Part shown: piece after piece, positions 1 through 64,000 of the stretch
How the letters are laid out: every line of letters starts with the position of its first letter
Numbering within the stretch: the stretch's first letter is position 1
Source of the DNA: Botryllus schlosseri
Lineage: Eukaryota
Assembly: GCA_051294905.1 (NCBI GenBank)
Contig: CM119371.1
Location: 32,366,001-32,430,000 of the forward strand
DNA: 64,000 nt
Direction of reading: 5' to 3'
Notes under the pieces: generated by a model
Database searches by the model: none
What the model was told of the DNA's origin: nothing
Seen by the model: the letters and a program-made list of their open reading frames with translations, nothing else
Made by a program: the position numbers and the translations under genes

Positions 1-507
1 ATCGACCGGATAAAAATAATAATGCCGCTGATTATTTATCGATTAAACCATATGCGGCCTTAAAAACAGTGCAACTCAGCTGGCGAGAGCATTTATTCCA
101 AATTAAGCCTAATTTCACATAAGTCTCAGATAGCCACGGCCGATTTTAGAAATGATACATCACAAGGAAATTATCCAGGTGTCCAATGGTGTTTAAAAGA
201 AATGTTACTTAGTGCAACAAAGCATAACCTCCGTTTGACGTTTTAAAATCCTGTAATTGCGACATTGATACCTGAGAATTGCCCTGCTGTACCTTAAACG
301 CAAAGGATCAGGCATTGTAATAGAGTATCAGGTTACTGTAACCTGGAGGCAAAAAAGGACTCGCCAAGTATCACTAAAGAATACCTGGTCTGGTATACTA
401 GTAAAAGAGTAATATTTTCAGACTCTATAAAGTTTAATACTACAAGTGCGAGTGGGCAAAATGATTCGAAGAGCTTCTTGGAGGTACAGAACTTCAATAT
501 ACAATTG

Positions 508-665
508 AATAGCATATTGATATTGAGATGAACCCGAATATTTCCGGCTGACACTCGTCAGGGGTAATTGTCAGCTACTAGTAGAGAATTGGAAAGAACA
601 TTGTATATCAGCAATCCTATGACAAAATATGACGTCACCAACACGAAATTTCGAATAAGAGAGTA
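508..665 (+). repeat. Dispersed repeat (transposon end), inverted relative to the copy at 7010-7166
   Basis: About 160 bp (AATAGCATATTG...GAAATTTCGAATAAGAGAG) is the reverse complement of 7010-7166, with scattered mismatches. Confidence 0.8.
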
Positions 666-1603
666 GGCTACTATTTTAGTGGAAATAAAATATCTGTGGA
701 GTCGCGAACGACCTGCGACATTATTCCACAGTGCAATGAAAACGGTATATAGCCTATATGGTCAAAAAATACAAAATATTTATTAAATTCTTAATGGCAG
801 CATAAAAAGGTACACATTTGCACTTTCCATGTCATTCGTGCATACTGATTCGACGCTATATTGAGTGATACTGGAATAAAATCATTCACGTAGGCCACTC
901 GATTTTGCTCAGCCCGATTTAATACTCAACCAAACAACCTTGTCGCTGGCCTATTATATGCCAAAACAATATAGAATGTATTATTAGTGTAGAAATGACT
1001 AAAACAACAACGAAAGGTATCAATAATAGACAGTGTCTTTGTCTTACGGAGTGACAGACATTACTTAATAACTGGGGCTTCGCCATTACTGACCAGTAAG
1101 CTTTTAATGCTGCATATCACCAATAATGTCAGACATTAATCAGACACAGCCGTCGATATTATAGATTATTTCATTAGCCTAAAACCAATATGATGAGTTC
1201 ACCAACGAACAGATTCAATCATTACAATCAATATCATATATAATATTATTAATAGATACTAAGATTCCATCCACCTATCGATAGTACATCCACAAACGGC
1301 TAAAAATAACTCAAAACAAATGACAGCAAAGCCATACCCCTGATTTACAGCACTGGTGGGATAACACGACTATTATTTTCACACCAACCTCAACTTTATA
1401 CACTCCTTTTCCCTAGTATAGCACACTGAAAATCAACTTGTTTCGATGGCGTAGCGTCACAATCACGCGATAATCTAGTGTGCCTCCATATGGAAGCAGC
1501 ACGCCGAGTATGAATTAGTATATCTAGCCTGGTATAAATATAGTCCACTATCATCAGCTGCAACATGATATGAGTTAGGCCATCAACCATGATCTCATAG
1601 CAA

Positions 1604-2076
1604 CAGACTTGTACCAACTACTAATCCAGTTACGGTAGTTTTTTTTGATTAGTTGTGTTTCTAGTCACGAATTTTGAAAAGTGTTTGTAGTTGTAGTTCT
1701 AGTTGCGGATTTTGAAAAGTGAGTAGTTCTAGTTCTAGTTTTAGCTGTGCATATAGAAAAAAATTTGGTTGCCAAACAACTAGAAAACACTTGCCGTCGT
1801 TAGGCGTGAATCGTGATACCGATGCAAGTGTTATGGGGTGGGTTTTAGGGGTCGAAACCCCTCTCATTTCAAACTTGAACTGACGTATATGTGAAAACCG
1901 ATCCGATTCCGATAAAATAAATATTAATAAGTTGCTTAATTGCTTCTGTTGTGTTTTAGTTGTTGGTTGCAGATTTTCAAAGGACGTTAGTTCTGGTTCT
2001 AGTTGCGAGCTAGCGAGAGTGAGTAGTTTCAGTTCTAGTTGCGCATTTCGAAAATACAGCAGTTTGTTCAGGTCTG
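1604..2076. mobile_element. Non-autonomous hAT-like element with (AACTAG)n subterminal motifs; related pieces at ~4146-4210, ~10890-11045 and ~51600-51699/54300-54330
   Basis: Imperfect TIRs CAGACTTGTACCAACT / AGTTTGTTCAGGTCTG and repeated TAGTTCTAGTT motifs. Homologous segments recur in the window. TSD is degenerate. Confidence 0.55.
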
Positions 2077-3710
2077 CATCAACACCACACTGACATGAAT
2101 TTGATATCATTACAGCCGGAAAATATTTTATAGCCTTATCGTAACTAAATTTCAACAACTTCCGGGATATAATTATGGCCTTGGTTATATTTTGAGAATA
2201 TGGTATGGATGTCTGAGGCTATACCCTACACTAGCGAGCCACGCAGAGGTGGCGATTCCAAACCAGGCCCTAAATAACAGGGGGTGATGTCTGACATCAG
2301 TTACATGACACAGAAAATGCCAGTACGGTTTGAGAACTAGCTAGCCTAATATTTTTGAATGTAATGCATATAGGTGGATTTCAGGCCACACCAGATCATT
2401 CTCATTAGCACGAGAACAGCAAATGTCTGTACAGTGTACAGCAAGTTCTTCAGAAAAAAACGGAAATTTGATTATAATCAGATTACCAGCATTTCGCTGC
2501 AACTGCAACTATTTTATTAGAAAAATAAAATTCTCTAATTGTCCAAGTCTGGCTATAGGATTCAGAAATAATGACCATACCTTTTCTGAAAAGTGCCATA
2601 TAACGTTTAAACTGAATGACAGTAGTGTTTGTATGCTGTACAGAGGTCATGAAACCTCAGTCAGCGATCCGTCTATCAACAAACTATTTTCCCATTTCAA
2701 GTTAGATCTTAGGTTTACAATTTTTCACACAGGACATTGAACACAATAGCAGGAAACAAACTAAACTTTGAATAGAGTTTACTATCAATACATTAGAAAG
2801 AGTTTAGTGATGAGGAAATGTGAGTCAGTAAAGTAAAATTCATTGAACTTAAAAGAGTGTTCAGTGTTCATTCAACAGTATTTACAGTAACACATGAGAT
2901 TTTAGCATCAGCATAGTATTTTACACACATCAATTTAAGAAACAGGTTTATGATTATAGTCTCTTTACCATCAGTATATCATCAATAAAGTTGTCATTGC
3001 GTCGTTAAGCTTCAAAAAGATAATTTTACCTATGTGGTTGACATAAGTTTATTTATTGCGCATATGAAAGGTTAACGGCACCTCGCAACCAACAGGTCTT
3101 CCAAATCTCACAGGATAAGTAACTGCAATTCATCAAGATTGACCTATAAATAACCCAATATGCCGACATTTGTACTGCAAATAGCCACTACAGCGGCTGA
3201 TTAACGGTCTATTGGGTTTCAGACTGATATAAATGACCATGGTCAAGGTGTGTTGCGTTCTATGCGGCACAGATGATCACTAATGTAAGCGGTGTTGGAA
3301 TCATTGTGTTTCTACAATTCCAAAACTATCCAGTAGGTCTTTAGGCTTTGCTTTCCATATTTATGAAAGTAGTTGTATTATACTCGGTGCAGTATACTAC
3401 CAATCATGCTGATATTAAGTGAAACACTTCATTTTCAAATTTATTAAGGAGGTATTGGCGAGATTATGGAATTTTGGGTATAAAATTTTTATAAAACCAA
3501 GTTTTCTCTACGTTATAGTGATTAACTTTCTGGTATCACCTTGTATAACTACCAGAGTTACAGCAAACACACGTATTAGTTTAGCAGTGGCTAAAGTATT
3601 GCTTTCATAATATTATTAATAATAATACTTATTTTACTAGCCTATTTTTAATTCGAAATTCACGAAACACCACATTTAGCATGATGAATTCACTGGCAAA
3701 AAGTAGTGAC

Positions 3711-4140
3711 AGTATTGACTCGACTTGTACTCGAGTCATTGTGAACCGAGTCATATGACTCGAAACTAGGACGGCCAAGACAGACATTTCATTGTAACGT
3801 CATCGAAAAGTAAAGTCACCACATGATTGGTAGTTAGTCTATCAGTCCTGATACTTGGAAAATAGGGCCAGAAACTGTTAGGACTGAGGAAAATTACGAT
3901 ATTATGAAAGCGAGCCATCTACAGCAATCGAGCAGAGTTGAAAAAATTGAACGGTGAGCAAAACGACTTGGACTCGGACTCGAGTCATAACACTATCACT
4001 CCGACTCGACCCTCTACACACTGACTTGGACTCAGACTTGACTCGGTGGTGCATTGAGAATGACTCGACTTGACTCGAGTCAAAACTATAAAAGTGAGAT
4101 TGACTTGTGACTCGGAGCCTTGCGACTTGGTCACAACCCG
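3711..4140. mobile_element. Degenerate element with GACTCG/GACTTG subterminal repeats (same type as 51700-54299)
   Basis: Dense GACTCGA/GACTTGA motifs. The right end GACTTGGTCACAACCCGG resembles GACTTGATCCCAACACTG at 54282-54299. Confidence 0.5.
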
Positions 4141-4244
4141 GGTAAGGTAGTTCTAGTTTCAGATGCGCATTTTGAAAATCCAGTAGTTTGCACAAGTTTG
4201 TACAAGCCTGTACCACACCAACTCTCTACGTATTCAGTATTCAC

Positions 4245-4358
4245 CTTTAAATGGAATATGGTGTCTTCCGCATCCAGGTCAATGCGATAAGACTTCTTCT
4301 GTGTAGACATCACGCTCAGTCCAACATCCAAGATTCCGTGTAGCTTGCCTTTTGCGAT
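4245..4358 (-). CDS. OSBPL6: Exon of an oxysterol-binding protein-related protein 3/6/7 orthologue (PH domain)
   Basis: 114-nt phase 0/0 exon with acceptor ttttgcttatgtgtAG and donor GTgaat. Translates IAKGKLHGILDVGLSVMSTQKKSYRIDLDAEDTIFHLK, matching the ORP3/6/7 PH motif (GK.HG.IDVGLSVMS.KK...RIDLD.E..I.HLK). The symbol stands for the OSBPL3/6/7 group. Confidence 0.92.
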
Positions 4359-7009
4359 CTACACATAAGCAAAATGCATATTGACAGAGTGGTTGGCAAT
4401 ACATACAAGAACTCATTCACAAGAGATCCATTCAATGGGCAATGAACAATAAGGCTGCTCGAAAATAACCTTTTTTTTTCAAAATTTACTGGGACAGTGG
4501 CACTTGATAAAATTGTTAGGTCATTTGCACACAAAATTTGGCTGAATTTCAACTAGTAGAAGCGTTGATCTTAGAGAAAGTTTTTGATTAATCGGACAGG
4601 CTAAAATCATTGAATTATTCAATAATGAAAAATTTTGTACTCAAATAAATTGGAATCTACGGGCTGGCATTGAGCCTGATTTGCTTTGCATCTGTTTCAG
4701 ACAACAATTTTATGGAGTACTCAGGATGCAGTAAGATTTCAAACTTTTTAGCTTTATTCTCAAATAAATTCAAAACTCTCTCCTATGATACCAACACTTT
4801 GACAGGTTACAATTAAGCAAAATTTTTTGCAGCCAGCGTTTTTTATAGGCAATGTAACGATGTTATCTAGTAGTCAGTGAAATTAGACAGTTATTTTTTA
4901 TCAACCCTAATGTGCATTTGTCCATATATCAAATGAGGACTGATTTTCAGAGTTGCAAAATGATTACAATAGTTATTTCAATCAATCTTAGTGGCAACGT
5001 CTCTGGTACAAAGTAATGAATAAGAGTCCACTGTGTACTACGGCAGTAAAACTCGTGCACACAATGAATGCAGAATGACCCAGTAAAATTTTCATGGTGT
5101 TTTCCACCATTAGCCATTAATATGGTGACAGCTTATGGAAGTTTCCTGGAACAATCTGTATTGAATATGAGTCACGCACAAAGCAGTTACAAGCTTTCTG
5201 CTAATAGTAAATTGATTCTGGTAATATGACACAATGTGTTGGAAAAGGCTATTATTTACTGGTATACGCATCTAGATAAGTGGAATTCGGACTCTAGATT
5301 GTATATCACCTATCACGTCACAATTATACTTGTTCACATTTGATAGAGGGCTAAAAAAAATAGAACATGTTTTCAGTGCTGGAGTTTTCGAAATACGCAA
5401 TACAAACAATATAATAAAATTCTTTGTTTGATGTGAATTTTGAAATAGCCTACTAATTGAAGAGCGTGCGTCGATCTGTTCACCAAAAACACTAAAATAT
5501 TGCATGTATAAATAAATTTTTCAAGGTCCCCTGGCAAGTCCTATTCACGTGCAAGGTTAAAAGTTGTATATCAATGCAAATACCTGAAAATTCAAGTCTT
5601 TAACCATGTGAGCTGCTTTTATCCCAAAATCGTCACAGGTCTTATGGACAGATGTATTAAATTACTTAAACGATAGGTTTGAACCATTTTTGCCATGTTC
5701 TATCCCAAAATCGTCACAGGTTTTACAGACATGTATACTTGAGCACTTATGCTGCATTAAATTCTTTCAACAGCAAGTTTAGCAGTGAATGCACTAGACG
5801 GAGCAAGCCAATAACTCATTACTTTGAAAGCGATCAATCAACTTAGTCATCACCATTAGCTGCAAACAGGTTCCTCTGACATACTTAACAGGTTGGCAAT
5901 ATTCAGGTTATTTAGTACCACTCATAATAAATGAAAAATGTGAGCGAGTTACTATCAATTCACAATACCTTGTAATGTCTTACATATTTTTAGTGTGGGA
6001 AGTGTATGATAATGCAACTAAATAATCAAGGGCACGTTAGGATGACTAGCTGATTCTCGGATAACGGCACATAAAATGAATGGTGTGACTTAGCTATAGA
6101 ACTCAGTTACTCAGTTATGATATATATTGATTATTATTGATCAAGCACATCTCACTCAAGGCAAAGTGATGACAACTTGAAGCAACTGCGCAGTTCACCA
6201 GTTGTTATTGAATCTCTCAAGATCGTATTCATCAAGAGTTGGAAAATACCAGGTCAATGGTCAGATTAAGTCATTAAGAGTTCATCCTCTGATTCAAATC
6301 TCCTTTCTCTTAAGAATCAGCATAACAAGGAGAGTTGTCATTAATGATTATGATGTGGCCAGGTCGTAATCAAAATGACATTTCATACAATCATTTTGGT
6401 GTAATTGTTACATACATCCCCCATTTTTTATGTCACCGTGTTTGACGACTTATTTAGATTAGATGTTTTGGTTTGTACTCTTGATTATCCTTGTTGCGTC
6501 CAGTGAAGTAATTCAGATTATAGAAGCAGCCCCGTTAGTCAAGACATTTTTGCACACATTGGCTATATCTGATACACTACATCATGTCCCGGCCCTGATG
6601 ATCAAACAAAACGCTTTTGATACCATCCCCTACATCACATCGCTTTGCCACGTTAAGTAAATAGGCCCACTAAAAATCTTGTGACAAATTGTGATGTAAC
6701 TTCGATGCCAGCGACTTAGATGTTATCGTTGATAAGTTGAAGGTCAAAATCTGTACACCTACATAAAGTTTAGTCGCCATAGGTGATATTTGAAATGGAT
6801 AATATACAATTACCGAGTATTCCTGATGGAAAACCGGTTTAAGCAAATGGCATGTGGTTAAGTCACCTTTATTTATGGGCACAGATCGTAGGTCGAGGCC
6901 GTTCACAATTCCATTTGTGTGCCTTGGAATCAACTTTTATCAAAATACACCAACCAAAACTCTGTCAACAAAAGGAGTTCGTGTATCACCTAAAAATAGT
7001 ACATTGAAC

Positions 7010-7166
7010 GCTCTCTCATTCGAAATTTCTTGCTGGTGACGTCATATTTTGTGATACGATTGTTGATATACAATGTTCTTTCCAATTCTCTACTAGTTGC
7101 TGACGATTACCCCTGACGAGTGTCAGCCGAAAATATTCGGGTTCATTTCAATATGAATATACTATT
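7010..7166 (-). repeat. Dispersed repeat, inverted partner of 508-665
   Basis: Reverse-complement match to 508-665. Confidence 0.8.
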
Positions 7167-8324
7167 TAATAGAATTTATATATCATGCAAAAGTGTAAAA
7201 TATTGACTTAGACAATTGACCTATGGTTAGGCTTGTTCTTAAGCAGTACAACACCACATCAAAACTAAACCACAGAAGTCTTGATACCATTTATGACCTT
7301 TTCGCAGCCTAACCAATTCAAATAACATAGTTGAGATTGGTATTCTTGACTAAAATAACAAAATATACAGACTGTCTTGTCAGTTTTGAAACTCTGCTCT
7401 CACATTATAACCAAGTCTGTGAAAAATCGACACGACATCACTCATTGATTTGTAATCATGAATTCGTAGGATTTGCAGCGTGAATTTGTGATTGACCGAT
7501 TGCCCGTCAATCATCGAAAGCCGAAACTGTCAGATTTAGCAGCGTGTATTTGATCGCAGGTGAAATATTCATTTTAATCCGCCAATAATGTAGGTTCATT
7601 CTCAAAATCTACAAAGCTTTAAAAGTATATTTAGCTTATTGGAATACTAACCTCAACCTGGCAGTAGGCCTACCAATAAATAGTGTCGTATGTCTAATAT
7701 AACATTCGTTTCAGGTTCAGGACTACATTCATCACAGTACAAGATATTGAGCTCGAACAGTTTTCATGTGGTCCCTTTTAACTGTGTAGTGTGTAAGGGC
7801 ACAATAACAAGCATACAAACAGATATTCCAAGGAAAAGTGTTTGTGGATATTACGTACCATAGGCTGTATAATCTAATTTTGAAAAACAAATAACAATGG
7901 AATTTTCTGATTCATCTGCCTACCTCAAGCCACCACAGAGAATAGTAGGCCTATTTGTTAGGCTATCAGAATACAATTGGTTTGTTCCATAGGCCTAATA
8001 TGATATTTGCAAGGAATTGAAAAAATAATCAAATTTATAATCGGAAGAGATTCTGGGCAGTACAGAATTAGTAAACTACGATATAGAATTGAATAAAATA
8101 TTCATTTTTTTTTAATCGGAATATATTATTACATTCAAAATCGTCTAATTAACATAATGAATTCACACAAAATAGGCTATGCGAGTAATCCAAAGGGTAT
8201 ATCATATTATTAAACATGGATGGAGCAAAAAATCCCCCAGATTATTCAAGACCCACACAATGATGTAAGGTCCAATTTACCACCATACAGACGCAAGAAC
8301 GTAATTAAACTTTGATCAACTTAC

Positions 8325-8378
8325 GTCGTGCGGCGATTTTGCATATTTCATGAAGCCTTTCTCCAGCACAAAGAACCT
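8325..8378 (-). CDS. OSBPL6: Exon of the OSBPL3/6/7 orthologue (PH domain)
   Basis: 54-nt phase 0/0 exon, ttcAG...GTaagt. Translates RFFVLEKGFMKYAKSPHD and joins its neighbours in frame. Confidence 0.92.
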
Positions 8379-8896
8379 CTGAATAAATTGGTACATATTA
8401 GTCAAAATGAAATTTCACATACAGTAGGCCAGTGGTAAATACGCATACAAAGTACAGCCAAAAATCAATCGAACATGTCACAAAATCCCTGAATCAATCG
8501 AAGCTTTTGAAACCACAGTCTGATTTGAATGAAACCCAGGCCTATCTTACACGAGACCAACGGATGGTTAGTAATTGAACAAATCTAACGACAACATTGA
8601 CATATTTTCCAGGGCGTTATATTGCATCAAACAACTGAACATTATTTGGTATGCATGAAAACGTAACTGCTGTCTATGTTGAGTTGCAGACCTTCGCGAT
8701 ATTTTTCGTTAGCCTTAGCCCCCCCCAAGATTTAGAATTCTTAATGGAATCATACTAGCCAGATATTAAGCTTGGCAATACACTATTCATTACGGTTGGG
8801 CACAATGATCAGAATACCTGAATCTGTCACTAATAGATAATTTATAAACGAAAATTATCGTTTTTTGATACTGTATCCACTGTGGGAGCCTTAAAC

Positions 8897-9456
8897 CATA
8901 GACTACTAACATAGGGATGGATACGCAACTCCCGATGGTTACGCTTGGGCAATCAGTATCTATTGTTGCTGAGCAATCTTAAAGCAGCCTGATTGGTAGT
9001 GCTATAGCTGGTGACCAGATCGTTGAAATTTAATATAACTGGTCTTAATCGAAAGCTAGTGTCACATTGATTTCGAAAACACAAATTAAAACATGTCAGG
9101 GCAATAGAATCCTCCCAAAACAGCTCTTAAAGTCTGAAAATCAGCATTTTTTCAACAATGGCACTGTCGCAGGACAATGAACGTAACAATGTCCAAATTC
9201 GTCAAGCGATTGTTCGGAACAGTGCAGATTTTCAGACTTTGAGGGCTGTTTTGAGGTGGTTCCATTGTCCTGACAAGATTTTAATTTGTATTGCCGGAAT
9301 CAGTGCGACACTAGCTTTCGAGTAAGACCAGTTTTATTAAATTTCAGCTATAGAACTACCAATTATGCTGCTGTTAGATTGCTCAGCAATTTGCCTAATC
9401 ACATCGACGGGTTTTGAGGGAGATTTGTGTATCAATACGTAGGTTAGCAATCTATA
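8897..9456. mobile_element. Old palindromic MITE (CATAG/TATAG termini), related to 57062-57651
   Basis: Two ~270-bp arms are imperfect reverse complements; the internal sequence aligns by eye with the 57062 MITE. Confidence 0.7.
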
Positions 9457-11280
9457 GCCTACTTATACTGCGAAAGGTCATATCGTTGCATGTCACACAA
9501 GTTGTAGAAAGCTACACACGTTAATGGAAATGACATAATTGCGAAGATGTGATCCCCCCACAGCATTACCACAAAGTGCAATGAAATAGGTATGGCCGAA
9601 AACATACAAAAGTAGGCTACACATTTTAAATGTGATGTGGAGCTGGCATCATATTGTGTGCGGTACATATTTGAACAATGAACATGCATAGTCAAGGTGC
9701 ATATTTTAGGTTCCCACATCGTTCACATTGTCATACCAACTAATATCGAATGGATTTTGACTATCCCCTCTTTGTCATGCCAATTTATAGGCTAACAAGG
9801 AAAGCTGATTCCTTTGATCATTTTCAAAATAGGTAACATTGATTGCTTATAAGAGTCGATAACTATGAATTAAAACTGAGGATTTTGAGATGAAATATGC
9901 GGACTCAATATGACACAGTTATTCAAAATCAAAACAGTTGACGCAATGCATGCAATGTATCTTGTACGTACATGTACACTTGTACAGTACAACAAGACTT
10001 TTGTCTTTTTTATTGATATTCACACATCAGAAATTCGGGAAAGCTTCAGTATTGACAAATGGCAAACATTGGCAATCCATTTCAGTGCGATCAGTAATAT
10101 CGTATCCATTTACAATAAAAAAAAGCTGTACAGAATGCCATGTATACACTGTTGCATAAGCAAATCACTTCTCTGTAATGAGAATTTGGTATATCACATG
10201 ACTGAAGAGAGCATGTGTGTATCTGTTTATTTTGTTATATCCATATGATCTAGGTCAGGATGTATCGCCAACCCTTGTCTGATTTTATTGACCCTATCAT
10301 GTGTTAGTTACGAATTATTTTCATAAAAACTTATATAGTATAGGTTTATAGCACTTGTGTAGTCGAGTAAGATACCGGTAACACTAAGTTTCGACTTCAG
10401 TCAAGTGTTAGTGCACCGCCTGAGAGCCTAACATGAAATCACAACAGTAATTACGATTAGAAAGCTTAAATATATGCCATATATGTACGTTTTCGCGGCC
10501 ACAAACAAAATAACCTCACGGTAAAACGCCGTCAGAATAAATATTACCCTTCATGACCATGACAGTTTCGCAGAGCTTTGGGACAATGCTCTGGGTCGAA
10601 TTGTTACTTAATGGCAATGTTTTGGACAGCTGATTGCGATTAAAAGGCTGTCACATTGGTAGAAAAGTATCAATATACTATATTTCGCGTTCATAAAATA
10701 TCTTCTAGTGTGAACTTTAGCCATCCACAACTAGCTATTGGAAATAGCACCGATATTTCAAAGTGACGGGGTTTCGAATTTGAAATGGTTGAAGTTGTGA
10801 CACCCAAAACCTGCCCCTGGCTATGTCATGTCAGTAGTGACGACTCGAGCTGGCAATGGCTGCAAGAACATCACAAAACAGAACACCGGTCAGTATCACG
10901 ATTCACGCCAAACGTTGACCCATGTTTTGTTGTTGTTCCGACACTAATTCTCTTTTTAATGAAGGCCAAGACTAGAACTAGAAGTGCTCACTTTTTAAAA
11001 TCTGCAACTAGAACTAGAACTACTCATAAACTTAGTAGTTTGGTGATGGTCCTATTTTGTTTGCTCGAAGAAATCTATTCTCAATACCCGACTACAATTG
11101 ATACTCGGCTCAAGATTAGAGTACTGGAATCATTGTACCTAGCTATATCATCATGAAGCTGAATATACATGGTATTAATAAACAAATAATTGAGACAGCA
11201 TTCAAAAACCTCTGCAAATTTCTACATCAATATAATGCCTTCGATCACAAATCACGAAAAATGTGTTGAAGCGCAGTTAC

Positions 11281-11367
11281 CTTGTGCCAACCTTTCAAGG
11301 GCCATTTCCGCCTCTTCAACATATGGCCCTCGTACTTTTTCGGAGCATTCGCATGGTCGCCCATGTC
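11281..11367 (-). CDS. OSBPL6: Exon of the OSBPL3/6/7 orthologue (start of PH domain)
   Basis: 87-nt phase 0/0 exon, attttgttggtAG...GTaact. Translates DMGDHANAPKKYEGHMLKRRKWPLKGWHK, containing the diagnostic LK.RKWPLKGWHK motif. Confidence 0.93.
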
Positions 11368-13553
11368 CTACCAACAAAATAACACGAATACGTTAACTGT
11401 ATCCGACACTGCCTTACTGTATTGATTGCATGGAGCAACATGCCTATAAATATGCAGCGTAAAATGTGGTGCTAATGCGACGACATGTATAGGCCTATTG
11501 AGATATTTATGGGGGTTATCATTAGATTTGTATGGATTTTCATCAAGAATACCGGCTAAAATGTGGTATATAGTTCCACGTGGACTAAATATAAATCAAA
11601 ATATCAATATCCCCAATCCAGGCTGTAGAATGGAAAGATTCCTAGAGTCACAATTGTTTTAAAACATTTCAGTCAAGATCATTCTGAAAAACTTTTAAAA
11701 TCTGTAGGCCTGGTTTTGAGAGACATGAACACAATACGGTATTTGATGTGAAACAACAATGGTATTGAAATATTCATGCGTTTTACATGGAATGCTCGCA
11801 TCTCTTTCAGTAACCCAAAGATATTGAAATAAATTGCGAAGTATGCCTACAATGTCATAACGATATGCTGATGTCCGATATTTTTCCAAGTCTTGACACA
11901 GCATGCAGACGACAGACAAAATCAATTCACTGACAACATATAGCTTATTGATGCCAGAGAGAATTAGTTCTATCGAAAGAAGCACCAACAGAAATATAAT
12001 TAGAAACTAAGCTCTAACTCAGTGTTAAGAATCACGGAATCGTAGGCTATAACTGTATACCTGTAAACTATACTACCAAACAACTGCCAGCTGTTATCAG
12101 AATACAATGGTAGGTCTACTTGAAAATAATTATTGATATACCGTACGGTACTCTGTTGAGCCATTATAATAGTTCAGTAATTAAGTACAGCCAGGGGTAA
12201 GACCCAATTATTAATTCTGTATTACAAATACATGGGCTATAATACTTTATACAAGGCTCTGTACAGGCTGGAGAATGCAGCACACTATTGTGTCTCACTC
12301 AGGAACTGGAATTTGACCTTATCTACAAAACCTAGCCTAGTGGTAGCCTACTTTGAGTTATCACATATATGTATAGTAAGTGGACTGGACATAAAAGAAT
12401 AAGGATTCAGTTTCTAAATCCCGCAAAAGGTAGGGTCAAGTAGGCACCATTGTTAGGTATTATGTCCAACAAAGACATAATTACAATTACAAGGCCCTGT
12501 ACAGTGTACAGAGTAAGGAGAATTTTATTTCTATTGTGACGGAGGGAATATAATCTACCTTGTGTATGGATACATGTTGCAGATATAGGCCTATGTGCTC
12601 AGTCTATATTATATAATCAGGCACAATTGACTACATGAAAAGGATCATCAAGGGAAACAATATTCAGAATCCCATACGGCCATATCATCTAAGTATAATA
12701 CCCATCATACTTGTTTAAAATCATTGGGGCTAAAAACAGGCTGTCAAATCTGCACAGTAGTTTTCAAATTTCAGCTTCAATGAATTGCGAGTATTGATTC
12801 TCCAATGATGTAATCCAGGGGTGCGCAACCTTTTTGACAGACAGACCAAATATAATGAATTCAGTCAAGACGGGGGCCGCACATAGGCTTTCTAGTACAG
12901 TTGCACGGCCGACCATCTCATTAAGAAGTGGTAACTGCGACTGTAAATGTATATTCAAGTGATTTCAATGAATTCGTTCAATCTTTTAGCTCAAATGTAC
13001 CGGAATATAAACCAAATTTCAAAGTTATGTCATGCACACCATTCAAAATTCGTACTTACACAATCCTAATATAATCCCAATTTTTTGAAGTTCAATCTAG
13101 GCTATGGTACCATAGATCTTCGTATTGTTAGACACAAGGGCTCAACTAAATGAATAAAACTGACCAACATATATATATTATCAGATGGTAAGTGCATTTT
13201 ACAAAATCAGGACTACAAAAAAAGCTGTACCAAAATATTATATCACACACTACGACAGCTACAATACAAGCCAACAGAAAGAATGCAAGTGTTGTTCGAA
13301 GCAAATTTATATTCTATTTATTCAAAGGATTTTGTTGGCAGCGGCATGCAGAAAAATCAACAAAACAAAGATACTGAAAGCTGAATTTTTGAGGCTGGAA
13401 AACACCTTCCAGATTTCAACATTGACAAGTTGAAGATCGTAACTGAGTCTGACTGCAATGTTAAGCTACTGCAAAAAACATCAAAGAACAACTGAGTGAA
13501 AGCATTATATTACCATGCCACAAAGACAACACCAGATACACGGCAACACTTAC

Positions 13554-13578
13554 CGGACTCAAGTTTTCGATACTATCA
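13554..13578 (-). CDS. Candidate 25-nt micro-exon of the OSBPL gene
   Basis: Acceptor cacctttcAG and donor GTAAGT. Reads (t)DSIENLSP and ends in phase 0, matching the next exon. No homology support. Confidence 0.4.
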
Positions 13579-13665
13579 CTGAAAGGTGTCAATAAATTAT
13601 ACCCAGCTATTCGTACAATAACAAAGTAATGGTATATTACACATAGCTAACAGACTACGCCAAGC

Positions 13666-13774
13666 CAGGGGTGTCAAAATAACGGCCCGCGGGCTAACTG
13701 CAACGTTTGGCTGAAGTCTTCGCCTATTTACCTGAAGTATTGACTGATTATTTATAAAACTTTGGACACCCCTG
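13666..13774. mobile_element. Short hAT (Charlie-like) MITE
   Basis: Termini CAGGGGTGTCAAA / TTTGGACACCCCTG and a GGCCCGCGGGC subterminal motif. No clean TSD. Confidence 0.6.
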
Positions 13775-14096
13775 GTCTGTAGAGTCACTGACCTGACTTA
13801 TAGTTATTATTTACCACAAATCTTCAGCTAAAATGAACCAGTAGATGCGCTTGTATCAATAATCTGATGCTATATATGCATTCTAGTTTACTGGTCAGAC
13901 CAATCATATTTGCAAAGCTTTTTGTCGTTCGTTATCATATTTCAATGCTGAGAGAGAAAATTGAAGTTGACAAAAATAAAGATGTATTGCATTACCAATA
14001 AATAATGCACCGAAAAGCAACTGAAAATATTGACTTTCAAAGAATTCATCGACACTATGATCAACCCTTTATATGCTTTCATCATTCCATTCGATA

Positions 14097-16621
14097 CCGT
14101 CAATCGGGGTGACTTTGATTGTCAGGGTGACTTTGATAATTGGTATCAAAGTCACCCTGCATGTCAAAATTGATCAATGGTGTCCAAAATTCTGTGTATA
14201 GTTGTGTGTTTATGATAGTAGATATGTATTTTCTGTTGTCTTTGTAGATACTGATAAAGTTAGTTACAGTTACGGTACGGTATGCCACGATTCTACAAAC
14301 GGAAAGCTGGGTCGAGGGCGTATCAAACCGCTTATACCCAAGCAGACTTAGAATATGCTGTGCGCCAGGTGCGGGTCGGAAGTTTGTCCATTCTTGCTGC
14401 ATCGAAACGGTTCAAAATACCATACGGAACGATTTGGAATAAGACACGTCCAACAGTGAAGCATTCAGGAAGACCGGGTGGACAATCATCGTTATCGGCT
14501 GCCGAAGAGACAGCAGTCATAAAAGTCATTAACCACCTAACTGATTGGAAATTTCCACTATCTTCTTGTGATATCCGTTACCTAGTTCAAGACTATCTGA
14601 ACCGACAAGGGAAGACCATAAAAATCTTTAGTGATAACCTGCCTGGTTGGGATTGGCTAAACAAATTTAAGGAGCGTCATCATCTTACCCAACGACTTGC
14701 TGACAATGTGAAGCCAGGCCGTGCGGAAATTAGCTCTGCTGAAGTGAAAGAGTATTTCAGAAACATCTATCAGGAACTGCATGGGGTAGAGCCTCAGAAC
14801 GTTTACAATTACGATGAGACCAACGTAACAGACAATCCAGGAGTTAAACAGTGCATTGTGAGAAGAGGACTTCGAAGAGTGGAAAGAAAGACCTCACACT
14901 CTAAACAAGCCGTGAGCGTGATGTTTTGCGGAAACGCAGTGGGAGAGTATCTCCCTCCGATGGTTGTCTACAAATCTAAAAACCTTTATACCGAATGGAC
15001 GAAAGGTGGCCCACCTGGTACATTGTACAATCACTCAGCTAGTGGTTGGTTTGATTCCACCACGTTCGAGGAGTGGTTCAAGTTGTTCCTCGACCACGTA
15101 AAGGAGAAGCCTGGGAAGAAAGTGCTTATTGGGGATAATTTGGCATCACATTTCAGTGCACAGGTGATAGCTGATTGTGAAGAAAATAATATCAAATTCA
15201 TCAGTTTGGTACCAAATGCAACTCATCTCCTTCAACCATTGGATGTTGCAGTATTTGGACCAGTGAAGAAAATGTGGAAAAGGATACTGGAGGACTGGAG
15301 AAAGGAGAGCAGAGTGAGGGGCAGCATACCAAAGACCACATTTCCCTTGCTTTTGAAAAGACTTTGTAATCAGATGGAGGAGAAAAAGGAAAACCTAGCT
15401 GCTGGATTCAAGGCTTGCGGTCTAGTTCCTCAGGATGAGCAGCAGGTGCTCAAGCGTCTGCCTGATGCAAACGAAAATCCAACGGAGACAGTGCAAGAGG
15501 CCCTGGGAGAAGTTGTGGCCAACATGTTGAAGGAGCACCTGTCTCCACCAGCAACAACACGTAAAAAACGTGGCCCCAAAGTAGCGCCGGGGAAGGCATA
15601 TACATCAGCAGACATAGCTGCTCATAAGGAAATGTCAAAGAGGCCAGCTAGAACAGGTTCTGCAAGTACAAGTAGACAGAGTGGGAAGAGACGCAGGGTA
15701 ATTGAAGTACTAATGAGTTCTGAGGAAGACGAAGAAAGCGAAAGTGACAGTGAGGGCGAAGTCTGTCAAATCTGTAGTAAATTCAACTGTGGGAGGTCGA
15801 GGAGTATCAGTTGGGAACAGTGTGACAACTGTGACAATTGGTTCCACGAACTCTGCCTTGAGAGAGAAGGGACAGGCAGTGCAACTGCAAGCTGCAAGTG
15901 TCAGAAGTAGACAGACTATGGTATTAGCGATAGATTGAAATAGAGAGGCATTCAACACGACAAGTTTGAAAGCAGCGGTTTACGGTTTAGGTTAGTTCAG
16001 ACCTCAGGAGACCAAATGCGTTTACTTGGAATTTAGATGATGAAACCTACTTTTGGGGACAGTGTGACTTGAGAGAGAAGGGACAACCAGTGCAATTGCA
16101 AATTGCAAGTGATGGTAATGATTGTAGATTTGTGTCTACTGAATTTCTCCAGGTGGTGGTGGTCTCTGAACAATTGAACATCTCAGAAAACTTTGTATTG
16201 GTGGAATATTTTGTGTTGATGATTGTTGTTTTGTGTCTACTAATATTCTTTAAAGGGTGATCGCTGAACATTTCAGAACACATTGTATTAGTGGATTAAA
16301 TTGTGTTGGTGATTGTAGTTCTGTGTCTATTATATTTTCAAACAATTGGCTATCAAAGGAGTCCCAATAGGAAGGTTTATTTGATAAAAAAAGAAAATTT
16401 TCATTGACTATCAAAGTCACCCCGGCGCCGGGGTGACTTTGATAATTTTTTGGCCTTTTAAAAAAGTATGAAGACGAAACCTGATAAGAAAGTTATTTGG
16501 TATATTGATAGCCAGGACCCACATTGTTACTAGTTCAAAGAACCAAGGATGAGAAAGCCCATTAACCTACTCGAAATGTATCAAAAGTGCCGAAAACTAT
16601 CAAAGTCACCCCGATTGACGG
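14097..16621 (+). mobile_element. Full-length pogo (Fot-like, DD35D) DNA transposon
   Basis: Perfect 23-bp TIRs CCGTCAATCGGGGTGACTTTGAT (14097-14119, 16599-16621), TA TSDs (14095-14096, 16622-16623), extra subterminal GGGTGACTTTGATA copies, intact transposase. Confidence 0.95.
14282..15910 (+). CDS. pogo/Fot-like transposase: HTH_psq, CENP-B-type HTH, DDE_1 domain, C-terminal PHD-like finger
   Basis: 542 aa. N-terminal LSILAASKRFKIPYGTI HTH; triad YNYDET / IGDNLASH / LLQPLD with 35 residues between the last two Asp; C-terminal CQIC...WEQCDNCDNWFHELC. Confidence 0.95.
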   Translation: MPRFYKRKAGSRAYQTAYTQADLEYAVRQVRVGSLSILAASKRFKIPYGTIWNKTRPTVKHSGRPGGQSSLSAAEETAVIKVINHLTDWKFPLSSCDIRYLVQDYLNRQGKTIKIFSDNLPGWDWLNKFKERHHLTQRLADNVKPGRAEISSAEVKEYFRNIYQELHGVEPQNVYNYDETNVTDNPGVKQCIVRRGLRRVERKTSHSKQAVSVMFCGNAVGEYLPPMVVYKSKNLYTEWTKGGPPGTLYNHSASGWFDSTTFEEWFKLFLDHVKEKPGKKVLIGDNLASHFSAQVIADCEENNIKFISLVPNATHLLQPLDVAVFGPVKKMWKRILEDWRKESRVRGSIPKTTFPLLLKRLCNQMEEKKENLAAGFKACGLVPQDEQQVLKRLPDANENPTETVQEALGEVVANMLKEHLSPPATTRKKRGPKVAPGKAYTSADIAAHKEMSKRPARTGSASTSRQSGKRRRVIEVLMSSEEDEESESDSEGEVCQICSKFNCGRSRSISWEQCDNCDNWFHELCLEREGTGSATASCKCQK

Positions 16622-16720
16622 TACCATTCCCGGATTGATATTTCCATACAATAAAACATCTATAAAAATTCAAAAACAGTGTTGGTGCTATAACCGCACG
16701 AATACACTCGGACTGATTAC

Positions 16721-16803
16721 CATTTACCAGAACGGTAGCTCATCTTGAAATGTATACCGTACCGAATGTACTGCATAACCGGTGCGCTGAGAAGTTTCGA
16801 CAT
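16721..16803 (-). CDS. Tentative first coding exon of the OSBPL gene
   Basis: ATG at 16803 reads MSKLLSAPVMQYIRYGIHFKMSYRSGK, then a phase-2 donor GTaatc compatible with the 25-nt candidate exon. No homology support. Confidence 0.25.
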
Positions 16804-17196
16804 TATTATGGATTTACATGTTAAGGTAAAACTATTAATTGAGTTGATACGTACCGTAGGAACAATGAACTTCATTAGAGAGTGAATAGCCATTATCCAA
16901 GCTGTTTAAATTCCGATATCAAACACAAACAGCCAGCGCCGGTTACCACTTCACCAACGCATAAGCCAGTACGGAGCGTAACTACGATGACGAATCTCCG
17001 TTTGTCAGATGACGAAAACAAAAGGCTGAACCGGGTGAGGCTTTCTCATGCGGAACAGTATCAACAGAGGCATTCTAGTTTTGAAAAAGTATATTGCTTT
17101 TATAGTTTGTACACTACACTGCGAAATATAAATCAGGATCAACCAACGATTAATTTAATATTTTTGTATGAAGGATACTCACACTGGCCCCTGCGG

Positions 17197-19860
17197 CCCC
17201 GTGGATATACTCAGATATCGCAGATATCGCAGGTATCGCAGATATCGCAGATATCACTACTGTGGATATACTCAGATATCGCAGATGTCGCAGATATCAT
17301 TGTGGATATACTCAGATATCGCAGATATCACCAAAAAACGCAGACACCGAGGTCATATAAAGGTCACGCTTCGTTTAGAGCGCAGATATCACGTCTTAAG
17401 CATGTCTAGGTCAATTCAGTGCGCAGATATCAGGTCCGGACCATGCCTGGGGGAATTTTGTGCGCAGATATCACGTCTTAAGCATGTCTAGGTCGATTCA
17501 GTGCGCAGATATCAGGTCTGGACCATACCTGGGCTCTTTTGGTGCGCAGATATCAGCTCCGGAGCATGTCCGAATACAAATAGTGCGCAGATATCAGGTC
17601 TGGACCATACCTGGGCTCTTTTGGTGCACAGATATCAGCTCCGGAGCATGTCCGAATACGAATAGTGCGCAGATATCAGGTCTGGACCATACTTGGATTC
17701 TTTTGGTGCGCAGATATCAGGTCCGGACCATGCCTGGGGGAATTTTGGGCGCAGATATCAGCTCTGGAGCATGTTCGGATACAAATAGTGCGCAGATATC
17801 AGGTGTGGACCATACCTGAATTCTTTTGGTGCGCGGATATCAGGACTGAACCATACCTGGATTCTTTTGGTGCGCAGATATCAGGTCTGGACCATACCTG
17901 GGCTCTTTTGGTGCGCAGATATCAGCTCCGGAGCATGTCCGAATACGAATAGTGCGCAGATATCAGGTCTGGACCATACTTGGATTCTTTTGGTGCGCAG
18001 ATATCAGGTCCGGACCATGCCTGGGGGAATTTTGGGCGCAGATATCAGCTCTGGAGCATGTTCGGATACAAATAGTGCGCAGATATCAGGTGTGGACCAT
18101 ACCTGAATTCTTTTGGTGCGCGGATATCAGGACTGAACCATACCTGGATTCTTTTGGTGCGCAGATATCAGGTCTGGACCATACCTGGGCTCTTTTGGTG
18201 CGCAGATATCAGCTCCGGAGCATGTCCGAATACGAATAGTGCGCAGATATCAGGTCTGGACCATACTTGGATTCTTTTGGTGCGCAGATATCAGGTCCGG
18301 ACCATGCCTGGGGGAATTTTGGGCGCAGATATCAGCTCTGGAGCATGTTCGGATACAAATAGTGCGCAGATATCAGGTGTGGACCATACCTGAATTCTTT
18401 TGGTGCGCGGATATCAGGACTGAACCATACCTGGATTCTTTTGGTGCGCAGATATCAGCTCCGGAGCATGTCCGAATACAAATAGTGCGCAGATATCAGG
18501 TCTGGACCATACCTGGATTCTTTTGTTGCGCAGATATCAGCTCCGGAGCATGTCCGAATACGAATAGTGCGCAGATATCAGGTCTGGATCATACTTGGAT
18601 TCTTTTGGTGCGCAGATATCAGGTCCGGACCATTGGGGGAATTTTGGGCGCAGATATCAGCTCCGGAGCATGTCCTAATACAAGTAGTGCGCAGATATCA
18701 GGTCTGGGCCATACCTGGATTCTCTTGGTGCGAAGATATCAGGTCTGGACCATACTTGGATTCTTTTGGTGCACAGATATCAGCTCCGGAGCATGTCCGA
18801 ATACAAATAGTGCGCAGATATCAGGTCTAGACCAGCTGGTGCTGTTTCCTGCATAGATATCAGGTCCGCAGCATGTCTGACGCCAAGCGATACGAAGATA
18901 TCAGACCCGGAGTATGTCTGGATACAAATATTGCGCAGATATCAGGTCTGGATCATACTTGGATTCTTTTGGTGCGCAGATATCAGGTCTGGACCATACC
19001 TGGGCTCTTTTGGTGCGCAGATATCAGCTCCGGAGCATGTCCGAATACGAATAGTGCGCAGATATCAGGTCTGGACCATACTTGGATTCTTTTGGTGCGC
19101 AGATATCAGGTCCGGACCATGCCTGGGGGAATTTTGGGCGCAGATATCAGCTCTGGAGCATGTTCGGATACAAATAGTGCGCAAATATCAGGTGTGGACC
19201 ATACCTGAATTCTTTTGGTGCGCGGATATCAGGACTGAACCATACCTGGATTCTTTTGGTGCGCAGATATCAGGTCTGGACCATACCTGGATTCTTTTGG
19301 TGCGCAGATATCAGCTCCGGAGCATGTCCGAATACAAATAGTGCGCAGATATCAGGTCTGGACCATACCTGGATTCTTTTGGTGCGCAGATATCAGCTCC
19401 GGAGCATGTCCGAATACGAATAGTGCGCAGATATCAGGTCTGGATCATACTTGGATTCTTTTGGTGCGCAGATATCAGGTCCGGACCATTGGGGGAATTT
19501 TGGGCGCAGATATCAGCTCCGGAGCATGTCCTAATACAAGTAGTGCGCAGATATCAGGTCTGGGCCATACCTGGATTCTTTTGGTGCGAAGATATCAGGT
19601 CTGGACCATACTTGGATTCTTTTGGTGCACAGATATCAGCTCCGGAGCATGTCCGAATACAAATAGTGCGCAGATATCAGGTCTAGACCAGCTGGTGCTG
19701 TTTCCTGCATAGATATCAGGTCCGCAGCATGTCTGACGCCAAGCGATACGAAGATATCAGACCCGGAGTATGTCTGGATACAAATATTGCGCAGATGTCA
19801 GGTTTGGACCATGCCTGAGCGTATTTCTTTGATCGATATCAACTCCACATCATGTCTGGA
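17197..19860 (+). repeat. Left foldback arm: 9-bp (CAGATATCG)n module, then ~41-bp GCGCAGATATC monomers in 287-bp and ~856-bp higher-order repeats
   Basis: Identical ORF-track peptides recur at 17665/17952/18239 (period 287 = 7 x 41) and near-identical ones at 18567/19423 (period 856). Confidence 0.95.
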
Positions 19861-20472
19861 TGGAAATGGTCAGGCCTGGTCACTGGTCAAAGCTGACTAG
19901 TAACAGACCACTTACAGTTTTTTTGGAGTCCTCAGGCAGATTTTGCCTGCTTGCATCACTTAGGCTACTCTAGTGCAGGGGTGTCAAACTCAAGTTGTTT
20001 CGCGGGCCGCATTCAAACCTTCAGAACATAGGGGATTAGGGGTTCTATTCAAGCGACACGTTTATTCACAAACAATGGAATTTGCAAAAATACAAATATT
20101 GACTGGTTGAATATAGTTACAAATCGCTAAAACATGGGCTCTTACGACGTTATAAGCATATTTCTATGATCCCCTTGTTTCAGTCGTAATCTGGCGTTAA
20201 CTCTGCGTATGCGTTGAGAGGAATACAAGAGATTTAACTGTAGATGTGGCCGTTGGAATTCGGTTCATTCAAATCGCGATTCGTTTTCCTCTGGTAGTCG
20301 GGAACCTTTTCAGTCAGAAGTGATACAGTAGTGCGAACGCAGATATTTGAATTACATTTTTGTAACTACTATATTCTCCATATATTCATGCATGCAACGA
20401 TTTCACATTGGCCCTTTCGCTTCTGTGAATAACTAATTCTAGGTTAATTTTTTCCATAAAACTCTGAACTAA

Positions 20473-23400
20473 GGGTGGGTTTCAAATAGTCGACTTAGGC
20501 CCGTCGTCGGGCTTAAGCTACACCCCTCAGGCTGAAGTCGGTTTCAAAACTGTGACTTGAGGGGATTTCCCCTCCAGCGTGCGCTTTGTTAAGACAGATA
20601 TCCAAGCCAGCTAGGGGGTAGGCTGAAGTCGACAGTGCTGATAACTGTTGTGCTGTTTGTTGAAGGATATTGGCCGTTCTTCTGATGTATAGCTTGGCAA
20701 ATCAGATTAGATCATTTTATATTGATGTCAGGCAGTTTGGAATAATGTTTATATCACAAACGTGACAAGTTGGTATCATATACCGTTATAGTGGGATTTA
20801 CAGTGGAATGCTGCAGGGGTCTTCGTATACTGAACGGATTTCAATTCAAATGGATAGCCAGAGCCCTGAGGCACACAGGACACATCAGCACTTCTTCCAT
20901 AACCGCACCATATAGTATCAAGCAATGTTCCCCAATCCCCATGACCACCATAACCCGCGTTCGCTGGCTCCAATCGATTCGGTTACGAATATGATATGAC
21001 TACGGTTACGAGACACGGGAAGTGATATTTGGGGTAAGGCGTAAAGGTGCCTAGCGTTGGACTTGCGAATCCCGCCCATTTTGGCAAAGAAAGGTCAGCG
21101 ATAAGAATCCGCTACGGGTAATGATTCTGATCAGTGGTCATGGGGAACATCAGTTAATATAGTGCATGTATCGAAGAAGCCCCAAGATGAGATTTTAGGT
21201 TGCGGCAGATCAACAGATCCTTTATTGATAGCCTACATGCTACGTCAACTCATCATTATAGTTTTCTCGACTGGTTACGTCTTTTAACTTAGGCACGTTG
21301 ACGTTTTGACAGTTTGGCTTTGCTGTGGTTATAGCCAAAAAGTGAACACATGACGCATCACCAGAAAATGGAAAATATGTATCATGCTCATTTTGTTGAG
21401 CCTAATCAATGTTGCACCACTTGCACGCAACTGTGATTGATTGCAGGGTTCCCCTCAATATCCATTTTCGCTCCACCCCTATGAGCATTGTCATAAATAT
21501 GTTTAACTGCTACTTTCTAGAGTAGTGCCGACTACATGGAACTTTGATCAATATGTGTCTATTCAACCAGCATTGTATTGATATTCCGTTCACTGCACGC
21601 GCACCGAATTTCAGCATACTGGATAAAGATCCAGAAGTTTCGGAAAGAAAAATGACATGACTTTGCATGAAGTTGTTAGTGAATTGCTATAGATGTGAAG
21701 TAATGTTCCCTCTAATTTTTGACGAGTCTGTGCGTACACTCAAGAACTCACTACGCAGACCCTCGGAAAACAGTGCGTAACGACTAAAAAAGGGTCATGA
21801 CTTCAGATTTTCTGTGTGCATAAACCGTGTCAGCACTGCGCATTTGCACATGTATGCAGCTTAAAGGGGCCATTGATGTGAAGTGATATATGCCAATAAT
21901 ATTCAAAGTGCAGTACATGCTAACGCTTCAGTAATCCAAATGTTTTGAGATATATGTCAATTCAACATTGATTTTCACAGATTTGCTACCCAGTCATAGT
22001 ATCGACATAGCAGCATAATCAGTCCATGTAAAAATTATTATATAGCTGTGCAATGTGCCACCAGAGTGAGCTGCAGGCTGTGAAACAAATGATAGCACCA
22101 TTCTTTTGGAACACAGAGAAAATCAAACGAGCAGTGATGTGCCAAGCCATCAAATAGGTATTTATCTATCTATCCGTATATGTGAGTGTGAATGCGCATA
22201 CCAATATCCGGTTCCTTTTATATTAAGGTTTTTCTGAAAGCACTTTGCTCGAGCTTTATCCAGTTCCTCGCACCATGATACCAACACTGGGCTGTAAGTA
22301 TGTCATTTTCATTCATATTTATACCATGCTTGATAAGTTGTTTTGTAATAGATGCTGACCCATCTGATGTGCCAACTTATGGAGTAGCAGTTGGGAGCTG
22401 CATCTGCTAGTTGTTTGGGCAACATTTCCAACCAGATCAAGGTAAATTTGCATTCATTACTAGGCCATCAATTGTCTGTTTGTTATCTCATTATTATTGC
22501 TATTAATTATTATCTCGTTATTATTGCTATTAACATTTGTATAGTTTGCTGATGCTATGTATTACAATAGACTATTGAGTTTTGTATGGATAGCAACAGT
22601 ATAAAATTTAAAAAATCCGTTCGAAATTTATCAGTTATATCTCTACCAACAGCTCACCGAAGTCCAGGCCCGAAGTCAACTATGAAGCAGCGAAGATTTG
22701 AAAATCAGTGATAAAGCAGAAGAGAATGTAAACAAGTTGAGCATGGTCTCAACGTTAATAATTATAGAAGATGCTGAACAACATTAATTTGACGCTAGCC
22801 GAATCTAGAGTCAAAACATGTCTTTTGTACATTTGATTCAATTTTGTTCAGCCGTTCATGTTCGCCTGCTCCAGTTTTCCAAGCCCCTTGCAATAACTTC
22901 GCTATCTTGTGTCCAAATTTATGAACTTGAACTTACTTAAAGCCATAATGCACATTTTACCTCATTTTAACGTGTCACAAGAAATAAAGCACGAGTATGT
23001 TTTGGAATGTAATCAAATGTATTGCACAAATCTCTAGATCATGCGTTGTCGTGCAGATTTCTCTGTAGGAGTCGATACTGTGGGAGTGCGGTCAACGCTT
23101 CCAGTTGCAGTATGTCATCAAATTCAGCTCCATCTGCCTTGTCAGCATAGCTATGATTGTAAAGGCAGAAGCAGGCTATTGTCATATCGATATTCTGAGG
23201 TTCTTCCTTGAATATAGCCAATGTGCGAGATATTTTCTTCAACACAAAGCACTGCGCTCTGCCAGAGGGTAACGATATGCATGAAAACAATAGTGACTTT
23301 TTTCGGTCAAAGTTCTTGGGCATAATAGTGGCGTGAGTAATAAGTCCTCAGTGGATATTCAGCATCTCCAAGAGCATAATCTTCATCAATTAATATGCCA

Positions 23401-23817
23401 AAATGCTGGGCAGTTGTGTCTTCAAAAATCGGTATCACATCACAGCCGCACTATTTCTTCGAATACTTTGCGATAACGTGCTGATCATTTGCCAGATACT
23501 TCCTCGGGGTTCTGTTCTGATCATCCGTCCGTAAATTTCAACAACTCAAGCAATTCCGTATTCCTTCACCGCATCGCTATCATACTATACGACATCAGCA
23601 AGCAACTCAAAACAATAACAACTGGCCTCGGTTCCGTGTTGAACTCGCTACAGCGACGAAGTAGACAGTAATTACTCGCAACTAACGGACTTGGCCGAGC
23701 GCGGCGCCAAATTGACATTTGAAACCGAATTAAGACCGCCGACGTCTGGCGTCTTGAGCAAGTCAATCACTGGCCTTAAGCCAGGTCTAAATTAAGACAA
23801 CTTTTTGAAACCCACCC
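20473..23817. mobile_element. Decayed PIF/Harbinger element nested in the hAT element
   Basis: 14-bp TIRs GGGTGGGTTTCAAA / TTTGAAACCCACCC, TNA-type flanks (TAA / TCA, one mismatch), internal Harbinger transposase remnant. Confidence 0.8.
23040..23500 (-). pseudogene. Frameshifted Harbinger/HARBI1-type (DDE_Tnp_4) transposase remnant
   Basis: Minus-strand pieces YALGDAEYPL..LLTP, FVLKKISRTL and IACFCLYN resemble Harbinger LGD.GYPL..LLTP, FG.LK.RFR.L and ACC.LHN motifs. Confidence 0.7.
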
Positions 23818-24959
23818 TCAGTGTTCTCCATTTTGGCTTCCCGGAATTGCGTATCAATGTCACCGAATTTTTGCTAATACTGCTAGAGCGAAACCACAAA
23901 ATAATAGTTAAAATGTGGCCTATGCACATATTTGACCTTTGTTGCATTGAGGGATTATTTAATAGAAGTTTCACGGACTAAAAATCGGAACATTTCTTAA
24001 AAATATGCAGGACAAGCATTTCTCCATCAACTCGAAATTTTTTCGCGGGCCGGATAAAATCGTCTGGTCGTATGTTTCACACCCCTGCTCTAGTGGTTAT
24101 ATATCTTTGTACTACATCCAATTCTACTTGAAAAAATTTTAGGGAAATAATAATATTTTTTACACTTTGGATTTTGTAAAGTAGAGAGTAGTATTGGCAC
24201 ATGTTTCTATCACGCTTATAAGAATAATTGTCATGATAAATGTTCAAATAGCCCCACAGTCCTTGCGAAAAGAGTGTGTATTCACACCCGAAGGGCGGAG
24301 AAGAGTGGTACAAGAAAACATAACCTAACTAAGAATTATATAGCGGTCATAAATCCTACGTGCCTATACGTGCATACCATTCTACGTTACTACGAGCATG
24401 CAGAATTTGGATTAAAATGTTGTAGGCTAGGCTACTGTATTTATACCGCGGTTTAAATCTGTGGTACTTTCAGGTTTTGTGTATCATGAGTACAGTGTCG
24501 TTCAAAAATAACTTTTTTTCCAGATTCCAGCCATTCACTGATAAAATTGTCAGGTTACCCTAAAAAACGCTGCACGCCAAATTTGGTTAAATTCTAACAA
24601 TAAGCCACCGCAGAGCCAATTTAAATTTTTAATTTATTAGAAAAAATGTTTGAAAAAATTTCAAATTTTCCTGCCAACCCCCCGAAATTGTTGAATTTTC
24701 TTCAAAGACGATGCAAAACAAATTTGAATCAATTCCAACTAGTAGAAGCGGAGTTATTTGAGTTTTTCGTTGATAATTCTCGGATTGTCTACCAATTATT
24801 CCCGAAGAATTCGACACGGCTTGGATTTCGTGCTAATGCGTGAGCCGAACAAAGCGCAGATGGTCGGAGTTTCTCATTTAGCTGTTTAAACAGTATTTAC
24901 CATGTTTGTCGACTAGGCCTACCTGCGTATTCGATTAAGTTGACCGTCGCAACGCTCTA

Positions 24960-25458
24960 TTTGTATCCGGACATGCTACGAAGCTAACATCTGCGCATGA
25001 AAAAGACGCCAAACCTGATATCTGCGCACTGGTTAGGGCATTATATGTTCAATGCTCATATAGGTGCTGATATCTGCGCACCATTCGTATCCGGACATGC
25101 TCCGGAGCTGATATCTGCACACCAAAAGAGCCTAGGTATGGTCCAGACCAGATATCTGCGCACTGAATCGACCTAGACATGCTTAAGACGTGATATCTGC
25201 GCACAAAATTCCCCCAGGCATGGTCCGGACCTGATATCTGCGCACTGAATTGACCTAGACATGCTTAAGACGTGATATCTGCGCTCTAAACGAAGCGTGA
25301 CCTTTATATGACCTCGGTGTCTGCGTTTTTTGGTGATATCTGCGATATCTGAGTATATCCACAATGATATCTGCGATATCTGAGTATATCCACAGTAGTG
25401 ATATCTGCAATATCTGCGATACCTGCGATATCTGCGATATCTGAGTATATCCACGGGG
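24960..25458 (-). repeat. Right foldback arm (shorter inverted copy of the left arm)
   Basis: The reverse complement reproduces the 9-bp and 41-bp modules; the minus-strand ORF peptide matches that at 17168-17491. Confidence 0.95.
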
Positions 25459-25571
25459 CCCCTGCGGCATACTTGTAGAAATAATAATCGTTGAGTTATA
25501 TTTTCATCTGAACAAGTCACACATAATGTACAATGTTGTCCATGTACAAAGAATAAATACAGGACCACCGG

Positions 25572-25731
25572 ACTACCGGATCACGACCTGACATTTCGAT
25601 CTCGCCTTCCGACACATGACACATTTTTGTCACTCATCCTTTCATAATATCTTCTTTTACCTTTCATTCCGTGTGTAATGCACAATTGCACATGCCCCCT
25701 TTTTTTACATCACCTAGGCCAGGTGTGCGTG
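25572..25731 (+). mobile_element. Diverged 3' UTR fragment of the CR1/L2-type LINE family; target of the Gypsy insertion
   Basis: TACCGGATCACGACCTGAC...CATCACCTAGGCCAGGTG resembles 56530-56675 and continues as GTGTCTGA after the 3' LTR. Confidence 0.65.
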
Positions 25732-25933
25732 TGTAGCGTACCGCTCCGTGATTAACCTATAATTACCCTCGCTGATCACTGATTATGTTGTACCCATGTC
25801 GGACGAGTCCCCGTCGGACGAGCATATCGTCATGTTTTAGTTGTTTTAATAAAAGAGCAATGCTGACTAGTCTACTTTGACTTATCGAGCCGCGGACCAA
25901 GAAGAACGCGCGCCCACGACAGAGCACGCTATA
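25732..25933 (+). repeat. Gypsy 5' LTR (202 bp)
   Basis: TGTAGCGT...ACGCTATA, contains AATAAA; matches the 3' LTR apart from an ~62-bp internal indel. Confidence 0.93.
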
Positions 25934-25936
25934 TTT

Positions 25937-25954
25937 TGGTGACCCCGACGTGAT
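25937..25954 (+). promoter_or_regulatory. Primer-binding site, tRNA-Trp
   Basis: TGGTGACCCCGACGTGAT, 3 nt after the LTR, is complementary to the eukaryotic tRNA-Trp 3' end. Confidence 0.88.
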
Positions 25955-26000
25955 TTCGCTAGCCATCCTAGCCGACGTGATTTCGCTATAGCCATCCTAG

Positions 26001-26880
26001 CCAATCTCCAGTCCAAGTATCAAGTAGATTCGTCAAGTAGTTTTCGAGTAGTGGCCGTGTAAAGTAGTAGTTTCAATGTAGTTTCAACGCCGTGAGTGCT
26101 ATCGAGTTCAATTTTGTATGGTTTAATACTCGTAGCAAGGCCAATCTCCAGTCCAAGTATCAAGTAGATTCGTCAAGTAGTTTTCGAGTGGTGGCCGTGT
26201 AAAGTAGTAGTTTCAATGTAGTTTCAACGTCGTGAGTGCTATCGAGTTCAATTTTGCAAGGTTTAATACTGGTAGCAAGGCCAATCTCCAGTCCAAGTAT
26301 CAAGTAGATTCGTCAAGTAGTTTTCGAGTGGTGGCCGTGTAAAGTAGTAGTTTCAATGTAGTTTCAACGTCGTGAGTGCTATCGAGTTCAATTTTGTATG
26401 GTTTAATACTCGTAGCAAGGCCAATCTCCAGTCCAAGTATCAAGTAGATTCGTCAAGTAGTTTTCGAGTGGTGGCCGTGTAAAGTAGTAGTTTCAATGTA
26501 GTTTCAACGTCGTGAGTGCTATCGAGTTCAATTTTGTATGGTTTAATACTCGTAGCAAGGCCTATCTCCAGTCCAAGTATCAAGTAGATTCGTCAAGTAG
26601 TTTTCGAGTGGTGGCCGTGTAAAGTAGTAGTTTCAATGTAGTTTCAACGTCGTGAGTGCTATCGAGTTCAATTTTGTATGGTTTAATACTCGTAGCAAGG
26701 CCAATCTCCAGTCCAAGTATCAAGTAGATTCGTCAAGTAGTTTTCGAGTGGTGGCCGTGTAAAGTAGTAGTTTCAATGTAGTTTCAACGTCGTGAGTGCT
26801 ATCGAATTCATTTTTGCATCGTTTAATACTCGTCGCAAGCCCAATCTTCAGTCCAAGTATCAAGTAATTTTGTCAAGTAA
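26001..26880 (+). repeat. 140-bp tandem array (6 near-identical units plus a partial one), continuing as degenerate related units at 26880-27251, 27852-28080 and 37535-38170
   Basis: The unit start CCAATCTCCAG (or a 1-nt variant) recurs at 26001, 26141, 26281, 26421, 26561, 26701, 26841. GTCCAAGTTTCAAG and GTGGCGCTAGAGAGTTGA motifs continue downstream. Confidence 0.95.
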
Positions 26881-27251
26881 CAAACATTTTATAGTAATTT
26901 TAATGTTTCGGGGATGCTTTTTGTCATGTTGTGGCGGCCCTAGAGAGATGATTTTCTCAACGAATAATACTGTCGGTAAGGCCTATAAACAGTCCAAGTT
27001 TCAAGTAGATTCGTCAAGCAACAAACATTTTATAGTATTATTAACGATTGCGAATGCTTTAAACCATGTTGTTGTGGCGCTAGAGAGTTGATTTTTTCAC
27101 AGATGGATACCGTAGGCAAGACCTATCATCAGTCCAAGTTTCAAGCATGTCCGTCAAGTAGAACAGAATATAGTTTTTTTGTGGCGCTAGAGAGTTGATA
27201 TTTTCATGCATGATTGTTCTTGGTGAGACAAATCATCACTCCAAGTTTCAA

Positions 27252-27851
27252 GAGAGAGAGAGAGAGAGAGTCTTTATTTTCATCGAACCAAAATACATAA
27301 CAAACGGCAGTGATGGTGGTACAGAAAATATGCGTGCACAGTATTCGGTATTAGATAGGAATGATCGATAAGACCGTGAAGGTCATCTAGTCTGATCACA
27401 CCAGCATCAAACAGGTACACTTGACTCAGAACAGTCTGGCTGTAAAAAAATGTTTAGTTAGGAAAGGAAAATTGAAAAAAATTAAACAATGGTAGCAAAT
27501 GATCAATGAAGCAATGTCTGGGCGAGGTAGGGCAACAGTGTTAGTGTAACGACAAGAGGTGATCAAGTAGGGCTTTTTTGAATCTATTATAAGGCAATTC
27601 ACGGATATGTGATGGTAATGCATTCCAGATGATAGGTCCCGAGTAGTCGATAGATCTCTTAGTTAGGTTGCTATTGGGTTGGGGTAAGTAGACGTTTCCT
27701 TTAGACGAAGATCTCGTGTAATGGGAATGGACATGTTTAGCAGGTATGAAAAAGTCATCAAACACAGGAGGGAGACTATTGGAAAAATATTTGTGAACAA
27801 CTTTTGATACTTCGAAGCGATACAGTTCATCAACTCGCAAAATTCGATGCT
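27252..27851 (-). mobile_element. 5'-truncated CR1/L2-like LINE 3' end with (TC)n tail
   Basis: ORF C-terminus HSHYTRS...RSIDYSGPIIWNALP...FKKAL, minus-strand AATAAA and (GA)n on the plus strand. The host CCAAGTTTCAA|GTGGATTCAAC is contiguous in the paralogue at ~37750. Confidence 0.85.
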
Positions 27852-28589
27852 GTGGATTCAACAAGTTTTGAAGGTGTTACAGCCATTTTTCGTTTTGACC
27901 ATGTTGTGGTGGGGCTAGAGAGTTGATTTTTTCAATTATGAATGCTCTCGGCATGACCTGTCTTCAGTTTAAATTTCAAGTGGATCGGACAAGTATTATA
28001 GAATCTAGGTTTCTGGTGGCGCTAGAGAGTTGATAATTTCATGGATGATTGCTCTCGGCAAGACCTATCATCAGTCCAAGCATAGTGTCCTATATGGTGT
28101 CGACACAAGCAAATCTCACGGTTCAATGAAATTGTATCACGTCACAATTTCCATTTGGCTACAGGCAATTTGACGGTTATTTTTGACCGGCTTGCCGAGC
28201 AATAAATTTGATGAATCGGGTATCAATCGAAAGCTAACTTTGCACTGATTACGAAAATATAAATTTTATTCCACTCATGGCCCTGGAACCCCCACAATCA
28301 GCCCCAAATTATTCATTGTTGAGTAGATTGGCAGTGTGACGCAACAATGCTGTCTGGCTAAACGAGAGAGAAACTCAAGAGGAAGGATGCGGCCGAGCGG
28401 TGAGAGTGGCATCAGCTGACGTCGCGGCAACAGCTATGTGCATTGTGCAATTATAGATAACTAACCTAGCTATACTTAGACGGAAGGATCTCTATAAGTT
28501 GAAGGATATTGCAGGAAAATTCGTAGGTCCCAAATACATTCTATGGACCCAGTTCTACCTTTAGAAATCAAGGAAAGGCTGGTAATGTG

Positions 28590-29046
28590 TGAAGTCGCGA
28601 TTTCAGACTTCAAGAGCCATAAACATCACGGTTCAATAAACCTTGTATGACCTTTGTGACGTAACTGTTATATAGTTCACTGCCGTTCAGTTTCGCCCTC
28701 GTTGCCTGCTTTGTATCAGTTGCTAATATTTCGACTATCAATCTTATTCAATCGTATTTACCTCGCAATTTTTATAGATCCTAAAATAATTATTATGAAT
28801 AGTCTGATTCGAAATTTGTAACTGTCCTCAAGGAAACACCGTCAAGTAAGTATATATTGATTTATCCGGTACTAAACAATTTGTGTTAATTCGCTGTGTA
28901 TTAATGCTTTCAGAAAACCGTTTTTCGTCTGTGTAAAATAAAATCCAACGAAGCAGGCAGAAACGCGTCATCTTGGGGTGTTGGATAGGACAGTTATATC
29001 TCTATTGTGTATACGTGGAAGATTCCACCCCTCTTTCGCGGTTACA
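28590..29046 (+). repeat. BEL 5' LTR
   Basis: TGAAGTCGCG...CGCGGTTACA; appears identical to the 3' LTR by eye. Confidence 0.95.
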
Positions 29047-29113
29047 TAAAGTTTTTTGACGGATCCATTCAACAAGTGCACCAATCAGCAAAGAAAACTC
29101 AGCTGTCAATGTC

Positions 29114-32100
29114 ATGGATTCCAACAACCAAACAAAAGATCCTGATCTGGATGTTACACAGAGATGCGAAGAAGACAACAAAGTCACCAAAACAAAAGAC
29201 AAACCAAAGTCTTCAAGGTCTCATGGTGCCAGATCAAAATCATCAGTTCAAACGAGATCCATGTCAAAGGCTTTAGAGCACAAATACTTGAAAGCAAAAA
29301 GTTCAAGCAAATCAAGTTCAAGTCATCGGTCATCAACAGGTACCGGTACTTCTACATCAAATCATTCAACTAAATCTCGCTATAGTGGAATGAACGTCGA
29401 AAATGTCGTAAATTATCATCAAAAACTGCAAGAAATATGCTCTGCACGAGCAAAACAGGATATTGAAGATATTCAGGCTTCATTGAACACTGAAATACAA
29501 TCAATTCAAAATCAAACTGCTTTGGCCCGAGCCAATCTACAAGAACAAAAAAAGAAGTTAGCAGAAGATCTACGAAAGAAACTAGACGAAGAAAAGAGGA
29601 AGTTGGAGGAAGAACAAAGGAAGTTGGAGGAAGAAGAACAAGAACTACAAAGACAACAAAATCAACAATGTGAAATGATTAAACAAAGGATGCAGCAAAA
29701 TGCTGACGAAACAGCTCGCCGTGTAAGACGAGAACATTTGCAAAATACATGTGAACTAGAACTAGAACTCACTAGACGTGGTGTATCAACGCAAAGTTCA
29801 CCTCAACTGACAGCGGAAGAACTGCAGCCATCTGAAAACAGGAGCCTGGCTCCTCAAGTAAGCAATGTTCCAGAACAACTACAGCAAGCAAGTGCTGCTA
29901 TTCAACCTACGAACAATGTAATAACTTCAACTGCTGAAGCGTCTACAAATGTCACTCCACTGATATCTTCAAATACTTCATATGCAGGTGTGGCTATTCC
30001 TTTTAATAGCTTGTCTCACAGCTCTCGCCAAATGTCTAATGTTGTAGGCCTAAGTGAGAATGTATGTGTGCGTGAAAGATCTAACAGTAATTGTGTGACT
30101 GCTCGTTTGGACGCATGCATTGCACCCAAAAATCAATCGCCTGTAATTGATGCCGAAAATAGTCGCCTTGTTGTAGCACCTCCCATGATTGATACACAAA
30201 TAACTACTAATTTGCCTAGTTCTTTTGCATCTGGTAGCGTACAACCCTTTGTGCCAGCTAATTCAAATCAAGCAGCTACAGCAGGCTGCACAGTTCAAAA
30301 TACTGCAAACTCTGATCTCAATGTAAAGCCTAACCAACCGCCTAACTTGATTCAATGTGAGAATCCGTATGTCATTCACCAGGTTAAACCCAGTGATCAA
30401 ATTGTCTCATTCAAGTTGGAACCAAAATGTTTTAGTGGCGACCCAATTGAATTTGATACATTCAAGGAAATGATAAATGCTACTTTGAATCGTCAACCAT
30501 GGTCGCAAAAGCAGAAGTTGATGCATCTTTTGCAATATACCCGTGGTATTGCCAATACTTTTGTTAAAGCTTGTGAAGATATGGAAAACTGCTTTGATGA
30601 AGCTCTTGCGGTATTGAAAGACAATTTTGGCCAACCGTTCCAAATAAGTGACCGCTACATAAACACTGTTATAAATGGCTCGAAACTTGTAGAAGGTGAC
30701 AACGATTCTCTGCTGTTATTTCACGCATCGTTAACTGCTTGTACCAATAAGTTGACCAAATTTGAAAGAATTCGTGATGTTTCACGCTCTATGGTTGAAC
30801 AAATTGCCGAGAGACTTCCCCCTTCCTGGCAGCCTGGTTGGAGAACCTTAGTGGCGGAGGTCACTTTTGACCTGAAAACCGAACTGACTGTTGAACATGT
30901 AAATAACTATGTTCGTCAGAAAATTAGAGAAATCACTAGTAAATATAACAACCCTAATCATGAAATATCCAAGAAGCAAGTTACGGGTGTATTCAAAGCT
31001 GGCAAGCCAAAGGCATCATTCAGCACACAAGTTGTGACTCCAACATTGGAACTTTGCTTCATGTGCAACGAAAAGCATTTCTTGAATCAATGTACCCAGT
31101 TCCGCAAAATGCAGTATCCTGATCGCATTGAATTCGCCAAAACCAAAGGGCTCTGCTTCAAGTGTCTAAAGTCGGGACACTTCGGAAAAGCATGCAAACG
31201 CATTCAAGCTTGTATAAGGCCTGGTTGCAAAGGCAATCATACAACACTTCTTCACCCACCTGAAGAAAAGATAAAAGAGGTTGCTAACAAAACCTTGGAT
31301 TCGGCAAATGAACAAATTGAAGGCCAAGGCAAAATTTCTGATTCAAAAGAAGCTACCTCTTTCTTCAGTGCTTCCTGCGATGACAATGAATATGATGATG
31401 ATGAATGTGTGACTTTGAATGTAGTTCTGGCAAGACTACGGATCGTTGGCACTGACAAGTACATCGTCACCTTGGCATTGATTGATAATGCAAGCAATTG
31501 TTCATTCATATCTGAAGAACTGGTGAAACTACTCGGTCTCGCTGGGCCCGAGCGAAACGTAACTTTCCAAACAATCGAACCATCTAAAAATACCAAGAGG
31601 TCAACCATTGTTCGTGGTTTAGAGATTTCTGATTACGAGGGATCAGAATACGTACCTCTGAAGTCACTGATATCTACAGAAAAAATCGCTCTGGACAACG
31701 ACCTTCGGCCAACACAAAGTGATGTACATCAATTTCAACAATTTGAAGACATTCCAATCCCAGATCTTTCTGGAGACATCGGTCTGCTGATTGGTAAAAA
31801 CAACCCCAAAATTCATAAGCCTCTGGAAACTATATATGGACCTGAGGATTACTTCGCAGTGAAAAGTGCCATCGGATGGATGTTTACATGCCCAAAACAA
31901 TCCGAACCTTTCAAACCTCACTCCTATTTCATTCAAACCAATCCAAACCCTTTGTGCAGGATGTGTCACGATGATGTCAATTCCATAGCAAATGACAAAA
32001 CTGAACTCTCTGTAAATGATAAACTATTTATGGAAAAGGTGTCATCGACAATCCTACTTGACTCGAACGGGCACTACCAAATGGAATTACCATTGAAACA

Positions 32101-35100
32101 TCCGGATTTAACACTGCCCGACAACAAACATCAAGCAAAACAAAGAATCAATTATCTGCAGAAAAGATTCCAAAAGGATCCAAAGTTCTTCGATGAATAC
32201 AAAGTTTTCATGTCTGACATGATCACAAATGGATATGCCGAGAAGGTTCACAATGATGGGCCAGTTGGTAAAACCTGGTACCTGAGCCATCACGGTGTGT
32301 ATCACCCTGAAAAGAAGACTATCCGCGTTGTTTTCGATGCATCTGCGAAATTCAATAACCTGGCGTTGAACGACCTTCTGTTACAGGGGCCAGACCTAAC
32401 AAACAACCTTGTTGGTGTTTTATCGCGCTTTCGCAGAAATGAAGTTGCGATCCAAGGTGACATTCGATCAATGTTCCACCAGGTTAAGGTTGATGAATCT
32501 GATAGAGACCTGTTACGCTTCCTGTGGTGGAAGGATAATGACCCAAACCAACAACTTGAAACGTACCGCATGACTGTGTTTTTATTTGGGACTGTGAGCA
32601 GCCCTAGCTGTGCCAACTTTGCTCTACGAACTGTCGCTGAAGACAACAAAAATGCCTATGACATTGATGTCATAAATGCGGTTCAAAAGAACTTCTACGT
32701 TGATGATTTTCTTGATTCCTGTGAGGATACTCCTGCTGCAATTCGTCGTGTGGAAGATGTCAGCTCTCTGCTAAGCAAAGGTGGATTTGAACTGACAAAA
32801 TGGGCAAGCAATTGCAGAGAAGTACTGGCAGCAATACCGGAATCAAACAGAGCCAAAAACCTGAAAAATATTGACTTGTTAACTGATGAGCTACCGATGG
32901 AGAAGACATTGGGGCTTGCCTGGAATATAGAAGATGATTCTTGGTGCTTCCGCGTCAAAGAAAAACACAAACCCTGTACCAGAAGAGGAATTCTGAGTAT
33001 CGTGAACTCAATTTTTGATCCGCTGGGAATGGCTCAAACTATAGTGCAACCAATGAAGGTATTGATGCAGCACTTACGCAAAAATAACTACAATTGGGAT
33101 GACCCGTTACCTGAAGAAGCCACGAAGATTTGGTACGACTGGTTATCTCAACTACAGAAGCTTGAAAACTTTACGATTCCAAGATGTTTCAAACCGTCAA
33201 AGTTTGGACAGGTGACAAGAATCGAACTTCACCACTTCTCAGATGCCTCCGAGTTGTGCTATGGTGCAGTATCTTATCTGAGATATCTGAATGATGCAGG
33301 TGAGATTCACTGTTCTTTTGTTTGTGGAAAAACAAGACTCGCCCCCATCAAAGGTTCTACCATTCCGAGAATGGAGTTGTGCGCTGCAACAATATCTGCC
33401 AGTAATAACAAATTTCTGCTAAAAGAGCTGGACCTGCCTATTGACGATTCATACTTCTGGACTGACAGCACAACTGTTTTGCGATATCTCACAAACAAAG
33501 ACAAAGCTTTCAAAACCTTTGTTGCGAACAGAATCAATATGATCAAAGAGTCTTCAGAATTATCGAACTGGAGGTATGTACCTTCAAAACAAAACCCTGC
33601 TGATATTGCTTCTCGGGGCCAGACTGTTTCTGAATTCTTGACTTGCGACATGTGGAAATTCGGTCCAGAATTCTTGTGGAAAGATTCTTCGGAGTGGCCT
33701 CAACAACCAACATTTCTAGAGGAGTTGTCTGGTGATGACCCAGAAATCAAAAAGCCAAACAAATTGTGTTTTCTTACAATTACCACTCCAAGTTCTGTTC
33801 TTGATGAACTCATCTCCAAGATCTCAAGCTGGACTCGACTGAAAAGGGTGCTGGCATGGGTTTTGCGCTTCAAAAGTAATCTTCTTGCCAAAGTGAGAAA
33901 CAAACAACCAAATGCAAAGCTGACAAACGAGGCATTGACTTTAACCGAAGTTAAAGCTGCCGAAGAAATGCTTATACGTCATGAGCAAACAAAGCACTTC
34001 TCTGAAGAAATAGAAAGACTGAAGACTGATGAACAAATCAAAAGATCTAGCCCGATCTACAAATTGCTGCCATTTCTGGATAATGGGACCCTCCGGGTTG
34101 GAGGCAGAAATCAAAATGCTCCTATTGGTTACGACTCAAAACATCCGATAATCATCCCAAAAAAGAGTCCAATTGCAGAATTGGTCATTCGAGATGCTCA
34201 TATTTCATGTGGCCACAGTGGCCGGGAATATGTTATTGCCCAAGTCAGAGAAAGATTTTGGGTTGTCACAATCAATTCCAAAGTACGATCCGTTCTGAAA
34301 AATTGTGTCTCATGTAGGAAACGTCAACGAAAACCAGAATCTCAACAAATGTCTGATCTACCATCTGATAGATTAACTCCGAATGACCCGCCGTTCCACG
34401 CAGCTGCGGTTGACTGTTTTGGTCCGTTTTTGGTAAAACGTGGTAGATCTGAGTTAAAACGATATGGCGTTTTGTTCACTTGCCTAACCACTCGCGCTGT
34501 CCATATTGAAATTGCGAATAGTTTGGACACTGATTCTTTCATTATGGCACTGCGTCGCTGCATTGCACGCCGTGGACAAATCAGTTTGATACGGTCAGAT
34601 AATGGCAGCAACTTCACATCAGGTGAGAAGGAGTTGAGACAAAACATTTTAACTTGGAATCAAACAAAAATACAAGATTTTTTGGTGCAAAAACAAATAA
34701 CTTGGTTGTTTCAGACCCCTTGTGCATCCAATCATGGTGGTGTATTTGAAAGACAAATTCGAACAGTGCGAAAGATTTTGGGTGCTTTGTGTGATGAACA
34801 AATGTTGTCTGATGAATCTCTATTAACATTGATGTGCGAATGTGAATCAATTATGAATAATCGCCCAATTTCAACTGTGTCTAGTGATCCACATGATTTG
34901 ACCCCAATAACCCCTAACAGTCTGTTGTTGTTGAAAGATAAACCCATGCTACCACCTGGTGTGTTCAATGTCAAAGATGTTTACTCTCGAAAAAGATGGA
35001 GACAAGTCCAGTACTTGGCTGATCTTTTTTGGACAAGGTGGAAGAAACAATACCTTCCACTACTTCAGATTCGCCAAAAATGGAATGAAAAGAAAAGAAA

Positions 35101-35293
35101 TATCACTGTAGGTGATGTTGTGCTTGTGTTGGATCAAAACCTACCTCGTAACATGTGGTTGCTAGAACGTGTGATTGAGACCCTACCTGACAAGTCTGGG
35201 TTGGTGAGAAGCGCGAGAGTGTTTACCAAAACGAATATTTTGAAACGACCCATAAACAAATTGGTGCTTCTCTGTGAAGCTCGTGACTGTTGA
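29114..35293 (+). CDS. BEL/Pao Gag-Pol polyprotein (coiled coil, Gag, 3 zinc knuckles, protease, RT, RNase H, integrase)
   Basis: 2059 aa. CFMCNEKHFLNQC, CFKCLKSGHFGKAC, CIRPGCKGNHTTLLH; ALIDNASNCSF; NFYVDD; HHFSDASELCYG; H..GH/CVSC; VDCFGP, SDNGSNF, GGVFER; BEL-type C-terminus. Confidence 0.97.
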   Translation: MDSNNQTKDPDLDVTQRCEEDNKVTKTKDKPKSSRSHGARSKSSVQTRSMSKALEHKYLKAKSSSKSSSSHRSSTGTGTSTSNHSTKSRYSGMNVENVVNYHQKLQEICSARAKQDIEDIQASLNTEIQSIQNQTALARANLQEQKKKLAEDLRKKLDEEKRKLEEEQRKLEEEEQELQRQQNQQCEMIKQRMQQNADETARRVRREHLQNTCELELELTRRGVSTQSSPQLTAEELQPSENRSLAPQVSNVPEQLQQASAAIQPTNNVITSTAEASTNVTPLISSNTSYAGVAIPFNSLSHSSRQMSNVVGLSENVCVRERSNSNCVTARLDACIAPKNQSPVIDAENSRLVVAPPMIDTQITTNLPSSFASGSVQPFVPANSNQAATAGCTVQNTANSDLNVKPNQPPNLIQCENPYVIHQVKPSDQIVSFKLEPKCFSGDPIEFDTFKEMINATLNRQPWSQKQKLMHLLQYTRGIANTFVKACEDMENCFDEALAVLKDNFGQPFQISDRYINTVINGSKLVEGDNDSLLLFHASLTACTNKLTKFERIRDVSRSMVEQIAERLPPSWQPGWRTLVAEVTFDLKTELTVEHVNNYVRQKIREITSKYNNPNHEISKKQVTGVFKAGKPKASFSTQVVTPTLELCFMCNEKHFLNQCTQFRKMQYPDRIEFAKTKGLCFKCLKSGHFGKACKRIQACIRPGCKGNHTTLLHPPEEKIKEVANKTLDSANEQIEGQGKISDSKEATSFFSASCDDNEYDDDECVTLNVVLARLRIVGTDKYIVTLALIDNASNCSFISEELVKLLGLAGPERNVTFQTIEPSKNTKRSTIVRGLEISDYEGSEYVPLKSLISTEKIALDNDLRPTQSDVHQFQQFEDIPIPDLSGDIGLLIGKNNPKIHKPLETIYGPEDYFAVKSAIGWMFTCPKQSEPFKPHSYFIQTNPNPLCRMCHDDVNSIANDKTELSVNDKLFMEKVSSTILLDSNGHYQMELPLKHPDLTLPDNKHQAKQRINYLQKRFQKDPKFFDEYKVFMSDMITNGYAEKVHNDGPVGKTWYLSHHGVYHPEKKTIRVVFDASAKFNNLALNDLLLQGPDLTNNLVGVLSRFRRNEVAIQGDIRSMFHQVKVDESDRDLLRFLWWKDNDPNQQLETYRMTVFLFGTVSSPSCANFALRTVAEDNKNAYDIDVINAVQKNFYVDDFLDSCEDTPAAIRRVEDVSSLLSKGGFELTKWASNCREVLAAIPESNRAKNLKNIDLLTDELPMEKTLGLAWNIEDDSWCFRVKEKHKPCTRRGILSIVNSIFDPLGMAQTIVQPMKVLMQHLRKNNYNWDDPLPEEATKIWYDWLSQLQKLENFTIPRCFKPSKFGQVTRIELHHFSDASELCYGAVSYLRYLNDAGEIHCSFVCGKTRLAPIKGSTIPRMELCAATISASNNKFLLKELDLPIDDSYFWTDSTTVLRYLTNKDKAFKTFVANRINMIKESSELSNWRYVPSKQNPADIASRGQTVSEFLTCDMWKFGPEFLWKDSSEWPQQPTFLEELSGDDPEIKKPNKLCFLTITTPSSVLDELISKISSWTRLKRVLAWVLRFKSNLLAKVRNKQPNAKLTNEALTLTEVKAAEEMLIRHEQTKHFSEEIERLKTDEQIKRSSPIYKLLPFLDNGTLRVGGRNQNAPIGYDSKHPIIIPKKSPIAELVIRDAHISCGHSGREYVIAQVRERFWVVTINSKVRSVLKNCVSCRKRQRKPESQQMSDLPSDRLTPNDPPFHAAAVDCFGPFLVKRGRSELKRYGVLFTCLTTRAVHIEIANSLDTDSFIMALRRCIARRGQISLIRSDNGSNFTSGEKELRQNILTWNQTKIQDFLVQKQITWLFQTPCASNHGGVFERQIRTVRKILGALCDEQMLSDESLLTLMCECESIMNNRPISTVSSDPHDLTPITPNSLLLLKDKPMLPPGVFNVKDVYSRKRWRQVQYLADLFWTRWKKQYLPLLQIRQKWNEKKRNITVGDVVLVLDQNLPRNMWLLERVIETLPDKSGLVRSARVFTKTNILKRPINKLVLLCEARDC

Positions 35294-35425
35294 GAGCTGA
35301 AACTTGTTACAGTTTTTTGAGTATTGTAACCTTTCGTTTCTTTGTGTTTTTATTGTGAATTTGCAGTTGTGTAAAAATTGCCAAACTTGCATAAATTCAA
35401 ATTTTCAATTTTTAAAGGGCCAGGA

Positions 35426-35882
35426 TGAAGTCGCGATTTCAGACTTCAAGAGCCATAAACATCACGGTTCAATAAACCTTGTATGACCTTTGTGACGTAA
35501 CTGTTATATAGTTCACTGCCGTTCAGTTTCGCCCTCGTTGCCTGCTTTGTATCAGTTGCTAATATTTCGACTATCAATCTTATTCAATCGTATTTACCTC
35601 GCAATTTTTATAGATCCTAAAATAATTATTATGAATAGTCTGATTCGAAATTTGTAACTGTCCTCAAGGAAACACCGTCAAGTAAGTATATATTGATTTA
35701 TCCGGTACTAAACAATTTGTGTTAATTCGCTGTGTATTAATGCTTTCAGAAAACCGTTTTTCGTCTGTGTAAAATAAAATCCAACGAAGCAGGCAGAAAC
35801 GCGTCATCTTGGGGTGTTGGATAGGACAGTTATATCTCTATTGTGTATACGTGGAAGATTCCACCCCTCTTTCGCGGTTACA
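35426..35882 (+). repeat. BEL 3' LTR
   Basis: Same 457-bp sequence as 28590-29046. Confidence 0.95.
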
Positions 35883-37160
35883 ATGTGTGCTCGCTTTCAG
35901 CGAAGCGCCTATAGAAAGTATCAACATCGCCACGCATCTCTGGAGCCCTACGCAACAAGCGGGCTGAGGTAATCGATATCATAATAATCTGACATATCCA
36001 ATGTAGACTACTTAGACGTAGCCTACATATCTCTATCAGCTGAAGGATATTGCGCGAAAATTGGTAGGGACCAAATACATTCTGTGGACCCAGTTCTACC
36101 TTTACAAATCAAGGAAAGGCTGGTAATGTGTGCTCGCTTTTAGCGAAGCGCCTATAGAATGTATCAACAGCGCCACGCATCTCTGGAGCCCTACGCAACA
36201 AGCGGGCTAAGGTAATCGATATCATAATAATCTGACATATCCAATGTAGACTACTTAGACGTAGCCTACTTATCTCTATCAGCTGAAGGATATTGCGCGA
36301 AAATTGGTAGGGACCAAATACATTCTGTGGACCCAGTTCTACCCTTACAGATCAAGGAAAGGCTGGTAATGTGTGCTCGCTTTTCGCGAAGCGCCTATAG
36401 AAAGTATCAACAGCGCCACGCATCTCTGGAGCCCTACGCAACAAGCGGGCTAAGGTAATCGATATCATAATAATCTGACATATCCAATGTAGACTACTTA
36501 GACGTAGCCTACATATCTCTATCAGCTGAAGGATATTGCGCCAAAATTGGTAGGGACCAAATACATTCTGTGGACCCAGTTCTACCTTTACAAATGAAGG
36601 AAAGGCTGGTAATGTGTGCTCGCTTTTAGCGAAGCGCCTATGGAAAGTATCAACAGCGACACGCTTCTCTGGAGCCCTACGCAACAAGCGGGCTAAGGTA
36701 ATCGATATCATAATTCATAATAATCTGACATATCCAATGTAGACTACTTAGACGTAGCCTACATATCTCTATCAGCTGAAGGATATTGCGCGAAAATTGG
36801 TAGGGACTAAATACATTCTGTGGACCCAGTTCTACCCTTACAAATCATAGAAAGGCTGGTAATGTGTGCTCGCTTTTAGCCAAGCGCCTATAGAAAGTAT
36901 CAACAGCGCCACGCGTCTCTGGAGCCCTACGCAACTAGCGGGCTAAGGCAATCGATATCATAATAATGTGACATATCCAATGTAGACAATTTAGACGTAG
37001 CCTAAATATCTCTATCAGTTGAAGGATAATGCGCGAAAATTGGTAGGGCCCTAATACATTCTGTGGACCCAGTTCTACCCTTAAAAGTCAAGGAAAGGCT
37101 GATAAGGCGTGCTCGCTTGTACCGAAGCAAATAGAAAAGTATCAACAGCGCAGCGTTTCT
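35883..37160 (+). repeat. ~243-bp tandem repeat inside the P-like element (first unit split by BEL, starting ~28500)
   Basis: AAGGAAAGGCTG-type anchor recurs at 36111, 36354, 36597, 36847, 37090. Confidence 0.92.
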
Positions 37161-38393
37161 CTGCGACGCGATTGCACATAGCTATTGCCGCGACGTCAGC
37201 TGATCCCACTCTCGCCGCTCGGCCGCATCCTTCGTCTTGAGTTTCTCTCTCGTTTAGCCAGACAGCATTGTTGCGTCACACTGCCAATCTACTCAACAAT
37301 GAATAATTTGGGGCTGATTGTGGGGGTTCCAGGGCCATGAGTGGAATAAAATTTATATTTTCGTAATCAGTGCAGAGTCAGCTTTCGATTGATACCCGAT
37401 TCATCAAATTTATTGCCCGGCAAGCCGGTCAAAGATAACCGTCAAATTGCCTGTAGCCAAATGGAAATTGTGACGTGATACAATTTCATTGAACCGTGAC
37501 ATTTGCTTGTGTCGACACCATATAGGACACTATGGTCCAAGTTTCAAGCATGTCCGTCAAGTAGAACAGAATCTAGGTTTCTGGTGGCGCTAGAGAGTTG
37601 ATATTTTCATGGATGATTGCTCTCGGCAAGACCAATCATCAGTCCAAGTTTCAAGCATGTCCGTCAAGTAGAACAGAATCTAGGTTTCTGGTGGCGCTAG
37701 AGAATTGATATTTTCATGGATGATTGCTCTTGGTAAGATAAATCATCACTCCAAGTTTAAAGTGGATTCAACAAGTTTTGAAGGTGTTACAGCCATTTTT
37801 CGTTTTGACCAGGTTGTGGTGGCGCTAGAGAGTTGATTTTGCATGGATGAATGCTTATGGCAAGGCCAATTACCAGTCCAAATTTCAAGTATATTCGTCA
37901 ACTAACAAAAATCTTACAGTATTTTTAATGTCTTACGAGGCTATTTAAGCATGTTCTGGTTGCGCTAGAGACTTGATTTTTATTTTTCTGGAAAGGGCGG
38001 GAAAAGCCGAATAATCCATGTGAATTTCAAGTCAATCGGACCACAAAATCTAAATTTTTTCTGGACCCCTAATTTCTGAAAAACCATGTTGTGGTGGCGC
38101 CAGAGAGTTAATTTTTTTTTCTGGAAAGAGCTCGGAAAGGCGATTAATCTATGTAAATTTCAAGTAAATCGGCCAACGTTTACTATTTTTCCAAGTACGA
38201 AATGTGTTCGAAATAAAAAAACCCGAACGTTTTCTGTTATTTCTCCTTCAGTTTTCACACTATCGTCTCGGGGAAGGTGGCGTTCGAAAGATGTCTGTAA
38301 GAAAAATCCAGACGTTTTGGAATTATCTCGATAGCTATCACGGCCTTCAAATGACAGCTATTTGAAAATGACAGTTTTTCAGGAAAATTCGAT

Positions 38394-38475
38394 TGACGTC
38401 ATCGTTCCGGTGGGCGGTCACGGCGCGCCAATTCAGAAAGTATATAAACCGGAGTTTCGAGCGGCGGAGCTCATT
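38394..38475 (+). promoter_or_regulatory. Compact RNA Pol II promoter: CRE, GC box, CCAAT, TATA, Inr
   Basis: TGACGTCA 38394-38401, GGGCGG 38412-38417, CCAAT 38428-38432, TATATAAA 38441-38448, and an Inr-like TCATT with its A at 38473, 32 nt after the TATA start. Confidence 0.75.
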
Positions 38476-38546
38476 ACGCGTTAATTGGTTGTATTAAGGT
38501 AAGCATCGGCCGTGCGTCAGGTGTCTTTTAGAAATATTTTTTGCAG
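38473..38546 (+). ncRNA. Spliced-leader (SL) RNA-like gene: 26-nt leader, GT donor, Sm-like site
   Basis: ATTACGCGTTAATTGGTTGTATTAAG|GTAAG. The first ATT and last 14 nt match the Halocynthia-type ascidian SL as I recall it (ATTGGAGTATTTGGTTGTATTAAG; verify). ATTTTTTG at 38536-38543 fits an AU4-6G Sm site. 3' end uncertain. Confidence 0.65.
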
Positions 38547-40774
38547 ATAAACAAAGAAAACTGGTATCGCTGGGATACATTGACTTATCATAAATATTTA
38601 ATCTACGTCTGCGCTGTGCAGTTAGATTTAACAGTCGTACCGTCGTACCTAGACTTTAGTGCCGTACACGTGGTTGCCGTACAGACTTACCTCGCCTTAC
38701 ACGCTTTTGCCGTAAACAGATTCCCAACGTACACGCAGTTGTCGTTGTTCTTTAAAACCTACAAACAGCGCAATACATATACGGTAGCCTCAAGTTAAAC
38801 AGATTTACCTGCAGTCCAGGGCTGTCTTGCCTGCAGTCTTCACAAACATACGGCTCGCGCTGTATTGTCTGCAGTTTCGACACACATACACGGATCGCGC
38901 AACTTAGGCTGCTTTGCCTGCATCTCTGACATACACACAGCTGCTTCGCTGTCGCGCCTGTTCTTCCAAACAACATTGCCTGTAGTTCTAATAATCACAC
39001 GGTTTCTTTGTGGCCTTACCTGCAGATCAGAAAGACACCACCGGCATATCAGCATACGCGCAGCTGCCTTGCTTGAAGATTCGGGTTTTAAAAGAGCGAG
39101 GTTGCCTTGATCTGAACTGAAAGATAGGCCTGTCCTTGCACAATCACGCAGTTTCGGATTCAACCAAGAAATAGAAAACTTCACCTTCCTTTCAGTAGTG
39201 AATTCCACAGCCTTGCGGTCGCGCGGCGTCTTGACTTGCTGAACAGTCTTGTAAAAGGTTGTTGTGGCTGTGCGTCCCTTTTGCACAGCAGCAAGCAGGA
39301 ACTACCTGAAATACAAAATACAAAGATTACCTACATATTAGGATTAAAACTAACTGACATCCAAGAAAACTGAGCTGTAAAGACAACAGACAGCTACATA
39401 GGCTTAGAAAACGCCGATACTTAGGTTAGAGTATTGGAAGAATTGGACAACTTGGCAGTAGAGATTTTGACAAGGCGGCATAATACAACGAATAAATAGA
39501 AGCTTGTAAATAACCTACGAGCGTAATTCAGCTTGTGGAGACAAATAAATACCGAATTAAATAGAAATATCGCTACAAATTCCAGGCTGCGGACAGAAGA
39601 TCCGCGCTTAGATAGACAATCGGACGGAACAAAAGGACACCTTTGTCTCCCGATTTTTGATTTGTCTAGAGGCATTGTTGATATAACTAGCCACAGAGCG
39701 GTCAGAGGCTACAAGAATGAAAGGGAGAACTAGATCAATTGACTTAATCTTCAGTGAAGAAATAGAACTGAAACAAGCAATTGAACTGGTAACAGAAAAT
39801 GAACTACTAACAGAAAATGAACTACTAAAAGAAAATGTTGTACAACTGGAAGGCCTCTTCCAAAACGGCATACGTGCATACAACATAACTTATGAAACAG
39901 AGGAAACAAAAACAAGAGGTAATGAAAAAAACAAAAAGAATAATCAAAACGGAAGATTATACAGTGTGGCTGTATAAACCCAGAAATCAAAAATACACAA
40001 TAAACATTAGGGCAGTCCCTACAGAGATTGAAAACAGTGAAATAAAAGAACTATTATCGGCCTTAAACTGTGGAAAAGTTGGTACAGTTGAAAAAGTGCA
40101 TCATAAAGGCACGATGATATACAACGGCTTCAGGCTGCAGCAAACCGCTGCAGCAAAAAGTTGGAAGGACACTTGTAGGGAAAACAACCTCATAGATGTC
40201 TTCAGAACCAGACACCACATGAAAAAACTTTACACCATTAAAAAATTCCACCAAGAGAGAAGGATAGACAGGGTGTACTGCTCCAAAGAGATACAACAAG
40301 AAATACAAGGATTTGAATATAAAATTAATTTGATGTCAGACCACTTATACATGGGAATCTTGACAATTAGGAAACCTGAATCAAGCAAATGGGGTCCAGG
40401 AATATGTAAAAATGATGTTGAATTATACAAGAATAAAGCGGTTAGGTCTGAGATAACACAAATATACGAGTTATATGCAGAGCAGAAAAAAATGAACAGT
40501 CACATCACTGAGTGGTGGGACGGAATAAAAACAGTTATAAAGAACGTATTAATAAGGAACGGGAAAGAACTAAGTAAGGAAAGGAAAAAAAGAATGAGAA
40601 TTCTAACAACCAAGATAAATAACGTAGAAAGGAATTCGGCAGAATTTCACGAATTAATTTCGGAACTAGGAGATCTAGAGAAAGAAGACTTCAAAAAATC
40701 ATTAATACAAGCAGGTATTGATGATAGGGAGATAAACGAAAAACCGAGTAAAGAAGTCGTTGAAAGATTGAGAG

Positions 40775-41502
40775 CCAAGATAGAGAAACAAAACATAGCA
40801 CAATTAGTAGATGATGATCAGAACTTGCTAACCAATGAAAACGAAATAATGGGAGAAGTAACGAACTTCTACCAAAATCTATGGGGTAGAAAACCAACAA
40901 CAGATAGACACAAACAATGCCAACTTGTGGAAGAAGTAAAGGACGTGGAAATAACACCAAGATAGAGAAACAAAACATAACACAATTAGTAGATGATGAT
41001 CAGAACTTGCTAACCAATGAAAACGAAATAATGGGAGAAGTAACGAACTTCTACCAAAATCTATGGGGTAGAAAACCAACAACAGATAGACACAAACAAT
41101 GCCAACTTGTGGAAGAAGTAAAGGACGTGGAAATAACACCAAGATAGAGAAACAAAACATAACACAATTAGTAGATGATGATCAGAACTTGCTAACCAAT
41201 GAAAACGAAATAATGGGAGAAGTAACGAACTTCTACCAAAATCTATGGGGTAGAAAACCAACAACAGATAGACACAAACAATGCCAACTTGTGGAAGAAG
41301 TAAAGGACGTGGAAATAACACCAAGATAGAGAAACAAAACATAACACAATTAGTAGATGATGATCAGAACTTGCTAACCAATGAAAACGAAATAATGGGA
41401 GAAGTAACGCACTTCTACCAAAATCTATGGGGTAGAAAACCAACAACAGATAGACACAAGCAATGCCAACTTGTGGAAGAAGTAAAGGACGTGGAAATAA
41501 CA
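40775..41502 (+). repeat. Four tandem copies of a 182-bp ORF2 segment
   Basis: CCAAGATAGAGAAACAAAAC at about 40775, 40957, 41139, 41321; each extra copy shifts the frame. Confidence 0.93.
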
Positions 41503-42112
41503 CAAGAACAAATGGATATCCTTAACGGTCCCATTTCTGAAGATGAAACAAAGGAGGCTATCGATAAAATGCAGAGTGGGAAATCGCCGGGCAGCGATGG
41601 ACTATCTGCTGAATTTTATAAAGCCTTCTGGAAATTGATTAAGACTGAATTGACAGAAGTCATGAACAATGCCTTTTTGTTTAATCAACTATGTGAATCC
41701 TGGACGAAGGGCATAGTTAAAATGATTTACAAAAAAGGAGATAGCAAAGAACTTAGAAACTATCGTCCGTTGACCCTGCTCAACACGGACTATAAGATTC
41801 TATCTAAAATAATTAACAGAAGACTGTCAGAGATCATGCCTAACATTTACAAAAGCCAAAAATGCAGCGTGAACCAACGCTACATTCATGACGCCACGTT
41901 GAACATTAAAGCAGCCATCGATTACACCAAGTATAAAAAGAAGCCTTTATTCATAGCCAGTTTTGACCAAGAGAAGGCTTTCGATATGGTAAATCATGAA
42001 TATTTGATGAAATTGAATCTTGGAACAAAATTCCACAGATACATTGAAACGACGTATAAAAAAGCAACCAGCAATGTAGTGGCAAATGGGAAGATATCGC
42101 AGACAATTAAAA

Positions 42113-42829
42113 TAGGGTTACCATATTTTTGTAATCCAAATTCCGGACGCTCCTCAGCGCCCACTAGCGGATTTCAAAATGCGGTGTTATATTGTGGATC
42201 AATATGACGTCACACCAGCGAAGCTTTGTCTATCGACTAGAGGTGGTCAAGATCCGGTTCAGGAGTATGTGGTTGTGTGTTGTGGGTTATAACCAGGGCC
42301 GAAGCCACATTTTTCAGCCCCACCATGGCCTTAGTAGGCCATGGCCCCACCCCGTCCATCGTAATCGATGCAAGTTCTGGGGCTTACTATATGCATCTGG
42401 TCGTTAAATGATTTGAATGAAGTATGTCAATAATATTGGTTCTTCCATGTATTACTATATAATTTGATCCTCACTCCGCCCACATGATCAGAGTTTGCGG
42501 TAGAGCTGGTGGAGGATGATGAATTCGAAAATGCGAGGAGCGTAATGGTACTTCGTCAAGTCATGTCCAAACGGCCTAAACCGACTCTATGAAGATACCG
42601 TTAGACTCATTTCTGTGTTATTTTTATTTATTTTTGATCACATTTTTGCGAGGGTGGTAGTCCCGATATTAAGACCAATATATGTGACACTAAATTGATT
42701 TAGGAAAAAATTATGAGCTTACTTCTAAATTCCGGACATTTAGGCATATTTTAGAAATTCCTCCCGGATACAGATTTAACAGTGAAATTCCGGACATGTC
42801 CGGGAAATTCCGGACGTATGGCAACCCTA
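42113..42829. mobile_element. hAT (Blackjack-like) MITE inserted in the LINE RT
   Basis: TIRs TAGGGTTACCATA / TATGGCAACCCTA, 8-bp TSD AATTAAAA (42105-42112, 42830-42837), TCCGGAC subterminal repeats. Removal restores ...QTIKIKRGIRQGCPMS. Confidence 0.93.
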
Positions 42830-45800
42830 AATTAAAATCAAAAGAGGAATAAGGCAGGGCTGCCCAATGAGTATGTCACTGTACGCCATTGCGGCAGACC
42901 CTTTGATAAGAAAAATAATAAAAGACGAAAAGATCAAAGGTGTTTCGATAGGCAACCAGGGCGAAATGAAAATGCAGCAGTACGCTGATGACCTGACAGC
43001 AACAGTAACGGACGAGGAATCTATAATAAAAGTCCTGCAACATCTGCAGGACTTTGAAAGAGCCACGGGCCAGAAAGTCAACAAATCCTTGCGACAAACA
43101 AGGAGGCGAAGAAAAGGAGGAGAAACCCAGAGATTAACGAGTTCTACCACGAACAAATTAAGGTACTGGACTCCTAGGAGAGAAGAACGTAGAGGAGATG
43201 TGGATGAGAAAAATAGCCAAAGTGGATGAGAAAGATAGTCAAAGTTAAAAACATACTTAACTTATGCAAAGGAAGAGACCTTACCTGGATTGGTAAAGAG
43301 AACGTGCTTAACAGCTTGGCAACCTCGCAGATTTTGTATGTGGCGCGAGTGTATCCACCTGGAAAACAACATACAAAAGCACTTAACAAACTGTTCTTTG
43401 AGTTTCTTTACCACCCAGAAAAGATGGAGACGATATCCAGGATTAAACTAGCCTCAAGTAAAGAGAAGGGAGGCATGGCAATTCCATTCCCAATATGGAA
43501 AGCCACTACTAGCGACATAATGAAGATGAGAGACCTAGCTAACATTGACACACCAGAAGAATTTTGGCAAAAACACGCATTATATCAATTAGGAACCAAA
43601 ATCAACCAAATTAATCCGGAACTGTACACCAACAGCACCCCGCACAAAAATGTACCAAATAAAGATTGGGCCGCAACCTTGAAAAAATACAAAAATTTGA
43701 AGTGGGGAAGAGAACAGCTTCAAGAAGCTAACTTCAAAACAATATACACTACATTAACAGACATGCATGGGAAAAAGGAAGACACGATCTCAAACACCAA
43801 CGAAGAAAAGATTATAAACTACAGAATAGCACAAGACGGCTATAACTTTGGATCGAACAAAAAAAGACGTGGAATGCTAAAAATAATGAAAGGGAAAATG
43901 GAAAAACATAAATGCAAATACTGCAAAATAAACGAAGAAACGGTAGACCACGTGTTTACCGAGTGCACAGTGACGTTAGCGGTGTTGAGAGGAGTGGAGA
44001 GAATCCTGGACTTGTCACCTGCAAAAACAGACATGATATTAATGAACAAGCTAAATTCAGATGGATTGATACTTACAATGATATCAATTTACAAAAGAAC
44101 GGTGCTGACACACAAACAATACCTCGACATTGAAATTATGAACTTGGAGGAAGAAAAGAAATGGAGAAGAGACGCAATCAAGAAAATCCTGGGGAAACTG
44201 TTGCAGAGATTCAAGCTGCACGAAAATACCCAGAAGAACAAAGAAATAAAGAAATGGACGGAAAAAATATCTATTTTCATGTCCGAAGAAGAATAAAGAA
44301 TTGGACAGGAAATGTGAATGCCTTCCTGTCCAAAATGAACAAAAACGGACGGGAAAAGACAACATACCGTCGTCTCGTCAGGTGAGGAATGACGAAATGA
44401 TGGGATGATGGAAAAGAAGAGGAAAATGGAAAGATGCGCGGCGATTTCATGTATTTCATGTTAGTTTGTGCCGCGCGCGGTAATTAATTTGCATTTTTTG
44501 TATTGAAATTATATGAATGTAATAAATACTCGGCGGTTAGCCAAAAGAAAGAAAAAAAAAAGAGCTAGATACAAGTTAGACAGGTCGCTGGTTATGGCGA
44601 AAGACAGGTGCTGCAGAGTGGCCGGCGTCCTCCAGGGGGACTTGCCCCCTGAGTCTGGCTGGGGCAATATTTTCGCGCGGACGGTTTTTTCGCTTGTGCG
44701 CGGCTTTCATTGAAAACGCGTCAGGGGGGTGGGGGGTATTCGCGCGGTGCGTTTTTGCGCATCGCGCGGCTGGTTTTTTCGGTTGTGCGCGGCTTTCATT
44801 GAAAACGCGCCAGCGGGGTGGGTCGTAGCGCGGCGTTGGGTGGGACCCTCTGGGACCTGCCCACGTGTCCGGGACGCACCAGACCCAGCGGGTAAACGGC
44901 AGGAGTAATTTTTTAGCACGACATCGTCGTGAGGCCCGTGTGTCGCACCGGTGGTCGACCCGTGATTTGGACGCCCAATAATGTATCGCAGCCGCAACCG
45001 GCCCAGCCTGCAGCTGCGGTCCGTGTTCGTGAAGGGATGGCCGCAAGGCCGCGTCGCACGATCCGGGCTCCGGTCCGAATGGACTTGTAGTTTCAAGAAC
45101 TGTGGTTTAAAGTTTCGTTCGTGCTTGAATTATAGCTGTGACATCAAATTTTTACGCATTGTACCACCTTTTTTAGTTATATTAAGTTAATTTAACTGTT
45201 TTCTTTTGGCCACCTTTGCTAGTATCGTGTTTTATTGCTTAATGTGTCGTTCTTATTTTTTGTTGGCCACTTGTGTCTAGTCTTTGTCTTATTTTATGTT
45301 ATTATTATCACATTTTATCGCTTTTATCCCTCGCTTAAACTGTGCATTGCATTTCTTTTAATCGCTTGTTTATTTTTCAGATCATATTATCATAGCGTTA
45401 GTGTAAACGTGTTCTAAAACACTAGTTAACCACTGCAATGCGTCTAGAACAGAATGGGGCAGAAAGAGGTCGGTGTCAGCTGGTCGGAACAGTGCGATGG
45501 TGTTAAGCCGGGGTTGGAGGGAGGACGACTCTTCGTGAGAGAAGAAGTACTGTGTAACAGTACGTAAACTTTAGTGAGCATTGCGTTGTTCGATCACGCC
45601 GTGCTTTCTAAAGCTTTATTTACTGTTACATACTATCACAATACTAATATAAAATAGTTGTGTAGAAAGTGTTTGTGCTTGCGAGGTCATGATACAGTGT
45701 CTTGCCTGTCTTGCATGTGCTGTTCTGAGTTGTACGTGCAAGGTTTGGCAAAACACTGTTTCGTGACAGTGCATGGTTTCGTTGTAGGGAAACTAGCTGG

Positions 45801-46240
45801 TATGTGTCACTATGTACACTTCAAAGTGCATCAACCTGTTACCCAGGTTCATGTTCCGTGAAGTCAACATAGTGTTACAAAACATCGTAATAATCGTCGG
45901 ACATAATCGAATTAAAGATGCGCAAGTTCTTGCGTAAGACCGTGTAGTGGCGTTGTTGCTGTTCTGCATATTTAATCCGCGAATCATGTACATCATTCAC
46001 GTTCCATTTGTGCCTTTCAAGTTCATATATTACCACCCGTCTTCTTTGCTTGAACAACATTTTGGCTTGCAGTTTTATTGTGCAATTCGTGTCATGTATC
46101 GAATTTTTTTCGCGTTTGTCAGGAAGTTGCGTTTCAATTCTCTTTACGTTCGTTTTTAATGACATTCATGTTGCTGTGTTGAATGGTGCTTTCAATTGAC
46201 ACTTGTATTTGTCTACAGATACTCTAGCTATATCATTATA

Positions 46241-46678
46241 ATGACTAAATCGAACCCTACGGCCGGCGAAGGCTACTTCGAGCAGACTGTATATCGAATT
46301 GACGACTTGCAACATCCTCAGATCGTTAAAGTGGAAACGAAGATTTTACCGATTCCTGCTCATTCTGAACCTGAACCCGAACCGGTTCCTGATCCAGAGA
46401 ACCCAAATGCTTATCTCTTGGTACCAGCCGACCTGAACCACGAAGGTCGTAAAACGCTGATAAGTGCTGAGCAATACGTGGCTTGGTATCAAGAAAGATT
46501 TCCTGGTCAACAGGAGAAGGTCCAGGATGAAGGTGATCTTTTCGATGGGTCGGCACAGGACAGTCCGAAATTTCCGACGGATGGCAATGGAGGAAACGTT
46601 TACGAGATGGTCAAACTGGCGACGCAGAAAAACCAAGATGGCGAAGCCACAAACTCAACGGCGTCTGCTGAACAGTGA
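46241..46678 (+). CDS. Unknown acidic/Pro-rich ~145-aa ORF in the Gypsy leader, upstream of gag
   Basis: ATG at 46241 after an acceptor-like TTGTATTTGTCTACAG; open frame with natural-looking composition; no recognisable domain. Confidence 0.45.
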   Translation: MTKSNPTAGEGYFEQTVYRIDDLQHPQIVKVETKILPIPAHSEPEPEPVPDPENPNAYLLVPADLNHEGRKTLISAEQYVAWYQERFPGQQEKVQDEGDLFDGSAQDSPKFPTDGNGGNVYEMVKLATQKNQDGEATNSTASAEQ

Positions 46679-47019
46679 TTGAGACCAAACAAAACTTGCA
46701 AATGTTTTTCGTCGGCATGAACTCAAACGTTACTTGTGCTTTCTGTTTCTTCGAATTCTTGTCGTTCGATACGCATTTGTCTTAGTTGTCGCAGTATTTC
46801 TGGCGTTGTAAAAATTAGTAAAGTATATCTTGAACTATACTACATTCCATGAAGTTGTCCGTGATATCTCCTAATTTGCGTTTACGTTAACATCATCCAC
46901 AATTTGTATGTAATCTAGCTAGACGTATCAAGTCTCATCACTTTTTATTTCGATAGCGTTGTTTTGCAAATGTTTAACAGTCGATGTTTTGTTTCCTGAA
47001 ACAGTACAGTAACTTAAAA

Positions 47020-47830
47020 ATGTCGTATAGAACTCCGACGAAAAGCCCTTTCGGAAAGGAGAGGAGGAAGAATCCTGATTTTTCTGTCGACTGGTATCAA
47101 CATTTTCCATGTCCTGAGATGTTTAGACGGCAACCAGCTCGAATCGATTCGATTGAAGTTACCTGGCCCAGAAGACGACGACTGCTACGAAGTATTGCGT
47201 GATCTTCTGATGCGTGAGTACGCTGTTCCCTTACGAGACCGTGTTAAGGAGCTTTATAGTGATCGCTGTAGGGATTTAAAACCCTCTGAACTTCTGAAAA
47301 AATTGCGAAATGCAATGGGGGCTCTATCAAACACACGAAGTTCTGACTGTTATTTGAAAGAAACGTTCCTTCATCATTTGCCAGATCATATTGCTGGGAT
47401 ATTGTCGTCACATGTAGACGATACTGTGGAACAGCTTGCCCTACGAGCTGATATAGTATATACACTCGCGCTTCTCCTCGTGTGGTTTCAAATCATTACT
47501 GTTATCCTCAGACTAATCAATTGGATGAATTGCAACGAACTGTTCAATCGATAGCTCGAGAGGTCAGGGAATTGAAAGCGATACCTTCGACACGACAAGT
47601 ATCTGTATCTGACGGATAACAATCACGTGATTTCAATCGTAGTTCCGCTCCCCGTCCTGAACCATTCCGCTCCCCGTCCTGAACGCTGTCAAACCGTTCA
47701 GAGACACGTGGTGAGGTAACTCAATTTGCTCATCTGCGTGGTACGAATCAGTTGTGCTTTTATCATGATAAATTCGGTGATCGAGCTCGAAATTGCCGTC
47801 CATCCTGCTCCTACTCCTCAAATCGCCCTT
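47020..47830 (+). pseudogene. Frameshifted Gypsy gag
   Basis: FHVLRCL...CYEVLRDLL...KPSELLKKLR...FLHHLPDHIAGILS and the CFYHDKFGDRARNCRPSC knuckle lie in different frames. Confidence 0.75.
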
Positions 47831-50800
47831 TTAGACGGAGGCCTCGTGAGGGATCGCAACAATTTTCAACAGTGAATGCTAACTTCGAGTGTCAGAACCC
47901 TTTATTGCATGTGCGAGATTCGTTCTCAGGACAGATTTTCCTGGTCGATACAGGAGCATCCGTTTCTATTCTACCGACTTCAAGTAACGTTTTCAAGAGT
48001 AAACCAGGACCAAATCTGTACGCTACAAATGGATCGAAAATTGCGACGTTTGGAACGAGATATTTACGGATCGAGTTATCCGATAGACACAAGTATGGAT
48101 TTCGATTCTATATCGCCGATACACACATTGCCATATTGGGGGCTGATTTTATTGAGCGATTTTCTCTCGTCGTTGATTTGAGGAGCAATTGTCTGATTGA
48201 TACTGTTTCAGGAGGTTTCATTCCTGGCTGGAAGTGTAATCCAGTAGTTCGCGGTTTGAACTTTATAGCGCCTGATCACAATACGCCATATGTAGATCTT
48301 TTGTCGAGCTTCAGCGATATTACCATCCCACGGAATGCAGCAGGACGAGCTACTCACGGTACTGTACATCGAATTATTACTAATGGATGTCCCACTCGAT
48401 CTCGCTGTCGCCCATTGCCGCCCCATTTGAAACAGAAGGTGAAGAATCGATTGCAAGAGATGTTGAAGTCCGGTGTAATCATTCGCTCAAAATCGCCTTT
48501 TGCCTCTCCCATTACTGTCGTACCAAAGGGGTTAGACGATATTAGAATCTGTGTCGACTATAGGAAATTAAACAATCAAACGGTCAAGGATCGCTGGCCT
48601 GTCCCATTTTTGCGTGATTTTACCAATGACCTGTCGAACTGTAATGTTTTTAGCAAAGTTGACTTAGCGAAGGCGTACCATCAAATCCCTCTTCATCCGG
48701 ACGATCAAGAGAAGGCTGCTTTTATTTGTCCCGAAGGTCTATTCCAGCCAACGACGATGATGTTCAGCTTGACCAACGCTTGTAGTACTTTTAGTCGTTT
48801 TATATCTGAAGTAACCGAAGGACTGGACAATATATTTGTGTTTTTAGACGACATTTTAATTGCGACTCGTACTGAAGAAGAGCACATGGCAACATTGACG
48901 AAGTTGTTTTCAAGGTTTCGGAAGTTCGGACTGGTCATAAATGTTGATAAGTGCAGTTTCGGTAAGGAAGAAATCGAATTTTTAGGTCACCTTGTTAATG
49001 CAAGGGGAATTAGTCCCTTGCCATCAAAGGTAGAAGTAATCTCTAACTATCCTCGTCCCGAAAATGTGAAACAACTACGTTCATTCCTTGGACTAGTCTG
49101 CTATTACCACCGTTTTGTCAAAAACTGTGCCGAGATTTTGAAGCCACTGTATGACGTGGCCAATGCAGCATCGAATAAGCGTGATCGTGTCAAATGGACA
49201 GATAGTGCTAACACAGCTTTCGAACGCATCAAGACCGAACTGTCCGATAATGTCATATTATCCCACCCGATTCACGATGCTGAACTGTCACTCGTGGTTG
49301 ACGCTAGTCAAGTCGGAATTGGAGCTGTTTTGCAACAGAAAAGTGATGATTCGTGGTTACCCTTGGCTTTCTTCTCGAAAACCTTGAACCCGACACAACG
49401 CAAGTACTCCGCATTTGATCGCGAGCTTTTAGCGGCTTATTCGGCAATCAAGCATTTTCATGTCCAGCTAAAGGGTAGGAAATTTCAACTGATTACCGAT
49501 AATGACGGCCTTGTAAAATCGTTAAGGAATCCGACCGACAGACTTCTGGATCGTCAAGCAAGACAGTTGGAATTCATCACGGAAAATACCGACGACGTCA
49601 GACACATCAAGGGGAATCTGAACACAGCTGCGGATACTCTCTCAAGACTCGAGGTGAACGCGATTTTTCCGAACACCGTTCCCGTCACAGCGGAAGCATT
49701 ACTACAAGCCCAGAAAGATGATGATGAGCTCAAAGAACTCCTCGCTAACGCTGGTGACCATTCGTTGGATCTCGCGGAAGTACATTTCGAAGAGTTGAAC
49801 GATCCTATCATCTTCGACAAATCGTTACCTGGTAGAGAACGTCCCTACGTTCCTGCGCCGCTTCGAGATACTGTAATGCAAAGTGTGCATGATATTTCGC
49901 ACCCCGGTATACGCGCGACCACTAAATTGATAGCTGAACGTTATGTATGGCCTGGTATGAAACGACATGTGAACAAGTTCGTGCGTCATTGTCAGCAGTG
50001 TCAACGATCGAAGATTCATAGGCATACTCGAACTCCAATCAATAACCTTCCCGTCCCTTCCGAACGCTTTCACACGGTTAACGTGGACATATTGTCACTC
50101 CCGAATAGTTGCGGTTACTCGTATATTCTGATGTGTGTTGATCGCTATACTCGCTGGCCTGTATGTGTTCCCATGATGGACATTCGTGCTCAATCTATTA
50201 TTGATGCGTTTAGTTTTGGCTGGGTGTCGAATTTCGGCTCACCCCGTAAAGTAATAACCGACCGAGGAAGTCAGTTTACCTCGCTGGAATGGACTCGGTA
50301 TATGCAATTCTTATGTATTTTCCATATCACAACCTTGGCGTATAAGCCGGAGCAAAATTCTCTTGTCGAACGCTATAACAGAACTTTGAAAGCCTCCCTT
50401 CGCGCATTAGAAAGTCCTCATAATTGGTATCATCATTTAGGCTTAATTGTTTTAGGGCTGCGATGTTCTGTCAAGGAAGATCTCGGTTATTCACCAGCAG
50501 AGCTTGTGTATGGCACTTGCCTTCGATTACCCGGTCAATTAGTCAATCCCTCTTCCAGTGGTAATAACGCTAATGATTTCAACTACGTCGGTGAATTGAA
50601 ACGCTTTTTCTCAGCCTTGGGTGAGATGCCGACTAAGTTTCATTTGAATCAAAAATCTTATGTCCCAAACGATTTGAATAATTGCACGCACGTTTTCTTG
50701 CGGATAGATGGTCATCGTAGATCACTCGATCCGGTTTATTCTGGACCACATCAAGTTTTAAAACGCACTAGTAAATGTTTCACAATTCAAACGAATAAGG

Positions 50801-50988
50801 GTCCGTATGACGCCTCAACCGACAGGCTTATACCTGGCAGACTTCCCATCGAGCGTCTCGACGAATTGACGCCACCGCAAGTTGACACTTCGCGAACAAA
50901 CTCTGTGTCGGCCAGTGGCCGTATTACTCGTACTCCACATCACTTGAATGATTTTGTGTTGTCACCAGTATTTAATATGGATATTTAG
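47752..50988 (+). CDS. Gypsy Pol (protease, RT, RNase H, integrase) with the Gag C-terminal knuckle in frame
   Basis: FLVDTGASVS; RICVDYRKLN, DLAKAYHQI, FLDDILI; VDASQVGIGAVL, DRELLA; H..SHPG/CQQC, VDRYTRW, TDRGSQF, ERYNRTLK. Some conserved residues are altered (MMFSL, TDN). Confidence 0.93.
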   Translation: MCFYHDKFGDRARNCRPSCSYSSNRPFRRRPREGSQQFSTVNANFECQNPLLHVRDSFSGQIFLVDTGASVSILPTSSNVFKSKPGPNLYATNGSKIATFGTRYLRIELSDRHKYGFRFYIADTHIAILGADFIERFSLVVDLRSNCLIDTVSGGFIPGWKCNPVVRGLNFIAPDHNTPYVDLLSSFSDITIPRNAAGRATHGTVHRIITNGCPTRSRCRPLPPHLKQKVKNRLQEMLKSGVIIRSKSPFASPITVVPKGLDDIRICVDYRKLNNQTVKDRWPVPFLRDFTNDLSNCNVFSKVDLAKAYHQIPLHPDDQEKAAFICPEGLFQPTTMMFSLTNACSTFSRFISEVTEGLDNIFVFLDDILIATRTEEEHMATLTKLFSRFRKFGLVINVDKCSFGKEEIEFLGHLVNARGISPLPSKVEVISNYPRPENVKQLRSFLGLVCYYHRFVKNCAEILKPLYDVANAASNKRDRVKWTDSANTAFERIKTELSDNVILSHPIHDAELSLVVDASQVGIGAVLQQKSDDSWLPLAFFSKTLNPTQRKYSAFDRELLAAYSAIKHFHVQLKGRKFQLITDNDGLVKSLRNPTDRLLDRQARQLEFITENTDDVRHIKGNLNTAADTLSRLEVNAIFPNTVPVTAEALLQAQKDDDELKELLANAGDHSLDLAEVHFEELNDPIIFDKSLPGRERPYVPAPLRDTVMQSVHDISHPGIRATTKLIAERYVWPGMKRHVNKFVRHCQQCQRSKIHRHTRTPINNLPVPSERFHTVNVDILSLPNSCGYSYILMCVDRYTRWPVCVPMMDIRAQSIIDAFSFGWVSNFGSPRKVITDRGSQFTSLEWTRYMQFLCIFHITTLAYKPEQNSLVERYNRTLKASLRALESPHNWYHHLGLIVLGLRCSVKEDLGYSPAELVYGTCLRLPGQLVNPSSSGNNANDFNYVGELKRFFSALGEMPTKFHLNQKSYVPNDLNNCTHVFLRIDGHRRSLDPVYSGPHQVLKRTSKCFTIQTNKGPYDASTDRLIPGRLPIERLDELTPPQVDTSRTNSVSASGRITRTPHHLNDFVLSPVFNMDI

Positions 50989-51312
50989 TGTGTTACTCGT
51001 TCACTTTTCCGCCATCACTTGTATTTTTTCGCAACAGGCTCCTTCATCTCCTGTATGTTCTATAAATCGTTTCTTGAGCCTTTCACATTGTAAAGTGCAT
51101 CATTATCGCTAAACGAAAAATTGTGTCGTTTATAGCTTTACCACCACGCCCATCTCACTTTCATTAGTCGTTAGAACATTTAGAATTGAACTCGTATTCG
51201 AAACCTAAACTGTAATCACTACCTTGTCATGCTGGTAGTGTCCTTCATTCGTATATACTTGAATCGCCGACTGATGTAGTGTCCATATTATATCCTAAAG
51301 CTTTTACCAACC

Positions 51313-51323
51313 AGGGGGGCCCT
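51313..51323 (+). promoter_or_regulatory. Gypsy polypurine tract
   Basis: AGGGGGG run shortly before the 3' LTR. Confidence 0.6.
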
Positions 51324-51587
51324 TGTAGCGTACCGCTCCATGATTAACCTATAATTACCCTCGCTGATCACTGATTATGTTGGACCCATGTGTGCCAGTC
51401 GATTTTAGTCGCCGTCCGGGTCAGTTGCTTTTAGTCACCGTCCGAGCCAGTCGTCTTTTAGTCCCCGTCGGACGAGCATATCGTCATGTTTTAGTTGTTT
51501 TAATAAAAGAGCAATGCTGACTAGTCTACTTTGACTTATCGAGCCGCGGACCAAGAAGAACGCGCGCCCACGACAGAGCACGCTATA
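51324..51587 (+). repeat. Gypsy 3' LTR (264 bp)
   Basis: TGTAGCGT...ACGCTATA followed by the TSD CGTG. Confidence 0.93.
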
Positions 51588-52182
51588 CGTGTCTGACACG
51601 GGTTTTCCAGTTGTTCGGTAACTATTTTTTAAAATATTTTTTGCACCTAGCACAATAACTAGAACTATACTCACTTTTCGAAAATCCGCAACTAGAATTC
51701 AGTGTTGGGATGACTCAAGTCATGACTTGACTCGGGGCCCAGAAATGTGGATTGACTTGTGACTCGAAGCAAAATTTACGGGTCAATTTCAAGTCATCAC
51801 CAAGCGGTGTCGATTAAATCACCCCATCTTATCTATGTTCGGATTGTTCGCGATATGCCGGTGTCACTTGTGAGAGGAGTGTTAGTCATTCACTGCTTGC
51901 ATTTTTCACTGATCTTTCATTGTTATATCACAAATTAATTTGACCGCAAACGAAACGAGCACAGCTTACGTCGTCGTAGTAGTAGTAGTACATTTCTGTA
52001 ATAGCACGTACCTTTGTTTCTTAGACGACTCAATGCTTACATTGCGCAGTGCTCACGTTTGCCAACCCTCTTGTATCGAACGAACATAGTTTATGCGTTT
52101 TTATTCTCACGTATGTGTATAGTGTAGTACGAGTACTATATAGTACCATATCAATTTGTTGGTCTGGTATTTATTTTGGACT

Positions 52183-53822
52183 TCCGGCAGTCGACGAGCA
52201 TGTCCACATTCAAGTCGAAATACAAGCAATTACTTCTAAATAAATACTAGTCCATCCTCAAGATTACCGGACCACGACTGACCTATCGATCTCGCTTCCC
52301 ATGACATGCCGACCTATTTCTTGTCGCTATGCCTTCTTCTATACCAGGGGTCACCAACCTGGTGCCCGCGGGCACCAGGTAGCCCGTGAGCCTGCTCTAA
52401 AATAGATCGAATAGCAGCATTTGCCAATATTCGTCAGATTATCACCAGTGAGCTTTTAAATATGTAAATTGAGTGATTTAGCTATTCTTGTTTAAATCAA
52501 ACTATAACATGTGACTTAGAAATGACAATATATATAAACACTTAAAATGATGATATAAAATATCCTCAATTAAAATTAGTAATATACCAACATGTAATAG
52601 AATAACAAGAGATCGAAGACGTAGAGTACGGCGTGGGCTACTGCTCAGTGCTCATACATGCGATATGACGGCATGCCATCCACGGTCTTCTTGAAATGGT
52701 GGGGGCTCAGTTATGGTAGCCCGACGTCCCGGACAATGCCAAAGTAGTAAACAACATTATTATCCGGTAGCAGATAGCGGTGACGTAGCCTATACTAGCA
52801 GATGCAGTATGCCCATTAGGCTACGTATTGCATCTTTTGACACAGCTTGTCTCTCTTACACTCAACGCAGTTTATAGTAGGCCTACCATGTTTCTAATTT
52901 TCTTTAATCGATGCTGCTGTCAGGTATAATGAAATCTGTCATGCCTGGATGCTGAACAGTCCGAGATTGAAATTGTACCACTGCAAAATCACCTCCACCT
53001 CAAAGCCCACAAGGCTGCAACTATTGGTGCCTTCCTGACACGGAAAAGTACAGTGGTGAATGCACATTGCGCACTTGCTCAGCAGCGAAGAAGGTTGCAA
53101 GCCTGTTTGGTTCAACTTATCGTTGTGTATCAGCCTTTGCGGACACGACATTGATCATCAAAACAAACACAGAACACGCCTCACTAATGCACATTGCACA
53201 TCTGCAACACTCACTCAGAGTTGCAGTGTAAGTTACATACCAGAGTACAGCGCACTAGTTGATAGCATTCAATGACAGGCCTCGCACTGACTGGTATAGA
53301 AACAGATAACACGATGTCCAGTCAAACGTATGACGTGATTTATTTGAAAATCTGAGCTTACAGTTGTTATATAATAATTTATATAAACACGGTGCGAAGT
53401 AATTCGTGATTTCTTAAAAAGTCTTATGTGGCTAGCTGGTTGAAATGAGATGTTTTGAATTGAAAGAATCCCTTAGAAGTCTTACCGCTATGCAATACCT
53501 GCCCAATGCTATGAATATCAAAGCGGAAATTCCGTCTGATACGGGTAAACGGCGGGAGTAAATGGTAGCCCGTCGCTTCAATCAGTACCCAAAAGTAGCC
53601 CTTGGTTGCAAGAAGGTTGGTGACCCCTGTTCTATACTATCTTCTTTACTTTCATTCAGTGTGCATGCCTCCTCTTTACATCGCCTATAGGTCAAGGTGG
53701 GTGTCTGATTCCATATAGACAACTCCTGGTCGCTTCGACATCTTCCTTTCTTTTCATTGTATCGCATTTGTTGTGGTGTATTGAACTGATAAAATTGCTA
53801 ATAAACCAATGATGATGATGAA
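52183..53822 (+). mobile_element. 3' fragment of the CR1/L2-type LINE, split by a hAT element
   Basis: 52183-52344 plus 53638-53822 closely match 56448-56791, including the (ATG)n tail. Confidence 0.88.
52345..53629. mobile_element. Non-autonomous hAT (Charlie-like) element
   Basis: 16-bp TIRs CAGGGGTCACCAACCT / AGGTTGGTGACCCCTG and perfect 8-bp TSD TTCTATAC (52337-52344, 53630-53637). Confidence 0.93.
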
Positions 53823-54445
53823 GTGTTACTGACTGACAGTTGCATGATATAAATGTACCATCGTTACGCCTTGACTATACAGCTGACTTGAAGACTACAC
53901 ATCTATCGTATCGCTGTGTTTGTCTTTTCTTACTTATTTGTGTTAACTCTCATCGTACGAATAAAGAATCTGTCTGTCTGTCTGTCTGTCTGCAACTTCT
54001 TTTTCATGTATATTTAGCTTTATATACGTTATTAGATTCAAGATAAATGGCCAATTAATCTGTCTTCCGCCCAGAAAGATGTAATGACTTTGTTTCATCA
54101 CTCATACTTCGAAAATTCAATTTGACTTGAATCGTGACTTGACTCGTGACTTGGACTCGACTTGACTCGAGTTATCTCTAAAAAAACGAGTGACTTGACT
54201 TGACTCGAGTCACCTTCGAAAATCGATTGACTCGACTTGACTCGAGTCAAAATCTGCAATGACTCGTGACTCGAAGGTAGTGACTTGATCCCAACACTGC
54301 AAAAATTACACTAATAATTTGTAGTTGGTTTACCGTCAACTATAAAACCAGATTAGCGGGTGTCTAATTTCAAAGACTTTCGACACCCGCCTTCTATCTT
54401 ATCATTGTATCGCAATTTCGTGGTGTTTTGAAATGATATGAACAT

Positions 54446-56791
54446 ACTGCTAATCTGACATTGCTACTTATTTTCACAGGCCTGAAATTTGAATATTAGA
54501 CACCAAGAACTGCCCAGAAGATGAACGAGAAAGATTTCGACGTTTCAAGAATCGCACCGTGCATCTCATTTCCAAGGCAAACTGCTAATCTGACATTGCT
54601 ACTTATTTTCACAGGCCTGAAATTTGAATATTAGACACCAAGAACTGCCCAGAAGATGAACGAGAAAGATTTCGACGTTTCAAGAATCGCACCGTGCATC
54701 TCATTTCCAAGGCAAAAGCAAAGTACAATGAGAGATTTTTCAACAGACACATAAAGGACACTCGAAAAGCATGGTCAGGACTTAACTCTCTCCTACATCG
54801 AAAAAAAGGCCATAATTCAGTTTCGGAAATTGTGAATTCGGATACCGGAAACAAACTTTCAGACCCGGCGGCCATCGCGAATCACTTCAATGAATATTTT
54901 TGTAACGTAGGCCCAAATATTGCTTCTTCTATTACAAAACCTGTGTCGGCCAGGTCAGAGGTGAGATCGATATCCCAGTCAATTGTGCTTGAACCTACGA
55001 CCAAATACGAAGTAGAAGTAGCCATCCACAAACTGAAATCGCACAAGGCCGACGGCTATGACCAAATCCCATCATGGTTTTTAAAAATGATAAGCATGCA
55101 TATCGGTCAATATATGGCCCAGTTTTTCAACTTCATGATAGAAAATGGAGTCTACCCAAGCTATCTAAAAAAAGCCAGAGTAGTCCCTGTACACAAAGCT
55201 GGGGATAGAACTAATGTCACCAACTACCGTCCGATATCCGTTCTCCCATGCATCGGGGTTGTATTCGAAAAGTTGCTCCTCTCCCGCCTGTCCTCATTCC
55301 TCGCCAAAATGTCTGTCATTTCCCCTCAACAATTTGGCTTCCGAAACAAACACCAAACCGCACATGCCCTCCTAACAGTGGCCGAACAGTATTATGATAT
55401 CTCAGAGAAGCGAAATGTGGGATGTAGCATTTTTCTCGATCTAAAAAAAGCGTTTGACTGCGTAGATCATAAAATTCTCATCTCGAAATTGGCGCGTTAC
55501 GGACTTCGGGGCCCACAACTTGAGCTCATGAAAAGTTACCTCACTGGACGCCAACAAATGGTTGCGATCTCAGACACCTTGTCCTCTCCTCACCTGGTGA
55601 CCTGTGGTGTGCCCCAAGGCTCAGTACTTGGACCGGTCCTTTTCACCTTATATGTCAACGACATTTTTGAAACCTCCTCATTGAACACCACACTGTTCGC
55701 TGATGATACTCACCTCCTCTCTTCCGCATCTTCGACGGCAGAGCTGGATGCCCTGACTGGTGACCAAATGCCCAAAGTCCATGAGTGGACGGCCCAGAAC
55801 AACCTTTGCATAAACGCCTCGAAATCGCAATTGCTGACAGTAAATTCAAAAAATAACCTAACCGTTAATATCGCTGGTCAGCCCGTTTCCAACACAGATA
55901 TAATGCCAAATATCTCGGGGTTTTACTGGACTCGAACATGTCCTGGAAGAGTCATATTCAGTCCCTAGAAACTAAATTATCACCGAAGTGCGGCCTGTTC
56001 TACAGCCTTAGGCGCTTCATGCCAGCATGGGTTCTTCTGATACTCTTTAAATCCTTAATCCAATCGAAGTTACACTATGGCATCCTCTTTTGGGGGGCTG
56101 CCAGTAAAACTGCACTCAAGCCACTGCAAAAACTACAACATAAAGTACTCCGAATCATAGCTAGGGCCCCAAAGGGGCCTGGCTGCCCATCCAACAAGTC
56201 GCTGCTGAAGAGATTCGGCGTCCTAAACATAGAAGATATGCGGAAACTAGAAATCGCCAAGTTTATGTATCAGTTCCACTGCGGTCGTTGCCCCGAATAT
56301 TTCAATGACTTCTTTACCTCGGAATCAAAAGCGCACAAGTACAACACACGCGCGTCCACGTCGTCCAAATATCATATGATCGACCGAAAAGATCATCGCT
56401 CTATCAAATATGCCGGACGTGATGTGTGGAACAGTATCCCGCCGGCCATCCGACAGTCGACGAGCATGTCCACATTCAAGTCGAAATACAAGCAATTACT
56501 ACTAAATAAATACAGTCCATCCTCAAAATTACCGGACCACGACTGACCTATCGATCTCGCTTCCCATGACATGCCGCCCTATTTATTGTCGCTTTCTTTT
56601 TCTATACTATTATCTTCTTTACTTTCTTTCAGTGTGCATGCCTCCTCTTTACATCGCCTAGGCCAAGGTGGGTGTCAGATTCCATAGACTACTCTTTGTC
56701 GCTTCGACATCTTCCTGTCTTTTCATTGTATCGCATTTTTTGTGGTGTATTGAACTGATAAAATTGCTAATAAACCAATGATGATGATGAA
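54446..56791 (+). mobile_element. 5'-truncated CR1/L2-group LINE with (ATG)n tail and a 135-bp tandem duplication at its 5' junction
   Basis: RT ORF, 3' UTR, AATAAA then ATGATGATGATG; 54446-54580 is repeated at 54581-54715. Confidence 0.9.
54694..56546 (+). pseudogene. LINE reverse transcriptase, 5'-truncated, one frameshift near 55900
   Basis: NYRPISVL, QQFGFR, DLKKAFD, GVPQGSVLGP, FADD; after the shift AKYLGVLLD...HKYNTR...VWNSIP...FKSK. Confidence 0.9.
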
Positions 56792-57061
56792 ATTAAAACC
56801 GAAGAGATCTTATTTTAATGCTAAAGAGGAGGTGTTTTATTTATATTTGCCTATTACATTCGCCTCTCGAGAGCTGAAACGGGATTTATTCCCCTACTTC
56901 CCATCAAATCGTTCGGCTTTTGCGTGGATATTTCAGACTTTGTGTGCCTTTCGTAGCTTTGCAGACTGCAGGCGTTCTCAAACTCTTTACAGCGCGACTC
57001 GAATCAAGTTTTATTATCGTCTCGCATCACAAGCCTCACATATGTCGTAAGTTCGTTCCTT

Positions 57062-57651
57062 TATAGAAATTAAACATGGAACGGCAACGACCGATTTTGC
57101 AGCTTCGTTCCGCTCCGCCGAGGCTGGAGTGGAGAGTGGTTTTGCGTAAGCGACTGTAGGATTTCTGGCAATCCAAAAGCTATCTTCCCGAGCACAGAAA
57201 TTATTAAATATGGTCTTGATCGAAAGCCACTGTTGCACCGATTCCGAAAATATAAATTAAAATAATGATCAGGCACTGATCCACCTAGAATCCGTCCTCA
57301 AAGTCGAAATATCGGCATTGTTCGAACAATCGGAGAGTCGCAACGGGTCATTGTTACGGTCATTGTGTTGCGGTTACCCGATTGTTCTGAACAATGCCGA
57401 TATTTCAGACTTGGAGGACAGATTCTAGGTGGATCAGTGCCTGATCATTATTTAAATTTATATTTTCGGAATCGGTGCAACAGTAGCTTTCGATCAAGAC
57501 CAGATTCAATAATTTCGGGGCTCGGGAAGATAGCTTTTGGATTGACAGAAATCCTACAGTCGCTTACGCAAAACCAATCTCCTCTCCAGCCTCTGCGAAG
57601 CGGAACGAAGCTGCAAAATCGGTCGTTGCCGTTCCATGTTTAATTTCTATA
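57062..57651. mobile_element. Palindromic MITE (P-superfamily-like) with ~285-bp arms
   Basis: Termini TATAGAAATTAAACATGGAACGG and its reverse complement; 7-bp TSD GTTCCTT (57055-57061, 57652-57658). Confidence 0.9.
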
Positions 57652-58132
57652 GTTCCTTCGTTCGTTTCGATACATAACACCTAAACGCCACAAGATTACA
57701 ATAGAATGAAAAGATATACAGAAAAGTGTCGAAACGTCTTGGAGTAGACTTTCAATCAGACCTTGACCTTGACTTTGTAAATAAGAAACATTCACACCGA
57801 ATAAAAAAGTAACAGCAGATAACATGAAAGGATAAGCCATGGAAATCAAGTAGCATATTATGTGACAACAGGCAAAATCGATATGTAGGTCGTGGCTCGT
57901 GGTCAAATGGTCATGGTCAACGAATCTCGAGCGCCTACTAGTGTTTATTCAAGAGGCGGCCATCAATTTTGGCCAAATGGCCTCATGCGGTTTACGAGTG
58001 ATCTAGCGGGACTCTTGCACTGTGATGACCTGTTTTAGTCAATATGTCCGCGAAAGTGGGTCCCCCATTTTAGCCAGCAGCATCCTAAATTTCGCAGTCA
58101 GGCTTGCTCATAATTTTTGACAGTCCTTATTG

Positions 58133-58387
58133 CGTCGCAGTGGAATCAAAGTATCTTATGTCCATTTGACACATTTTGGGAAAATTAACTTTGAGTGAAG
58201 TTTTCATCTTCTTTCAGCCATATATTGGCCCCGATTAACTTTGATATACTGAGACAGACATAACCATGGCTAAGATATGCCCAAAAGAAATACAAAAATC
58301 TTCGAAAAGTCGATTTTGTTCAAGTTTACAAAAGGGAGCTTCAAAATTTTGAAACTGGACATAAGATACTTTGATTCCACTGCGACG
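58133..58387. mobile_element. 255-bp MITE with 4-bp TSD (possibly Sola-type)
   Basis: Perfect 32-bp TIRs CGTCGCAGTGGAATCAAAGTATCTTATGTCCA; TSD ATTG (58129-58132, 58388-58391). Confidence 0.85.
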
Positions 58388-58638
58388 ATTGATCCAAGTC
58401 ACGAGCGTGTGGTTGGCAAAGTAAGCGTACACATGGTTCACGACTCACGAGACACCGGTGATAGGAGGTGTTTGTTTTAAGAATGATTGTAGCAGCACTC
58501 TGCTTGCCCCAGGTCTCCATCGCTTTACGACAGGGCTTCTTAAATTTTATCGAGCGCGAACCTTGAATATAGTGGGGTGTGTTGACCCTCGTATTCTGAC
58601 CTAGTCCAAGAGAATCTTTGAACTGTAAAACTACCGTA

Positions 58639-60270
58639 CACTACAAAAAATAACAAGACAAATTTGGTCTTATGGTCTTGAAGTGACTTTTTATTAGAAA
58701 ATGTCTTAAAGACCAATCGGTCTTAACAACGATTTTCGTCTCAAAATTAAGACAATTGCTCGAAAATAAGGTCATTGTCGCCCACGAGTGCTGTGTGGGT
58801 ACACTACAAAAAAAAAATTAGACAAATTTGGTCTCAAAATTAGACAAATTTGGTCTCAAATTTAAGAAATGAGGATGATTTGGTCTCATTTTACCACCCA
58901 CTCACCATAAATGCTATTTTCGACTCAGACAACCATATATATATTGATCTGAATAGTACACGTGAGTAGTAAGTGGCATGTACCTTGATAACTATATCTA
59001 GTGAATACCTTGTAAACTTAGTACAGGATCATCTCAACACTGCAATTTCTGGTCTCTCTCATCCTTCCCCTCCTCCGCTCAGACCCCTAACATTGAAAAG
59101 GATGCCCCCAAGGCACTGCTACCATTTTCGATCAATTTCTGGCTTACTTTTGAGACATAAAGTACTTGGTAAGACTAATTGGTCTTTAAGACATTTTTTC
59201 ATAAAAAGTCACTTTAAGATAATAAGATAAAAAATGTCTTATTTTTTTTTGTAGTGTGTACATGTCAGTGTTAGGTTCTGCATGAAGGGAGGCATAACGC
59301 ACCTGGATTTGCAGTTCATTATATAGCCTACCCATTATATAACATTATCATTGTATATAGGTATTAGGTAGGTAACACTTACCAGTTTGTATACAATCCT
59401 CCAAACAATATATACTGTAGTCTGAGCTGAGTATATAATAGTATTTGTGGTGGGTGTGACGTGCCAACACCATTGTGTCAGTGAAAAGTGACAAGGTACG
59501 TTACTTTGAATTTTTGTCCTGGCGCAAATGCATCCTGTATTTGACTTATTTGAAGTTTGACATGTGACCAACGAGAAATGGACAAACATGGCACGACCAA
59601 ATACGTTTTGGCTCTCCGCTCTCAAGTCACCACTAGATTGCATTTGCAATGACCTTTGATGGATCAAAATTTGTCAAAAAAAGCAAATTACGTCTTGTAC
59701 TCCGGGCTCATGACAATTTACCATTCGAATTTATTAGACCACAGACCACGTCTTAAAAACTAGACCAGAAAAACTGATGCATCATAAACTGTCGAGATCC
59801 TGGCCCATGTCAACTTTTCGGTCTCATTTTTAAGACAACAAATCATGTCATTTCTTGATTAGCGAAATTTCTCTTGAAAACAAGACCAAAAATACTGACA
59901 CATCGAAAACTGTCTCAATAAGCTAGTTATGTCTTAGAGCTCCTGGCCCATGTCAACTTTCTGGTCTCATTTTTAAGACCACAAATCATGTTGTTTCTTG
60001 AATAGCGAAATTTGTCTTAAAAACAAGACCAAAAATACTGACACAGCAAAAACTGTCGTAATAAGCACAAAATGTCTTATAAGATGCGCTTTGTTGGTCT
60101 TATTTTTGAGACCAAATAATTGTAACAATTATATATGGTCTTGAAAAGCTGAATCAGTCTCAATTTTAAGACCTCAATTCATCAGTGAGACTAAAATTGC
60201 TGAAAATGAGACCAAATCATCCTCATTTCTTAAATTTGAGACCAAATTTGTCTAATTTTTTTTTGTGGTG
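58639..60270. mobile_element. CACTA/EnSpm-like non-autonomous element with an inverted same-family copy (58802-59256) nested inside
   Basis: Four CACTACAAAAAA-type termini (58639, 58802, 59256, 60270) and many GGTCT/AGACC subterminal motifs. Confidence 0.7.
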
Positions 60271-61229
60271 TGTAGGGTTGTTGTCGACGTGGACCAAAAA
60301 TTAAGTTGTAACATAACACCAGTTGAAGTGCAATCTTATTAGTGTTCGTAAGGGATAACCTAATAGTTTCATAGCTTGAAGTTGTATAGTTTCGACATAG
60401 CATGCTGATTCTATCTCTGATATTGACTCAGAGCTCATTAGCAATTCGTTTCATGCTGTGGCGTTTCGACTGAGAATCTGGATGACTATTTTCTCCTATT
60501 TTTCTCTTGTGTGTGTAAATAAGATTAGACTACCGGTGTTATTGTTCGTTCTGAATGTGCTCTATCAGCCATGAAATATAGGTCCTTGAAGTGGATTGGA
60601 TTTATCATGCTTTCTATTAGTGGCAATTGACAGGCACAGTAGGGCTGCTCAAAAGTAACCTTAATGAAATTGTACTGGATGCTTGATTTGAAAAAAAATA
60701 GTTTTTTGGGTGGGGAAACTCTGTCATTAATGAATACTTCTTTCAAATCTGAAATTTTTTACTAGGTGGAATTGTGCCGAATTTGGTGTGTAGTATTTTT
60801 GTAGGCAACCTAACAATCTTATAAAGTAGGCCAAACAGTATAATTCGAAATAGTTACTCTGAACAGCCCGAGTGCACAGTGGTTAGGCGTGGTTTTCGCT
60901 CTCCCACTGGAGCTGTGTAATCGTATGTACAAGAATTGGAGTGCTGTAATGTGATGTTATGTGTGATGTGTTGCAATACGACATGCACAGTTGCACACGT
61001 ATTGGAGACATCACTTCTTGCAGAACTGTATAACAGCAAATATATCTGTCTGTTTCTCTTTGAGAACATAATGTGCTAAAGTGTAGCTTACACCGGCTAA
61101 GATCTATCATACATTTAAGTTTATCAGCGATTACGAGTGAACTCGGCACTTGGTGAATTCGGCCGGACAAACTCGGCACTTGGTGATCTCGGCACTTCGT
61201 GAATTCGGCCTTGTCAACACTTGGAAGCT

Positions 61230-64000
61230 GAGTAATTCCCTCTCAACATGCAAACGCCCGTCTCCACTACAGTTTTAGATCCAATTGAAAATTTTCACAT
61301 GGATAGGGTATCAAATTTGGAGCATAACAAACTTTGTTTCAAGAAAATCGGACAATTCGCTGCAGAGTTATTGCAATTTGAAAAATGACACTTTGTGCTC
61401 ACTCGGCCGTGACGCTATACTGCTTGAAACCTATGTCTAATTGGAATTGACATTATAGTGATAAAATTGCAGCCAGGCAGACTCAAATTTCTGTAGTAAG
61501 AAATTTTATATATGCTTATTGTGATAGACCTAACTTTTTAACTTTACGACTAGGGTTTAGAGGTCAAATGTCAATTTAAAGTCATCATGTTTTCAAAATC
61601 AGTCATGCATAACAAATATTCAACTTTGCCTAGCGTAATTCTATTTAAACCGATTTTTTCGAGAAAGGTGTTGAATGAAAGCTTGAAAAGAGTAGAACAC
61701 TGCTGAATTGATATTGAATGTGATATTTGACTGCCAATCATCTCAATACTTCATTGAAAAGATATGTTTAAATTTTTCATTTTTTTCTAGCGTTTAGAGT
61801 TTTTTTCAGATATCTTTCTGTGTCTAAACTGCCTGATTGCCACCGATCTCTGATCATACAATATTTACTAGAAAACTTATTTTGAAATGACTGTCATGTT
61901 GATTAAAGATCATATCACTTGGCTGAAACACGGATACGGATAAATATTCACCAGACATTCTGAAAACGAAAAGAGTAGATTAGCTGCATCAAAAACCAAT
62001 AGGTGTAGTGTGGGGCGACTGTTAATGAACAAGAAAGTCGAACAGTAAGTAGAAAGCATATCAATAATCAGTTTTGAATACCAATATTAAACATCAGAAC
62101 ACATTTTCAAATTATTTCAATATATACTGTCCATATTATGCACTTGACGTTTTTTCGGTGCATTTCGGAGTATGTAGGAACTTGGCAAATGCAGATTGAA
62201 TTTGCTGAAGGGTGCCATTTGATAATTTGTACTGGCCCCTTAATGTTGCCAAGGTTGGAGGTTCAACGATACACAAGAAATGAGCATAAGGAACCCAACA
62301 TACATCTTCATATTCAGGAAATCTGAATGAGACCGAAGGCCCTTTTGGATACATAAATTTTACTTTAGCATCATCATTTGCATTATCCACTTCGGTGATA
62401 TATCCAATGAACCAGTCATTGTCATAAATAACAGATGCATAACTGCCCTGCTTGATGCCATCAACACATGGGTGACATTTAGGCTGTGAAAAATCAAAAA
62501 TTAAACTGTCCTTCTCGTCAAAATTTATGCGTTTCATGGCAACTTTGCAATTAGATATTGGCCGAAAATTATGAAAGGATCCGGTTCCTTTGATGGTGCT
62601 ACCAAGAGCAAATCTTTTTTTCAATTGTTCTCTTGTAATTTGGAGGTCTGTTTCTGGAAGCTCTTTGAAATAGATGCTGGGAATTGCAGTTTTGCAGTAC
62701 TTCATCATTTCTTGAACTCTGTTCTGTCAGTGACTGTCCACTGATTGAATGTAATTGGTTCATTGAAATCTTCAAATTTCCTTTTTATATATTCCTCAAC
62801 TACTTTGGGGCCTGGGCAATGAGAACAACGTTGCAACATACAGTCTTTGCTCTTTGTATCACACACCATCATGCTGATCAACTCATGGTAACTCTCCTCA
62901 AATTGTGCTGATTTCATCATCAATATCACATTCTGGTGTATTGTACACACGCAAACTGAATGTGTACCTGAGGATCCTGCCAATACACACCATTTTGGCC
63001 TTAAAGCTGCAAAGGTTGAAAATCCAACTTTGAGGTCATTGTGCTTCTCTCGAAATAGCTGATACAACTCTTTCAAGGTACATAAAATCAATTTTTTCTG
63101 CTGATATACGTTTCTTTTAACTAAGACCTTATCCCGAATTCCAGGCATTGTTCTTGAATTATCATCATTGCAGTAAAATTCTGAGATTGTTTCTTTTATT
63201 GACTGACTTAAAGCCTTTCCCTTTCTTGATGGTGGTTTACTCAAAATACCATTTCCCCGAGTATGCTTTTAGCAGCAGTCACTAAACAATATGGGACACC
63301 AAAATACTGAGATATTTCTTTTTTATTCCACGAATTTGGAGCTAATGTCAGTAGTTGGATTTTCTCTGCTCTTGTTGTATCAGTATGATTTATCTTGGCA
63401 AAAATTTCTCCCATTAAGATATCCAGATCATTAGCTTTTTGTTCCAATGATCTGTTGGAATAACTCTCCTCACTGACTTCATCTATTGAGAGGTCTAGTG
63501 CAGTTGCAACCTTTTTTGTCATTCTGTTTCTAATCTTCAATAATTTTCTTTTGCCGTACTGAGAGCGTCGATCTTTGGCCATACCATGCAGTTTCAAGGG
63601 GGATACTCCAATTTCGTTCAAACTTGAATTCAATACAAAACTTGATACCTGATCAATTGAACATTCTTCCTCACCATCTTCACCATTTTCCTCACTATCT
63701 TCACCATTAGAAGAGTCACAGATTTGCGCACACATTGCTTTCAACTTAATATTGCAGTTATTACAAACTTTCTTTCCTGGAACAACTGTTACCATCTGCT
63801 TCTGTAAAGCCTTTGTCTGCTCAAGTGTTATGGCATGGATGTTCTTTCTAATTTTCCTTCTATGACATTTCAAGGGGTCACAACAAGTTACCTGCAATGC
63901 TTCATACTGGTCTATCATCAGTGCTTTGTGCTGTCCACATATTGTCTCAACTTTCCCCTCTTCGCTGATTAAATTTGCTCTGTGTAGAAGTTTCTCTCTT
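61230..64000 (-). mobile_element. Sola2-like DNA transposon remnant running off the window end
   Basis: Possible terminus GAGTAATTCC at 61230 and a disrupted transposase on the minus strand; the other end lies outside the window. Family assignment is from recalled motifs. Confidence 0.5.
62136..63918 (-). pseudogene. Frameshifted transposase (Sola2-like) apparently lacking its catalytic core
   Basis: Three abutting ORFs: CCDPLKCH...VPGKKVCNNC; VGFSTFAALRPKWCVLAGSSGTHSVCVCTIHQN; GTGSFHNF...YDNDWFIG...FMYPKGP...CWVP. Confidence 0.7.

What the first reader, a model, noticed from the sequence alone, without database searches (positions are those of the whole stretch)
26001..44561. Repeat array, promoter/SL unit, LINE and poly(A) appear to have entered the Gypsy leader as one ~7 kb unit
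Seen: this block sits between the Gypsy PBS region and the remaining Gypsy leader. Removing later inserts (CR1 piece, P-like element with BEL, hAT MITE, extra 182-bp copies) leaves about 7 kb running 140-bp array, degenerate repeats, promoter, SL-like unit, LINE, A-tail. A LINE transcript begun at 38473 could not carry its own upstream promoter. Inference: the copied RNA began further upstream (read-through from a neighbouring unit of a tandem SL array, or a promoter within the repeats), or the block moved by DNA recombination. This would disperse SL genes and regenerate the promoter. I found no TSD; a ~27-29-bp duplication of the PBS-adjacent sequence (25945-26000) lies at the left junction.
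Basis: partly seen in the sequence, partly recalled or inferred. Interest (0 to 1): 0.7.

Follow-up and report, generated by a model that had tools for sequence, protein, structure and literature searches.

The report
LINE with built-in spliced-leader mimic
A jumping gene (LINE) nested inside another one in a sea-squirt-type genome starts with its own promoter and an altered copy of the short leader that sea squirts splice onto messenger RNAs, probably behind a row of repeats that travels with it, but how and in how many pieces it arrived is not settled.

Summary
The anatomy is real. Removing four later inserts from 26001-44561 leaves about 7.2 kb: repeat array, TATA promoter, SL-like exon, 48-nt GT-AG segment, leader, dead APE-type LINE, A-tail, 45 nt behind a Gypsy primer site. 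No flush TSD encloses it.

The SL-like exon, leader and LINE are one transcription unit: 38369-39716 has no ATG (16.6 expected in 38473-39711), and a short repeat runs through the best internal TSD candidate.

The unit is not an ordinary SL RNA gene. Two metagenome SL loci have a 24-nt exon, lie in an SL-U2 repeat and lack TATA; this exon has 26 nt, a changed 5' half and TATA at -32.

That array and promoter came with the LINE is likelier than not (about 0.5) but unproven. A 5-bp GAGCT repeat flanks exon start and tail, and the empty Gypsy site was not seen.

Best reading: a LINE headed by promoter-side monomers, like mouse L1, with a cis-encoded leader mimic. Dispersal of working SL genes is unsupported. 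The scan noted SL-headed LINEs elsewhere in this genome; my look-ups found no note of an array-plus-promoter head on other DNA.

The parts
25732..25933 (+). Gypsy 5' LTR (host element), inserted in a CR1-type 3' UTR, TSD CGTG
25937..25954 (+). Primer binding site, tRNA-Trp type
   Evidence: the same 18-mer is the PBS of 8 avian retrovirus records; tRNA identity recalled
25945..26000 (+). Tandem 27+29-bp duplication that begins inside the PBS; left junction of the block
26001..26840 (+). Six uniform 140-bp units, 96-100% identical to unit 2; the array starts abruptly here
26841..38280 (+). About 11 degenerate units (107-141 bp) of the same family in three pieces (26841-27252, 27853-28080, 37535-38280), most diverged next to the promoter
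27253..27852 (-). Later insert: high-copy LINE 3' piece with a TC-repeat tail, no TSD (clade not tested)
28081..37534 (.). Later insert: non-coding TIR element (362-bp TIR, 7-bp TSD) with an internal 243-bp array
28590..35882 (+). Later insert: BEL/Pao LTR element, identical LTRs, open 2077-aa ORF
38394..38472 (+). Pol II promoter-like motifs: TGACGTCA 38394, GGGCGG 38412, CCAAT 38428, TATATAAA 38441
   Evidence: function inferred
38473..38498 (+). 26-nt SL-like exon; last 14 nt identical to the published chordate SL consensus, 5' half altered
38499..38546 (+). 48-nt segment from GTAAG to T-run+CAG: candidate cis-intron, also holding an Sm-like A(T)6G run and a weak hairpin
   Evidence: splicing not shown
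38547..39716 (+). ATG-free leader with short degenerate repeats (about 38620-39117)
39717..44296 (+). Dead APE-type LINE: ORF1 start fused near 40135 to the last part of the endonuclease, then RT and zf-RVT; broken by a deletion, frameshifts, 182-bp x4 and a MITE, with no in-frame stop in four ORF2 blocks
42113..42829 (.). Later insert: MITE with 8-bp TSD
44521..44561 (+). AATAAA (44521) and A-rich tail 44543-44561; right junction
44562..47020 (+). Presumed Gypsy leader: GC-rich 44562-45100, T-rich stretch, 145-codon ORF of unknown kind (46241-46678), AG acceptors just before this ORF and before gag
   Evidence: membership in the Gypsy inferred from position between the LTRs
47021..51587 (+). 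Gypsy gag (PF23055-type relatives; frame break near 47160), open pol 47683-50988, 3' LTR 51324-51587

Best explanation
The 7.2-kb block is one copy of a low-copy L1/Tx1-type LINE whose full head is: 140-bp monomer array, TATA promoter, SL-like exon, 48-nt GT-AG segment, 1.17-kb ATG-free leader. Shown: the exon, leader and ORF1 form one selected 5' UTR, and the 3' end is a polyadenylated RNA end. Inferred: the TATA promoter makes the translated mRNA, which after cis-removal of the 48 nt would look like a trans-spliced host mRNA. Also inferred: a longer unspliced RNA started in or above the array was the template for this copy, which was cut short inside the uniform monomers, so the promoter is carried along as in mouse L1. 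It landed 45 nt behind the Gypsy PBS without a TSD, either by target-primed insertion with an altered target or by template switching during Gypsy reverse transcription; the duplication that starts inside the PBS fits the second. Four other elements or duplications came later.
For: No ATG in 38473-39711 against 16.6 expected; the gap 38368-39717 is the longest of the window, 1349 nt against 454 on that strand and 816 on the other. The leader's short repeat motif recurs at 39101, 38 nt after the previous copy; 8 of 5000 simulations reach its score. TATA at -32 from the exon start. About 17 units in phase, uniform at the left cut and most diverged at the promoter. In run X2 the summed depth of the degenerate units (44), the array end (26-58) and a family contig on the leader (49) are alike, lower than ORF2 (114-138) and lower than the Gypsy leader (138-195), which is the gradient expected from 5' truncation (depth is no copy number). 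Mouse L1 promoters of tandem monomers with 5' truncation inside a monomer are described in PMC6454616 (passages).
Against: The empty site was not seen. GAGCT lies both just before the exon and just after the tail (about 0.6% by chance). In run X8 the array end (17-20) is deeper than the exon-leader bins (3-3.5) and ORF2 (about 5), as if arrays also occur without this LINE. The strand skew of the array (AT skew -0.06 to -0.18) resembles the post-tail region (-0.15 to -0.24), not the LINE ORFs (+0.38). The array holds many ATGs, so the long RNA would not be the translated one, which conflicts with the usual cis-preference of LINEs (established knowledge). RNA depth over the exon bin was 0.11 and no 48-nt joint was among those shown, so neither start nor splicing is shown.
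Confidence: 0.5

Rival explanations
1. Two steps. An SL-headed LINE (38472-44561) inserted with a 5-bp TSD GAGCT exactly at the start site of a TATA promoter. That promoter and the array belong to the Gypsy leader or to another element, and the LINE borrows it, possibly as a preferred target.
For: GAGCT at 38467-38471 and 44562-44566. Tx1-clade elements often prefer other repeats as targets and may be transcribed from flanks (PMC4494074 sections 17-18 and passages). In X8 the array is deeper than the LINE; skew of the array resembles the post-tail region. Earlier notes report SL-headed LINEs in this genome (unchecked).
Against: The duplication is short, does not begin in the A-tail and leaves one extra base. 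It needs an insertion within a few bases of a start site. The sequence after the tail has an ATG after 28 nt opening only 39 codons and normal ATG density. In X2 the Gypsy leader is about three times deeper than the array.
Confidence: 0.24
2. The array is a separate dispersed repeat (for example the central array of a rolling-circle element or a small satellite) next to which the promoter-LINE sat, and the block moved or was rearranged at DNA level.
For: The left junction cuts uniform units and has a local duplication. HINE elements carry short arrays and leave no TSD (PMC7492417 passages). Three independent inserts lie in the block and none was detected in the similar length of Gypsy sequence behind it.
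Against: The right end coincides with a poly(A) end. No subTIR, palindrome or 4-nt microsatellite was found at the array ends. ORF2 blocks have no in-frame stop despite 3-4% distance from family contigs, so the LINE need not be older than the Gypsy.
Confidence: 0.12
3. One reading: the unit is a working SL RNA gene of the host, and the LINE RNA was read through from a neighbouring unit of a tandem SL array, dispersing SL genes.
For: 19 identical nt across the splice donor and a hairpin at the same place as in a real SL gene; an Sm-like run; earlier notes say elements here target the SL donor (unchecked).
Against: Real SL loci L004 and L006 have a 24-nt exon, no TATA, a U2 neighbour and no 140-bp repeats. 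The window's hairpin is no more stable than shuffles (511 of 1000). The donor is followed by a strong acceptor and an ATG-free mRNA-type leader. No rest of an SL repeat follows the tail.
Confidence: 0.07
4. The LINE begins at 39098 with an 8-bp TSD at an L1-type TT|AAAA site, and array, promoter and SL-like exon are an internal promoter unit of the Gypsy leader.
For: TTAAAAGAGC at 39088 matches the tail end; 19 of 3000 simulations give it, and it is the only such site in the window. Internal promoters are known in tunicate Tor LTR elements (PMC4402516 passages). The exon bin is deeper than the next bin in X1 and X2.
Against: The short repeat continues across the site. Both halves are ATG-free while the post-tail region is not. 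A second 8-nt match at 38125 shows such matches arise by chance (16% of simulations).
Confidence: 0.07

Closest known systems
Mouse L1Md elements with monomer promoters (PMC6454616, abstract and passages read; PMC9022269, listing only)
   Same: L1-group LINE preceded by a tandem array of variable number; 5' end inside the array; duplication of units can keep the promoter through truncation.
   Different: Here a separate TATA promoter and an SL-like exon lie between array and leader; promoter activity of the 140-bp units is untested; the units are not GC-rich.
SINEU and Tx1-Mar of crocodilians (Kojima 2015, PMC4494074; abstract, sections 17-18, passages)
   Same: Retroelements headed by a Pol II small-RNA sequence, Tx1 machinery, insertion into another transposon, TSD often absent, transcription possibly from upstream.
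   Different: SINEU heads are U1/U2 pieces on short non-coding elements with no promoter found; here the head is an altered SL exon with donor, acceptor and TATA promoter on a coding LINE.
SL-gene-targeting NeSL (PMC4640811, passages) and CRE/SLACS elements (recalled)
   Same: A non-LTR element directly behind an SL exon.
   Different: Those encode a restriction-like endonuclease and sit inside real SL genes with the rest of the gene behind them; this one is APE-type and no SL remainder follows the tail.
LTR-mediated retroposition by template switching (Tan et al. 2016, PMC5131818, passages)
   Same: Foreign RNA-derived sequence between two LTRs, no TSD, short junction similarity.
   Different: There the captured RNA replaces part of the ORFs and is a spliced mRNA; here pol is open, the insert lies at the PBS and keeps a GT-AG segment and a promoter.
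Stolidobranch-type SL RNA gene (consensus in PMC3795323 Table 1 passage; loci L004, L006)
   Same: Last 14 exon bases plus GTAAG identical; two hairpins can be drawn at the same places.
   Different: 26 against 24 nt, different 5' half, TATA promoter, downstream acceptor, no U2 neighbour.

Membership tests
SL RNA gene (stolidobranch type) | Exon equal to the leader on host mRNAs | tested here: inconclusive
   3' 14 nt match the published consensus, 5' half does not; the leader of this species was not read from RNA here; earlier notes give 24 nt
SL RNA gene (stolidobranch type) | GT donor after the exon | tested here: met
   AAG|GTAAG at 38496-38503
SL RNA gene (stolidobranch type) | Stable hairpin after the donor and an Sm site | tested here: inconclusive
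   Hairpin -5.1 kcal/mol, 511 of 1000 shuffles as good, against -8.3 in L004; the A(T)6G run doubles as an acceptor tract
SL RNA gene (stolidobranch type) | TATA-less snRNA-type upstream region in a tandem repeat with another small-RNA gene, as in L004/L006 | tested here: not met
   TATA at -32 here, none in 2 of 2 loci; promoter similarity not significant, 20 of 200 shuffles; no Rfam match in the window
SL RNA gene (stolidobranch type) | Short capped RNA used in trans-splicing | not testable with these tools
   RNA depth 0.11 in the one RNA run laid
L1 group, APE-type LINE (Tx1-like) | APE, RT and C-terminal zinc finger in ORF2, poly(A) end | tested here: met
   RVT_1 and zf-RVT; 9 of 10 selected relatives align from 40165-40261 at residues 162-193 and the tenth from 40117; AATAAA and tail
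L1 group, APE-type LINE (Tx1-like) | Placement in the Tx1 clade by RT phylogeny | not tested
L1 group, APE-type LINE (Tx1-like) | TSD around the insertion | tested here: inconclusive
   None around the whole block; candidates at 38467 (5 bp) and 39090 (8 bp)
Monomer-promoter LINE (mouse L1 type) | Tandem array 5' of the leader, cut inside the array | tested here: met
   (one copy only)
Monomer-promoter LINE (mouse L1 type) | Array linked to the LINE across copies | tested here: inconclusive
   Depth agrees in X2, disagrees in X8
Monomer-promoter LINE (mouse L1 type) | Transcription starts in the monomers | not testable with these tools
   No RNA reads in bin 26367-27033 of the one RNA run
NeSL/CRE SL-targeting elements | Restriction-like endonuclease; rest of the SL gene downstream | tested here: not met
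   APE-type relatives; post-tail region against the L004 unit not significant, 15 of 100 shuffles
HINE/Helentron with central repeats | subTIR, inverted repeat, microsatellite and 3' palindrome around the array | tested here: not met
   No inverted repeat in 25930-26150 and none convincing in 37860-38620; no microsatellite there; the left end may be lost
LTR-mediated capture | Short similarity at both junctions with the intact element | not testable with these tools
   Needs the empty allele; a 7-nt match between 25998 and 44538 exists but precedes the tail

The most novel reading that the evidence does not exclude
A LINE family in an SL trans-splicing animal builds its own spliced-leader mimic in cis (TATA promoter, altered SL exon, 48-nt intron, ATG-free leader), so its mRNA looks trans-spliced without losing its 5' end, and it keeps this upstream promoter by copying a second, longer unspliced RNA that starts in a monomer array; one such RNA was captured by a Gypsy at its primer site.
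Probability: 0.28. Interest if true: 0.72.

Novelty: new variant of a known kind. Interest (0 to 1): 0.48.

Why it matters
LINEs need a promoter inside their own RNA, and SL trans-splicing removes RNA 5' ends. How LINEs persist in animals that trans-splice is therefore an open question. This copy shows a candidate solution that can be tested directly: a cis-encoded leader mimic with its own promoter behind a monomer array. If instead the LINE borrowed a promoter at a start site, it is a new target for Tx1-type elements. The claim that working SL genes are being spread is not supported, which lowers the interest.

Tried and rejected
No whole genome is held, so copies could not be compared.

The one read-laying run (29) was dominated by high-copy inserts: 15 of 434 joints and 24 of 4444 loose ends were shown, none joining the PBS side to the post-tail side, and 44539-44571 was skipped.

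Pattern scans found nothing for the PBS-side junction in metagenome contigs, the SL donor in viral contigs or the variant exon in prokaryote genomes. Gypsy pol found no locus in viral contigs. The PBS scan there gave 8 avian retrovirus records, useless for leader comparison. Of 6 metagenome matches to the published SL, 2 are SL genes (L004, L006); the other 4 lack the 5' end or the GTAAG donor and were set aside.

The 145-codon ORF has no relative among 17 candidates of similar length and no Atlas hit; ORF1 remnants gave no meaningful Pfam or relative match. Look-ups of earlier findings by sequence or relatives gave nothing relevant.

Rejected: the 39090 boundary; a promoter motif shared with L004 (20 of 200 shuffles); the idea that the LINE is much older than the Gypsy (no stop in four ORF2 blocks; one fifth block in that call was read in a wrong frame and ignored).

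Paper searches listed no description of such an element; the library lacks most subscription journals and Repbase, and no supplement was read.
Full report
Observation. The block lies between the LTRs of a Gypsy element (25732-25933, 51324-51587; TSD CGTG; 2 substitutions outside a repeat indel). The PBS is at 25937-25954, followed by a 27+29-bp tandem duplication that starts inside it. A 140-bp array follows (6.3 copies, 97%) and continues in phase as degenerate 107-141-bp units across the later inserts to about 38280, some 17 units in all. The inserts are a reverse LINE piece, a TIR element with a BEL inside, a MITE and three extra 182-bp copies. Removing them leaves 7232 bp. A MITE-free joint stands in two DNA runs and 4 RNA reads. 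Four X1 contigs match host parts of the block without substitutions, one across promoter, exon and donor; X1 may be the assembled sample.

The SL-like unit. The exon 38473-38498 ends in the same 14 bases as the chordate SL consensus in Table 1 of PMC3795323 (passage); one such match in the window has a chance expectation of 0.05. That points to a stolidobranch-type sea squirt (inference; earlier notes agree). A scan of metagenome contigs gave 6 matches to the published leader, 2 of them real SL genes: 24-nt exon, GTAAG, an 8-bp hairpin, a U2 gene in the same 1330-bp repeat, no TATA. The window's unit shares 19 nt across the donor but has a 26-nt exon with another 5' half, TATA at -32 with CCAAT, GC and CRE-like boxes, a hairpin no better than shuffles and a T-run plus CAG 48 nt after the donor. 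These loci may belong to another species, so the comparison lowers but does not exclude a second SL gene.

One transcription unit from exon to tail. There is no ATG between 38368 and the ORF1 start at 39717; 16.6 are expected in 38473-39711, and the next longest gap on that strand is 454 nt. I considered an internal boundary at 39090, where an 8-bp match to the tail end sits at a TT|AAAA site (19 of 3000 simulations). A profile of the leader's short repeat, built from seven copies upstream of that site after I had noticed the likeness, scores its best downstream match at 39101, one period on (8 of 5000). With both halves ATG-free, I take the 8-bp match as probable chance. The LINE is APE-type with RT and zf-RVT. 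It is dead: ORF1 is fused near 40135 to the end of the endonuclease, and there are frameshifts, duplications and the MITE, but no in-frame stop in four ORF2 blocks. Tx1 membership was not tested.

Did array and promoter come with it? For: the units grade into the promoter with no junction; the left end cuts the most uniform units; in X2 summed depth is 26-58 at the array end, 44 over the degenerate units, 49 for a family contig on the leader, 114-138 on ORF2 and 138-195 on the Gypsy leader. Against: GAGCT stands just before the exon and just after the tail; in X8 the array end (17-20) is deeper than the leader (3-3.5) and ORF2 (about 5); the array's skew resembles the post-tail region. The tool warns that depth is no copy number, and two samples are few. 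The decisive empty site was not seen: 15 of 434 joints were shown and the tail was skipped. I put the one-unit LINE reading at 0.5 and the two-step reading at 0.24.

Mechanism. The right junction is an AATAAA plus A-tail, so the route was most likely RNA (inference). On the best reading a longer RNA from the array, still holding the 48-nt segment, was copied and cut inside the monomers, as described for mouse L1 (PMC6454616, passages). The short mRNA would, if spliced, mimic a trans-spliced message. Neither start nor splicing is shown: the one RNA run gave depth 0.11 there. Entry was either target-primed without TSD, which occurs in Tx1-driven elements (PMC4494074, passages), or a template switch during Gypsy reverse transcription (PMC5131818, passages); the duplication inside the PBS fits the latter, but the empty allele is needed.

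Comparison and novelty. Each ingredient has a precedent: monomer promoters, snRNA-headed retroelements (PMC4494074), SL-adjacent NeSL (PMC4640811, passages), internal promoters in tunicate Tor elements (PMC4402516, passages), arrays in HINEs (PMC7492417, passages). PMC7986045 was read in passages for SL background. NeSL and HINE membership failed here. Searches listed no LINE with a promoter-bearing SL mimic; Repbase and supplements were not seen. Earlier scan notes describe SL-headed LINEs and SINEs on other DNA of this genome (unchecked); they gave me the Kojima 2015 lead and rival 1. Verdict: real, a new variant of known kinds, one-unit entry unproven, SL-gene dispersal unsupported; interest 0.48.

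Noticed in passing
L004:129-815 and L006 (minus strand): A stolidobranch-type SL RNA gene and a U2 snRNA gene lie in one tandem unit of about 1330 bp; no TATA upstream of the SL gene.
   Followed up: partly
window 44562-47020: The Gypsy has 2.45 kb before gag with a GC-rich part, a T-rich part and a 145-codon ORF without relatives; AG acceptors lie 22 nt before its ATG and 9 nt before the gag ATG, with no strong donor nearby, as expected for trans-splice acceptors.
   Followed up: partly
window 44537-44547: The last LINE bases and first tail bases equal 11 nt of the antisense of the U2 5' region seen in L004; probably chance, not tested.
   Followed up: no
window 17187-19870 and 24953-25468: A 411-bp inverted repeat (95%) with internal 41-bp tandem arrays of very unequal length brackets about 8.3 kb that holds exon-like pieces; possibly a foldback or Pack-type element.
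   Followed up: no
window 25806-25933: Part of the Gypsy LTR is far deeper in all runs than the internal region, and a shorter related LTR joins the same PBS (joint 25747>25934): many solo LTRs or related small elements.
   Followed up: no
window 29047-29070: The BEL element shows no TGG-type primer site directly behind its 5' LTR.
   Followed up: no
window 14264-15910: Open 548-aa pogo/Tigger-type transposase ORF (HTH_psq, DDE_1).
   Followed up: no
window 57062-57651: A 590-bp near-perfect palindrome that shares a 75-bp stretch with the TIR of the element at 28081.
   Followed up: no

Follow-up and report, generated by a model that had tools for sequence, protein, structure and literature searches.

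A degenerate LINE of Botryllus schlosseri that probably begins with a piece of spliced-leader sequence

Where does the spliced leader (SL) end and the retrotransposon begin? The question is raised by a 64,000-nucleotide stretch of the Botryllus schlosseri genome (contig CM119371.1, positions 32,366,001 to 32,430,000, forward strand; hereafter the window), in which a sequence resembling the SL of stolidobranch tunicates lies directly at the front of a LINE. A first-pass annotation read positions 38394 to 38550 as an SL-RNA-like gene with its own Pol II promoter and suggested either that the LINE lineage targets such genes or that it carries an SL piece of its own. The features on which our reading is built are collected in Table 1.

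Table 1. Features of the SL-headed LINE copy and its flanks (window positions)
Feature	Position	Strand	Basis or remark
Promoter-like motif cluster	38394..38448	+	Flanking DNA, outside repeat; read from sequence
CRE TGACGTCA	38394-38401	+	Read from sequence
GC box	38412-38417	+	Read from sequence
CCAAT	38428-38432	+	Read from sequence
TATA TATATAAA	38441-38448	+	Read from sequence
Proposed Inr CTCATT	38470-38475	+	Read from sequence
Probable 5' target-site duplication copy (GAGCTCATTACGCGTTAA)	38467..38484	+	12/18 identical to 44562-44579
Dead LINE copy	38485..44561	+	Homology boundaries, RVT_1, zf-RVT, 3' end
Last 14 nt of stolidobranch SL; starts at first base of LINE copy	38485..38498	+	Published SL; homology start
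Donor GT plus 13 nt (GTAAGCATCGGCC)	38499..38511	+	Common to heads of SL-headed ~460-nt retroposons
48-nt intron-like interval	38499..38546	+	AAG^GTAAG donor, exon ends 38498; T-run + CAG ends 38546
Conserved CTGG-hairpin-CATTG element, LINE 5'UTR	38562..38583	+	Kept in all copies aligned
LINE 5'UTR	up to 39888	+	Part of 38485..44561
ORF1-like start	39889-40135	+	Part of 38485..44561
~1.2-kb internal deletion	near 40136-40143	+	Relative to L055/L056
182-bp x4 tandem duplication	40775-41507	+	Within LINE copy
RT pieces	41272-42207 and 42831-43229	+	RVT_1
C-terminal piece with zf-RVT	43217-44296	+	Within LINE copy
A-rich tail	ends 44561	+	3' end of LINE copy
Probable 3' target-site duplication copy	44562..44579	+	12/18 identical to 38467-38484

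The SL match is confined to the 3' part of the leader: it corresponds to nt 12 to 25 of the published 25-nt stolidobranch SL, and SL nt 1 to 11 are missing. The 14-mer TTGGTTGTATTAAG is the SL 3' end listed for Botryllus, Halocynthia, Boltenia, and Polyandrocarpa, with 1 mismatch for Herdmania (PMC3795323), so the SL ending given for stolidobranchs by the first-pass annotation is right. A GT donor directly follows the leader's AAG (AAG^GTAAGC at 38496 to 38504), and the bases behind it include the integration motif of this LINE group, GG^TAAGCATCG. With up to 2 mismatches allowed, the window gave a single hit for a 19-mer spanning the donor, versus 0 in 100 shuffles. The "26-nt leader" first proposed did not survive as a unit: genome-wide mapping found the 26-mer to be unique, its first 12 nt differ from the real SL, and only its last 14 nt recur elsewhere in the genome.

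Other LINE copies are homologous to the window sequence from exactly 38485 onward. Copies on other chromosomes (L032, L033, and L034) share the same TTGG start behind a different flank and are homologous to at least 38746, while further copies form a 5'-truncation series with window-equivalent starts at 38490, 38500, 38518, 38539, 38689, 39091, and 39362. Given this boundary and the 18 nt resembling a target-site duplication that precede it, we interpret 38485 to 44561 as one dead LINE with an SL-derived head. The homology boundaries thus bear out the suggestion that the SL-like stretch and the LINE belong together, and a LINE with a cis-encoded SL piece fits the anatomy. The window copy has RVT_1 and zf-RVT domains, and its relatives also bear an N-terminal Exo_endo_phos domain (PF03372, the APE endonuclease); the group's architecture is an ORF2 with APE, RT, and a C-terminal zinc knuckle, plus a separate ORF1. 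Most of the APE domain has been lost from the window copy, and its downstream ORFs are broken. The solved structure nearest to its RT is human L1 ORF2p (E = 4e-24), with R2 weaker (1e-5). The copy is thus likely to be an old, broken APE-type LINE of L1/Tx1-like kind, where the Tx1 label denotes L1-superfamily likeness and site-specific insertion only. For the L032 copy, no 3' junction was found in a 2.5-kb stretch 5 to 7.5 kb downstream.

The probable duplication around the window copy gives its 12 of 18 matches at the offset directly after the A-rich tail, and 24 other offsets give 2 to 8. It is imperfect, and a free local alignment of both flanks was equalled by 313 of 5,000 random window stretches. 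The insertion may have duplicated the last 18 nt of the landing DNA, which predicts the preinsertion site ..GAGCTCATTACGCGTTA(A/G)ACAGG... The 18 nt begin with GAGC, as does the group's canonical 11-bp duplication.

Elsewhere in the genome, insertions recur at the motif GG^T(A/G)AGCATCG, which is present in SL-like heads and also in the arms of a palindromic repeat, ~1,500 of which carry it (1,535 arms in total; an SL head comes right after CATCGT(T) in 3 of the 100 arms listed on C1). Where SL-headed retroposons lie in this repeat, the 11-bp duplication TGAGCATCGTT stands on both sides of them (L022). Among the fetched loci, poly(A) meets TGAGCATCG at six junctions and meets (GG)TAAGCATCG inside SL-like heads at five. 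The sequence ..GGTGA(G/C/A)(C/G)ATCGT(T) abuts 5 of 10 SL-headed LINE loci, and at L018 an SL-headed LINE directly follows the SL plus GTAAGCATCG. These recurrent insertions agree with the earlier proposal that the LINE group is target specific and tied to SL-like sequence; among the loci examined, none was an insertion into a candidate functional SL RNA gene. In the group, insertion is site specific and leaves a defined target duplication; what the window copy, which lies in neither an SL-derived head nor the palindromic repeat, shows of this is only a target beginning with GAGC. Two further loci were considered as LINE insertions into heads and rejected (L005 and L014), L014 being a variant of the ~460-nt retroposon.

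The recurrent motif also allows the head to be read as flank, with a 5'-truncated SL-RNA pseudogene or SL-headed retroposon present first and the LINE inserted after GCATCGGCC. The group does insert at exactly GG^T(A/G)AGCATCG within SL-like heads, and the window's head ends 3 nt past GCATCG, like canonical junctions. However, no remainder of the SL-like unit is found behind the LINE tail, the probable duplication encloses head and LINE together, and the same head-to-body junction recurs on other chromosomes behind other flanks. We therefore regard an insertion into a preexisting SL-like unit as unlikely at this locus. Nor is there support for this copy sitting within an SL RNA gene, as had been envisaged: neither flank continues as one.

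What, then, of the promoter? Direct reading of the sequence found all of the motifs claimed by the first-pass annotation where it had placed them. The ordered cassette CRE..GC..CCAAT..TATAAA occurs once in the 64-kb window, both strands included, and its single motifs occur 4 to 8 times each (CRE, GC box) or 76 to 146 times each (TATAAA, CCAAT). That these motifs are the unit's "own" is not supported; they are part of a unique flank. A 261-nt query matched the genome elsewhere only for 38485 to 38600 and 38340 to 38384, and the promoter-like flank (38385 to 38484) had 0 other matches in the genome. Moreover, the proposed Inr falls within the probable 5' duplication copy, as do the 12 nt with which the "26-nt leader" opens. 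We infer that the motifs are part of the DNA in which the LINE landed and have no promoter function for it. The cassette is nevertheless too orderly for chance and may be a genuine promoter of something. The idea that it formed part of an LTR was rejected, as neither the window nor the genome holds a second copy.

A host promoter might still have been exapted, driving the LINE head and, by cis-splicing from 38498 to 38547, placing an SL-mimic leader on a chimeric transcript. The nonrandom cassette 12 nt upstream of the head and the intact donor and acceptor speak for this. Four bulk RNA-seq runs (~39 million records) were aligned to 37900 to 40900 at 90% likeness. The 49 reads that aligned were all less than 99% alike, so they derive from relatives of the window copy, and they say nothing firm about expression. 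They showed no splice joints, no start clusters, and no loose ends at the donor, and the predicted reads joining 38498 to 38547 did not appear among those aligned to the locus. With no such joint, no read starts, and no reads of at least 99% likeness in the four runs, and with the downstream ORFs broken, such an exapted unit seems very unlikely.

The genome holds candidate SL RNA genes for comparison. SL RNA genes and pseudogenes have reportedly been described in Ciona by Yeats et al. in 2010, a work cited in the SLIDR paper. In B. schlosseri, where SL matches number 513, 15 of 20 sampled exact SL sites were candidate "true" SL RNA genes. In these, the full SL is accompanied by an Sm-type site (AGCTTTGG or AATTTTGG) and a GGACC/GGTC hairpin, and ~190 nt of upstream sequence form a block that they share; the region common to them runs from about -188 to +87, and the window's upstream sequence has no genomic match. 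Longer flanks were retrieved for 8 candidates, and all 8 proved to be embedded in repeat units of >900 bp, so we retain candidate status only. RNAalifold on 13 candidate units returned invariant pairs only, with no useful covariation. For Ciona, the Sm-binding site is given as AGCUUUGG, followed by a 3' hairpin (PMC7986045). The window reads ATTTTTTGC, which lacks the closing GR, and the position equivalent to the candidates' Sm site reads AAAACTGG; the hairpin at 38562 to 38583 is conserved. By eye, that hairpin is similar to the candidate genes' 3' hairpin region (CTGGACC-loop-GGTCATTG). Whole-head folding was no better than that of shuffles (z = 0.44).

On the intron side, MAFFT failed to align the heads with SL units, and we therefore used Smith-Waterman alignment with shuffles. 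The window's intron-side sequence was not significantly similar to sampled SL-RNA-like units (z ≤ 2.0), whereas an L032-type head against L086 gave z = 5.5, a score that 0 of 300 shuffles reached. In an nhmmer search, an SL-unit profile covered the exon and a few bases of the LINE heads with no extension into the intron side, and no Rfam family reached its gathering score on the window. The first-pass interpretation is supported in part: the sequence is SL-RNA derived (exon 3' part and donor), but with SL nt 1 to 11 absent, a flank that has no genomic copies, and LINE homology starting at 38485, we do not regard it as an SL RNA gene, and neither an Sm site nor a promoter resembling the candidates' is evident. 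That 38394 to 38550 is a working SL-RNA-like gene supplying the leader, with the LINE merely behind or using it, is highly improbable: the promoter motifs do stand in canonical order and spacing, with a good GTAAG donor and a U-run downstream, but the 26-mer is unique and its first 12 nt are unlike the real SL, the four features of the candidates are not seen here, the U-run ends in GC rather than GR and lies off the Sm-equivalent position, and 0 reads of at least 99% likeness came from the four runs.

How widespread are such heads? We examined 30 of at least 217 ORF1 candidates. In 11 of these 30 loci fetched with an ORF1 piece, the window included, an SL 14-mer lay on the sense strand 400 to 1,470 nt upstream of ORF1; a single antisense SL hit, with 2 mismatches, came from the locus in the window. 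The 5' junctions of other LINE copies had been proposed as a check; the SL lay upstream of ORF1 in 10 of 29 other loci, with or without a mini-intron. The genome also holds a family of ~460-nt SL-headed poly(A) retroposons. Intron-less SL-headed forms were seen at L043/44, L069-71, L074, and L082, and one family shows both forms: L024 has a 24-nt mini-intron between AAG and GTGATCC, versus AAG joined directly to GTGATCC in L082. At two independent loci (L043/44 and L082), a 5'-complete U1-like piece is fused to an SL-LINE, and a full U6 adjoins the L082 chimera (92.6 bits, Rfam). Rfam searches of 7 loci returned only this U6 and two subthreshold matches in the palindromic repeat. The U1-like/SL-LINE fusions are sequence signatures that point to template switching in this genome. 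A 5'-complete fusion of this snRNA type is absent from the window, where the SL starts at nt 12.

The acceptor side of the head is also conserved. The T-run plus CAG (38536 to 38546) is kept in diverged subfamilies, and T-run plus CAG^AT is retained in the window, L032-35, L039, L045, L047, and L053. In L043/L044, SL nt 5 to 25, more than the family's own 14-nt head, are joined at most 2 nt from the conserved CAG, which speaks for SL addition at this acceptor; the distance of 1 to 2 nt counts against it.

We propose that the first 27 nt of the LINE are an SL-RNA-like fragment (SL nt 12 to 25 followed by the GT donor and some 12 further nt) that would travel as part of the element RNA rather than as a separate gene. 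In this genome the preferred integration site of the LINE group and its nonautonomous partners is GG^T(A/G)AGCATCG, which in SL-derived heads lies one base behind the SL donor. The simplest source of the head would be an earlier SL-like landing site, part of which was cotranscribed with the element (5' transduction); alternatively, the reverse transcriptase may have switched templates onto SL RNA. Read-through of a Y-branch as the source of SL plus mini-intron was rejected by reasoning from the 2'-5' branch geometry. Some 50 nt into the element, the conserved T-run with its CAG may serve as a 3' splice site to which the cell's real SL could be joined in trans, and the element's own donor could use the same acceptor in cis.

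Taken further, these features would describe an APE-type (Tx1-like) chordate LINE group specialized on the SL system in its target, its SL-plus-donor head, and its cis- or trans-spliced SL-led mRNA, a reading that we advance tentatively. Its endonuclease would target the bases that immediately follow the SL donor in SL-RNA-like sequence, and each element would consequently carry or acquire an SL mini-exon and donor. Head and acceptor, ~50 nt apart, could then yield an SL-led mRNA, with unspliced RNA retaining the head. The head might also offer the next copy a place to land, so that arrays would form, and it may act as an internal promoter or as an Sm-type RNP signal taken from SL RNA.

The textbook examples of SL-linked retrotransposons come from trypanosomes and nematodes and have a restriction-like endonuclease. 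Here, in the sister group of vertebrates, is an APE-type LINE group with leader-bearing 5' ends, intron-containing and intron-less heads, and an SL-like landing motif. If this picture holds, retrotransposons would have converged on a second way of exploiting the trans-splicing system, and the heads would be natural markers for the splicing, capping, and templating of LINE RNAs. For annotators, the warning is that an SL match in such a genome will mostly mark a retroelement head or a unit carried by a repeat rather than a simple SL RNA gene.

Our literature search found no SL-headed or SL-targeting LINEs in tunicates, but related systems exist. Dinoflagellate retrogenes carry relict SLs. SL-tagged retrocopies of this sort, made by reverse transcription of leader-bearing RNA, start with the host SL, as do the intron-less Botryllus forms. 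Behind the leader, many Botryllus copies retain a donor GT followed by a short intron, which could not come from plain trans-spliced mRNA. Partial leaders are also described on flatworm LINE/LTR loci (PMC12582326). Chimeric retrocopies of U6 with L1, and of other snRNAs with LINEs, are described as arising by template switching (PMC4476161, PMC11838501, PMC2104539). The 5'-complete snRNA pieces at LINE 5' ends in Botryllus (U1-like at L043/44 and L082, with U6 beside L082) are alike, except that the partner here is U1 or SL RNA and that, in the family of the window copy, the piece of small RNA is now inherited as part of the element.

Among site-specific Tx1-clade LINEs, Tx1L inserts in Tx1D of Xenopus, Keno in U2 snRNA, and Mutsu in 5S. 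The Botryllus group shares with them an APE-type LINE, a fixed site in repeat or small-RNA-like sequence, and a defined duplication (here the 11-bp TGAGCATCGTT); we know of no SL-derived head or mini-intron in Tx1 elements. The SL-gene-specific non-LTR retrotransposons SLACS, CZAR, and CRE1/2 of trypanosomatids and NeSL-1 of Caenorhabditis elegans possess a restriction-like endonuclease and are located in functional SL RNA gene arrays. The likeness lies in retrotransposons bound to a fixed position in SL sequence, with the leader at the element front. In contrast, the Botryllus relatives carry an APE domain (PF03372) and no restriction-like endonuclease downstream of the RT, and their sites are SL-derived retroelement heads and the palindromic repeat, with the window copy at neither. 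SL-linked, site-specific retrotransposons are thus already known; those described here are APE-type and chordate.

Direct reading of the window confirmed every motif named in the first-pass annotation (see table). The ordered promoter-like cassette, running from the CRE to the TATA motif, occurs once in the window, as does a 19-mer spanning the donor, which was found in 0 of 100 shuffles. The spliced leader (SL) ending that the annotation gave for stolidobranchs was also right: according to PMC3795323, the 14-mer at window positions 38485-38498 is the end of the 25-nt SL of Botryllus, Halocynthia, Boltenia, and Polyandrocarpa and, with one change, of Herdmania.

Features of the window, with remarks
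Feature	Position	Remark
DDE_1 frame	14264-15910	pogo/Tigger-like transposase
Tandem arrays	26098-28591, 35882-37163, 37535-38172	units of ~243 bp and ~107-140 bp
BEL/Pao LTR retrotransposon	28590-35882	LTRs 28590-29046 and 35426-35882
CRE	38394-38401	read in sequence
GC box	38412-38417	read in sequence
CCAAT	38428-38432	read in sequence
TATA motif TATATAAA	38441-38448	read in sequence
CTCATT (proposed Inr)	38470-38475	read in sequence
AAG/GTAAG donor	exon end 38498	read in sequence
T-run + CAG	end at 38546	read in sequence; interval 48 nt
LINE copy	38485-44561	RVT_1 and zf-RVT
~1.2-kb deletion in LINE	near 40136-40143	reference L055/L056
182-bp tandem duplication in LINE	40775-41507	four-fold
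Possible short first exon ATGGCGAAAGACAG/GT	~44593-44608
75-nt direct repeat	44673-44747, 44762-44833	87% identical, GC-rich, just behind LINE
Ty3/gypsy-type pol	47683-50988	RT, RNase H, integrase
Further RT frame	54628-55968

When positions 38340-38600 were used to search the genome to which the window belongs (495.5 Mb in 219 contigs), the only recurring parts were 38485-38600 and, apart from it, 38340-38384; the promoter-like part had no second copy in the 495.5 Mb searched. Loci on three other chromosomes (L032-L034) are 77-79% identical to the window to at least 38746. These loci start at exactly the identical TTGG, and their flank is quite different from the window's and does not share the cassette. 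Positions 38485-39300 matched 12 other genomic places which, together with the loci derived from ORF1, form a 5'-truncation series with starts equivalent to window positions 38485, 38490, 38500, 38518, 38539, 38689, 39091, and 39362. The homology boundary at 38485 and this series indicate that the SL-like piece belongs to the LINE as its first 14 nt, rather than being a unit ahead of it. Positions 38467-38484 and 44562-44579, the latter directly behind the A-rich tail, are identical at 12 of 18 nt (2 to 8 at 24 other offsets); a free local alignment of the two flanks is less convincing, its score being reached by 313 of 5000 random stretches. Should this putative target-site duplication prove genuine, target DNA would include the proposed Inr as well as 12 nt at the start of the proposed 26-nt leader.

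An SL 21-mer occurs in the genome 331 times exactly and 513 times at up to one mismatch (reversed control pattern, 0), and SL followed by GTAAG is found at ~43 places. Of 29 such places fetched, 21 have unrelated flanks upstream and belong to a poly(A) retroposon of ~460 nt whose head is SL + GTAAGCATCG; the window's 27-mer is identical to this head. Copies of the retroposon (L012:1495-1960 and 20 further loci) carry the full SL, GTAAGCATCG, and a stem-loop, and insert into the heads of one another (L014, L025). The leader is followed after ~60 nt by an Sm-type site and a GGACC/GGTC hairpin at 15 of the first 20 exact SL sites on contig C1, and these 15 are the best candidates for genuine SL RNA genes. 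The Sm-type site of L089, AGCTTTGG, equals the Ciona motif given in PMC7986045, a paper that, citing earlier work, describes the SL RNA pseudogenes of Ciona as "rife." Longer flanks were fetched for eight candidates, and all eight are embedded in repeat units of >900 bp; a conserved core (~-188 to +87) is common to two of three subfamilies. At five places on C1 (L104-L108), candidates with full SL, Sm-type site, and hairpin stand ~290 nt upstream of an ORF with a hydrophobic, signal-anchor-like beginning, the entire >900-bp unit being repeated at 93-96% identity inside each of two subfamilies. The window's unit has neither the promoter block nor the Sm site of these candidates. The proposal of an SL RNA gene driven by a promoter of its own is not supported. 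The annotation's other proposal, a LINE with a cis-encoded SL piece, has support as far as the anatomy goes.

An ORF1 piece used as a query matched at least 150 genomic places (217 candidates). In 11 of 30 fetched loci (10 of 29 without the window), ORF1 is preceded at a distance of 400-1470 nt by a sense-strand SL 14-mer, mostly with further SL sequence ahead of it; the only antisense 14-mer among the 30, with 2 mismatches, is in the window's own locus. In some loci (L064, L065, L066, L073, L024, L018) the SL is followed by GT and a short intron-like stretch, which holds ACTAAC or TATAAC as a branch-point-like motif along with a T-run and CAG; in others (L069, L070, L071, L074, L082) the SL is fused straight to downstream sequence. 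L024 and L082 are one family (ORF1 61% identical), and a 24-nt stretch is exactly absent from one form. In L043/L044, of the window's family, SL nt 5-25 are fused no more than 2 nt from the conserved CAG; since the family's 14-nt head is too short to supply this much SL, the leader there derived from a full SL, most likely by trans-splicing. The T-run and CAG/AT are retained in all diverged subfamilies, with variable neighboring sequence. Partial tandem repeats of SL pieces ahead of the leader (L013, L018, L009, L025; e.g., GGAGTATTTGGAGTATTGGAGTA) have the appearance of slippage or of successive template jumps.

Within SL-like heads, a poly(A) tail is followed by (GG)TAAGCATCG in 5 cases in the fetched loci, and one of these heads, in L039, belongs to the window's family; a tail followed by TGAGCATCG occurs in 6 cases, and in L018 an SL-headed LINE stands directly behind SL + GTAAGCATCG. 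The junctions thus place an integration motif, GG^T(A/G)AGCATCG, one base behind the SL donor in these heads, and for the group the suggestion of a target-specific, SL-linked LINE is supported. ORF1 matches of the group are densely clustered in a few regions (C14:22.16-22.29 Mb, C14:24.0-24.3 Mb, C7:27.5-29.1 Mb, and C2:28.7-28.8 Mb of G000), a pattern that the landing of copies in one another's heads would lead one to expect. CATCGT(T) also adjoins 5 of 10 SL-headed LINE loci, and likewise L032-L034. A palindromic, MITE-like repeat (e.g., L032:1280-1500; arms of ~100 nt, paired ~226 nt apart) usually continues from CATCGTT into TCTATAGAC; its fixed landing site is TTTGG^TGAGCATCGTT^TCTATAGAC, and the end of its arm resembles the SL and donor if a gap of 11 nt is allowed. 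Exact arms number 1,535 genome-wide, and 3 of the 100 arms listed on C1 have an SL head at the CATCGTT point. In L022 an SL-headed retroposon sits in this repeat, bordered by an 11-bp duplication, TGAGCATCGTT; L003, L004, and L013 show shorter duplication variants or target deletions.

The window's head ends 3 nt past GCATCG, as expected of a duplicated target. Given this end and the position of the motif, the most economical explanation is that the head would be a former SL-like landing site, transcribed along with the element. The alternative is acquisition by template switching, which clearly occurs in the group: a 5'-complete U1-like piece, whose motif we take to be the U1 5' end, is fused to the SL-LINE in L043/L044 and L082, and in L082 a full U6 with an A-run adjoins it. 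The multi-part chimera at L082:455-620 consists, in order, of full-length U6 (Rfam, 92.6 bits), the A-run, 26 nt of U1-like 5' end, SL from nt 2, and LINE. As further evidence, the L032-type head shows ~60 nt of intron-side likeness to L086, an SL-RNA-like unit (z 5.5, 0/300 shuffles); the window copy's intron side has no comparable likeness to the sampled units of this kind (z at most 2.0).

The reverse transcriptase of the window's LINE has human L1 ORF2p as its nearest solved structure (E 4e-24, versus 1e-5 for R2), and database relatives combine Exo_endo_phos, RVT_1, and zf-RVT. This copy is dead, with split RT frames besides its deletion and duplication. From four bulk RNA-seq runs, 49 reads matched 37900-40900, 0 at ≥99% likeness, and among them no joints (including 38498 to 38547) and no start clusters. 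Because the cassette is non-random, it may be a real promoter or may once have been one; its surroundings are rich in transposons and satellites, with tandem arrays extending to ~200 nt ahead of it. The window is mobile DNA for the most part. Its BEL/Pao element, in a satellite array and flanked by arrays on both sides, looks very young: the 457-bp LTRs are 100% identical and a single 2077-aa frame is open (Peptidase_A17, RVT_1, integrase, DUF5641).

The window's copy is a dead bystander of a wider phenomenon, SL-linked LINEs, that is worth genome-wide study; we found no description of SL-headed or SL-targeting LINEs in tunicates in the literature searched. In its working, the Botryllus group resembles site-specific, SL-linked non-LTR elements (CRE/SLACS/NeSL; Tx1L in Tx1D). 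It resembles SL-tagged retrocopies too, the explanation that PMC12582326 gives for partial leaders at flatworm LINE/LTR loci. The group departs from those systems in being APE-type, in retaining, after the leader, a donor and a mini-intron, and in using an SL-like motif that a palindromic repeat also bears.
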